64,000 nt of DNA from assembly GCA_030141605.1 (NCBI GenBank), contig JAQGDQ010001023.1, positions 1 through 64,000 on the forward strand. The letters are read 5' to 3'. Under the pieces are notes generated by a model. That model ran no database searches. It was not told the DNA's origin and saw nothing but the letters and a program-made list of their open reading frames with translations. Shown piece after piece: positions 1 to 64,000 of this stretch. Each line of letters starts with the position of its first letter. The stretch's first letter is position 1. The DNA is from Tubiluchus corallicola. Its lineage: Eukaryota > Animalia > Priapulida. A program made the position numbers and the translations under genes.

Positions 1-570
<570 letters not shown>

Positions 571-1232
571 AATACATGAAAAGACATTGAAAACCTGCAT
601 TTTCCTTCTTACAAATGACCTTTAATCTGCTATTATTCTACAAAAAGCCAACATTCTTAATTTTCTTTAATTTGCAAGGGAAATTTTGCAGCAAGCCTTT
701 TGAAAGCTAATCAATGAGGTGATTCTAATTGCTTTTAATAATCACTAATAAGGAAAGGCGGATTGATTGAGGTTTCCAGGAACTAATTTTCAAAGAGCTG
801 CGGAAGAATAAAGCAGACAGCAGAAACAAAAGCCAAGCTTTTAATGACTACAGGAGAATCAACTTGTAAAGATATTATTTTCAGTCCTTGTGCAAACAAG
901 CCGTAAAATGGCAAATAAATCAGTTTATTGTAATGCATATCGTTATTGCGCGGTGCCTGGGAGAATCACAGCTCAGGTCCAGGTTTAGTTATTGGGTTTC
1001 AAGGGCATGGCAGATACAAAGTAGATTATTACTGTTTTGTTAAAGATACACTTAGTTAAGTGTTATACGTAGAGGCATTATACGAGGATAATGGATATTT
1101 TAAAGGTCGTGCCCAATTTTATAGGCTAATGGCTGATGGTAGAAAACACCTGATTTCAACATGAAAGCGCATTAAATACATTAATTAATTTAAAAGGTCA
1201 TGACGTGGCTCCGGTCAAAGTTTTGGAAGGAG

Positions 1233-1385
1233 TTTACAATTTCTCACATAATTTAAGTTTACCACACAACCTAACCTAACCCTAACACTAACCATAACCC
1301 TAGCAATGACCCTAGTCTTACCCTAACCCTAACACTAATCCTAACCCAAGTTTTTCTTGTGTGTGGGGAATTGTAAACTTTAGCC
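1233..1385. repeat. Short copy of the telomere-like-hexamer element
   Basis: TTTACAATTTCTCACATA ... (CCCTAA)-like ... TGTGGGGAATTGTAAA inverted ends. Confidence 0.6.
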
Positions 1386-1805
1386 AAATTTTCTCTGCTT
1401 AGTGTCAGATTTTATTAAAAATCATAATTACAGAAAACATTTTTAAGACTAATTTTGATTCCTTAAAGGATTCTTATGCGTTGACGTATTCAGTACCTAT
1501 TTTAGGCGCCGTTGAAATCTACTCACTTGATAAACAGGTAAACAAACAAACAAACAAAAATAAATGAAACGGGTCTATAAAATAATTAAGTTCTGATTTC
1601 ACATTTAGTAAGAAAAGTCACAGATTAGAGGAAATCAGAAAAATAATAAATTTACATCTGCTTTGCTGTCACCCTTCAAAGCAGGTCGCCCATCCGTGCA
1701 CTCAGCAATAATTCTGTTGCCTAACTGAATGAGCCATAATGCAATGATGAGCTTAATCTTATGCAACAAGTTTCATTAGATTTAAGCAAGGTAGAATACA
1801 CTTAC

Positions 1806-1877
1806 AGAACTGCCAAAGCTTCCAAGTTACTAAAAGCTCCATCAGCAATTTCTTGAACAAAATTATAGCTCAGATCT
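1806..1877 (-). CDS. Host LRR gene exon (72 bp LRR); gene presumably continues beyond window start
   Basis: cctttctttccag| ... |gtaagt, phase 2-2. Translates (L)DLSYNFVQEIADGAFSNLEALAV(L). Confidence 0.92.
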
Positions 1878-2123
1878 CTGGAAAGAAAGGAAACAAAATT
1901 TTGAAAGTTCGACTTTGTTCTATTTCGCTTCATTTGATTTCTCTTGATCACTTCGCTTCAATTATTTTTTCAGACCTTAAGATACACTAGTGAATCTAGA
2001 TGACTTACCTGAAGAATTGCTCAAGTTTCTTTTTTTTATGTACAGCCAACTAAAATTCCAAACTGAAGTTGAACTACCTTGCCACATTTTATCGGCCTGA
2101 CCTGCAGTTCGGTGACCACTGAT

Positions 2124-2550
2124 TAGGGGTGAGCATCGAACGCTCGAGTTCGAACGTTCGAATCTCGAATTCGATTCGAACGAGTTTTTTAGTTCGAACT
2201 CGATTCGGATCCAAAACTATAGATTCGAATAATTCAGCACTTCAATCACATATGCTCTTTATCACTAAAACGATTGAAACAACATGCAATTAGCGTGATT
2301 TAGCAGTGATTTCTGTGCCCAATTTTAAACAAATTACTAGTCGTTTTATTGCAGAACAAAATCTAGTTATATGCATGATCTTTGTAAGACTAATTTTTAC
2401 TGGTGGTTCGAAAACTAGTTCGAAAATCTTTCAATCTCAATTCGAATTCGGTTCGAATTCGAAACACTGAAGTTCGGTTCGATTCGAATTCGAAAGTCAC
2501 AAATTCGGTTCGATTCGAATTCGCGTTCTGGTAGAAAATGCTCAACCCTA
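2124..2550. mobile_element. hAT-family MITE
   Basis: TIRs TAGGGGTGAGCAT / ATGCTCAACCCTA. Perfect 8-bp TSD CCACTGAT (2116-2123, 2551-2558). Clustered subterminal TTCGAA motifs. Confidence 0.9.
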
Positions 2551-5500
2551 CCACTGATCAGTATTAAGAGTACAAATCAATACACGCTGTGCAGAACGAA
2601 TGTTGCTTGATGTTTTCCGCATTGAAGCGAATATTGTGGTTTATATTTTCATCACATATAATGTAATTCTGTTTATTTGACTGGGAAAGTGCCGCCTTTC
2701 AGTCACATTCACCGTGCCTCCGCCAGAAATATTATTCTTGCGCAGTATCATGGCGCCGATTAATAACATAGAATCGTAATAATTACACGTACCTTGAATT
2801 TTCAAAGCATTCGTTTGATTATGGCTTTGTGTTGCTCTGTACTAGAATAACTTTACTTTGATTCTTAAAAACTCGTATTTTAGTTTTAAATCAACCAAAA
2901 CTCAGGCAATTATGTAACATAAAAAGTGCTAAACTGTAATGTGGAAAGAATAATAAAAATCCCAATGAAATAATAGTAGACATGTGTAATACATCAGATA
3001 ACCATTGTCAGCCATTACTCAACTAAAAATGTTGGAAATTTTTATACTCTTCCAGAAGAGGAGCTTATTTAGTAATGCGACAATTAATTGGTGTTGTAGT
3101 TATTAGTCTTTCTAGAATGCTGTCATTATTATGAAGCCAGCGATGCTATGTTCACTGAATTAGATAACATGTTATTGTCACTAAATATCAATATTTTACA
3201 AAATAGTAGCAAAGAACTGCTGTCATTGTATCTTCGTGGAAGTCGTGGTTTTAATGTTGATGTTAACTGTAAAATTATCTTCAAAATTACAAAACGTTTT
3301 AACGTTTCAAGACAGTTATTATTACGGATTTGTTATAATTCATCGTGTCACATCTGCTAACTTTGCATTATATGTATTTTATATGTATTTGTATGTAATT
3401 ACTTGTGTTTGTTTGTGGACCTACTTATAAAAGTTTGTTTTATCTGCACTTCTGTCTGTACATACACTTGCACGGCGAGGCTTCACTTTTAAAATCTACT
3501 TAATTTGCTACTTTTCAATTTAAGTGAGCGCTTTTGATTTATCATTTTTTCTTCGGTAAATAACTAGAATTCCAACTGTAAATTGAACAAAAAAACTTCT
3601 ATTCACAAACAACTTCTATTTACATTTTTTTCTAAAAAAATTAAAAAAAAAATACATTTTGTAACTTTGCAGGATTGCGAAATTGCGTTTGAGTGGTAAT
3701 AATTCCTTCACGTAAGTCATTTTTGAAAAAATAGTGTGTTTCCTTTCAATATTTTAAAGAGCAGATTGTTTTGACCTACAGTTTAACATTGGGTCCCGTT
3801 TTGCTTTAATTCTTAAACGGTTTCAAATGTCAAACTTTCTAATGGGCGTAACTTTGTGGCATTCCTTCCTTGTGTAATTACGTAACTAAAAGTTAGAGTC
3901 TCAATTAACTCAATTACAGTTTTGTAAGATGCAATCACGATAATAAACGTATAAGGCAAAAAATGTGAAACTAACTTCCTCAAAACAGTTGCTCAATTAT
4001 GAAACCAGCTAAATTAGCTAACATTCATTTTTTGTGTGCTGTCAATCAACAATGATGATTACACGGAAATGGTAAATTTTGAGACATATTGCGGTTGAAT
4101 ACGAACTGACTCGGTTAATCATTAGCGAAAATGTAAGCAAAATTTAAGGGTGAACTGACTTTTGTTATGACGCGTTCATACGCCACAGAGTAGGGTCTGA
4201 CAAAGAAACTTTTAATCTAGTGTTTTTTACACCTTTTCCTAATTTAAGAGTTTCATGAGATACTAACATGGGTAAATTTTCAGCTAGATTTAGCTTTAGG
4301 AAGACGTGTTTCCACTCATGTTAATATTTCGGAAGGAAGTATGTTCATTTAAGTAGCAAAGCAACTGTATAAATCAACATGATTCCGAAATCTTATGATA
4401 AGTGGAGACACGTCTTCTAACTGAAATCTAGTCTGGCTCTATTTAATGCTCGTATCTAATCGGGCACTAATCTTTTAGCTATAAGTTAGCCTACATCTAA
4501 TACTATTACATGTTTAGTTGATAGCACGAGCTCTGCCTTTTCATGAATTTCCTTCTTTTTTGGTTTTTTGGTACAAGTTTTGCCAGCACTTTTAACGCAC
4601 TACTTGATTCTACTTGTTTATGTTGCACAATATCTACAGTTGAGATATATACTAAAACATACAATATTGTTCCCTGCAAGATTGTTTTGTTGTGGAAGAC
4701 CTGTGTTATAGAACCAAAAGTGGCACATTACTTCTGTTTTTATCCTTTATTACTTTACTACTATATTCTTTATTACTACTATGCTTTCACCAAAATGCCT
4801 AAAATAGACATTTTGTTACAGAATATAACATGTAAAATATTACAAATTATTATACATGTATAACAAATTTTGTCAATACTCGTTTTCTTAATTTTTGCAA
4901 ATATACAAATTTTGTAAAAAACCTGTGTCTCGTGGTTTTGTTAATTTCCAGCAATTTTATAATATTGTATTTCTTTTTTCATGTTAGTAGGTGACGGTGC
5001 TGCCAATATTCAGTCAGTGGAAAACGTTGTATATGATTCATTAGTATGCTGCCTCTGATACGCAGTATACATTTCTTATGTGCAATGTATTTTTACTTCG
5101 TATACGTAAGTTTTTAATTGGCAAATAAAGATTTCGTCTATCTATCTGACAAACTATAAATTGTTTCCAGTAAGTAGAGACATTAACACCAAATTAACTC
5201 GTAATTCTTCATCCTGGTAGAAGTGTTTGTAAAAGAGACACACATCGTTGTGTAGCTCGGTTTCTCTTTTTTCAAACAGCTCTAATTTTCACCCCAAAAC
5301 CGCACCAGGCGCAGTTTGGAACACCGCGTAGAAAAACATCCTAGCGGCGCTTGGTGGGGGGTCTTCGAGGGGAATTATAGCTGTTTGCAAAGGGGAGAAA
5401 CCGGATTACTAGACGTTTTTTTTCGCAAGCGCGTCCATTTGATGATGGGTTATTAATTAACATGATAGAACGTTCTTCTGGACTGTCCATTTGCATTTCT

Positions 5501-5569
5501 TCTTTGTGCTGTAATGATGTTCCTCTGTTTTGCTGTTACTGATTGCAAGACAGTTAAAATCAGCATTCT

Positions 5570-8215
5570 TTCCATGTTTTTCTTCAAGCTTGTAAAGTCA
5601 AAATTCATTCAATGTTTTTCTTCAAACTTGTAAAGTCAAAATTCATTCAATGTTTTTCTTCAAACTTGTAAAGTCAAAATTCATTCCATGTTCTTCTTCA
5701 AACTTGTAAAGTCAAAATTCATTCCGTGTTTTTCTTCAAACTTGTAAAGTCAAAATTCATTCCGTGTTTTTCTTCAAACTTGTAAAGTTAAAATTCATTC
5801 CATGTATTTCTTTAAACTTGTAAAGTCAAAATTCATTCCGTGTTTTTCTTCAAACTTGTAAAGTCAAAATTCATTCCGTGTTTTTCTTCAAACTTGTAAA
5901 GTCAAAATTCATTCCGTGTTTTTCTTCAAACTTGTAAAGTCAAAATTCATTCCGTGTTTTTCTTCAAACTTGTAAAGTCAAAATTCATTCCATGTTTTTC
6001 TTCAAACTTGTGAAGTTAAAATTCATTCCATGTATTTCTTTAAACTTGTAAAGTCAAAATTCATTCAATGTTTTTCTTCAAACTTGTAAAGTCAAAATTC
6101 ATTCAATGTTTTTCTTCAAACTTGTAAAGTCAAAATTCATTCCATGTTTTTCTTCAAACTTGTAAAGTTAAAATTCATTCCATGTTCTTCTTCAAACTTG
6201 AAAAGTCAAAATTCATTCAATGTTTTTCTTCAAACTTGTAAAGTCAAAATTCATTCAATGTTTTTCTTTAAACTTGTAAAGTCAAAATTCATTCAATGTT
6301 TTTCTTCAAACTTGTAAAGTCAAAATTCATTCAATGTTTTTCTTCAAACTTGTAAAGTCAAAATTCATTCCATGTTCTTCTTCAAACTTGTAAAGTTAAA
6401 ATTCATTCCATGTATTTCTTCAAACTTGTAAAGTCAAAATTCATTCAATGTTTTTCTTCAAACTTGTAAAGTCAAAATTCATTCCACGTTTTTCTTCAAA
6501 CTTGTGAAGTCAAAATTCATTCCATGTTTTTCTTCAAACTTGTAAAGTCAAAATTCATTCCACGTTTTTCTTCAAACTTGTAAAGTCAAAATTCATTCCA
6601 CGTTTTTCTTCAAACTTGTAAAGTCAAAATTCATTCCATGTTCTTCTTCAAACTTGTAAAGTCAAAATTCATTCCACGTTTTTCTTCAAACTTGTAAAGT
6701 CAAAATTCATTCCACGTTTTTCTTCAAACTTGTGAAGTCAAAATTCATTCCACGTTTTTCTTCAAACTTGTAAAGTCAAAATTCATTCCATGTTTTTCTT
6801 CAAACTTGTAAAGTCAAAATTCATTCCATGTTTTTCTTTAAACTTGTGAAGTTAAAATTCATTCCATGTTCTTCTTCAAACTTGTAAAGTCAAAATTCAT
6901 TCCATGTTTTTCTTCAAACTTGTGAAGTTAAAATTCATTCCATGTATTTCTTTAAACTTGTAAAGTCAAAATTCATTCAATGTTTTTCTTCAAACTTGTA
7001 AAGTCAAAATTCATTCAATGTTTTTCTTTAAACTTGTAAAGTCAAAATTCATTCCATGTTTTTCTTCAAACTTGTGAAGTTAAAATTCATTCCATGTATT
7101 TCTTTAAACTTGTAAAGTCAAAATTCATTCCATGTTCTTCTTCAAACTTGTAAAGTCAAAATTCATTCCATGTTCTTCTTCAAACTTGTAAAGTCAAAAT
7201 TCATTCCATGTTCTTCTTCAAACTTGTAAAGTCAAAATTCATTCCATGTTCTTCTTCTAACTTGAAAAGTCAAAATTCATTCAATGTTTTTCTTCAAACT
7301 TGTAAAGTCAAAATTCATTCCGTGTTTTTCTTCAAACTTGTAAAGTCAAAATTCATTCAATGTTTTTCTTCAAACTTGTAAAGTCAAAATTCATTCCATG
7401 TTTTTCTTCAAACTTGTAAAGTCAAAATTCATTCAATGTTTTTCTTCAAACTTGTAAAGTCAAAATTCATTCCACGTTTTTCTTCAAACTTGTAAAGTCA
7501 AAATTCATTCCATGTTTTTCTTCAAACTTGTAAAGTCAAAATTCATTCCATGTTTTTCTTCAAACTTGTAAAGTCAAAATTCATTCCATGTTTTTCTTCA
7601 AACTTGTAAAGTCAAAATTCATTCCATGTTTTTCTTCAAACTTGTAAAGTCAAAATTCATTCCATGTTTTTCTTCTAACTTGAAAAGTCAAAATTCATTC
7701 CATGTCTTTCTTCAAACTTGTAAAGTCAAAATTCATTCCGTGTTTTTCTTCAAACTTGTAAAGTCAAAATTCATTCAATGTTTTTCTTCAAACTTGTAAA
7801 GTCAAAATTCATTCCATGTTTTTCTTCAAACTTGTAAAGTCAAAATTCATTCAATGTTTTTCTTCAAACTTGTAAAGTCAAAATTCATTCCACGTTTTTC
7901 TTCAAACTTGTAAAGTCAAAATTCATTCCATGTTTTTCTTCAAACTTGTAAAGTCAAAATTCATTCCATGTTCTTCTTCAAACTTGTAAAGTCAAAATTC
8001 ATTCCATGTTTTTCTTCAAACTTGTAAAGTCAAAATTCATTCCATGTTTTTCTTCAAACTTGTAAAGTTAAAATTCATTCAATGTTTTTCTTCAAACTTG
8101 TAAAGTCAAAATTCATTCCATGTTTTTCTTCAAACTTGTAAAGTCAAAATTCATTCAATGTTTTTCTTTAAACTTGTAAAGTCAAAATTCATTCAATGTT
8201 TTTCTTCAAACTTGT
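5570..8215. repeat. 38-bp minisatellite, about 70 copies
   Basis: Unit TTCTTCAAACTTGTAAAGTCAAAATTCATTCCATGTTT. Confidence 0.97.
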
Positions 8216-8977
8216 TCATTAAAAATTTAACTTTTCAAAACTTCTTCATTTTGCAGCCGAGCAAAGATTTCTGTTGAAGATGTATGTCTTTCCCAGAAAA
8301 ACATGAAACCGTAATGCAGCTGCTGTTTTGAATGAAAAGATTTGATTTTCTGCAGTGCCAATTAATATGGTATTGATAACAATTATTAGATGAAATGCGT
8401 CATTGTGAAAATAATAACTATTGTAAAGTCGATGCGGTCTAGTAAGAAAATTTTTTGAACTGTGCAAGGTTGTGTTTTTCTTTTCGGTGAACTTTTCTGG
8501 ATGTTCACGAAATAGTACATGAGTTGTTAAATTTGTCATACAGAACTTGGAATATTAGTCTGATAATAACTTATAATGTTAATATAGGACTGACAATAGT
8601 TAATATAGGACTTACAATATTGGAAATATAACACATATAAAATTTATAAATATAAATGTAAACGCTTATTATAGAATAGAATAAACAATTGTAAAATACA
8701 ATGATTTATGTTTATATGTATATTACTTTTTATCTGTATAATTCGAATTTTTCTCTACATATGATAAACGAATATTAGAAAATTGCCGCCATATTGGACA
8801 ACTTGATGCCAAATTGAATAATTTCAAACAGAAATTGAGCAACTAATTGGAGCCCATTGCCTTGATATTAAGCTCCTAAACATGCGTAAACTGTGGGCAA
8901 ATGTAGTATGTTAAGACTGAGCATAAGATATGAAATAAAATTATTTATTTTATTTATGAATAAATAAATGAACTTAC

Positions 8978-9049
8978 AATTTATCTAAGACTGGAAGATT
9001 GTGAAAGCAATCACTGCCTATCCTTTCCAACTTGTTATGACTTAACAAC
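8978..9049 (-). CDS. Host LRR gene exon (72 bp LRR)
   Basis: tttattgtag| ... |gtaagt, phase 2-2. Translates (L)LLSHNKLERIGSDCFHNLPVLDK(L). Confidence 0.92.
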
Positions 9050-9209
9050 CTACAATAAAAATCATATGTTTTTAAACTTCAATGCTAAAACTTTTAGATA
9101 TTTGTTAGATTTATACAAAAACACTTAAACAGAACTTGAAATAATGGAAAAATAAATTTTCAAATAAATAAATAAACAATTTTTTTAGTTAAGCTTTCAA
9201 AAACAGAAT

Positions 9210-9490
9210 TGCAAATGCTTTCAATTAGATATGAAAATGTTCTCAACAGAGGTACAAATGCTTTCAACAGCTTTGCAAATGTTTTCAACAGAGGGGCGCA
9301 CAAGCTTCCAATAGCGATGCAAATGCTTTGAATACAGATCTAAATGCTTTTCAAAGAGGTACAAATGCTTTCAACAGAGGTGCGCATGCTTTTAACAACT
9401 TTGCAAATCCTTTAAGCACAGGTGCAAATGCTTTTCACAGAAGTACAAATGCTTTCAACAGAGGTGCAAATGTTTTCAGAGATGGAAATG
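9210..9490. repeat. Degenerate 21-bp minisatellite
   Basis: Unit approx GAGGTGCAAATGCTTTCAACA. Confidence 0.85.
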
Positions 9491-10467
9491 CACAAAAACA
9501 TATTTTGCTTTATAATTCCAAATCACTTACAAACAAAACTTGCAAAACAGTCATGCTTTTGTGCTTGTTTTTTTAAATCATTTTACTAGAATTATATTCT
9601 ATTTATTCTTGCCATTCAACGTTATGAATTTGCTTGGTTAACAATTGCGCTTACATGCCGTACATTGCGCTGCAGCTGTGTTATTCGTAGAGACCACTTT
9701 GGAGAAAGCCCAAGTCAGAAAACTGTAGCCTTTATTAGACTATTCACAAACAATAGTTCAGGCTCCCTCTTTCTCCCTCCCTCCCCCCTCTCTCTTTCTG
9801 TGCCTCTCTTTCCCTCTTTTTCTCTTTCTGTGTCTCTTTTTCTATCTATTCTCTCCTATTTCTCTCCCTCTTTCTTACTCTTCATTTCTCTTTCTCTCTC
9901 TCACTCTCTCTCTCTTTCTCTCTCTCTGTGTCACTCTGTTTGTCTGTCATGTTTCTGCCTGTCAGTCTTTCTCTCCTTCTTCCTCCCTCTCTCCCTCTCA
10001 TCTAACTACTTTACGTTTAATTGCTTGGCAATCACTGGGTGAGTTATTTAAAATGCCTTGCTAGAAAAAATTACAGCACAAAGACCAAAAGAAAAACCAT
10101 AACAAAATCTATACTAAGGTTCCCAAAACATAGGAATTTATTTGTAAAGAAATGTAACGATCGTAGGCTATTAAAACAGGTCTACTAAATCACTAAAATT
10201 ATTAACAAGTCAAATAAAACTAAACTGATTTTTCAAGACATTAATTTACTTTGTCAAGATTATAAGCATATTTATTTTTCAGTCTACAGAGGAAAAGAGT
10301 GGTAAAATAATAAACAACTCTTAATATGAAATATAAATAATCACTGATGGTTTTTGCGAGAGGAAGCCAGTTATAATAATGAATAAAAGCAATTCACTTA
10401 AATCACTTTAAGGGTTTCAATTTTTAGATCATAACTTCTGTGACGTGTAACATTTTTATTGCTTTTA

Positions 10468-10691
10468 CTAAAAAAGCACCGCGACGATGAGAAGAAAAAT
10501 GGCGACTGAAACAATGGTTTGTCGATGAATCACGCCATCTACTTTTGGCAACACCTCAGGACATTCAATGTCTTTTAATTTGGCTCCTTGATAGGTAAAA
10601 TTATTCTCATTATTTGTGCAGTCGATGATTGACGACATCCACTTCTTATCCAATGCCCACTTAATGAAACAGTCGCAGACTAAATCGTTTT
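10468..10691 (-). CDS. Nested LRR gene A, coding exon 2 (LRRCT + hydrophobic tail)
   Basis: ctgttgcag|AA AAC. Joins as ELT-Q-NDLVCDCFIKW...VAIFLLIVAVLF*. Spliced CDS 810 nt = 269 aa. Confidence 0.9.
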
Positions 10692-11167
10692 CTGCAACAG
10701 ACGGACAACAAAGTAATAAAATTCAACAAGAGAATTGATGCAAAACATGTGAAAAGTGCTGGCTTAGTTATCTCACAAAATAAAGAGTTGTGTAATAAAC
10801 TATTTTTCGTTTTCTTTCTGTTTTTCTTTCTATTCTAAGAAAAAATGCAACAAATGAAGTCACTTCAGTGAGTCTAACAAATTGTGAAACAATTCGTAAT
10901 GGCTGAATAGATATAATTCATAAAAATAAGAAAAAAAGAAAAAGTTCACGCATTTCAATTGGCTGATAGTCTAATTAACTGTCGAATCTAAAACCTTAAT
11001 ACTTGTTAAACTTTTGACTGCAATAATATTTCTATCGATTTCTTATCCGTCATCTTAGTGTCATGTTAGTGTTTGTATTATTATTACGATAATACTATTG
11101 CATGCGGGGCTCTAACACCATTAATTCAGTGGCAAAGGGGGTGAATTTTGGGCTACCTTGACCCACT

Positions 11168-11250
11168 GGGGAGGCGGTGGCTTAGTGGCATAAGGCGTCT
11201 GTAGTGTAAACAAAAGATTCATAGTTCAAATCTAGGCTGAGTTCCAACTT
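11168..11250 (+). mobile_element. tRNA-like SINE head in gene A intron
   Basis: A box TGGCTTAGTGG and B box GTTCAAATC; no intact cloverleaf. Confidence 0.5.
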
Positions 11251-11361
11251 TTTCACATGTTTTCACGCTTTTACGATTTGTAATAGTACTATGAACTCTC
11301 CTCGTTCCCTGTAGTTTGTGGTCAAAGGCGTCTTTAATATATTGAAGAAATAGGGGTTAAA

Positions 11362-11785
11362 ATTTACAATTCCCCACATACAACAAATTAGTTCGTGAAT
11401 AGGATTAAGCTTAGAGCTATGAGCCAAGGCTGTTTGGGGGTTACGGCTAGGCTTAGGGTTATGGTTAGGGTATTATGCTGTATTTGTGTCACTCAGAGCA
11501 CGTTAACTGAGAGCCTGGAAGCAGTTTATAATTCTCCACAGAGTTTAAATACCCTGACCTTATCCTAGGCTTAACCGCAACCCTAGTCCTAACCCTAAAC
11601 TTAACTTTAACACTACCCCATCTCTAACCCAATTCTAATCCTATCCCTAATCCTAGCCCAAACCCTATTCCTACTCCTAATCCTAAGTCTAACCCCAACC
11701 CCAACCTTTTCCCTAATCTTAACCATAATTCTAATCAGCTTCCTGAAGTAATTTCATATGTAGGGATTAGTAAAGCTTTAGCCGA
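11362..11785. repeat. Dispersed element with degenerate telomere-like hexamers (TTAGGG / CCCTAA)
   Basis: Begins TTTACAATTCCCCACATA, ends GTAGGGATTAGTAAAGCTTTAGCC. Related shorter copy at 1233-1385. Confidence 0.6.
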
Positions 11786-12046
11786 GAGTTTAAAACATTT
11801 TTTAAAAAACTACTCAAACTATGAAAAAAATGATTTAATGTAAATAGAAATTAAAACTAAAATCGATAAGAATGTCAACTCATCGTTTTGATCGCTGACC
11901 AGCGATGCCTGACCATCGCAAACGTATTGTTTTTCGTTTTATTTTGTAAAAACAATATATCAATGACGTTAATTTCAATCAGCATATGTTATTTTTTGTG
12001 TCTAAAAGCCGTTTGTTGCTTGGCGATGGCGATATGTTTTACTTAC

Positions 12047-12632
12047 GGGTAAGCTCTAATGTAATTTCCCCCTTTAGTGCTCTCTGGTCCAGTTCAATCT
12101 CTTCAATTCTTTCCAAAGCCGAATTGTCGGTTATTATGATATTTTTGATTTCCGCACTAAAGTGCAACTTCGTCGACACGTTCTGCAGGGCGTGGTTACC
12201 CACTATCTTGACTAAACCAAACGTTCCGTCCTTATGGCTAAACGTACTCAGCCAGATCTTTTCCAGCTCCTCATTCTCTACGATATGAAGCTCTTTCATC
12301 AGTATAATGGGTTGTGGATCGTCCGGAATTCCTATCTCCTTCAGGAAGGGACAGTTGACAATGCGCAAAGACCCGATCGTCTTTCCTTTAAGAAAATTTT
12401 CCGGGAACAACTCGTCCATATACCATTCAATAATAAGAACCCTGAGTTTGGAAGGTAGCCCGGCATCAATTTCTTTCATTTTTTCTTTGTTTATTTGCGC
12501 TTCCGCCCTTCCGCACTGTACCACGCCGCATCTGCTTTGGTATGTGCATTCATCGTATTTTGTACAGCTTTCAAGTGTACCTAAGCAAAGGCACAAGAGG
12601 AATACTGTTCTCTGCATTATTCTCCTGTACAT
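12047..12632 (-). CDS. Nested LRR gene A, coding exon 1
   Basis: M(YRRIM)QRTVFLLCLCLGTLES; LRIVNCPFLKEI, LHIVENEELEKI, IIITDNSALERI. Donor ITLELT C|gtaagt (phase 1). Confidence 0.9.
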
Positions 12633-14498
12633 TGTAAGCAGTAGAGCTTATAGATGGACGAACAGCAAATGGTTCTATTTAGGCGCAGTTGTGATGAAAC
12701 TGTTTATAAACAAAACTCTGTATGGCAACAAATGCAATTCTTCTGATTACGTCGGCAACATAGCTACGAGTAAGCTTCTGTTCTTGGTAAAATTGTTGCT
12801 CGTTTAGACTGAAAAAGAGACATCGTGATCATTGTCAGGATTCGGTCTCCTTGCACATCACCCGCAGTTGTCTCATAGCAGCTGACCCCTTCACTAAACA
12901 ACGAGGAACCTTTTCACATATTATAATCAAATATTTACTTAGTGTCACATTGCAACGAGCTAGCACGAATATTAAAACATTTGTCTAGATAAGAGTAATT
13001 ATGATGTAATTTTGCCTGCAAATGTGAATAAACGTATTATACTAAAAAACGACCTAGCTTAATATAGAAGTAAAACAATCCACATAGTAACTAATTAACG
13101 AGTTACAGAAACTCATAAAACTAAAATCCGTAAAAAAGTAAATATTATGACATGCATTCACTTTTTAAATTTAATAAGCACTTTACAGTCACCAGTCGAA
13201 TATAATTGAAGCAACACTGGACTATTAATTAAGTGCTTAAGTCTACCAAGATATTAATGAAATGGATGCAAAACACCAGTTTAATGTGCTGACCAAAAGT
13301 TTCTTTATTCTGTAATACAATGTTTAACAATTAGTTTAATTTGCATTGAGTAGAATAGAGTTCATTGCATGATTAGATGCATGACTATAACTAAGAAAAC
13401 TGACATAAAATTTATATAAGCTATATTAAAATTAATTAATAATGACTTACGTTGTTAGAGCCTTTAATAGTTACAAAGACAGGAATGAGAACTCCAAGGC
13501 CTTAAGAACAACAATGTCACAACAATAAACTTGTAAGAAATTTAGAGTCATAATGTTCATCATAGACACAACACTAGAGCAATGGCGGAGAGAACCAAAA
13601 GACGGGTAAAATGTCATACAACTACTATAGCTATAGCTCACGAAAGATCAAAATGCCAATGTATTCAAGGATATTAGGTGCTTCAATTTTAAAAGAGTGA
13701 CTACTGTAAAAGGTAAAAAGTCTACTAAATAAACAAACAGGTGGCAGCACCGTGGCAGTAACTAAATAAAAACTAAAAGGGGCCCATGCACCCGCTACAA
13801 TTACTAATAATTATGTATAAAACAACCCGCTCAGACGTTTTCTCTCAAAGAGCAAACTTGCACGTGCGAACTCTTTTGCGAGTTACTGTAAGCAAGTTAT
13901 TGAAAACTCGCCGGTAGTTACTGCCAAATGATTTCCTGTGAGTTACTCTCTAGTGTTAGCTACTCGACGAGTTACTGTCGACACTGCTTGCAGTGAATAG
14001 AGAAGTGAGTGCCAGCTAACGCTTACTGTTAGAGTGAGTTAACTTGGCAAAAAAACTCGCTAACCTTAGCGAATCGTGCATTTTAGTGGAGATTTAAAAT
14101 TATTGGTTTTCCAAACACCGGAGTAACACACGTGCATTCTTATTGGAAATTACCGATTCAAAATCAGTACCAATCAAAAATCAGCAACTTATATGTTGTA
14201 TACTTTGGAAATGAAACCACTGCCAACTAATTGAAAGCTAAAAAACAGCAGGAAAAAGTTGCAGTATTACTTTCCCAATAAATAATGTAGAAAAGAGCAA
14301 AAATTTGCTCAAAATGCGAAACCAAAAAGCCCCAAATTTTGACTTGAGGCTGAAAATAAGGAGGGATTGTTGAGGATTTGACTTATTTTTGTCGCTATCG
14401 ATGCATTGTTGTCGTCATTGTTGAATTAAATATGTGCCAAGAACGACTAAGCAAGTTGATCATTAATTTTTATTAAGAAAAGCTACACCAAGAAAACA

Positions 14499-14737
14499 TT
14501 AATACGTTTGTGAAAAAATAGCAGCTATAAACTTGAAAAACAAAACAGGAAATATCGTCCCCTGGTGATATAGGACTCCAGATGTAATTCTGGTTTCGTT
14601 TGTACATTTAAGAAATTCATGCAACTCAATGTGTTTTTGCTGATGTTTTATGTTTGGTTCCGCACAGTCAACAAGGGAGACCTTCCAGTTTAGCTCTTTG
14701 GTCCACTGCATCTCACAGTCGCAAATTAAAGGATTTT
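14499..14737 (-). CDS. Nested LRR gene B, coding exon 2 (LRRCT + hydrophobic tail)
   Basis: cttttttcag|AA AAT. Joins as ELS-E-NPLICDCEMQW...FPVLFFKFIAAIFSQTY*. Spliced CDS 849 nt = 282 aa. Confidence 0.9.
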
Positions 14738-14929
14738 CTGAAAAAAGATACTTTGTTAACATGTTTTGTTATTTGTAAGAAATGGAACTTGCAATCATCT
14801 GAAGCTTGAAATTGTCTAAATGGATTATGCTTATGACAGTTTACATATTGCTTTTAATGTTTTTTAACTACATTTTTAACTACATTAGCTTTTAGACGTT
14901 TACTTGGCCAACTAATTGATGTACACAAA

Positions 14930-15507
<578 letters not shown>

Positions 15508-15998
15508 ATGTTCCTAGGCCTTATTGTTTGTTGTTGGCTTATGAATTATGAATAGGCTAGACCTATTTTTCTACAAGTCATGCCAACTTGTGTTAGAAAT
15601 GCAGTGAGATTCAAGTTCTGCTGGCTATGCAGACCACGTGCGTGTATGGTGCCTCTTGTACGTATCACGTTACTTATCCTCCCTTGACTAACCTGCACCT
15701 CTAACCGCATTCTTCTCTACGCACCCTAATTTTGTACCCTGCCTTTTCTTGGTCGCAAATAAACTTGGTTGAAAATAGCATTGAACAATAATGTCATCAT
15801 GAGTTCATGGCGATGATTGTGGTCGTGTCTCTTATCTGTAAATATGGATCAAGCGTTGCTTTGCAGAACTTTTGTGAATATAGTAATGATTGTTCGTGGG
15901 AAAATATATAATGTGGAATAATAATAATATGAGTTTTCGCTCAATAGTTTTTCCTGTTGCAGTAACTTTAGTGAGTTATAATTATCATTAGTCCTTAC

Positions 15999-16608
15999 CA
16001 CTTAATTCTAAAATGACGTTCTCAGGTTCTGTCTTTGGTGATAGAACAGGTTCTGCTATTCTTTCCAATGACGGGTTGCCAACGATCACAATGCTTTTCA
16101 GCTTGCCACTGTTAGACAACTGCATGGACACTTGGTTGAGCACGGGATTCCTCATAATGAACAACTTTTGCAGCCGTTCTCCTTTGTTGTCAAAACTACT
16201 GAGGTAAATTCTTTCCAGTTTTTCGTTTTCTGTGACATAAAGGTCTCTGATTCCTGCTCGTTGCGTACTTGTATCGTTGCTTACACCGATGGTTCTCAAG
16301 CGTGGACACCTGGTGATGTGTAAAACTGTAATGACCTTATCCTTCAGGAAGCCTGTTGGAAAGTATTCGTCCATGTAAAATGTGATAAATAAAAACTTGA
16401 GTTGCTTGGGTAGTATTGAGTCAATTTCTTTCATTGCATCTTTGGAGATGTGCCCATTTTTGCACTCTATGCTTCTACACGATTCGTCGTACGTACAAAG
16501 CTCTAGGTTCTCAAGACGAGGGCAGTTTGGTTTGTTGTTGTATGGGAAGCAGTTGCAAGTCTTACTTAAGCAGAGAAGTAAGGCAAAAATGTGTGATAGA
16601 TTTTTCAT
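15999..16608 (-). CDS. Nested LRR gene B, coding exon 1
   Basis: Likely start MKNLSHIFALLLCLSKTCNC at 16608 (the ORF track extends further upstream). LHITRCPRLRTI, LYVTENEKLERI, IVIVGNPSLERI. Donor ILELS G|gtaagg (phase 1). Confidence 0.88.
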
Positions 16609-16789
16609 GTCCTCCTTGCAAGTGCAGTAGGAAAAGAAAATGATTCTAGAAGTTTTTGAAGGAAAATTATAGGCTGTTAAGTTAACAATGCCTTCTACAG
16701 TAACCATGAACCCAGTTACTAACTTAACTATGTCGTTATTAGGTTGGGTCTCGAAGTTGCATTTTCCCCAAAACAATTCATTCGGGTTT

Positions 16790-17200
16790 TGTTCTTCATC
16801 ATCGAAGTGCTTCTATGTTCTAAAACATGCCACGTCCCGTCTATTGATGCCACTCATTCCTGTCCACAGTCAACACCCACGATGCATCATCCCTCAAACC
16901 TAAAGATGTATTTACTAAATCTGCTGACGACCTCTTGGTTTTTTTCTCATTTGAAGAGCTTTACGCAATGTTGCAGGAAGAGGAGACTCTTGAGGTAATC
17001 TTAGTCCATGCCCAATCCAATGCAATCTTCTTACTTGTATTTGTTTACTCCAAGGATTCTTCTTCACCACATCACCACATTATACAGATCATCATTGGAT
17101 ATTCTATGGGACTATTAAATGCCTAACAGTTTTCTGTACAGTCGTCTTAGAAAAGCGTCGCTTTCCTTCTGCTATTTAACTTTTATTGTCCATAGCCCAG
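16790..17200 (-). mobile_element. RTE-clade LINE 3' fragment just upstream of gene B
   Basis: With stops and frameshifts: WT...DAFLRRLYRKLLGI, PWSKQIQVRRLHWIGHGLRLPQESP, KKPRGR, VDRNEW. Confidence 0.75.
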
Positions 17201-17388
17201 TAATATTTAAAAATACACGTTCAACTAAAGTTGAAAAGATTCGGACTTTGATTTCAAGAGGGAGTCTGTTGTTTTGCAAAACCGTTGTGAGACTTGAACA
17301 AGTAGACAATGCTCGAAGTCGAAACCAAAATCTGAGTAGGAGAGGTGTGGTTTTGCTTGTGAAACTTCGGAAAAATGCAGGTTAAATG

Positions 17389-18383
17389 AATGTGCTAGCA
17401 ACGGCTTCCTTAGCTACCACGTTGTTCACGTGACGCTGGGTTTATAAACAATGCTACACAGTGAAATGTGACACGTGATTACCAATGTGCTAGCAACGGC
17501 TTCCTTAGCTACCACATCGTTCCAGTGACGCTGGGTTTATAAACAATGCTACACAGTGAAATGTGACACGTGATTACGAATGTGCTAGCAACGGCTTCCT
17601 TAGCTACCACATCGTTCACGTGACGCTGGGTTTATAAACAATGCTACACAGTGAAATGTGACACGTGATTACCAATGTGCTAGCAACGGCTTCCTTAGCT
17701 ACCACATCGTTCTCACCAAAACAACACAAAAACACAACCAACCAACCCCACCACACCACGTGACGCTGGGTTTATAAACAATGCTACACAGTGAAATGTG
17801 ACACGTGATTACCAATGTGCTAGCAACGGCTTCCTTAGCTACCACATCGTTCACGTGACGCTGGGTTTATAAACAATGCTACACAGTGAAATGTGACACG
17901 TGATTACCAATGTGCTAGCAACGGCTTCCTTAGCTACCACATCGTTCTCGTGACGCTGGGTTTATAAACAATGCTACACAGTGAAATGTGACACGTGATT
18001 ACGAATGTGCTAGCAACGGCTTCCTTAGCTACCGCATCGTTCACGTGACGCTGGGTTTATAAACAATGCTACACAGTGAAATGTGACACGTGATTACCAA
18101 TGTGCTAGCAACGGCTTCCTTAGCTACCGCATCGTTCACGTGACGCTGGGTTTATAAACAATGCTACACAGTGAAATGTGACACGTGATTACCAATGTGC
18201 TAGCAACGGCTTCCTTAGCTACCGCATCGTTCACGTGACGCTGGGTTTATAAACAATGCTACACAGTGAAATGTGACACGTGATTACCAATGTGCTAGCA
18301 ACGGCTTCCTTAGCTACCGCATCGTTCACGTGACGCTGGGTTTATAAACAATGCTACACAGTGCAATGTGACACGTGATTACT
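17389..18383. repeat. 95-bp minisatellite, about 10 copies
   Basis: Unit AATGTGCTAGCAACGGCTTCCTTAGCTACC...CACGTGACGCTGGG...GACACGTGATTACC. Confidence 0.97.
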
Positions 18384-19495
18384 AAACGCAAACTCTTCCA
18401 ATGCGAATAATTCAACACCGCCATCTGAAATGCAAAAGGCTCGAAATGAAGTTCCAGACTTTTTTTCGAAAATAACACTTTCACCCCGGATTTCCTCATG
18501 TGTAAGTCTCTAAGAAAACCTTAGTTAGATCATTTTCTTCCTATTTTTATGAGTTGTACGTGACCTTTAAGCAAATGTGATATCGGCATCGTTAATTTAG
18601 TGATGGTTTTATGAAGCTTCCCCCTGGCTAACAGCAGTCCTACTAGACTGTTGTTTTGCCGCTTGTATATTAGTCCATGTATTTTCGATGAAATTAATTC
18701 AAGTCACAGCTAGATAACACGCTAGCTAATTAATGTTATTAATTAGGACTTAAACGATATTGATTTGACTAACAAGTCTGTAATAAGACAGATTCGTGTA
18801 ATGACGGTTCGTTTCCGAGATATCAAAAAACCTAACTCCTAAAGATAGTCAGTTATCATATAAAATTATATGTCAATATTAATTTATTATGCACTATTCT
18901 TGTGAAATGTCTTTATTTCGTTATTTTAAATGTAAATGTTTTAAATAGGCGTCAATGAAAAGTAAATCATCTAAAAATTCAACATCGTTTTTAACTGAGA
19001 AAATGTGGATTATATTTGGCAAGACCTGAGTAAACAAATTTTTATTTATCTTTTGAGATGGAAGCTTTCTTTTTTAAACGGGATAAAATGTACCAGATAT
19101 CCGGCAGCTTCCAAGTAATATTCAAGTTGTAATTGAGTTATTTGTGATTTTGATATTGTTTTGTTACACCATCATTAATTCCCAAAATAAGCTAAACTGA
19201 GATTATGTTATGAGAAAACAGTGTCTCCACATGCGAGATTTATTTAAAAGACAAAATAAAAGCAAAAAATTAAAAAAATACAAAACGATTTTCTAATAAA
19301 TCTAAAATCTTCTAAATTCTAATGTTTTAAATAAAATCTTGAAACTCATCTTCAAAAAGCTTTCCTGCACAAAATAGCAACAATGGAGTATAGGAATGTT
19401 TTTAACATTATTGAACAGCTGAAATGTTAATGAATTTTTTCCAAAAAGGAAACTTCTTCGCTAAGAAATCAGTCTATGAAGTAAGTTTTATGGAT

Positions 19496-19728
19496 TTAGG
19501 CTGCGATGAAGAACATGACAACAAAAATGAGGAGCAGAACAGGAAGTGACATATACTGATGAACCGAGACTTCCGCTGAGAGTTCTGGGAAGCCATCACA
19601 GAACTCGTCCACTTTTACTTCTCTTTCTCTGTAGTTAAATTTAAGTGGTGAGTCACAGTCAACGATGGAAACCACCCAAGGCTTTTCTTTGGTCCATTTC
19701 ATGTCACAGTCGCATATAAATTTGTTTT
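19496..19728 (-). CDS. Nested LRR gene C, coding exon 2 (LRRCT + hydrophobic tail)
   Basis: ctttttag|AA AAC. Joins as ELT-Q-NKFICDCDMKW...VLLLIFVVMFFIAA*. Spliced CDS 837 nt = 278 aa. Confidence 0.9.
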
Positions 19729-20696
19729 CTAAAAAGAGCAACAAAATTGAAAAAATAAATTTCAACTTCATAATTAGCGAAGTGTCAAAATGTGGATTAG
19801 CGTAACTAGAATTAACAAGCACCATACACCAGAATGATAGCACATAAAAACTATTTTCTCTTATTATAGATTTGAATTCAAAATCGTTAAAGCAGTCATG
19901 TTAATGTAAGACAAGGGCATTGTCTTTGCAAATCTGTCTAATTTTATTTTAACAGAGTAGGCCTTTTCATAGTTTCATTGTGCGCATTTTTACGATCATC
20001 ATCAATTGCTGGAACTGTGAAAAGGTTTACTGGGCTGTACGTACTTAATCGTAATGTCAAACTAACGCAGGTGGTTGTTGCAATTCTGGAACCTTAACGG
20101 TGACGATCTGAGGTTCATCATCTAAGATGCGATTCAGAACCAGCAATGGTTCGCATGTGAGCATATTTTCGCTAATTTGTATAAAGTACCAAAACTGGAA
20201 CAGTGAAAAAATCGTCCAGTACAAATATTGGTTAACCATACATTTAATTATTAGATTTGCCTGTTTAAGTTTAGGCTAGTCCTATGTAATTCTGGTGGAC
20301 ATACTAATTCCACTCCGGTGGACAGGCCAAAACTTTAGTAAACTACAATTAATTTAATTTTAACCTTCTGCACAAGGTTAAGATTAAGGTTATGTGACAC
20401 CTTAACAGAGATGTGACCAAGGTCCACCACAGATTAATAATTGAATAGTTGTAATAATAACGCCACAGCTTTAGAATTACAAAAGACTAGGCACTAATCG
20501 TTAAACGTGTGTAAAATGTAGTGTATTAATAAAGTAGTTTTTAATCTATCAAATTGTCTTATCATACTGGTCTCCAACCATTAAACCATTGACTCGAAAC
20601 ACCTTAGCACCAATGCATCTGTACCCAGATGCAGCTACTGAGTTCCAGGGGAAAAAACAGGCACACACTTTTGCATTTTGTTCATGACATACTTAC

Positions 20697-21300
20697 GAGT
20701 AAGTTCCAATACAATCTTCTCGGGTTCTGCTGCCTTTGCTAAAACTGGTGCCTTTATCGTTTCCAGATTCTTGTTAAGCGTAACTGAAATTTTGTAAAGC
20801 CTTGTGCTGTTTTTGAGAATCAGCTTTAGTTCCTTTAGCTTGTCGTTTTTCGTGATGATTACTTCTTCCAGACTCTGCACTTCCGAGTCAACAGATGCGG
20901 TAGACACCATTTCCAGCTCGGGATTTTCTGCTACGACAAACGCTCTTGAAATCAGCGCTTTTACATTGTCAACTTTTTTCAGTCTTGGAGATTTCATTAT
21001 ATACAGTTTTTCGATCAATTTTTTGTCGAGAAAATTTCCTGGGAATTTGGCGCTTTCATACTGCAAGATACCTAGACTTTTCATAAAACCAGGCAACTTT
21101 GGTGCAATCTCCTTCATCTTGTTTTCGTCTATCTTGAAATCCGGATAAATACCGCACGTGATAATTGTACAAGTTTTGTCGTATTCACACTGTGGTAGTT
21201 TGTTGATTTCTAAACAATCAAGCTCTGAACCATCTTCATCAAGCTCTGAACCACTGACAACAGCCAAAAATAAGGCGGACACAACAAGTTGTTTTTGCAT
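20697..21300 (-). CDS. Nested LRR gene C, coding exon 1
   Basis: MQKQLVVSALFLAVVSG; Cys cap; LYIMKSPRLKKV, FVVAENPELEMV, VIITKNDKLKEL. Donor VLELT C|gtaagt (phase 1). Confidence 0.9.
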
Positions 21301-22259
21301 GATTTATTCGAGAAAGCAAACGCTTGTAATCTCTTGCAATATTGACTCTTAAAAACGAAAATCAAAATGACAATGAAAAAGAACAGATATATTCTAAAAA
21401 GGTATTCAAACACTGAAAGATCCAGAAGCGCCAACAATAGTAAAACGTCAAAGAATACAATAGAGAAGTGCGATTTTGTTCTGCACTCGCTTTTCAACAT
21501 CGATATCGAGCAATACTTGCAGCAATATATCTCCTTGGAACTCAAAAGTCAAGCTGTAAAGATTAAGGCGGTTAAAACACCTTCTCAGATTACAAACAGA
21601 AAAAATCACCCCAAAGAATACCTTAAAACCTTGCAAAAAACAACTTAGCAAACCAGAAGATTTACGTTTTTACCTTCAGATAAGAGTGGGTGGAATACTC
21701 CAATAACAGAAATGGTACTGTCTACAACAGACGAAATGAGACTTTGATGATACTATACGCAGAAGTCTTATAAGTAGCGCCTAACAAGTCATTGGTTTAC
21801 TGGTACTACAACTGGAACATTCCCATTCTGTCACAGTAATAGTTATTTGTACAGACGAGGCAAACAAACAAAAAAAAACAAAAAAAAAAAAACAGGTAAA
21901 AACAATAAAGCCATGAAAAAGAATGTTTAATTTTGCATGTTGCACACAGTATAAAAATTTTTCTACAAAAATTGACGCAAACAGCGCGTCTCTCACAGTA
22001 AACATTTACTAAACGTGGCAAAATCATTGCTTTTTAATTGTTTGATATGTTTTTTTTTCTTACACAAAGTTTTGCATCATACAAGAGTATAAGTTGGTTC
22101 ACAATTTTTGAAAGCCTCCTCTAACTTAGTTTGCTGCAAAAGCCTGGTGCGTGTGTCCAGACTGTCATACATTTCTGATGAAATAGAGCCAACAAACGTA
22201 GTCCAGCAATACAGGCAGTGGTCACGTGCAAAAATTCAGCCCTCTGATTGGGTACATCT

Positions 22260-22328
<69 letters not shown>

Positions 22329-22774
22329 AGAAGCATACGCAGAAGTCTTGTAGGTAGCGCCTAACTTTTGAAGATGAGAACGCAATATTGTAAGGTGTCG
22401 GAATAATGATGCACTTTTAGAAAGAGAAAGCCCTAATCTACGTTTCCTACAGTGTAATCTGAATCAGAGTTTATGATTTTTATTAATATTAATAAAAGGT
22501 GATACAACAAGGAAGCCATTCAAAACGTTTTTATTTGCCAAGTAAAATTTTACAAGAATTAAACAAATAGAATTAAAAAACACTCTAAATAAAATTTTAA
22601 AATACTTTTAACTAATAATATTAAAAGGAAATTCTTAATAAAATTCAAAAGAATTAAAAAAGTAGAAACAAACGAATAAATTAAGAAATAAACAAGAAAC
22701 TAGTAGGATTTCGCTAGAATTGAAAAGGCAGAGTTTTGTCTAAGTGCGATGTCGTGTAGTGTTATCAGTTAGAG

Positions 22775-23007
22775 TTAGACTGATGTAAGAAACACAATAA
22801 CTAAAGCGAAAAGCAGAAGCTGGAGAGCTATGTTCTGATGAACGGAGAATTGACCCGCGGGAAGGAGGGTACCATCACAAAGCTGCTCGGCAGTAACAGA
22901 CATTTCCTGATGTGTGAACTTAGCTGGTGTTTCACAATCAAGAAGCGAAACCGCCCATGGCCTGTCTTTGGTCCACTTCAATGCACAGTTACAGTTTAAC
23001 TTGTTTT
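22775..23007 (-). CDS. Nested LRR gene D, coding exon 2 (LRRCT + GPI-type hydrophobic tail)
   Basis: ttttttcag|AA AAC. Joins as ELT-K-NKLNCNCALKW...LLLFALVIVFLTSV*. Spliced CDS 828 nt = 275 aa. Confidence 0.9.
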
Positions 23008-23261
23008 CTGAAAAAATAAATAATAAAATAAAAATTGTTCTATATAATAATATTTACTGTTACAAATACTTACTGGTTTTATGTAGTATCAGCATTGAAA
23101 AGTAACGAGGAGTTTCATTATTTACAGTCCAATGACACGCCCTTACAGGACTGGATCTGCCACTAGGCAAATTACGCAGTTTCTAGAGCCGGCCCCATTC
23201 ATATTTTGTTGAGGTCATAAACCAGGGATAACACCTCAAGTACTTTTTCCGAGGTAGTCCA

Positions 23262-23405
23262 GATTATTATTACACGCATCTTACTTCGACCAGTAAGCGG
23301 GTCAAGGAAACCAGTGGTACCATTTTATAATTCTTTGGTATTACATCGTCGGAATTGAACCCGCGACCTCCCAGAAGGAAATCGAGAACGCTATGCCATT
23401 AAGCA
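23262..23405 (-). mobile_element. tRNA-derived SINE (Meta-SINE-like core), in gene D intron
   Basis: B box GGTTCAATTCC followed by ATACCAAAGAATTATAAAATGGTAC. Same family as the copies at about 43100 and 49380. Confidence 0.65.
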
Positions 23406-24739
23406 AAGATAGTTTAGAAGCAGAAACACTGCAGTCCAACTGATTCAACTCCGCACAAGCAAATTTTTTCTTCGTTTACGTATTCAAATTTTGTATAAAA
23501 CTGGGATCATTCGGAATAGATTTTTCTATTGTGCCCCTAGAAAGAACGATTCTATCGTAGGATAGTTTCGAGGTATAAGAATCGCTCCATTTACAACACG
23601 GAGCAGATTCATCCTAGAATTTCGTTGTCTCAGTACATGCACACGGCTTTCAAATTTATATCCACAATTTACATGCAAAATTTGGAGAGAAAAGTCGTCC
23701 ATCAGAAACATTGTAACATTTTAGGAACAAGTCGCAATTTAATTGACTGAACACGCATGCGTGCGTGGTGGACAGAGTCTGGTCTTCTGCCATATGAGTT
23801 TTGTGAGCAAAACTGAACTTCAATAAGATTTTTAATTTCTATTTCTTATTTTTACTTATTTTTCTTTTAAACATAAGGGGAATCTTCTCCAGACCCCTGT
23901 AAAACTTTGGTTAACAAAGCTCTAATTATTAATCAAATTATGTCGCTCGTATCATATAAATGAGGCTAGGATTAAGTAATTAAATCTCTTATCAGCCGCA
24001 GGATTATACTTCTGAAAGTTCCTTCACCCCAGCTAGTAAGTCTGATCCTGGGAAAGATGGAATTTTGCCGCCCCTTATGTTGTTTACCTCCGTAATACGC
24101 AATCGACGATAATTGTACGTAAAACTTGAAAGTGATTGTGTCACTTAACATAAGTAACTAAACGAGATACTTCAATCCACGGGAGACTGTAACAACGTAA
24201 CAGGAGTAAAGAGCCGAGAGGGCGCTTTTGAAATTTTCTTGGAAACAAAAACCTGGAAGTTCTTGGGGATTTCTGCTTGGCTTCCGATGAAAGAACAGCT
24301 CTTCCCTTAGCTCATGTAATAGTAAAAAGAGCAGTAAATTTGAAATTTAAGCTTGTTACACACAGCAGAACTGTGACAGATTGTGTACAATTGAGACAGG
24401 TGGTTGACAATGACGCCACCCGATTTAAAGCCCCAGTTATTACCAATGGCCAAATGTTATTACAATAATTATACAAATATTTGACAAACAAGAGAATAGA
24501 GAAATAGGTCTTTAATTTAAAATTCGTTGACTGTCACTTTGTTTATATGCTAGGCAAACGTTTGGTGGTTCCCAGATTTTAGCAAAATAACCTGCACATG
24601 GAATATTAAATAAACGAGTCAGTGGCTAATTTAATGAGGGGGCGCCTGCTTTGAACACATGATTACTAATACCGTCCTGACCAGAGCCTTAATTTTGGAA
24701 AGGTTTGGTTTGTAAGATAAGTAAAGTAAGGTAACTTAC

Positions 24740-25334
24740 TCGTAAGTTCCAACACGGTATTCTTCGGGTCGTGGTCCTCTGCTAACACAGGTTCCTGTAT
24801 TGTTTCCAGTTTTATGTTAGAGCTAATTTCAATTTTTTGGATACCTGGAGTGTGCTTAAGGACCAATTTTACTTCCGTTAACTTGTCATTGCCTGTGATG
24901 ATCACTTCTTCCAGGGTCGCTTGCTCTTTGTCGATATATTCAGTTGTTATAAAATCGAGTTCAGGATTATCTTTTACTACCAACGCGTCTGTGATCAAAC
25001 CATGAATGACCATAATTCTCTTTAGCTTCTCACACCCCTCAAACTCAAGCCTGTTGACGAGCTTTTTTTCAAGAAAATTATCTGGGAGGTCCTCGTCGTC
25101 ATATTTTGCCGCAATTGTCAGAACTGTCATAAAATCTGGCAAAGCTTCTGAAATTGTTTGCAATAAATTCTTGTCGATCACATTGAAATCTCCACATCTA
25201 ATATTTGTGCACTGTTGATCGTACGAGCACTCAGGTCGTTTAACAAGCGTGTCCGCACAACCAGAAGAAAGAATATTTGGACGGGCATGAACAACAGCCA
25301 AGAAAGAAGTCAAGATAAGGAAATGTTCTTGCAT
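24740..25334 (-). CDS. Nested LRR gene D, coding exon 1 (signal peptide, Cys cap, LRRs)
   Basis: MQEHFLILTSFLAVVHA; C-x8-C-x5-C-x4-C cap; repeats such as LVVKDNPELDFI and VIITGNDKLTEV. Donor VLELT A|gtaagt (phase 1). Confidence 0.9.
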
Positions 25335-26521
25335 GGTGCTTTCTGGGGATTTAAACTCACACTAAATTTTCGCAATGAGTTTTTAAAGTCGAACGAGTTA
25401 AAATGTATTCCGAATAAAGTAATTGTGATGAAATGAGACAAACACTCAATATTGTGAATGGATAAAACAATGGAAACGAAAGTAACGTAACAAAACAGAA
25501 TTGATTCTGCTAAATTACGTGTTTATTTTGTTGGCTTCTTTGCACATTTATAGTATAAAAATGCAAAAAGGATATTTTCGTTTGTTTGCAAAGCTAAATG
25601 TTTTGATCATATCATTATAAGATATAAACATGTAGAATTCGATTTTATCTGAAGTCTTTTCTGTCTTAACATTTACTATTTGTGATGACTTTAAAGTCAA
25701 TACATAAACTTGTTTTTCGTAAATTATTTTTAAAGTTAATGTGCGTATCTCACCTTGTTTTTCTCCCAGGAGTTAATACTATAACAGAGTTTTATATCTA
25801 GAATCCGACACTGTCCATCATCACATCTCACTTCTGTTTTTCTAGTATGTTTAACGATGCTATAACAGCAGACTGGTCGCTATTTTTGCTGTACGCTAAC
25901 TAACGTGGAGATTTTTCAATAACAATTTTTTGGAAAGTTATATTAGCTTTAAGGGCTAAAGTTAACACACTAAAAATTGACAAATTAGTACCAACATTTA
26001 TGACTGTAACTTAATATGAGGTCTAACACATTTATTAATGCGTTTCAATATGACGTTTAACTAGAACTTTTAGAAGTTCGTGATGTGGCGCCACTGTACC
26101 GTCAAACAAATTCGAGAAAGTTGTAGTTATTTGTGGTTTAGTTAATTACATTTCCAAACTTTGAAACACAGACAATGTGAAAAAAATTAAATCGAGCCTG
26201 GACTACACTAAAACAGATTTAAAAGAAAATAAAATTAACCAAAAAATAATTAAATAAAACAGATAAATAAGAGAAAATAGAAGAAATACGCACTAATCAT
26301 CAATGGTTATGAAAAATTTTTAAATTATTGAAAACTGATTCTGAATGACAAATTTACGTGCTATTGATTTCTGAATATTGCAATAAAATAGTATTTTAAA
26401 TTGCTATTATTTTTGCTTACATTGTTCTACCAGATTCATCATCCAAGCACCTTATCTCACACAAATAAATTTTCTTTCAAAATTTCGAGTTCTTATTTTC
26501 TGCAGTCGAAATCACGATTCC

Positions 26522-27069
26522 TGAGAATCCGGTGTAAAAACCCGCGTCGACGCGCACGTGTCAATCACACGATCCATGAGAATCCGGTGTAAAAACCCGC
26601 GTCGATGCGCACGTGTAAATCACAAGATCCATGAGAATCCGGTGTAAAAATCCGCGTCGATGCGCACGTGTAAATCACACTATCCATGAGAATCCGGTGT
26701 AAAAACCCGCGTCGACGCGCACGTGTAAATCACACGATCCATGAGAATCCGGTGTAAAAACCCGCGTCGATGCGCACGTGTCAATCACAAGATCCATGAG
26801 AATCCTGTGTAAAAACCCGCGTCGACGCGCACGTGTAAATCACAAGATCCATGAGAATCCTGTGTAAAAACCCGCGTCGATGCGCACGTGTAAATCACAA
26901 GATCCATGAGAATCCGGTGTAAAAACCCGCGTCGACGCGCACGTGTCAATCACAAGATCCATGAGAATCCGGTGTAAAAACCCGCGTCGACGCGCACGTG
27001 TCAATCACACGATCCACGAGAATCCGGTGTAAAAACCCGCGTCGACGCGCACGTGTAAATCACACGATC
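26522..27069. repeat. 55-bp CpG-rich minisatellite, about 10 copies
   Basis: Unit GAGAATCCGGTGTAAAAACCCGCGTCGACGCGCACGTGTAAATCACAAGATCCAT. Confidence 0.97.
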
Positions 27070-27439
27070 ATTTAAAAATCGCGCACAACAAAAGCATAAA
27101 AAGTTTTTATTTAAACAAAATGACCGAATCAGCAAAACGACTTTGAGGCAGTGTCACGTGACATGGCTGCTAAGCTCTGCGAGTAACACAGATGCTGCGC
27201 TGCGTGCTATACAACTGTAACTTTTGTCGTCACAAATAATTACGACAAAATTAATTACCCAAAATCATATATACAACATCGTAATGCCAATTATGATCTT
27301 GGCTATTATCACGAGAAACTGCCATTGTATCATTGCGGTGCCATCAACACCATTCTGAAGTAAATCAGTTTATAAATCAGTTTATAATCAATTTATAATG
27401 CATCTGTTAGATTACACGAAAATATTCAAAAATACTTAC

Positions 27440-27511
27440 AATGCGTTTAGTCGTGGAGTCCCTGAAAATGCGCCGGATGGAAGTGATTTCAATCTGTTGT
27501 GATTTAAATTT
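27440..27511 (-). CDS. Host LRR gene exon (72 bp LRR)
   Basis: ttcttctttcag| ... |gtaagt, phase 2-2. Translates (L)NLNHNRLKSLPSGAFSGTPRLNA(L), a typical-class LRR. Confidence 0.92.
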
Positions 27512-27566
27512 CTGAAAGAAGAAGAAAATTCAAAATTATACACACGTAGCAATGATCCTCTCTTCC

Positions 27567-27617
<51 letters not shown>

Positions 27618-27719
27618 CTTCCGCGCTTTCTCACTTTCTCTCTTCTCTCTCCATCTCTTTTTCTCTCTCTATTTCTTTCTCTCTCTCTTACTCCCTTTCT
27701 GTCTCTCTTTTCTCATTTG

Positions 27720-30020
27720 TAATGGTTCACCTGTAGTCTCGGCCTCGGATAGTGCTGATTTATTATATAAGACTTTTTTTAGTGGGGAACACATGAACGG
27801 GGAAGAATTTGATGAAAACTGGAAAAATCACATTGAACGCTCATTATCAGTTATGGACTGGGAGCAAAACGAAAATTTTTGTCTAAATAACTGGTTTAAT
27901 TTACAAGAATTAGAAAATGCTGTAAGTGAAGTGCGAACTGAAGGCAAGTCGCTTGACTCCGATGGGTTTCATAAAACATTTTGGGCCAGTCGCAAAAAAT
28001 ATTGTTTTACGTATTGCAAATATGTGCTTAGAGAAACAATTATGGCCTCGGACGTGCACAAAAGTAATTCCACTAAAAAAACCTAACAAAATCGATTATT
28101 CAAATGCCAGTAATTATCGTCCAATAACCATTTCTTCGTATATAGGTAAACTTGTTGAGCGTTTAATATAAAATAGACTTAAAAATCATTTCTTTCAGTT
28201 AAACTGCATTGATACAGAGCAAGAAGGCTTCACAAAAGGCAAAAATACAGTACGTTATTTAACCAGATTAGTTACTGATATGGAAGACGACATTTTGAAC
28301 AATGCATACGGTATAACAATTTGCTGTGATTACGAAAAATCGTTCGACAGTGTTTGGGTTGAAGGTTTATTATTTAAACTTATTTGTGCAAATGTACGAG
28401 GGTCTATGTTACGCCTTATAGCATATATATTACAAAATCGCAATATTTGCAAAAAGGTAAATGATTATACGTCCAATCAATATCGATGTAATTTATGACT
28501 TCCACAGGGGTCAGTTATAGCCCCAATACTGTTTATATTTTTCATTGCCGATATGTTTTATAACATGCATGACTCTGTTAAAGTACAAGTATGTTGATGA
28601 TGGATCTTTGCAAGTGTCAAATACAGACCCGCAAACCTGTGTTACAATTGCATAAAGCTGTTGTGATGTGCTTCACAAATGGTGCCAGAAATGGCGTTTA
28701 AAGATAAATACGTTACCTGGTAAGACAGAAGCATTGCTAGAAGGGGCATGGGATGAAAATAACAAGCCAGACAATTTAAAAATTAGTAACAATGAAATAT
28801 TACAATAAAAGCAGAATATTAAACTGTTGATCGGAAATTAACATTTGCTAAACACGCGGGTAATGTTCATAAAAAGGTATGGTACAGATGGCGGAAAGTA
28901 AAAAACAATTGCAGTAAATATGCAGGTTTGCGACTTGCTACCATTGTAAATATTTATAAAACTACTATTTTGCCGATTATACTGTACGGTGCTATTGCAT
29001 GGTTAAGTAAAAAACTTTCTGTATTTGAAGATATAATTTATGATATAATTAAAGTTGCTGCGGGGTCTGCTTTTAAACCAGATCGAACTAAATTAGAAAT
29101 GCTTTATGGTCTTCCACCGTTAGACATTGAATTAAATGTAATTGTTGTTAAATCTTGTCTTAAGACGTTATGTCAGAGCGCTGATGATTTAGCTAAACAA
29201 AAGATTCCGCGGTATGGTAGTGCACGTCTGACAGGAAGGCATATTTATAAAAATATTATGTATACACATGCGCAGACTGTGAGACACTTTTTAAAATTTG
29301 TCTGGAAGATCTTGAAGAAATTCCTGAAAATATGTTAAAGTATACTAAACGTCAAATTATGGATTATGTTTATTGTACCTGGTCAACTAAATATAGGCAT
29401 GTTATGCAATTTCGAGGAGAAAATGTTGAAATACAGAATATAAAATGTGAACCCTTGAATTTGCCGCTTGGAAATAATGAAAGGAAAATAGAATCCATTA
29501 CCATGTCTTTTTTAACTGGCCAGGGGAATTTTAACAGCTTTTTGCATAGACTTAATATGTGTGATACTAGTTTATGTCCATGTGGAGAAGAAGAGCAAAC
29601 TCCTCAGCACATTTTATTCAGATGCAATAAAGTAGATAATACAAAAAGAATGCGTTTCATTGAAATAGCTGATGCCAATTATACACGTAATATTATGCTT
29701 CAATCTGATAAAAATTTAATAATGGCTTTCACTAACCTGATCAGAGACAATTTTATACTAAGTAATTGTTAATTTAGGCCCGCTCGAGTATATAAAAATA
29801 AATTATGTAGTTGTGTAAAGTTAATTTGTTTGTATAATACTTGTGATTCGTTTGAAATTATATCTAATTTAAGTATAAAATGTTATTCGTTGTACATAGT
29901 ATGAAACTGGATTTAAAAGATTTGTTATATGAAAATGTAATTTATTGATCTGAGCCTGCAAAAAGAGGCGCCTTTGTGTATATATGTTCATTACTTTAAT
30001 AAAGATTTATTATTATAATT
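27720..30020 (+). mobile_element. 5'-truncated degenerate non-LTR retrotransposon (RT + C-terminal CCHC; I-group-like)
   Basis: Frameshifted motifs NYRPITISSYIGKLVERLI, QEGF, DYEKSFDSVW, PQGSVIAPILF, YVDD, KWRLKIN, LTGQGNFNSFLHRL, CPCGEEEQTPQHILFRC. AATAAA + (TTA) tail; (CT)n on both flanks. Confidence 0.9.
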
Positions 30021-30045
30021 ATTGTAAAAAATATATAATCTCCTT

Positions 30046-30099
<54 letters not shown>

Positions 30100-31169
30100 G
30101 GAATAAATAATTATTCGCCAAAAATAATCAGAATTGAACAATGATTAATTTTAATGAAAACAAGATCATTAAAACGAGATCAAAACAAGATCATTGATCA
30201 TTCATGACATTTGGAAGAGAACTCTTATCAGCTTCTCCAACGCATTTAATATGCTTATGAGAGCGTCTCTGACAGCTGCAGTTATGATAATATGTCAATT
30301 AATAAATCACCTCAAGTGTAAACTAAGAGAGGAACTCTGTATCAGTTAGGAAAGTTTGGCCCGTATTGCTTTGAACTTCCGAGAGACGTGCGATTCGATC
30401 ATGAATTGAGGGCTTGGTAGCCAGCTGACCCAGAAAGGTTCTTTTCTTTCGCTCTTCCTTCTTTTCTTTCTTTCTTCTCTCCGTCGTCTTTGTCTAAGTA
30501 CAACACGCACATCAACGTTCCAGCTTCAAGTGGAATCTCAGCTTCCCGGCTTCACAGCACACTGCAACCGCTGAGATTAACTCTTTCGTTAAAACGCTCT
30601 CTCAAACTCATTGCGCATTCAGCTGCAGGACCAGCAGCGGGAGGCTGCGCTAATTACATCATCATCTCAGCATCTTTTGACTACAGCTGGTCGAAATTTA
30701 TGAGAAATTCACGCAATTCAGCGATTGAGGGTACTACATTAAATTAAATCTCGTCAAATATGCCGTGGAAATTGACGATGCGCGTAGGATGCGAAAGCAG
30801 AGTATCTGTCCCGTTGCTAGGCAAGTCACCTTCAATCAAACGAGCAATAGAGCGTGAGATAATAATTGGTCAACAATTGGTGCGATTAGAGAATAATTGT
30901 CGCAAATCGTAACACTTTTACATCAGCGCCAGCAACAACAAAATGGTCACGTTGCCACCTTAGTTATCCAATGGACGGGTGATTGAGGGTGGGGATGGGG
31001 TTGTTGTTGGGGCTTATCAGCCATACTGCCTGCGCGATCTTTTCCTCCTTGATAGAGCATGTCTAATATACAGCCACACGAGGCTAAGGAACCTTTCAGT
31101 TTGGTTTCACAGAGTGGGTTATCTCTGTTAACGATAAATGTTCCGGCAACTTACCTACCGGACGCACAA

Positions 31170-31960
31170 TCAACTATCTATCTGCCATTGACTGCTGGAT
31201 GCCAGATTACAGTTTACTAAGCTGTATTAAAATACATCAAGTCAACTATCTATCTGCCATTGACTGCTGGATGCAAGATTACAGTTTACTAAGCTGTATT
31301 AAAATACATCAAGTCAACTATCTATCTGCCATTGACTGCTGGATGCAAGATTACAGTTTACTACGCTGTATTAAAATACATCAAGTCAACTATCTATCTG
31401 CCATTGACTGCTGGATGCAAGATTACAGTTTACTAAGCTGTATTAAAATACATCAAGTCAACTATCTATCTGCCATTGACTGCTGGATGCAAGATTACAG
31501 TTTACTAAGCTGTATTAAAATACATCAAGTCAACTATCTATCTGCCATTGACTGCTGGATGCAAGATTACAGTTTACTACGCTGTATTAAAATACATCAA
31601 GTCAACTATCTATCTGCCATTGACTGCTGGATGCAAGATTACAGTTTACTAAGCTGTATTAAAATACATCAAGTCAACTATCTATCTGCCATTGACTGCT
31701 GGATGCAAGATTACAGTTTACTAAGCTGTATTAAAATACATCAAGTCATCTATTTATCTGCCATTGACTGCTGGATGCTAGACTACAGTTTACTAAGCTG
31801 TATTAAAATACATCAAGTCATCTATTTATCTGCCATTGACTGCTGGATACCAGATTACAGTTTACTAAGCTGTATTAAAATACATCAACACATCTGTCAT
31901 TGACTGCTGGATACCAGATTACAGTTTACTAAGCTGTATTAAAATACATCAAGTCATCTC
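31170..31960. repeat. 72-bp minisatellite, about 11 copies
   Basis: Unit CAAGTCAACTATCTATCTGCCATTGACTGCTGGATGCAAGATTACAGTTTACTAAGCTGTATTAAAATACAT. Confidence 0.97.
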
Positions 31961-32222
31961 TCTGTAATTTCTTGACAAAGCACAATTTATTTAGAAAAAA
32001 GTATTGGCATCTCATTTAAAAAATAATGCAATCACTTTAATGACTGTTTCAAGACATTTAGTTTTTTCCCAAACCTATGTACTGGTGAAAAATGTCAATG
32101 AAAGCTTTTGCACACTGTATATCACACTAAAAAAACCAGCCACTGGCACAACATCGAACTGCGTGATTTATTGGTCGTTAAAGTTGATGTAACAAGAAAA
32201 ACTAATATGAATTTATACTTAC

Positions 32223-32294
32223 AGAAAATCCAGTGAAATAAACCCAGCTAGAGAAATCCGAGAAAGTTGCGAAATTTGATTGAACTCGAGGCTC
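32223..32294 (-). CDS. Host LRR gene exon (72 bp LRR)
   Basis: ttattatctag| ... |gtaagt, phase 2-2. Translates (L)SLEFNQISQLSRISLAGFISLDF(L). Confidence 0.85.
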
Positions 32295-35200
32295 CTAGAT
32301 AATAAAAAAACAACAGTAGTGAACAAACTAGATCAATTTAAAATGAAACTAAAACATCGCATTCATACAAAGAAAATCTTACTCTCATTACGAATACTCA
32401 GTTTATTTTATTATAAACTTTTTGTAAAAATTGTTTCATTTTTTATTTTTTGATTTTTAATCACTTCACTATTAGCGGTTTAAATTTGAAGAATGGCCAT
32501 TTTTCATTGCGCGAGGCAAACGACAGTCACGATGTCACCAAAGATCAGGTCAACAAACGTCGGTAACCAAAGACATTTTCTGTACCTCATACGTCATTCT
32601 CGCTCGCGCAAAAGATGGGAAACATGGCGATCTTTACGGCAATGCACGCGTTTGAAATTCGACGTTATTTAACTTATAAGGTTCTTTTGTTTACTAATTA
32701 CTATGAATTCTTTGTAATCATAATTAAAACAGGTCTTGGTTTTGGTTAAACTGGCCTTTAATTGAAAATAAATACCGATAATTAGACTTATTTGAATTTT
32801 TTAGGCGAATCTCAGTTTCGCTGTCTTAATGTTTTCCAGATTTGAATTTGCAAGATTGTGTAAAAGCTTTCTGACTGTTTGCAACTGAAAAACAAGTTTT
32901 TTATCAAGAACAAACAATGAAAGAATGTGCCCTTCGTCTAGTTAAACAGGGTCAATCATAACAATCTTCTAATATAACGTAGCATTTTTTCTTTGCTGGC
33001 TGAATTCTCCCAATCACAAACTTTATCCAGTTCCTAACCAAACACGACAGATGACAACCAGGTGAAAAAAGACATAATGCTACGAAATAATATTATTATC
33101 CAACTTCTCGAGAAATGAAATCTTAGACCTTGACAATTTAAAGCTCAAAAAACGTATTTATTGCAGCCGTATAACTAATCAGAATAACCAGACCTCATTC
33201 TGGTTTTGAATTACTAACATAATTATTTGCTTAATGCGTTTAAATGAGAAATTTTGAACAAAACGGATTGCCTATTTCTGCTTTACTTGGAGGAAGACAA
33301 GATACCAAACATCTTAGTGTCTTGGTGGCTTCGCGTGTGTATATTTCACTGTGAAATGATTCAAATTCAGTTCAATTCAGATTTCTTTCTCCACGAGGTT
33401 CAAATTTGTCCAACACTAAGTATTGTTGAGCAATGAAAATAGCGGCAACTTAAAATAAAGTTTATACACTATTACGAATCGAACCCGCAACAGACGAGAT
33501 GAGCTGAATGGTCAATGGACTTGCTATACGATTTTATACCTGACTTACGTCAAATGTGATTCATGGCAGGTTAATGTTCAATACAGAACTGGAGAACCCT
33601 ATAGTTAAGATTTGAGATTCAAGATTAATTAGACTTAAAAATTGCCTAGTTTTAGCACAACACACTGAATATGTACTGTACTTTCGCGCTGTATTTCAAT
33701 TTTCGCTTTCGCAAGCACATGTAACACGCTCCTGGAATATTTTTGCTGTTGAAAATTATGTTAGTTTGTGATGTAGTCAATAGTTGGGCTTGCCCGCCGT
33801 TAATAAAGTTTTTAATTTATTGTCTAATTATCAGAAACGCTTTAGCAGCTTTAATCGTGTTAAAATATATACTTTATATCGAACTTATATAGGAAAAATC
33901 ACCCTGTCTTCCCTTAAACAGAGCTGCAGCTGACGGTATAAAACTATGTATTTTTATATCTACTTGATCTCATTTTTGGCAAGATGAGTTAGAAGGTTTT
34001 GAATAATTTAATATTAGTAGCAGTGTAGATTCTAATTTAATATAGTTTAGTGATTTACTGTCTCAATTCTAAAGATACTTCTTTTGTTGCAAGAATATTT
34101 GCTTGTAATTATTTTCATAGTAAGCAAATCTGAGACTCTTTTTCGAATACCTTTATAGGTACGCTCTAAACAATTTCGTTCCTCAGCAGATATTTTAGAA
34201 TAAAAATAATTGAAGTTATAATCCTTATTAAAGCTGCACTTATTATATGTGCTGTTATTGGGCGCCTAACTGATTCAGACTTTTTCAAATCTGATAAAAA
34301 TGATAGAATGTCGACAAAAACAAATGGGATTTTCGAGAGAGAGGTGCCTACTCTAATGTAGATTAGTCTCTTTTCAACAAGTTGACGTTAAAAAGTCTTT
34401 TTGTCAAAACTTGTCTAGACATTAATGAGACTTTATGCTCACAGATGGAGCTCAGGCAGAAACAAACACGCAATTTCATGGAGAAGGACGTCTCAAGGAG
34501 AGTTTCTCAGTTATAGGAAAAGAATGTTAATGCTGAAGTTTTATCAAGTCTGGAACGTCAAAACTTCTGTCTCTTTAGTTTTTGCTATCTTCGTCTCCTT
34601 TTAATTCCTTGTTTATCAATTAATATTATTGATATCACTGATTTATTATATTGATTGACATCGTGTTAATAACTAACTTATTAACTCCTAATTGATCAGC
34701 TTTAGCGTAATCTTAATATGTATACTGTTTTGCTACAAGGAAAGTGGAGAAGAGACGAGAAGAAAAAGGGGAAGGTGCGGAAGAGAAGGGTTGCAGTGAG
34801 ATAAGACGAGACGGGACGGGACGAGACGAGATACCTGGAGGATAAAATAATCAGGCGTTGCTTTTGTGCGACCTTCAGTGTTATTATTGATGTTGGCATC
34901 ATCATCATCATCACCATTATGGTCATCATCATCATGCTCATCGTCATTATTGTCATCATGATTATCATCACTTCCACTACCAATACCACCAACACCACCA
35001 TTACCATCACCACCATCATCAACATCAAATCATCACCACCAACATCATCACCTCCACCGCCATTATTATCGTCATCAATATTATCAACATCTTTATCATC
35101 TTCATTTCGTCCAAACAACCACCACCACTACCACCACCATCAGCACCACCGACACATCCACCGCCATTATCATAATCATCATCGTCGTCGTCGTCATCAT

Positions 35201-37559
35201 CATCATTACAACCGCTGCAATAAATTCTTATAATTTCTTTGTCTTTCTCTAATGTTGTGGAGAATTGGCAGCTGTTCATTCATTATTCAACATACAGGTG
35301 TTAGATTATTCATGCTCTATTACTGCCACGATTGTAAACCTATTAAACCTTTACTGACGTGCTGGATTTTATGACGTCATTAGCCTTGGTTTCTCACTTG
35401 AATGCGTGTGGAATTATGTGAGATTGTAAGTCAATCACTAATCCGAATTTTTAGTTTTTTTTGCAGTAAATTGACCATCTTGTGGTAAACTCGGTAATCA
35501 GGGATTTTTTGTCGCGTTTTAATTTTGCTGACCGTATTGACCACCGGTGTAAAATCACAGCTAGAGAAAAGAAAAGTATATTTAGCATGTAGGTGTAACT
35601 TAAAATCGCTGCAGAAAGACATATGAAGATAAACTTGGTTTCGTAGATGGAAGCCAAGCCTTCAAACTTCAATTAGCCTCCCACGTAACCAGTCGCACAG
35701 ACATTTTTATGAGATATTATCTGTCAAAGTCACTTTAATAAGTTTTGCAGTTATTTTTTCAAGGTTTTCCCAAATTTACGTGAATCGTAGACTCGGAACA
35801 AATCTGTTAGAAGCCAGGCATCTTAGTGAAGTGGCTTCGCAGATTCTGTGAAGTGTCAGATTTAATAAAGCGTAGTTTTATGTTAATTAAAAGCAATTTG
35901 TTACTTCCGGTTTACCTCCCACGCTAACCGTCTCATTCGACAATTATCTTCAAAGTCAGGTTAAGAAAAGTTTACAGTCAGATTATTACTTTAATATTTT
36001 TATGCAAAACATTCCTAGATGCCGTGGATACCATGAAGAAAAAAGAACTTTAAGAAATTTAAAGAAAACATAAAAATTCAAATTCACCTCTGTGCTCACG
36101 TATTAGCTCTTGAACATGTGCACAATGTCAGAACTGAACAGCTCTAATCTGAGAAGTACAGCACCTGTTTTTGTGCAACACTTTTCCGAAATTCAGACGC
36201 TAGTGCCCATCTAACTAACGAATGAATGACGAAATGCATGTAACGGCGAAGAACTAGCTTCGCGAACGCGAAATTGCATTTCTGTGATTCTTATACGTAA
36301 GCCATTCTTGAAAGTTGTTTCCCTTTTAACGTTTTATCGTAGAGCTCAAAAAATGTTAGTATGTCAATGAACGAGGCCAGCAATATGGATTAACCCTTTT
36401 ACCAGATTATTTATCATACTATTGTTTTTATACACGTGGATACTGGAATCCAACTAGACCTGCTCATTGTAATTGTTTATGGCGGGCAGGCGTCTATTCA
36501 ATTATTAACAACAATACTCTAAAATAAAACACTAATCAGTGAAACATGGCTCTCTGTTACTACTCCCTCTGCTATGTTCAGATGTCCTTGCTCTCTCGTT
36601 GGTGTAAATGCGCTCATGGACATTATAACAAATGAACGGGTCGGCACGAGTGTCATTTAACCAAGGGTCATCCATTCGTATATGACCAGGTTTGGCATTG
36701 CTTAAATTCGGTTGCTAATCATACTCAGTAACAACATCGGTATTCACCTTAATTAGGCCTAGTTTGTCCCGTTATCAAAGAAAGCGTAATTTAAGTACGT
36801 AATTTTGTTCACTATTACAACATAAAGAAAAAGTCGTTAGAGTTCTGCTTAGCAGTGGACGTTACAACTACCTAGCTGATTTATCTATATTTATTACATT
36901 CTTATGTTATTCTCATGTGTATCTAATTTATTATTCATCTTTTTTGTTCTCATTTTCACGTTAATCTTCATAATCTTTCACTTTTTATAACTTCTCTTCC
37001 TTCCATAAATCAACTTTTAATTCTTGCATCAACATTTTTCTTTTCTCTTTGCAGTACTGAGGCTGACTTATACAATTTTTTTGTGGGGCAGCCCCAACAA
37101 TTTATTAATCAACTTTATTATTTACGTGCTTATTTTCTTTTTAATTCTGAAATTATTTCACCATATTTACGTATTTTTTGCTATAGCAAATAGTACAAAC
37201 TAAACTAAACTAAACTAAATTATTTTGGCTAGGGCCCTCACTTTTCATTGTTGCATTAAGAATAAGTAAAAACTTTTATAAACTTGAAAACAGAACCATT
37301 ATAAGCATGGCATTCACACAGACACCATTACAGTGCAAGTTGCTACCTGGTTTCTTTCATATCAATCATTACGGGCACATGATAACAATGATAACAATGA
37401 TAACAGTTTTTTAAGGTTTTACAAGTTGTGAAAACTTCTTGCAATCTTTATACTCGCGTTTGCTGCAGCATCATGTCTATGTTCAGCCTTTTGATATTTC
37501 GTACTTGTTAAGAAGTATGATTGTGCACATTTTGTTCTTCCTGTTACACTTCTCAGCAA

Positions 37560-39355
37560 GCATGTGTACTGTGAAGTGTTTGCATGTGTGTATACTGCGA
37601 AGTGTGTGCTTATGTGTATACTGTGAAGTGTGTGCTTATGTGTATACTGTGAAGTGTGTGCATGTGTGCATACTGTGAAGTGTGTGCTTATGTGTATACT
37701 GTGAAGTGTGTGCTTGTGTGTATACTGTGAAGTGTGTGCATGTGTGCATACTGTGAAGTGAGTGCATGTGTGTATACTGTGAAGTGTGTGCTTATGTGTA
37801 TACTGTGAAGTGAATGCATGTGTGCATACTGGGAAGTGAGTGCATGTGTGTATACTGTGAAGTGTGTGCATGTGTGTATACTGTGAAGTGTGTGCATGTG
37901 TGTATACTGTGAAGTGTGTGCTTGTGTGTATACTGTGAAGTGAATGCATGTGTGCATACTGGGAAGTGTTTGCTTGTGTGTATACTGTGAAGTGTGTGCT
38001 TGTGTGTATACTGTGAAGTGTGTGCTTGTGTGTATACTGTGAAGTGTGTGCTTGTGTGTATACTGTGAAGTGAATGCATGTGTGCATACTGGGAAGTGTG
38101 TGCATGTGTGTATACTGTGAAGTGTGTGCATGTGTGTATACTGTGAAGTGTGTGCATGTGTGTATACTGTGAAGTGAGTGCATGTGTGTATACTGTGAAG
38201 TGAGTGCATGTGTGCATACTGTGAACTATGTGCATTTGTGCATACTGTGAACTACGTGTATGTATTTGTACTGTAAAGTGTGTGCATGTGTGTATACTGT
38301 AAAGCGTGTGCATGTGTGTATACTGTAAAGTGTATGCATGTGTGTATACTGTGAAGTGTGTGCATGTGTGTATACTGCAAAGGGTATGCTTGTGTGTATA
38401 CTGTAAAGCGTGTGCGTGTGTGTATACTGTAAAGTGTTTGCATGTGTGTATACTGTAAAGTGTATGCATGTGTGTATACTGTAAAGTGTATGCATGTGTG
38501 TATACTGTAAAGTGTATGCATGTGAGTATACTGTAAAGTGTATGCATGTGTGTATACTGTAAAGTGTATGCATGTGTGTATACTGTAAAGTGTATGCATG
38601 TGTGTATACTGTAAAGTGTTTGCATGTGTGTATACTGTAAAGTGTGTGCATGTGTGTATACTGTAAAGTGTATGCATGTGTGTATACTGTAAAGTGTATG
38701 CATGTGTGTATACTGTAAAGTGTGTGCATGTGTGTATACTGTAAAGTGTGTGCATGTGTGTATACTGTAAAGTGTATGCATGTGTGTATACTGTAAAGTG
38801 TGTGCATGTGTGTATACTGTAAAGTGTGTGCATGTGTGTATACTGTGAAGTGTGTGCATGTGTGTATACTGTAAAGTGTATGCATGTGTGTATACTGTAA
38901 AGTGTATGCATGTGTGTATACTGTAAAGCGTGTGCATGTGTGTATACTGTAAAGCGTGTGCATGTGTGTATACTGTAAAGTGTATGCATGTGTGTATACT
39001 GTAAAGTGTATGCATGTGTGTATACTGTAAAGCGTGTGCATGTGTGTATACTGTAAAGCGTGTGCATATGTGTATACTGTAAAGTGTGTGCATGTGTGTA
39101 TACTGTAAAGTGTATGCATGTGTGTATACTGTAAAGTGTGTGCATGTGCGTCTACTGTAAAGCGTGTGCATGTGTGTATACTGTAAAGTGTATGCATGTG
39201 TGTATACTGTAAAGTGTATGCATGTGTGTATACTGTAAAGTGTGTGCATGTGCGTCTACTGTAAAGCGTGTGCATGTGTGTATACTGTAAAGCGTGTGCA
39301 TGTGTGTATACTGAAAAGCGTGTGCATGTGTGTGTATACTGTAAAGTGTGTGCAG
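37560..39355. repeat. 26-bp TG-rich minisatellite
   Basis: Unit GTGTGTATACTGT(G/A)AAGTGTGTGCAT. Confidence 0.97.
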
Positions 39356-39767
39356 ATTTGGAATATTGATCATAAATACATTCATTATTACTGAAAACTG
39401 AACGTGAATATTTCCTTTATTTATGAGTCACTAAAGTTACCTTTTTATTTGTGGTTTTATGCAGGAGGTTTAAGGCTTATAACTACTTAACATTAGCAAA
39501 TGCAACAATCTACATGTGTTCAAGAATCTAGTTTGTTAGACACTGTACTCCTGTTCAAAGCGTATTGCTACTGACAAATCAACATCAAACGAGTAATATA
39601 AATTTATGAGGCGCAAAAAGGAATGGCTGCTCTTTTGTTATTCGATCCTGGCTGTAGGTTTCAGCTTCATCGCCTTCCAATGAGTTGCTAATAGAGGAAG
39701 TGATGAGAGGAGGAAAACGGGAAGGGAAAACGTGTGAAGTGCGATGCAAAATGAGGAAGATAAGAAA

Positions 39768-40330
39768 GTATACACACATGCACACACTCACAGTATGCAC
39801 ACATGCACACACTCACAGTATGCACACATGCACGCACTCACAGTATGCACACATGCACACACTCACAGTATGCACACATGCACACACTCACAGTATACAC
39901 ACATGCACACACTCACAGTATACACACATGCACACACTCACAGTATGCACACATGCACACACTCACAGTATACACACATGCACACACTCACAGTATACAC
40001 ACATGCACACACTCACAGTATACACACATGCATACACTTTACAGTATACACACACATGCACACACTCACAGTATACACACATGCACACACTCACAGTATA
40101 CACACATGCACGCACTCACAGTATACACACATGCGCACACTCACAGTATACACACATGCACACACTCACAGTATACACACATGCACACACTCACAGTATA
40201 CACACATGCGCACACTCACAGTATACACACATGCACACACTCACAGTATACACACATGCACACGCTTTACAGTTTACGCACATGCACACGCTTTACAGTT
40301 TACACACATGCACAAATTTTACAGTATACA
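39768..40330. repeat. 25-bp CA-rich minisatellite, inverted relative of the 26-mer array
   Basis: Unit ATGCACACACTCACAGTATACACAC. Confidence 0.97.
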
Positions 40331-42018
40331 AATGTACACGAGGAAGAGAAGAAAAAACAGTGAAAGAACAAAAACAGATGTAAAGAAAAGAGAAGTAAAG
40401 ATGAAATGCTGACGGAAAAAAGGTAAATAGAAAAACGCATAAGAGGAGAAAGAGAAAATGGTAGCTAGGTTTTGTGTGACACATATAACTACTGTATTTT
40501 TGTAGCTTTAATTTCAGGTTATACACACCTGAAAGACTTTTCAGCCAAAGAAACTGATGAATTGAAATCAAATATTCTCTCAAATTGTCATCTTGAATTA
40601 GCAGAATCTCGTTATTTCCTAATTTAGGAACTAATTCTTTGAGAATTGTTGAATAATCCTTTTTATTTCTACTCGTTTCTTTATTACTCGACTTTTGCAT
40701 GGCAACTGTCATACTAATCCATAGCTGGAAATAAATTCATTCTTAACTAAAGTGGATTTTAAAATGATACAACATAATTATTACTGCCTGAAAGCAAACT
40801 TCTAGCCGTACTTAGCTTCACTGCGCAAACTGTAAACACGAAATGTTATAAAACATGTTGACGGAAATGATTTCACATTTGCGGAAGTGACCAGTCAGAA
40901 TAAGGTACATCTTGGGGATATTTTAGAAGTTGTTAAAGGTGTTTTCAGATTTACTCACTGTGTTGAGCCTCAGAAGTTGAGAATGGCACTAGTTTTTCAT
41001 GCCTCGAATTAGAGGCATATTTTGTGAGGTGTTATGCAGCGTGATAATTGTAATCATTGCACCTGCTATAACAGGTCTTCGCTGTGATAATTGTAATCAT
41101 TGCACCTGCTATAACAGGTCTTCTATCCGCTTGTCATCATCGACGTCATCCTCGTTCTGTCGACGGGGTTGTTAATCTGATCAATAATTTAAAATTTTGG
41201 TCAAGATTGTCACAGTGCCGGTGTCCGAAAAATACAAAACAAGTTTTAGTCACGGTCGAGTGCAAAGGACTCCGCCCGAAATACGCAGGAAAATAAAATT
41301 CTGTTTCAATTTTGCCGTTAACAGCATTCATTAAATTAGTTATGAGGTGTAAAAAAAATAAAAATGAAATTTCAAACATCATCTGGGCTCTGGACAGTGA
41401 AATGGAAGATAAGAATTTTTATTCTCCTGCGTTTACGAAACAGATTGTTGCTCAATTAGTATGCGAGCGGGTACCAGCAGCAACTCAAGAGCAACATTCT
41501 GAAATTCTTGCAATAAAATTCTATTGTGAATTGCTGTATGTAATTTGCTGTAATTGTACGATTATCACGTAATTGTTCAAGAGTGGTAAATTTTTGTGAT
41601 GCCCTGAAACTGCTTTTTATAGCAATTCACTGAATAATATCTGAGAAAATCACCATTTGTTATGTTAATCAGCAATCAGCATTAACAACTGTTTTAATGT
41701 AATCATTATCATTGTCACCATTACCATAATCATCATGATCATGATCATAATCATCATCATGCTCGTCGGCGGCGGCTGCGGCCGCGTCGCCATCGTCATC
41801 ATTGTCGTTAGCAGCAGCAGCAATCTTTATCACCAACGTTCGTCATCATTGTCTATATTTTCAACACGGTTGAGTTGTACAATTGGCTATTGACTGTAGG
41901 ACATCTACTGTAGTATATCTTACTACTTACTCTTGAAAGTAATCTCTGTTATACAGTTATAGATTCATTATTTGCAGCAGACAAGTTGCTCTCTGAGCTT
42001 ATGTTAATTGTTCATCCA

Positions 42019-42146
<128 letters not shown>

Positions 42147-42440
42147 ACTATCTTGCAGTGCTGGGACTTATAAAAACCTGATTTGTACAATAACATTCCA
42201 AATAATGTAAAAATAAAAATGTATTTATATTAAAACGGTCTTTCAATAAAAAATTTTTCAAAGGCGCTGTACAAACAAAAGTATTTAGATAAAATACTAA
42301 AAAACTATAATACAATTAGACATGTGTATAGACAAAAAAATCTGCAAAACACTCGCCCTTTATATGTTAAAACACTGCATTAAAACATGAGTTTTCGGCT
42401 TCCTTTAAGAAAGAATTTAAATTTGAGCCAATTCTACATA

Positions 42441-43829
42441 GCCCGTGAAGGGACATGGTGAAAAAATTTCAATTTGTATGATCTGTGCGAACGAAATACT
42501 AATCCATGTGCACGAAATACTGATCCGTGTGCACGAAATACTAATCCATGTGCACGAAATACTAATCCGTGTGCACGAATACTAATGCGTGTGCACGAAA
42601 TACTAATCCGTGTGCACGAAATACTAATCCGTGTTCACGAAATACTAATCCGTGTGCACGAAATACTAATCCGTGTGAACGAAATACTAATCCGTGTGCA
42701 CGAAATACTAATCCCTGTGCACGAAATACTAATCCATGTGCACGAAATACTAATCCGTGTGCACGAAATACTAATCCGTGTGCACGAAATACTAATCCAT
42801 GTGCAAGAAATACTAATCCGTGCGCAAGAAATACTAATCCGTGGTCACAAATGACTAATTCGTGTGCACAGATTCAGATTAATGTTTGACAACTGCTACA
42901 AGTAGCTACACCTCGCTTTATATCAGTTTTAAGAAAAGCTGAGTTAAACAAAATAGTTAGACTAACCAATGTGCGCAGTATCAGTTGCATATTTCTAGTC
43001 CAATGTGGTTTACCCTATTTTGCTCTGCATAACAGAAATTATTATTACCCCACTTTTACCCTAAATACCAAGTGCCAGGTAGAGCAACAGCAGGTACTAT
43101 TTTTAAAATCGTTGGTATGACCCGGCCGCAGTACTAAACTCAGAACCTCCAAGGCAGAAAAACGGCGCGTTACAATTAGAAAAACCATCTGGTCATGCAG
43201 TAGAATCGTCTGGTTCTACGAGTTATGAGAGGTATGAGTAACTCAATGTTAATCTTTTTCGCCTCTATGTGGTAGCCTTTAAAAGCCAAGGTACGCGTCT
43301 ACGCCATTAGCTCCTACAAATTAATGATTCATAATTCATTTTTTTGTGTGAATAAAAATGTGAAATTACAATACATAGAAAAGCGTGTATTCTGCAAATC
43401 ATAAAAAACAACTAATTTGCATTTCATTACAGAGTTACAAAGTAACTACACAGTAACTACAAATCACACTGTTGCTGATCACACTGTAGAATCAAAATTA
43501 AAAATATCTCCTAGATCGCCTAAGCTTTTATTATACTAGTTTTTCGCGTTGAATATTTAATGCATATTGTCATAATGCTCAATGCATAGAATAATATTAA
43601 TAATGCAATAGTACCCTTAACAAGTTAAATTTCACATTACTCAGTTCAGCGGATTGGTAATTCGTGGCCACGAATTAGTATTTCTTGCACATGGATTAGT
43701 ATTTCTTGCACATGGATTAGTATTATGTGCGCACGGATTAGTAGCTCGTACACACGGATTAGTAGCTCGTACGCACGGATTAGTATTTCGTGAATTAAAT
43801 TTTCTCACTATGTCCCTTCGGGGGCTCCC
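42441..43829. mobile_element. Foldback-type non-autonomous element with 21-bp tandem repeats in inverted arms
   Basis: Left GAAGGGACATGGTGAAAAAATTT then (CACGAAATACTAATCCGTGTG)n. Right arm is the inverted repeat array ending AAATTTTCTCACTATGTCCCTTC. Confidence 0.8.
43040..43180 (-). mobile_element. tRNA-derived SINE (Meta-SINE-like core)
   Basis: GGGTCATACCAACGATTTTAAAAATAGTACCTGCTGTTGCTCTACCTGGCAC core. Confidence 0.6.
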
Positions 43830-44456
43830 TACGATTCAGTTGGTAGCTTATGCCAAAACAAAATACGAACGTAAGTGCTTACCCTTATTCTTATATCTTA
43901 GATTATATTGTTCAATGATTTTTCATTGATTTTAGTCTCCAGTTACTTCAGTTAGTCCTAGCAGACGCCATATAGCGCAAAACTTTGACTAAACGTTAAG
44001 CCATCTTGGATTTTTGCAAAGCTTAAACTGTGGCAGCCGCCATGGAGCGTGATTGAGATGTTTGCAAATAAACCGACACGCAAGTAACTATTGCTCAGTA
44101 AACAGAGTTGGGAAAAGCGACACCTGTTGACAAAGATCGAAAATTCCCTTGATCAGCAACGAATTTTTATACCTCGTCTTATTGGTACAAAGATTTATTT
44201 TAAGGAATATTGACCTATATATCATTGAAGTGTTTAAGAGACTAAGTGTTCCTAATATCAATATAATATTGAATTGAACTGACGATGAGATTTGAGGTAA
44301 AAAAGAGCAACTTACAAGGCGGTTGTAAAGTTTCGAAACTCATCCGCTAGTGAAAGCGTGACATCACCCACCGATCTAAAACTGTTGTGTTGTAACTCTC
44401 TGAAAGTAATAATTATATTTAAAAGTTAATGACTAAATGTAACATCTATTTTGTGT

Positions 44457-44610
44457 AGTCAGTCAGTCAGTCAGTCAGTCAGGCAGTCAGTCAGTCAGTC
44501 AGTCAGTCAGTCAGTCAGTCAGTCAGTCAGTCAGTCAGTCAGTCAGTCAGTCAGTCAGTCAGTCAGTCAGTCAGTCAGTCAGTCAACCAGTCAGTCAACC
44601 AGTCAGTCAA
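44457..44610. repeat. (AGTC)n microsatellite
   Basis: Direct reading. Confidence 0.98.
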
Positions 44611-44871
44611 TCAGTCTCTCAGTCAGGTAGGCTGTCTGTCTGTCTATCAATCGTCTGATTATTATTCGGGTGGTCAGTCAATTAGTCGGTCAATTAATCT
44701 ATAAGCACAATAATTATAGCAAAGTTAATAAAATGTTTCTGCCATAGTCTTTCGTGTTGTGGTCCAAAATGACACAGTTATAATTATTATTATTATTTTT
44801 ATAGCGCAACATTTGATTGGCCATGGGAAAAATGCGCAAAATTTTTACCATCTACTGTTTGAGCAGAACTA

Positions 44872-45326
44872 CCGTATTTTCCCGTCTATAAGAGACCCTT
44901 TTTTGCTCAGAATTTTCACTTTAAAAATAGGGGGTCTCTTATACATGGGAGTAAGTCTTTTCAATAAGATGCATAAATTGTGACACTAATGATTTTAAAG
45001 AAATAAGTGCTCTACAACTGTTTTGCGTGTCGCGTTCGACTATGAAGCGGTTGTAAGCAATACAAGCATCATGACACGGGCATTATCTCCTCGTTTTCTC
45101 TTTTCCTGTTACAGGTTTGCAGGTACGCACTTTAATATATACCAGTACTCTTTTTCTACAACACATTAACTGGTTTTATTTTGTTTTCAGTACCGCACTG
45201 AGTTGAAAAAAGTTGTACTTTACCCTCTAAAAATGTCCGTCTGAAAAAACTTTTTTCCAGAATTTTTGCCTAAAAATTGAAGGGGTCTCTTATACAAAAG
45301 GGTCTCTTATACACGGGAAAATACGG
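44872..45326. mobile_element. Tc2/pogo-like (Tc1-mariner superfamily) MITE
   Basis: TIR CCGTATTTTCCCGT(C/G)TATAAGAGACCC at both ends, flanked by TA. Confidence 0.88.
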
Positions 45327-45352
45327 TATTTGTGTTTACCTAGTTCACTTAC

Positions 45353-45430
45353 AGTTTAATATTCTCTGAAATAGTGAAGTTTTCAAAGGAGTTTCCTGGC
45401 AGCTTCTTTAGCAAAGAGTTTCTCAAAAAA
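45353..45430 (-). CDS. Host LRR gene exon (78 bp, first LRR)
   Basis: cttttgttgcag| ... |gtaagt, phase 2-2. Translates (I)FLRNSLLKKLPGNSFENFTISENIK(L). Confidence 0.8.
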
Positions 45431-45630
45431 CTGCAACAAAAGATGAACGGAAATTAGGTGTCGGGTGCGCAAACAGTGAATAATAATAAAATCTGTGGAA
45501 TTATTAAGCTTCTACGTACAATTATAGCAATAATAGAAAGCTCTTGAAAAGAGTGTCGGATTTGGTGAACAACTTGCCATTTAGAAATAAGGACTAAAAA
45601 TTAGAAGCTAAAGCAGTAAAACAGCTCTAG

Positions 45631-45847
<217 letters not shown>

Positions 45848-45996
45848 TATCTTTCTATCTCTCTTGTCCTGTCTCTTCACCACTACTATAATTGCATAAT
45901 TGCCAGGAACTTCACTCTCACTATCATCACGATTCTTCATCATCATCACCATCATCATAGTCACCGTCGTCGTCACCGTCACCGTCATTGTCGTCG

Positions 45997-46039
<43 letters not shown>

Positions 46040-46716
46040 TTTTAGTGAAGTATATTATCGAATCAGAGTACAAAAGCAGTGTTTTCCTGTTCTTACAAAG
46101 CAGATAATTATAACGCCAGACTTCACGATCGTAGGTGCAATTTATTGCCAACAAGCATCGTTTAAGCGAGCAGAGCATAAAGCTTTATTATTATGGAGCC
46201 CTAATTGGACGTCTTGAAAAGAACGCCTCTATTGCATTCCAAATTGACGTGATTGTACGTTGTGCTGATGAGGCAGATCAGTGCGTCGCTGAACACTGTG
46301 ATTTAAGCGAAAACATGAAGTCTGTCCTAAGTAAATGATCAACGTGGTTAGAACAAGTAACCCTGTAGGCATCAGGTATGTCGGGGAAATGTCCAATACT
46401 GTACGGTAAGAAATGGTGAGGCTCAGAAATTAACGCTTCTAAAACGTCAATGAATATAATCAGTAAAACGCGTAGAGTGTCGACAGTAAATAAAGGTCAC
46501 AATAGAATAATTGTGATTTCGCGTGTGGTATGTGTTGTGCTTAACATATTAATATCTCAACATAAAGCACAGTGCAACTCACAAGATTTTTCGTTGATAT
46601 TTACCTGCTGGTGCCTTCGATGTAATTCAATTCAAATTTTTATTTTTGTAACTAGGACCATATGAAATACAAATACAATACTAAAATAAAATACAATGAA
46701 ATAAAAATTACAAGAG

Positions 46717-46786
<70 letters not shown>

Positions 46787-47487
46787 CAGGGTTAGCAAAT
46801 TAAAAGCTAAACAAATTTTAGATGTTAATTATGTAATAATAGGTTCCATTTCACAAAAAAGCAAGAATTGCCAAGTCTTAATAATATCTCAAGGGTTAAT
46901 AATATCTGTCTTATCCGTTTGTCCTTAATCTTTCTATGTGAATCTTTGTCTGGTGGTACTTCACACGGCAGCTCAAAACGTTTTCACCTAGTAGTTTTAA
47001 AGTCGTTTTAGGAAGCAATTTGAAACAATTTTTAAACAGTTTTGCAGTAAAATCGTTTGAGCGCGTGACGTAAGCAATGCATACAAGAGCGTCCTCTGAA
47101 TGTTTGTTTCAAAACTGCACAGAAAGCGTGCGAACTGAGCGCATGCGCAAAGTTGAGTAAAATGGGTATACATTTTGCACTTTTTTCACACGCTAAACTT
47201 TCACACGTTCATTGGACAAACAAGCAGAAGACACGTGGTTATCAATGTTGATGTCACATCTTTCAAAGGATTTTGCTGCAAAAATGTTTGAAAACAGCGT
47301 TTCAAGCTGCCTCCCAAGCTGCCTCCCAAGCGGATTCAAAGTGGTTTGGTGAAAACACATTCAAAAGTGTTGGTCTGCAGCGTGTACATTGAAACCCGTT
47401 TTAAAATTCTTTACATTTGCAGTGTGAAAAGAGCATTAGAAAATTCCCACTTTCCACTGGGGTTTGCAATTGCATGCTGTATATTTT

Positions 47488-48820
47488 GTATACACCTTGC
47501 ACACATGCCAAGTGTGTACACCTTGCACACATGCCGGCTGTATACACCTTGCACACATGCCAAGTGTGCACACCTTGCACACATGCCGAGCGTATACACC
47601 TTGCACGCATGCCGAGTGTATACACCTTGCACACATGCCGAGTGTATACACCTTGCACACATGCCGAGTGTGCACACCTTGCACACATGCCGAGTGTGTA
47701 CACCTTGCACGCATGCCGAGTGTATACACCTTGCACGCATGCCGAGTGTATACACCTTGCACGCATGCCGAGTGTGTACACCTTGCACGCATGCCGAGTG
47801 TATACACCTTGCACGCATGCCGAGTGTATACACCTTGCACGCATGCCGAGTGTATACACCTTGCACGCATGCCGAGTGTATACACCTTGCACGCATGCCG
47901 AGTGTATACACCTTGCACGCATGCCGAGTGTATACACCTTGCACACATGACGAGTGTATACACCTTGCACGCATGCCGAGTGTATACACCTTGCACACAT
48001 GCCGAGTGTATACACTTTGCACGCATGCCGAGTGTGCACACCTTGCACACATGCCGAGTGTATACACCTTGCACACATGCCGAGTGTGTACACCTTGCAC
48101 ACATGCCGAGTGTGTACACCTTGCACGCATGCCGAGTGTATACACCTTGCACGCATGCCGAGTGTGTACACCTTGCACGCATGCCGAGTGTATACACCTT
48201 GCACGCATGCCGAGTGTATACACCTTGCACACATGCCGAGTGTATACACCTTGCACGCATGCCGAGTGTATACACCTTGCACGCATGCCGAGTGTATACA
48301 CCTTGCACGCATGCCGAGTGTGCACACCTTGCACACATGCCGAGTGTGCACACCTTGCACGCATGCCGAGTGTATACACCTTGCACGCATGCCGAGTGTA
48401 TACACCTTGCACACATGACGAGTGTATACACCTTGCACACATGCCGAGTGTGCACACCTTGCACACATGCCGAGTGTATACACCTTGCACGCATGCCGAG
48501 TGTATACACCTTGCACGCATGCCGAGTGTATACACCTTGCACACATGCCGAGTGTGCACACCTTGCACACATGCCGAGTGTATACACCTTGCACACATGC
48601 CGAGTGTGCACACCTTGCACACATGCCGAGTGTGCACACCTTGCACACATGCCGAGTGTATACACCTTGCACACATGCCGAGTGTGTACACCTTGCACGC
48701 ATGCCGAGTGTGTACACCTTGCACGCATGCCGAGTGTATACACCTTGCACACATGCCGAGTGTATACACCTTGCACACATGACGAGTGTATACACCTTGC
48801 ACACATGCCGAGTGTGTACA
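47488..48820. repeat. 26-bp minisatellite
   Basis: Unit GCCGAGTGTATACACCTTGCAC(G/A)CAT. Confidence 0.97.
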
Positions 48821-49279
48821 TATCTTAGTAAAGATAATCATTATTGGTAAAAATTTGTTGTAGGCTACAATGATTTGCTTAAAAGTTCTTAAGCTTGTTA
48901 CAGTTGAACTAGTTTACGTTTATGTAAGAAAGTATCCGTTTTATTTAACCACTTAATAGCGGTCTAAATAAGAGACTTTACACCATTATCAATATTGATT
49001 ATCTTTATATTTATATTAGACTATTTATTTAATTCGGTCATAAATTACAAGTACATTTACAATTATAATTACAAAAAATATCTAAAATATATTCATTAAG
49101 AAACAAATACGAGTGTAAAACAATTCATTCAGTCGACGTGTATCATTTTTACCATCATTTTGAATGTGCGGTCTTGTTTCAGTTGTATATAGCTAAACGC
49201 CTGAACTAAACGAATGTCAAATATATAGTCAAACACATAGTCCAAAGACAACACCATAAGTAGCCCAATACATATTTCC

Positions 49280-49446
49280 AACGTGGTCCAGGTTATTATT
49301 AGTCGCACGTTACTTCGATAAACCCGCGTGCTTGGTTGAAGAACCAGCGTACCATTTTTTGAGTCTTTGGTACGCCACGGTTGGCAATTGAAACCTTGAC
49401 CTTCTTGATGCGAAGCGAGCACGCTACCATTGAGCTACACCTGCCA
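49280..49446 (-). mobile_element. tRNA-derived SINE (Meta-SINE-like core)
   Basis: A box GTAGCTCAATGGTAG, degenerate B box, then TACCAAAGACTCAAAAAATGGTAC. Confidence 0.65.
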
Positions 49447-49529
49447 AGATGTCTGAGTTCAGAATACATTTTACATAGAAGTTTCGTGAATTTTGTAACC
49501 ATAACATCCAAGTAAGGGATATTGTCTAG

Positions 49530-50155
49530 TATTGTAATCGCACTGTATTTACCTGACAATGTTTAGCACTGTAATCGCACTGCATTTACCTGACAATGTT
49601 TAGTACTGTAATCGCACTGTATTTACCTGACAATGTTTAGCACTGTAATCGCACTGTATTTACCGGACAATGTTTAGCACTGTAATCGCACTGCATTTAC
49701 CTGACAATGTTTAGTACTGTAATCGCACTGCATTTACCTGACAATGTTTAGTACTGTAATCGCACTGTATTTACCTGACAATGTTTAGCACTGTAATCGC
49801 ACTGCATTTACCTGACAATGTTTAGTACTGTAATCGCACTGTATTTACCTGACAATGTTTAGCACTGTAATCGCACTGCATTTACCTGACAATGTTTAGT
49901 ACTGTAATCGCACTGTATTTAATTGACAATGTTTAGCACTGTAATCGCACTGCATTTACCTGACAATGTTTAGTACTGTAATCGCACTGCATTTACCTGA
50001 CAATGTTTAGTACTGTAATCGCACTGTATTTACCTGACAATGTTTAGCACTGTAATCGCACTGCATTTACCTGACAATGTTTAGCGTGTAATTACACTGC
50101 ATTTACCGGACAATGTTTAACACTGCAATCACACTGTATTTACCGACTAATGTCT
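49530..50155. repeat. 37-bp minisatellite
   Basis: Unit GCACTGTAATCGCACTG(T/C)ATTTACCTGACAATGTTTA. Confidence 0.97.
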
Positions 50156-50662
50156 AGATCAAAGTAAGCTGCTAAGATAACTAGAAGATTTTGAATTAAC
50201 GTTTCATGCTCTGTGTTGGAACGTTGGAAAGAATCATCGGAACACCGAGTTGAGTCACTTTGCAACTCATATTTCGCAAAATCAATATTTATAGGTGAAA
50301 TCTAAAAATCTTCATATTGCAAAAAACCCACTGAAATCTCGGCTGTTATCACAAGACATAATGCGCTTTTTCTCGTTTCTTGCATCAATAACGCGTGAAG
50401 TAAATATTGTGTACACGGAAATTTTGAGCTTGGAAATGATATTTGCGAGTCACTGAATTGGGTGCTGGAAATACTGCTCACGTATGTTAGTAGAATGATT
50501 TGTAATGAACACATGTAGTCACAATAAACCACTCAGAACATCTCGATTCTGCTTGAATCTTTTAGCTAAGTTGTTTTTGGAATTTATAAAGCAATGAACA
50601 AATAATTTCCGAAACAAGCAGAAATATTCTGTTTGAAATCGGGTAGTTTTGTTGGTTGATGC

Positions 50663-51439
50663 TGAAAAGTTATGAAACACTGAAGTTTCACCATTCATCC
50701 AATAAATAGAAGCATGAAAAGTTATGAAACACTGAAGTTTCACCATTCATCCAATAAATAGAAGCATGAAAAGTTATGAAACACTGAAGTTTCACCATTC
50801 ATCCAATAAATAGAAGCATGAAAAGTTATGAAACACTGAAGTTTCACCGTTCATCCAATAAATAGAAGCATGAAAAGTTATGAAACACTGAAGTTTCACC
50901 ATTCATCCAATAAATAGAAGCTGAAAAGTTATGAAACACTGAAGTTTCACCATTCATCCAATAAATAGAAGCATGAAAAGTTATGAAACACTGAAGTTTC
51001 ACCATTCATCCAATAAATAGAAGCTGAAAAGTTATGAAACACTGAAGTTTCACCATTCATCCAATAAATAGAAGCTGAAAAGTTATGAAACACTGAAGTT
51101 TCGCCATTCATCCAATAAATAGAAGCTGAAAAGTTATGAAACACTGAAGTTTCACCGTTCATCCAATAAATAGAAGCATGAAAAGTTATGAAACACTGAA
51201 GTTTCACCGTTCATCCAATAAATAGAAGCATGAAAAGTTATGAAACACTGAAGTTTCACCATTCATCCAATAAATAGAAGCATGAAAAGTTATGAAACAC
51301 TGAAGTTTCACCGTTCATCCAATAAATAGAAGCATGAAAAGTTATGAAACACTGAAGTTTCACCGTTCATCCAATAAATAGAAGCATGAAAAGTTATGAA
51401 ACACTGAAGTTTCACCATTCATCCAATAAATAGAAGCAT
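50663..51439. repeat. 51/52-bp minisatellite
   Basis: Unit GAAAAGTTATGAAACACTGAAGTTTCACCATTCATCCAATAAATAGAAGC(A)T. Confidence 0.97.
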
Positions 51440-52055
51440 ACTTAATAGGCGCTAATAGTAATGCTTTATATATTGCTACAACAGTTTTCAAATTTAATCC
51501 TTTGTAATCTAATGAACATTTGTTTTTAATACAAAACTATGTGCTCCAAACAAATTTTTTAACTGATTCAACGTGCTTTGCAAAATTCATATTCTTATCA
51601 ATTACAACATCTAACATAGTGCTGCAGTCAACATTACAGATATCTTTGTTACTAGTTTTTAGGTCACTTGTCTGACTGAGGATGCGTTCATCCCAACCAA
51701 TAGGTATAAGCTCTGTTTTATTAGGAGAGGTGTTTATATCTAGTCTCCACTTACGACACCACAAATAAATTTCAGCGCAACACTTTGTGCTACAGTATAG
51801 CAATTGTCAGAGGTTTCCTCACCTACAACAATTATCGGTAAAACTTATAAACATCAATATTATTAGTAATCATTTTAATAACATCAAACGTACTTGAAAC
51901 ATATACAATAAACAAGAGGGGCAAAATTTCAGAGCCTTGTGGGGTTCCAATGCTACACTTAACGTCACCAGACAAACATTTACCTATTTTCAGATTTACA
52001 GTTCTATTGTAGAGGAAGTCCTTTATTAAACTAAGGAAGTTTTCTTTGATGTTTG
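51440..52055 (-). mobile_element. Degenerate RT fragment, same LINE family as 27720-30020
   Basis: GTPQGSEILPLLFIVYV, WCRKWRLDINTSPNKTE, IDKNMNFAKHV parallel the motifs of the larger copy. Confidence 0.85.
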
Positions 52056-52789
52056 CTTGAAGTAGTTGATATGGCACCACCCGCTATGACGTCTGCTTGA
52101 AGTAGTTGATATGGCACCACCCGCTATCAAATGCCTTTTTGAAGTCACAGCAGACAGCCAGAGACAGGAGAATGAAAAAGAGAGACACGCAGATAGAGAA
52201 GCAATCAAATATCATGCACTCACTTTTATTCACTCACAGCGATTATGTTCTTTCACATCTTTCACATTCACAGGGCAAACCTGATCCAGTCGTATATTAA
52301 AACACACTATTCGTATGAATGCATCGCAAGGATTATTGCCATTTTGAAAGCAGCAAGCGTTGAATATTACAAAGCGAGTCGCAATTTCTTTGTTCTTCTA
52401 AACTATTCAGAACATAATAAATGCATTCTGGGGAACTTATTGAACGTAAGACCTAGCTTTATTATCAACTTCCTTTCTTCCAAGTCTTAGATGTAGTAAC
52501 ATTAATGATTGTCCTGATTTAATCAGTCGACACCAGATGGCTGCACGGTGTGTTATCATTTATTTTCTTACATGACACGTTTGTTTCTTCTCTCACGACC
52601 GGCTCAAACGATACAGTTTAGCCATTGATAAAGTTATATACCAACTAACTGAACCTCGAAATTAGACGTTTGTACAATTTGACGTTTAAAGAGTGTCTAT
52701 TCAAAGGAGTAAAAATGGTTTCAAAATTAGTATAAATCTCAAGTATAGTAAAACTAATGCAAGCTTTTTTGTTTATCCAAGGAAATAAC

Positions 52790-53570
52790 ATACACATAGA
52801 TATCTATAGACATGGATAATAACAGATAACAGATATAGATAATAGACAAAATGTAGACATAGACATAGATAGTGCACATAGATAACAAACAGAGATGTAG
52901 ACATAGACATAGATGACAGACAGAGATGTAGATATAGACATAGATAATAGACAAAAATGTAGACATAGACATAGATAATGCACATAGATAACAGACAGAG
53001 ATGTAGACATAGACATAGATAGTGCACATAGATAACAAACAGAGATGTAGACATAGACATAGATGACAGACAGAGATGTAGATATAGACATAGATAATAG
53101 ACAAAAATGTAGACATAGACATAGATAATGCACATAGATAACAGACAGAGATGTAGACATAGACATAGATAGTGCACATAGATAACAAACAGAGATGTAG
53201 ACATAGACATAGATGACAGACAGAGATGTAGATATAGACATAGATAATAGACAAAAATGTAGACATAGACATAGATAATGCACATAGATAACAGACAGAG
53301 ATGTAGACATAGACATAGATAATGCACATAGATAACAGACAGAGATGTAGACATAGACATAGATAACAGACAAAGATGTAGACATAGACATAGATAATGC
53401 ACATAGATAACAGACAAAGATGTAGACATAGACATAGATAATGCACATAGATAACAGACAAAGATGTAGACATAGACATAGATAATGCACATAGATAACA
53501 GACAAAGATGTAGACATAGACATAGATAATGCACATAGATAACAGACAAAGATGTGGACATATATAGAGA
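52790..53570. repeat. Compound GATA/GACA-derived satellite with higher-order structure
   Basis: Blocks of GATGTAGACATAGACATAGATAATGCACATAGATAACAGACA. Confidence 0.92.
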
Positions 53571-54519
53571 TAATAGAAACAGGCAGAGACAGAGACGTCG
53601 ACATAGAGATTTTTTAATAGGTTTGATTTACGAAATAATTCAAATCATATTTCTGTTTCCACAAAAAGTTATAGTTTGCCAGAAAAACACAAAAAAAATA
53701 AATCACATACTTATAATTTGCAGTTTATTTTTTGTTCGGTTGTTTGCTGCGTTTTGTCGCGAGTCGCAGCTGGTCGCACGCGACTGCACGAATTTATTCA
53801 TTGCAGCTTTCTGGTCAATTATTCAATAACAATGGTTTGTCAAGGGCAGATGGTGTTTGCTTAAGCCACTGACGAAGTGTGGACAACTGATTGAATTAGT
53901 ATCGCCTATCATGCTCTCTATTAATTATCAGCAAACAGTTGTCATACTTGGATTTTCAAACAGCAAACGTTCCGATTTCGGTCACTATGTTCAATGAAGG
54001 CGTTTGGTAAGTCAAATTCGCGTTTCGCACCAAAAACTCGAAAATTATTAGATATTAACTGACCTGACAGAATATCCAATGATACCGCTGTACCCACGCA
54101 TGAGCTCACCAATGTGTGAATTACATCACAACTGAACACCACTGAACTGGGATGTACAGCATCGGTTTTTTTTCTGCAACGCATTTCTGAGATGCAGGCG
54201 CTAGTGCCCATCTAATTAGCGAATGGTGAAAGGCATATAAATAACTAGTGGCGCGAATTGTGTGGTAACATTTTTTCACTTGAATCACTTTTTAAAAACT
54301 AGCAAGTACCCCATAGTTACTGCCGAGGTAGCGCTAATGTAGCAACTGCTTAACCACGATTCTCTTTACATGATTTCATTTATTTACGTATTTTGTTCAC
54401 AATTAATAGTAAAATGTTATAAAGACAGTATAGATAAAACATGTTGATAAAATGTATGCAAAAACAATATTTACAAGAGCGTAATAAAAGTACACTATAA
54501 CAAAAGAAATTTCTTAGAG

Positions 54520-54775
54520 TTCAAAAGTGAATGTCCGAAGATTAAGATGCCTAGGACATCCTCTAAGATTACCATATGAAGCTCCAGTAGGAATGGCTCA
54601 AAAGGAAGCCTTGAAATCTGGCAAAAAACCATCTGGCAAACCTAAAACAACTTGGATAGCTAAGATAAATTAAGATGTTAAACAACTTCAACCAAATCTA
54701 TCTTTAAGAGTAGAAGAACTTAAGCTGTTAGCTGCAGATAGAAGTGGGTTAAATTTTCTAATAAATCTTGATACC
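54520..54775 (+). mobile_element. RTE-clade LINE 3' fragment
   Basis: RLRCLGHPLRLPYEAP...GKKPSGKPKTTWIAKIN*DVKQL...LAADRSG. Confidence 0.7.
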
Positions 54776-56395
54776 TCAATGCCTACAATAGGTGGAATGA
54801 GATTTTGAAGAAGATCAAACCACATGAACGACTTATGTGTGCCTATATGGTACAAGTCTTCATGACTGTTATGTGTGCTTCGATGTCTAACAGTCAAACT
54901 AATAATTTCCATACCATAGCAGTGAAACCATCCAGGGATAAAACACGCACACACTAAGTCAGGGTTTACAGTCACAAGCTCATATGTAAGCCATATTACA
55001 TTCGTTATGTTGCGATTTAGAATCAACAGCTATAATTATGTTTATAATGCGCGATGAGTTTAAGACAGGTCGCTACTGTAAGGCTACGTAAACTGCCCAG
55101 GCCAGAATTAACTAACCGATAACAACACAATCTTCATAAACCGAAAAGATTCTTCAAACGCTTATAGCTTACGTATGACGACAAATTAATAACGTCTTAC
55201 ATTGATGAACAAAGCTATTAATCGAATGTAAAAAGGACGGGATAGAGTTCTCTTGTCAAATGAGATTTCTCTTTTTGAAACTCTCTATGTAGATCTTGTC
55301 CGTTTAGTTGACCTACTTGCCATCCAGTGGACGTATCTTGATCTTGTATGATTCTAGCAAACAAGTGAAATTTAGTACTTCGTTTAGCAGAGGTTTCACA
55401 GTGAGCGAAGAGTTGAAAACCATTTATATGGTAAGTAGTGTTTTTGGTAAGAAGATCGTCTTCTAAGTGTTTGACTGTTTTATCATCGTTGTCGTCGTCG
55501 TCATCATCATCACCATCACATCACTACTATCATCATCGTCATCATGATCATCATCACCACCACCATCATCATGACTGCCATGGCATGGTGAAGTTCACAG
55601 TTGTTTTCCGAGTGTACACACAAGTTTCATTTCACGCCTCTATCCTGAACACAAACTCCTGTATCAAAAGCCCAGTTTTCAGTGCGCAATAACGATATTC
55701 TTCCTGTTTAATTCGATGTCTTTTATGGACACTCACGGTTTTCAAATTGTCTTGCAAAATGGTAAATCTTGGATATCAAAAATTTTGTTCAGCAATTGAA
55801 ACTAGATTGCCGTTTTCGCTTGGCAAATTCTTCAAATGAGAAAACGTTTGCGAGGGAAATTGTGCAGCCAAGTAGAAGTTGATGAAATGTCCACAGTTCA
55901 CGCTCCTGGGAATGAACTAAATTTGTTTCTTAACATTTCTCTTTAAATAGCAGAGCTAAAAACGTTTATCGGTTATCTGACTCATGGTTTAATGGCCAAT
56001 TGTAAACAGTCATAATTTGATGACAGAATCCGACATATTTATTACTTCAAAATAATATAATGCGTTTATTATATTATAATATGTGATGAATAAAGCGTCT
56101 CAACTTTGCTGGAGTTATTTCTGGAATATAAATTTTACATGCACAGTGAATACTTCTTTTTTTAAATAAATGTAATCAATGGACAAAATTGTACTATTTG
56201 TATTAATTTAGAATTAGCATGAAATATTGATCATTAAAGCACTAATTGTGTGCAAAGTAAACAGACAATATAAGAATTATTTACTATGTGGTGTTTAAAC
56301 TGCAAACACTCGCACAAGGTAATGCTTATATTGCCTAAATTTTATACATACATGTACATTTCAAGCATTAATGTTATAGTCTTACGTTAATCACA

Positions 56396-56515
56396 GTCTA
56401 CGGCCATATCACGTTGAAAACACCTGTTCTCGTTTGATCACCGAAGTTAAGCAACGTAGACCCTGGTTAGTACTTGGATGGATGACCGCCTAGGAATACC
56501 AGGTGCTGTAGGCTT
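56396..56515 (+). pseudogene. 5S rRNA-like sequence (head of the SINE, not a canonical 5S gene)
   Basis: 120 nt matching the metazoan 5S pattern, including box A (gaagttaagc) and box C (ggatggatgacc). Single copy, no T-run. Confidence 0.75.
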
Positions 56516-56750
56516 GCGGGATGCCCACACTGTGTCTCGACACTAGGCGGCAGCTCTTGCAGCCAACCTGGTGCCAAACGTATCGCTCCGCTTTCCTTTG
56601 GACTACACCAGGGAGGAAGAGAGGGGGTTCCTGCGGTCTGGGCAACTCAGGCACAGTCGACGATGCAGCTCCATCAATGTGATCAATAACTAACTCTCTT
56701 GGCGCACACTCCATTGTCTTCCGAGACAGAAGGATGCCAACAACAACAAC
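56396..56750 (+). mobile_element. 5S rRNA-derived SINE (SINE3 type) with RTE-like 3' tail
   Basis: Full-length 5S-like head 56396-56515 (GTCTACGGCCATATC...AGTACTTGGATGG...GTGCTGTAGGCTT) with no oligo-T terminator. About 230 bp body ending ccattgtcttccgagacagaaggatgc(caa)4; ttaatca occurs on both flanks. Confidence 0.8.
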
Positions 56751-57734
56751 TTTAATCATGTCATGGTTGAACTTTAAGTTATTCCAATTTTAACAATTTT
56801 ATAAATCAATTTAAAAAAATTATCGTGTCGTGACTGCAAATTTTACATTCTGAAAATCGCAGTCAAAAATGACTCCACCAGTTGACAGATGTCATTTAAT
56901 GATGACGCAATCATTATAACATTTTCCATCTAACTTTCTGAGGAAGATGAACAGTATGCTACAAACGTATTGCTGCAGGCGCATGCGCACTGCGTACTTC
57001 CCTCAACCCTGATGATAATTTCCCAGCGACAGATTCTGTAGTTCAAAGCAGGTGTACAGGCTCAACACGGCAGATTCTCACCGCAGCCTCTTCCAGACAC
57101 TTATAAATCTTGTCATACAAGCCAGACACCAGCTTAATATATTGTTTTGTGAAGGGACGGCAATCTACTCATCAAAGATAATGACCTAAAATGATCACCT
57201 AATATGGCGCGTACGTTTCATCCTCGCTTAGACTATACACGTTCTCTCGTCGAGAGAGCCGTGGCAGCGTGACAAATGTCAAAAGTTTTTTTAGTGGTGA
57301 TCCATCCATCTACCAAATAAAGCTCGAACTTTGCTTGCTAAAATCACACACCGTGACACCTCAGCGATTCGTCGCCAAAACAAACACTTGAATTTTGTTA
57401 CCTCTCATTCTTTTCTTTTTTATTTCACATCCCTAATTATCTTCAGGGAAGAAAAATCGTCCTTTACTTCGTTTGTCATACTATTTGTTCCTAGTTCTGC
57501 TTTATCATCTATAACCATTTCGGACAGTTCGCCAAATCTTCTCTTTTCTTCGTCCATTTTTCTTCATTATTGTCAGCAAACGTGCAACTCTGGCTAGCAC
57601 CTTCCTCTTAATGATGAGTAAAGTAATTAGCCTCAGCTTTATGTCAAGTGTGTAATGCACTAGTAAGACAGAGTAATGACTGGTTACAAGTCATTTTCCT
57701 CCGTTTAATGGGTAAAAAAGAAACACCTTAGATT

Positions 57735-58403
57735 ACTAAGCAACAAACCGTGTGCACTTCAACATACACCGGAACTACTAAGCAACAAACCGTGTGCACT
57801 TCGACATACACCGGAACTACTAAGCAACAAACCGTGTGCACTTCGACATACACCGGAACTACTAAGCAACAAACCGTGTGCACTTCGACATACACCGGAA
57901 CTACTAAGCAACAAACCGTGTGCACTTCGACATACACCGGAACTACTAAGCAACAAACCGTGTGCACTTCGACATACACCGGAACTACTAAGCAACAAAC
58001 CGTGTGCACTTCGACATACACCGGAACTACTAAGCAACAAACCGTGTGCACTTCGACATACACCGGAACTACTAAGCAACAAACCGTGTGCACTTCGACA
58101 TACACCGGAACTACTAAGCAACAAACCGTGTGCACTTCGACATACACCGGAACTACTAAGCAACAAACCGTGTGCACTTCGACATACACCGGAACTACTA
58201 AGCAACAAACCGTGTGCACTTCGACATGCACCGGAACTACTAAGCAACAAACCGTGTGCACTACGACATACACCGGAACTACTAAGCAACAAACCGTGTG
58301 CACTTCGACATACACTGGAATTACTAAGCAACAAACCGTGTGCACTTCGACATACACTGGAATTACTAAGCAACAAACCGTGTGCACTTCGACATACACT
58401 GGA
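57735..58403. repeat. Homogeneous 42-bp minisatellite, about 16 copies
   Basis: Unit ACTAAGCAACAAACCGTGTGCACTTCGACATACACCGGAACT. Confidence 0.97.
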
Positions 58404-58947
58404 ACAACTTTTCATATGTCACTCACAACGGAATTTTAGATGTTCAACATCAGTTTATTACAAGTAGTGGTGGTGGTGGTGGTGGTGGTGGTGGTGTGCT
58501 GGTGGTGGTGGTGTGCTGCTGCTGCTGGTGGTGGTGGTGGTGGTGTGCTGGTGGTAAGAGTAGTAGTACGAAATAAATACGTAACAAATAAGAAATTATT
58601 AAATACTAAACAGTCTTCTCGTTTTGACGCATATAGTGCACTGCAAATGTAAGACTTTGGACTTCAGTATCTGCACTAGAATTTTCACTTTTCTGTTACA
58701 GCTTGTTACTCGAGTCGTCAAAAACGTTGTTTAGGTAAAACTAGAAACGTGTAACTAAGTGTCAATATCGTTATGCCTAATGTCTAATACTGATGCAGCA
58801 CGTCTAATGACATGCATTGATATCTAGTTCATGTCTTGTCTTAAAGGAATAGCTTTGATAATAAGCTAGGCTACGATTTAATTACAACCATCCACATTAA
58901 ATTGACTTACTGGATTTTATCTTGAAACCTGTCAAACTGTATATAAT

Positions 58948-59312
58948 CATGTCCGGATTACGAACTTTTACACCAATATCTTACGGGGGGCCGTAAGATA
59001 TTGAAATCTTGGGCCCCCCTCTAACTCGCGAGCACCCATCTTGAATTTTTTTTACCTGTGATATATTTTAGCGACATTTGCATAGCTTGAAGTAAATTTA
59101 GCGCAAATTCTTTCAATAAACTAAAATACCTGCCTTTTGTTTGTCAATAAAAACATTCTTCAAGAACTGCCATTTTTTGCTATTTACTGCAAACCAAATT
59201 AGCACACATTTCAACACAACCGTAGTGAAAAACGGATTATTTACCAAATATTATCGAAGCTAGAGTCCCCAGGGCTATAGCCCAAGCTAGTCCATAAGAT
59301 AATCCAACATTG
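58948..59312. mobile_element. Decayed MITE with internal perfect hairpin
   Basis: Imperfect TIR CATGTCCGGATTA / TAATCCAACATTG, a GGGCCCCC motif, and a 13-bp stem CAATATCTTACGG...CCGTAAGATATTG at 58974-59003. Confidence 0.45.
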
Positions 59313-61598
59313 AGTATAACAGATAAGTTTTCAAAGGACAAACATAATACTTGGCGCAAATTCATCTGCCGAAACCCACTAAACTGGCCGCAATAAAGAT
59401 ATTTTTAATGTAGTTTAAGATAGATAGGCCTGCAATTCAAATGCACGAAGTGTGAAATAACAAATGTGTATCAATTTCATTCATTAGTTTTTATACCAAC
59501 ATATTCAAGTAGAAAATATTGTATAAAAACTGCGCTACGTTGTCAATGATCTAAACGGTTATGTTAAAAAATTAGGCACCAAAATTCAGAAAATGTTAAT
59601 AATTAAGAAGACAGCAATATGCACCAAATTTCTGAAAGTAACACAACAAGTGATAACTTAGTTCATGAATGTCTCTATCAGTAATCAAAAGACGATGATT
59701 TACTAAAGTTCACAGAACATATTTTCATCACACATACAAGCGTTTACAAATTAAAGGTTTCAAGCTTTTGCAAAATTGCAGGGAATGTTTCAGCCACTAG
59801 GTGTCTCTATGGAGCTGTGTGTTTCAGCCAATAGGTGTCTCTATGGAGCTGTGTGCACTCAGTGTCCCTTTATGACTTACGATTGGTTTATCAAAGTAGT
59901 TTGGTAAAAATGTTTAATCATTTATCAGGGCTTTTGTTCAGCTCAAACCTCTCAATACTCTTATAAAATGAGAGGAAAGGGGTTTCTGTGTGAAGTCCTT
60001 TCACTGTACCGTCGCACCGCGTCAGACATATTCAAAACCTCCATAAAGGTTTGGATACCCCTTAATAACGTATTAGCCACAATGACATCCACCCCCATAG
60101 GACGTAGTATTGTCGAGCATGACTAAACGAAGTGAAATGGGAAGATAATTCCACATCGCGTATGATATTCGCGAGATGCTTTGCATTGTTCTAAATACCT
60201 ATGCATGTGATACGGCTTCTTTAATCAACGGACAGCTGACACGTTTGATGAAGCAAGAAACAAGGTATTCGCATTCCCAAAAGACGTTGTTCTTGCGTAG
60301 GACTTAATTTACGCTGTCCTATATTATGATGTGATAAGTCTAGTGGCAGCTTTGATGTTAATATTAGCGCGCGATGTAGCATGTGGATGACGGCCCTAGT
60401 TTATTCATCGCTTTCTGGAAGCTAAGATTTGGACATCTTGAAGTAGTTGGCGATACTCAATTGGGATCTATATTAATGACAAAGATCGCCTAGTTTATCA
60501 GCCATATGTTAGACGTAATCAAAAAAGTTCTTTGTTCATACTAGGGCTCTGATCTTTCCAGAATTCCGCCAAGTTTGTCTTCAAAGGTCACAGTGTAATA
60601 ACTGTGAGTACATTCCGTCATTAGAGTGACTGACTTTTTAAAAATTATATACATTTCTGCCTTATATTTATCCAAAATATTTCACTGTAGTCATACTTTA
60701 TAGTCGTAAAGCTACTCTCACACTTAAGTAGTCATCATTGGCAGCGTTGTACATTATAGTTTTTTGATCTGCGTGTGTGAAATAAATTGCTCTTACATTT
60801 TCTCATGATCTTACACGCACTTAGCAGTTTTCCATTGTGAAATGTATCGTTCGAGTTGTAAATTTTATCAGTCAATGTCTTACGTGATCGAACATATCAG
60901 TGCAAAAGTCGTAACTAATAATGATCGAAACACAACTGGGTTTAGCTTTAAATATTTAAGCAGTTCACTGCGGTTGGTAACAGTGCTGCTTTACCGTCAC
61001 GTAAATTAAAAGTACATGATTTTATAAAACGATATATTGATAGTGCAAACAGAGAAACCATTATTAAGAGAATATTTTTAAGAAATCGTTGTTAGTGATG
61101 GGCGGAGTATTATGGTTGGGATTGACAATTGCCAGTTAGCAATACTAATAGATTGTCTCGTAACACCTTATAATTATTACTGATTTGTCTTTTATATAGG
61201 ACAAGTGTACAAATATATGTAAATATTAGTACTTTTTCATTAATATTAATTGGTCTACTAAATATGTTGACGACTAAAAAGTGTACATTTATAGAAAAAA
61301 TGTACGAAATAATGATAATATATATATAGTTATATTAAAACATATCCTATATGTAATGCATAATATATATTTTAAGCATAACATATAGCGTATATTTCAA
61401 GATAACCATCAAGTGCGTGTGTTAGCATGAAACGTAATAACTCAACAATATGTACATGCTTCGCTTAATGTTTTAAAGCGAATCACATACAGTAATTAAC
61501 AACGCTAATTAGCACATATAAGGTAAGAAACGTCTGTTTTATGGAAACTCGTTTTGAACAAAAAAGTCATTATAACTCAGAAAACAAGTTATACTCAC

Positions 61599-61975
61599 AT
61601 GGCAATAATTCCCAAATATCCAGAATCCCAAACTGATGTTGCCAGATGGGATGTCCCACCTTGACCGATTCTATCACAACTGATTGTTATTCCATACACA
61701 AACTGTTCCTGGTAGCAATTACATCCAGGAAAATTGTCTACAGCGCCACACGGATGGCTACTGTATGACGTCATATTGTCTTGCGGCTCATGATGAATCA
61801 GAACCCCAGGACTAAATACACCGTTGTAGTCATAGTCAGCGGCTTCGAGAAGTCCCGTATTCTGTTCCTGCGAGTGATACAGTGGTCCGGTGTTGATCAA
61901 GGGGGCATCTTCGGACCGCACGGTTGAAAAATCATGCGCAGAGAGCAAAAAACACCACACTATGCTTGCTAACAT
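61599..61975 (-). CDS. Host LRR gene, first coding exon: signal peptide + N-terminal extension + LRRNT cysteine cap
   Basis: ATG at 61975. Hydrophobic start MLASIVWCFLLSA; LRRNT-like PCGAVDNFPGCNCYQEQFVYGITISC. Ends GCC AT|gtgagt (377 nt, phase 2), matching the phase of the downstream LRR exons. Confidence 0.8.
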
Positions 61976-62703
61976 TGTTAGTCACTGGGAGAGGTACTGG
62001 TCAACAATCCACAGAGAGTTGAGGAAATAATGTTGCATTAGTTTCTAACAACTGTGAAACACGTTGATAACCTTTATTGTCCTCCTGCTTTACAGAGTGC
62101 TTTCTGATTTTTCACTTATTTGATGAAATGTAGCAAACCTTATCGGCTTACCTAATGCGCCTCTGTTCCTCAGTGTTGTCCAATTTTATATAACTTTTCT
62201 ATGTCTAATACAGTTGATCAATATTGCATGGTAAAATCAGACGCGGAAGGCAGTTTTTTCCCATGTCAGAATCTAGCTCCGTTATGTAGGCAAGACAACT
62301 TTATTCTCACTACATTTGTGATGCTACCAACAGCTAAACTATTTGATGGCAATGGTGCCGCAACAAGCAAGCTTAATCTAGTCATTTGAGATCAAAATGC
62401 CTTTTAGCTGCAAAAATATAGCCTACTTCGATTATACGGTATATTAAGCCGCTTTATTTTATCTCCTCAGGGGTCGTCTTGGTTAATTTGTATGCTTTCC
62501 AACGTCCAGCTTGTTCTTCATCTGAAACATAAATAAAAAAAAACAATTGAGCATCTTTACGACTGTGCTTGCAGGAAGGACTAACATCATAATTTTACTC
62601 AATCGTAAAAGTTCAGCTGCCAAAATCATATTTTGTGTAGAGATAGTAAAAGAGTAAAGTTTAATACCTTTATGACAATAAAGAAAAAGGGAGGATTCCT
62701 TGT

Positions 62704-62815
<112 letters not shown>

Positions 62816-62817
62816 GT

Positions 62818-63240
62818 TGATGATGATGATGATGTTCGTCCTTCGAAACGAAGATGACCATAGTGACAGGGATAAAAGGTCAGTTTGGGGGGTTGTCATT
62901 CCTTTGATGAGCTCGAATGTGACTGACTAGGCCAATTCAGGCCTGGAAACTTCTTTGGGATTTGGCACAGGTGAGGCTGAGTGTTTGGACCTGTTGTTGG
63001 GCAGTGTCACATGCCTTGCGTCTCCTGCGCTTTTCCTCTGCCTCCTCAATCTTTTAGCCTCTGCTGTCTTAGCCCCTGTGATGATGGCACTCCGCCATGC
63101 TGAGCGATCTTGTGCAAGGGTTTAAAATTGAGCAGATATCCATGCTGAGCTCCTTGAGTGAGGCCTTCAGGCTGTCTTTGAAGCGTTCCTTTGGTCGTCC
63201 AACCTTTCTCTTTCCAGACACGAGTTCCCCATAGAGCATC
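62818..63240 (-). mobile_element. RTE/BovB-like LINE 3' end with decayed zinc finger and (ATC)n tail
   Basis: MLYGELVSGKRKVGRPKERFKDSLKASLK...LAQDRSAWRSAI...IGLVSHIRAH. 3' end atggtcatcttcgtttcgaaggacgaac(atc)n. Confidence 0.85.
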
Positions 63241-63245
63241 TTTAT

Positions 63246-63453
<208 letters not shown>

Positions 63454-64000
63454 TTAACTTTTACATTAGTATAAGTTCTATTAATAAAGTTGTGTTGTTT
63501 TAACTATAACTAATAATTGTTAAAATACAGATTAATGCAGACATATATAAAGATTAAAGAATAAAGGTTTTCTATACGTGCATTACTGTACAAGGTTGTA
63601 AATAATTGGAAAGTTTCAGCTCATTGGTTTCATTAGACAAAGGGGATTGCAGCACCATTATATGTAAAGCAACAGTTTTGCGAGATCTAATAATAAAATG
63701 GGGCGTTTCGTAAGACTGATGAAATCGTGAATTAACAGATTTGATAACTTGAGAGCGATTTGGCTACATCAAGTTCACTTCACCCAAGGAGAGGTGTCAT
63801 GCAACTCTGTAAGCAGGATAACCAATTTCAAAATGAGCGTTAATTCGCTCAAATCCTAGTGTGTCTAATTTGACCTGATTAAATGCTAAAGGGCTCATTT
63901 CGATTTATTAATTACATTATGCATTTTAAACAGTTGGAAATTTCATGGTGGATCTCACGATATACAATTTGCTTGACGTTCTACGCAAAAAATTCTAACT

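What the first reader, a model, noticed from the sequence alone, without database searches (positions are those of the whole stretch)
9050..27439. The four LRR genes are nested on the same strand inside one intron of a larger LRR receptor gene
Seen: two canonical 72-bp phase-2 LRR exons (27511-27440 and 9049-8978) bracket the whole array, and I found no host-type exon between them. Known: nested genes more often lie antisense to the host, because same-strand nesting puts extra splice and poly(A) sites in the host pre-mRNA. Here the host must skip at least eight strong exons and four 3' ends. Host donors are phase 2 and the nested LRRCT acceptors are phase 1, so direct host-to-LRRCT splicing would frameshift. 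Inference: host and guests may be mutually exclusively expressed or co-regulated as a receptor plus membrane-anchored partner/decoy module.
Basis: partly seen in the sequence, partly recalled or inferred. Interest (0 to 1): 0.85.

Follow-up and report, generated by a model that had tools for sequence, protein, structure and literature searches.

The report
Four LRR genes inside LRR intron
Four intact small genes for predicted cell-surface leucine-rich-repeat proteins lie head to tail inside what is likely one long intron of a larger, only distantly similar repeat gene, a known kind of layout, and one of the four differs between two copies almost only in protein-changing letters, which likely marks a fast-evolving recognition protein.

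Summary
Observation confirmed in the DNA. Four intact two-exon paralogues (G1-G4, 269-282 aa; signal-like N-end, LRR solenoid, LRRCT, hydrophobic C-end without tail) lie on the minus strand between exons 27511-27440 and 9049-8978. Seven exons of the larger gene join into one open 275-aa frame in LRR register, and no other such exon lies in the interval. That join is inferred from DNA, and the host's 3' end is outside the window, so 'receptor' is unshown. G1-G4 are 30-42% identical and group together with a spliced relative of G4 from another organism (58%): an old local tandem array, like the host only as any LRR is. Same-strand, intron-containing nests are a minority but known (about 8% of Drosophila nested genes). 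Nothing here links host and guests functionally. New result: a second copy of G4 exon 1 (run X1) differs at 25 of 530 bases, 20 of 21 changed codons non-synonymous, none in core columns, against 11 of 4817 bases elsewhere. This suggests diversifying selection on a ligand-binding surface. Verdict: real, known kind of nesting; G4 is the lead worth following.

The parts
61599..61975 (-). Host coding exon 1: signal-peptide-like start, spacer, Cys-rich LRRNT-like cap, start of first repeat; phase-2 GTGAGT donor
   Evidence: the join to the next exons is inferred from the open frame
45353..45430 (-). Host LRR exon, 78 bp, phase 2/2
44316..44399 (-). Host LRR exon, 84 bp, phase 2/2
32223..32294 (-). 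Host LRR exon, 72 bp, phase 2/2
27440..27511 (-). Host LRR exon A, 72 bp, upstream of the array
   Evidence: Pfam LRR_8 E 0.0007, below the curated cut-off
9050..27439 (-). Inferred host intron, 18,390 bp; the other host introns are 16,168, 953, 12,021, 4,711 and 7,100 bp
24740..25334 (-). G1 exon 1 (ATG to phase-1 donor): signal-like start, cap, LRRs
22775..23007 (-). G1 exon 2: LRRCT and hydrophobic C-end; protein 275 aa; poly(A)-type hexamer at 22535
20697..21300 (-). G2 exon 1; in-frame cryptic phase-2 acceptor at 21253
   Evidence: AlphaFold model mean pLDDT 81
19496..19728 (-). G2 exon 2; protein 278 aa; poly(A)-type hexamer at 19244
15999..16608 (-). G3 exon 1; in-frame cryptic phase-2 acceptors at 16645 and 16564
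14499..14737 (-). G3 exon 2; protein 282 aa; poly(A)-type hexamer at 14474
12047..12632 (-). G4 exon 1; differs in run X1 at 25 listed bases (12081-12532), 20 of 21 changed codons non-synonymous; cryptic acceptor at 12624
10468..10691 (-). G4 exon 2; protein 269 aa; poly(A)-type hexamers at 10460 and 10276
   Evidence: spliced form 57.6% identical to P0001 over 269 columns
8978..9049 (-). Host LRR exon B, 72 bp, downstream of the array
   Evidence: Pfam LRR_8 E 0.0013, below cut-off
1806..1877 (-). Host LRR exon, 72 bp; its donor points beyond the window

Best explanation
Four intact two-exon LRR genes lie in tandem on the same strand inside what is likely one long intron of a multi-exon LRR gene; they likely arose from one founder by old local duplications, are likely transcribed from their own promoters into predicted lipid-anchored surface proteins, and G4 likely binds a fast-changing ligand. 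Shown: gene structures, open frames, phases, relatedness, and the G4 differences. Inferred: the host splices exon 27440 to exon 9049 by recognising its short exons with full GTAAGT donors. The guests offer it only long first exons and frame-shifted terminal exons, so a mis-splice would give a truncated host of about 230 aa; this cost is probably limited by expression in different cells or stages, as in flies. Inferred: the C-terminal hydrophobic stretch with 0-4 residues behind it is a GPI signal. Inferred: G4 is under diversifying or balancing selection on the exposed face of repeats 4-5 and the N-cap, as expected of a receptor for a microbe, a gamete or non-self tissue; microbial recognition is my first guess. 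No functional tie between host and guests is needed.
For: Gene models and the 275-aa open host frame. No host-type exon and no convincing alternative first exon for exon B in the interval: of 21 scored donors, read in phase 2, none has more than 18 codons from an upstream ATG. The intron is of ordinary size for this gene (16.2 and 12.0 kb elsewhere). Guests are 30-42% identical and, with P0001, form one group (97/99) among 15 rows; G4+P0001 100/100. P0001 is a 275-aa protein with its own signal-like start on a 1,405-nt contig and matches spliced G4 across the intron position, which fits a free-standing mRNA in a relative. The fold is an extracellular LRR solenoid (pLDDT 87; best Z 16.2, rmsd 2.9, 184 aligned to the FSH receptor ectodomain; Slit2 14.8). 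G4 in X1: 24 non-synonymous changes in 419 sites against 1 synonymous in 109 (binomial p 0.023) and 4 in 453 intron bases (Fisher p 6e-5); 0 of 20 changed residues in 36 core columns of 154 (p 0.003); background 11 in 4,817. Literature: 28.7% of Drosophila nested genes are same-strand and 27.5% of those are multi-exon (PMC3814207); several genes in one host are known (PMC5174743).
Against: The host join rests on DNA alone, and any two phase-2 single-repeat exons join in register, so the open frame does not prove this join. In-frame cryptic acceptors occur in 3 of 4 guests, more than my synonymous-shuffle model expects (p about 0.02, post hoc, home-made score); the G2 site scores higher (4.6) than exon B's acceptor (3.2). 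The G4 signal comes from two contigs of one run: it could be a recent paralogue rather than an allele, 1 of the 30 differences on these two contigs was not listed, the synonymous comparison alone is only p 0.02-0.04, and two sequences cannot separate balancing from directional selection. No GPI or signal-peptide predictor was run; G3's tail is less hydrophobic (2.2 against 3.1-3.3). Same-strand multi-exon nests are selected against in flies, so four of them in one intron do ask for an explanation.
Confidence: 0.68

Rival explanations
1. Host and guests are a co-regulated module: a signalling LRR receptor plus lipid-anchored co-receptors or decoys, in the manner of CD14 with Toll-like receptors.
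For: Both are predicted extracellular LRR proteins on one strand. The array is old, yet all four genes are intact. An LRR-only protein acts with Toll receptors in shrimp (PMC10178686, abstract only).
Against: Only generic similarity between host and guests. The host's identity as a receptor is unseen. Nested pairs in flies are less correlated in expression and function than neighbours. LRR genes are often nested in unrelated hosts (PMC3565204, passages).
Confidence: 0.12
2. The guests double as alternative 3' cassettes: host exons 1-5 splice in frame to cryptic acceptors in exon 1 of G2, G3 or G4, giving longer anchored LRR proteins with a constant N-half and a variable C-half.
For: In-frame phase-2 AGs at 21253 (score 4.6), 16645 (3.6), 16564 (2.3) and 12624 (2.4); those at 21253 and 16564 fall at the end of the signal-like stretch; chance of 3 or more of 4 about 0.02 in my model.
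Against: G1 has no such site (best score -6.3). The sites are not in one aligned column. All four guests keep ATG, signal-like stretch and N-cap. Pyrimidine-rich hydrophobic codons followed by an AGY serine create such sites as a by-product (inference). P0001 has its own start that runs colinearly through the G4 site.
Confidence: 0.07
3. There is no nesting: exons A and B belong to different transcripts, or the interval is misassembled at one of its tandem repeats, and the array simply lies between them.
For: Tandem arrays of about 0.55 kb (26513-27069) and 1 kb (17389-18382) lie in the interval; the join is a DNA-only inference.
Against: Exon A has a full donor but no host-type terminal exon follows it, and exon B has no candidate first exon upstream. 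tblastn of the host finds no remnant in the interval. A misjoin would have to rejoin one gene's exons in frame and order. X1 contigs match unique parts of the interval as contiguous DNA.
Confidence: 0.1

Closest known systems
Same-strand, intron-containing nested genes and complex nestings of Drosophila (Lee and Chang 2013, PMC3814207; Assis 2016, PMC5174743; passages read)
   Same: Small, duplicated, fast-evolving genes in a long intron of a larger gene; same-strand multi-exon ones have a median of one intron, as here.
   Different: Here four paralogues with introns share one intron and one strand, and the host is itself an LRR gene. Fly same-strand nests are mostly single-exon (72.5%).
Vertebrate nested LRR genes: LRRTM1/3 in CTNNA2/3, LRRN3 in IMMP2L, LRTM1/2 in CACNA2D3/4 (PMC3565204; passages read)
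   Same: Extracellular LRR genes lodged in introns of large genes.
   Different: Those are described as antisense, one per host, in non-LRR hosts, and are transmembrane proteins; these are sense, four per intron, with no cytoplasmic tail.
VLR-like LRR-only proteins of amphioxus (Bf66946, PMC4731796; passages read) and lamprey VLRs
   Same: Small capped LRR solenoid whose concave face binds ligand; G4's changes include alternate strand positions 64, 140, 142, 164, 166 and 168.
   Different: Guest repeats do not follow the regular 24-residue VLR consensus; each gene is complete in the germline with no cassette array; no Thr/Pro-rich stalk; sequence match weak (4xsq E 1e-7, below LRRC15, LINGO1 and Slit2).
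Glycoprotein-hormone receptor (FSHR/TSHR) ectodomain; LRRC26 channel subunit
   Same: Best structural matches of the guest family model: FSHR Z 16.2, TSHR 15.8; LRRC26 Z 13.7, rmsd 8.3, 229 aligned.
   Different: 13-17% identity; guests have no seven-helix domain and no tail; Slit2 (14.8) and SALM3 (14.5) are close behind, so the match shows fold, not family.

Membership tests
Nested genes (intronic, same strand) | Guest genes lie wholly between two exons of another gene with no host exon among them | tested here: met
Nested genes (intronic, same strand) | The flanking exons are joined in one transcript | tested here: inconclusive
   Open frame and absence of alternatives support it; DNA-only inference
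Nested genes (intronic, same strand) | Guests are separate transcription units | tested here: inconclusive
   Own ATG, signal-like start, stop and poly(A)-type hexamers; relative P0001 stands alone on a 1,405-nt contig; starts not mapped in this organism
Extracellular LRR-only proteins (LRRNT-LRR-LRRCT) | Capped LRR solenoid fold | tested here: met
   Pfam LRR_8 in 6 of 15 alignment members
GPI-anchored proteins | C-terminal hydrophobic stretch without cytoplasmic tail, with an upstream omega site | tested here: inconclusive
   Hydrophobic 15-mer with 0-4 residues behind it and no K/R in 4 of 4 guests; no predictor for the omega site was run; a tail-less membrane helix is not excluded
Variable lymphocyte receptors | Incomplete germline gene assembled from flanking LRR cassettes (PMC13428168) | tested here: not met
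   Four complete genes; tblastn shows no loose cassettes in the window
Variable lymphocyte receptors | Thr/Pro-rich invariant stalk and regular 24-residue LRRV modules (PMC4731796) | tested here: not met
   Translations and alignments, read by eye
LRR receptor (LGR, Toll-like or other) for the host | Membrane-spanning and signalling domain (7TM, TIR) | not testable with these tools
   Host continues past the window edge; no genome held; exon 1 found no relative
Alternative-cassette loci (constant plus variable exons) | Shared exons spliced in frame to each member of the array | tested here: inconclusive
   Exon-2 acceptors out of frame in 4 of 4; in-frame cryptic sites in exon 1 of 3 of 4

The most novel reading that the evidence does not exclude
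The array is a polymorphic recognition locus wired into its host: each guest is made on its own, but host exons 1-5 can also splice in frame into G2, G3 or G4, so one locus yields constant-plus-variable anchored LRR receptors, with G4 alleles diversified on the binding face (a germline LRR system for pathogen, gamete or self/non-self recognition).
Probability: 0.07. Interest if true: 0.85.

Novelty: new member of a known kind. Interest (0 to 1): 0.44.

Why it matters
The layout is a clear case of the arrangement that selection is thought to disfavour (same strand, introns, several guests), so it is a ready test of how a host splices past four terminal exons. The guests belong to a family with no named member in the searches run here (10 of 10 relatives looked up are unnamed, single-member clusters). 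G4 shows about twenty times the local divergence, almost all of it protein-changing and outside the core. If this holds in populations, it points to an undescribed invertebrate recognition receptor, which matters more than the nesting itself.

Tried and rejected
Whole genome: none held, so the host's 3' end, other family copies and synteny could not be examined. RNA: no RNA holder listed for host exon 1; X2 (RNA is a guess) laid only 1 and 5 short repeat-like pieces; neither is evidence on expression. Word-index protein searches: 0 hits for the four-guest alignment, 0 for host exon 1 among longer proteins, 2 unnamed hits for the 15-row alignment. Host exon 1 against the PDB gave only chance matches. 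Foldseek on the G2 exon-1 model gave no match at E 0.001 or better. The protein atlas gave no answer, so the taxon spread of the family is open. No complex was predicted, because the host ectodomain is spread over short exons. A possible extra LRR exon at 59404-59252 (E 0.033) has no fitting splice sites or profile match: rejected. Origin of the guests from host exons: rejected (different intron phase). Earlier findings: none by place or sequence or for the cluster words. Ten paper searches listed no same-strand LRR array in an LRR gene; the library lacks most subscription journals, and supplements were not read.
Full report
Setting. The window is AT-rich, satellite-rich eukaryotic DNA, by its spliced genes and LRR types most likely an invertebrate animal (inference). 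No genome is held.

The host. Seven minus-strand exons (61975-61599, 45430-45353, 44399-44316, 32294-32223, 27511-27440, 9049-8978, 1877-1806), all with phase-2 donors, join into one open 275-aa frame: signal-like start, Cys-rich cap, then one repeat per exon. A home-made scan of the minus strand found 7 phase-2/2 candidates, all LRR-like (6 distinct exons); the plus strand gave 2, none LRR-like; 30 simulations gave 0.07 LRR-like on average. None lies in 9050-27439, also under relaxed scores (9 candidates, 0 LRR-like) or a profile search. Exon B has no candidate first exon in the interval. The simplest reading is one 18,390-bp intron, close to the 16.2- and 12.0-kb introns upstream; the array fills about 14.9 kb of it. 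The join is inferred from DNA. The host runs off the window, so whether it is a receptor is open; exon 1 found no relative.

The guests. G1-G4 are intact two-exon genes of 275, 278, 282 and 269 aa, each with one phase-1 intron at the same aligned place before the LRRCT, a hydrophobic N-end, a hydrophobic C-end followed by 0-4 residues, and a downstream poly(A)-type hexamer. They are 30-42% identical. Pfam barely sees them. A profile search of 1.84 billion representatives gave 101 hits; I inspected 14 and aligned 11 of similar size. 10 of 10 looked up are unnamed single-member clusters on 940-1,667-nt contigs. P0001 matches spliced G4 at 57.6% over 269 columns, across the intron position, so a relative holds the joined, free-standing form (likely an mRNA). 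In a 15-row tree (P0024, P0028 and P0063 left out; midpoint root) G1-G4 plus P0001 form one group (97/99), with G1+G2 (99/97) and G4+P0001 (100/100) inside: the duplications are local and older than the split from P0001's owner. The family model (pLDDT 87) is an extracellular LRR solenoid, nearest to FSH and TSH receptor ectodomains (Z 16.2, rmsd 2.9, 184 aligned; Z 15.8) with Slit2 at 14.8; by sequence TOL-1, LRRC15 and LINGO1 lead. The host scores 8.3 bits on the guest profile, so the guests are not copies of host exons.

Splicing conflict. Exon A joined to any guest exon 2 stops after 6-10 codons, and any guest exon 1 joined to exon B stops after 2. But in-frame phase-2 AGs exist at 21253 (G2), 16645 and 16564 (G3) and 12624 (G4), with none usable in G1. 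Synonymous shuffling of the first 30 codons gives such a site with probability 0.19, 0.08, 0.12 and 0.40, so 3 or more of 4 has p 0.018. This is post hoc and uses my own score; I take it as a probable by-product of signal-peptide codons but cannot exclude use.

Variation in G4. Run X1 (kind not on record) has contigs that cross splice sites unspliced, so it is genomic. Of the 16 X1 contigs listed in the two calls, 13 outside G4 exon 1 differ at 11 of 4,817 bases (one high-depth repeat contig dropped). The other two cover 530 bases of G4 exon 1 and differ at 25 listed places; 29 of their 30 differences are listed, 4 of them in 453 intron bases. 20 of 21 changed codons are non-synonymous: 24 of 419 non-synonymous sites against 1 of 109 synonymous (p 0.02-0.04) and against the intron (p 6e-5). 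None of the 20 falls in the 36 core columns of 154 (p 0.003), 19 of 20 also differ from P0001, and 12 lie in residues 132-171, including alternate strand positions 140, 142, 164, 166 and 168, which in LRR solenoids line the concave ligand face (strands; PMC4731796 passages). The covered parts of G1 and G2 exons show one synonymous change each, and G3 exon 2 none. At the listed places X1 shows only the other letter, which favours an allele over an extra copy, but contigs drop variants, and X1 may or may not be the window's own sample. This is one pair of sequences.

Comparison with what is known. In Drosophila 71.27% of nested genes are antisense, and 72.53% of same-strand ones are single-exon, so about 8% are same-strand with introns; nested genes evolve faster and are less correlated with their hosts than neighbours are (PMC3814207, abstract and passages). 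Several genes in one host are known (PMC5174743, passages). In mammals same and opposite orientation are broadly similar in number, and guest expression can trigger early host polyadenylation (PMC11694760, passages). Vertebrate LRR genes are often nested, antisense (PMC3565204, passages). The guests work like small LRR-only recognition proteins (PMC4731796 passages; PMC10178686 abstract) but fail VLR membership (PMC13428168 passages). Ten searches listed no LRR array nested sense in an LRR gene. Three AI notes on other genomes describe nested LRR genes as common; they are leads only and were not checked.

Verdict. The nesting is very probably real and of a known kind; the proposed host-guest module is unsupported. 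The unnamed guest family and the protein-changing variation of G4 are the parts worth follow-up. Interest 0.44.

Noticed in passing
window 12081-12532 (G4 exon 1): Second copy in run X1 with 20 of 21 changed codons non-synonymous; at 5 of the 20 sites the X1 residue equals P0001, at 1 the window's does.
   Followed up: yes
window 56396-56514, + strand: A single 5S rRNA gene (Rfam RF00001, 102.8 bits, full length) in host intron 1, opposite to the host.
   Followed up: no
window about 27900-29770, + strand: Broken LINE-type retroelement in the host intron upstream of exon A; RVT_1 E 0.00018 at 28172-28495, below cut-off.
   Followed up: partly
window 21264-21297: One X1 contig (depth 8.6) changes strand here, in the G2 signal-coding stretch; read as a 32-base inversion it keeps the frame but replaces the hydrophobic core. 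May be a library artefact.
   Followed up: partly
window 14880-15340, 13218-13931, 19987-20029, 21620-21900: High-copy repeats inside guest introns and spacers by X1 depth; 14920-15228 and 63072-63350 look like retroelement ends (recalled resemblance; no Pfam hit).
   Followed up: no
window 5565-8215, 17389-18382, 26513-27069, 31170-31963, 37563-39354, 47487-48820: Long minisatellite arrays (units 26-95 bp) in host introns, two of them within the finding.
   Followed up: no
P0024: This relative carries an LRRCT-like piece before a full copy of the domain (two blocks match G1-G4), hinting at a tandem read-through or a chimeric contig in another organism.
   Followed up: no
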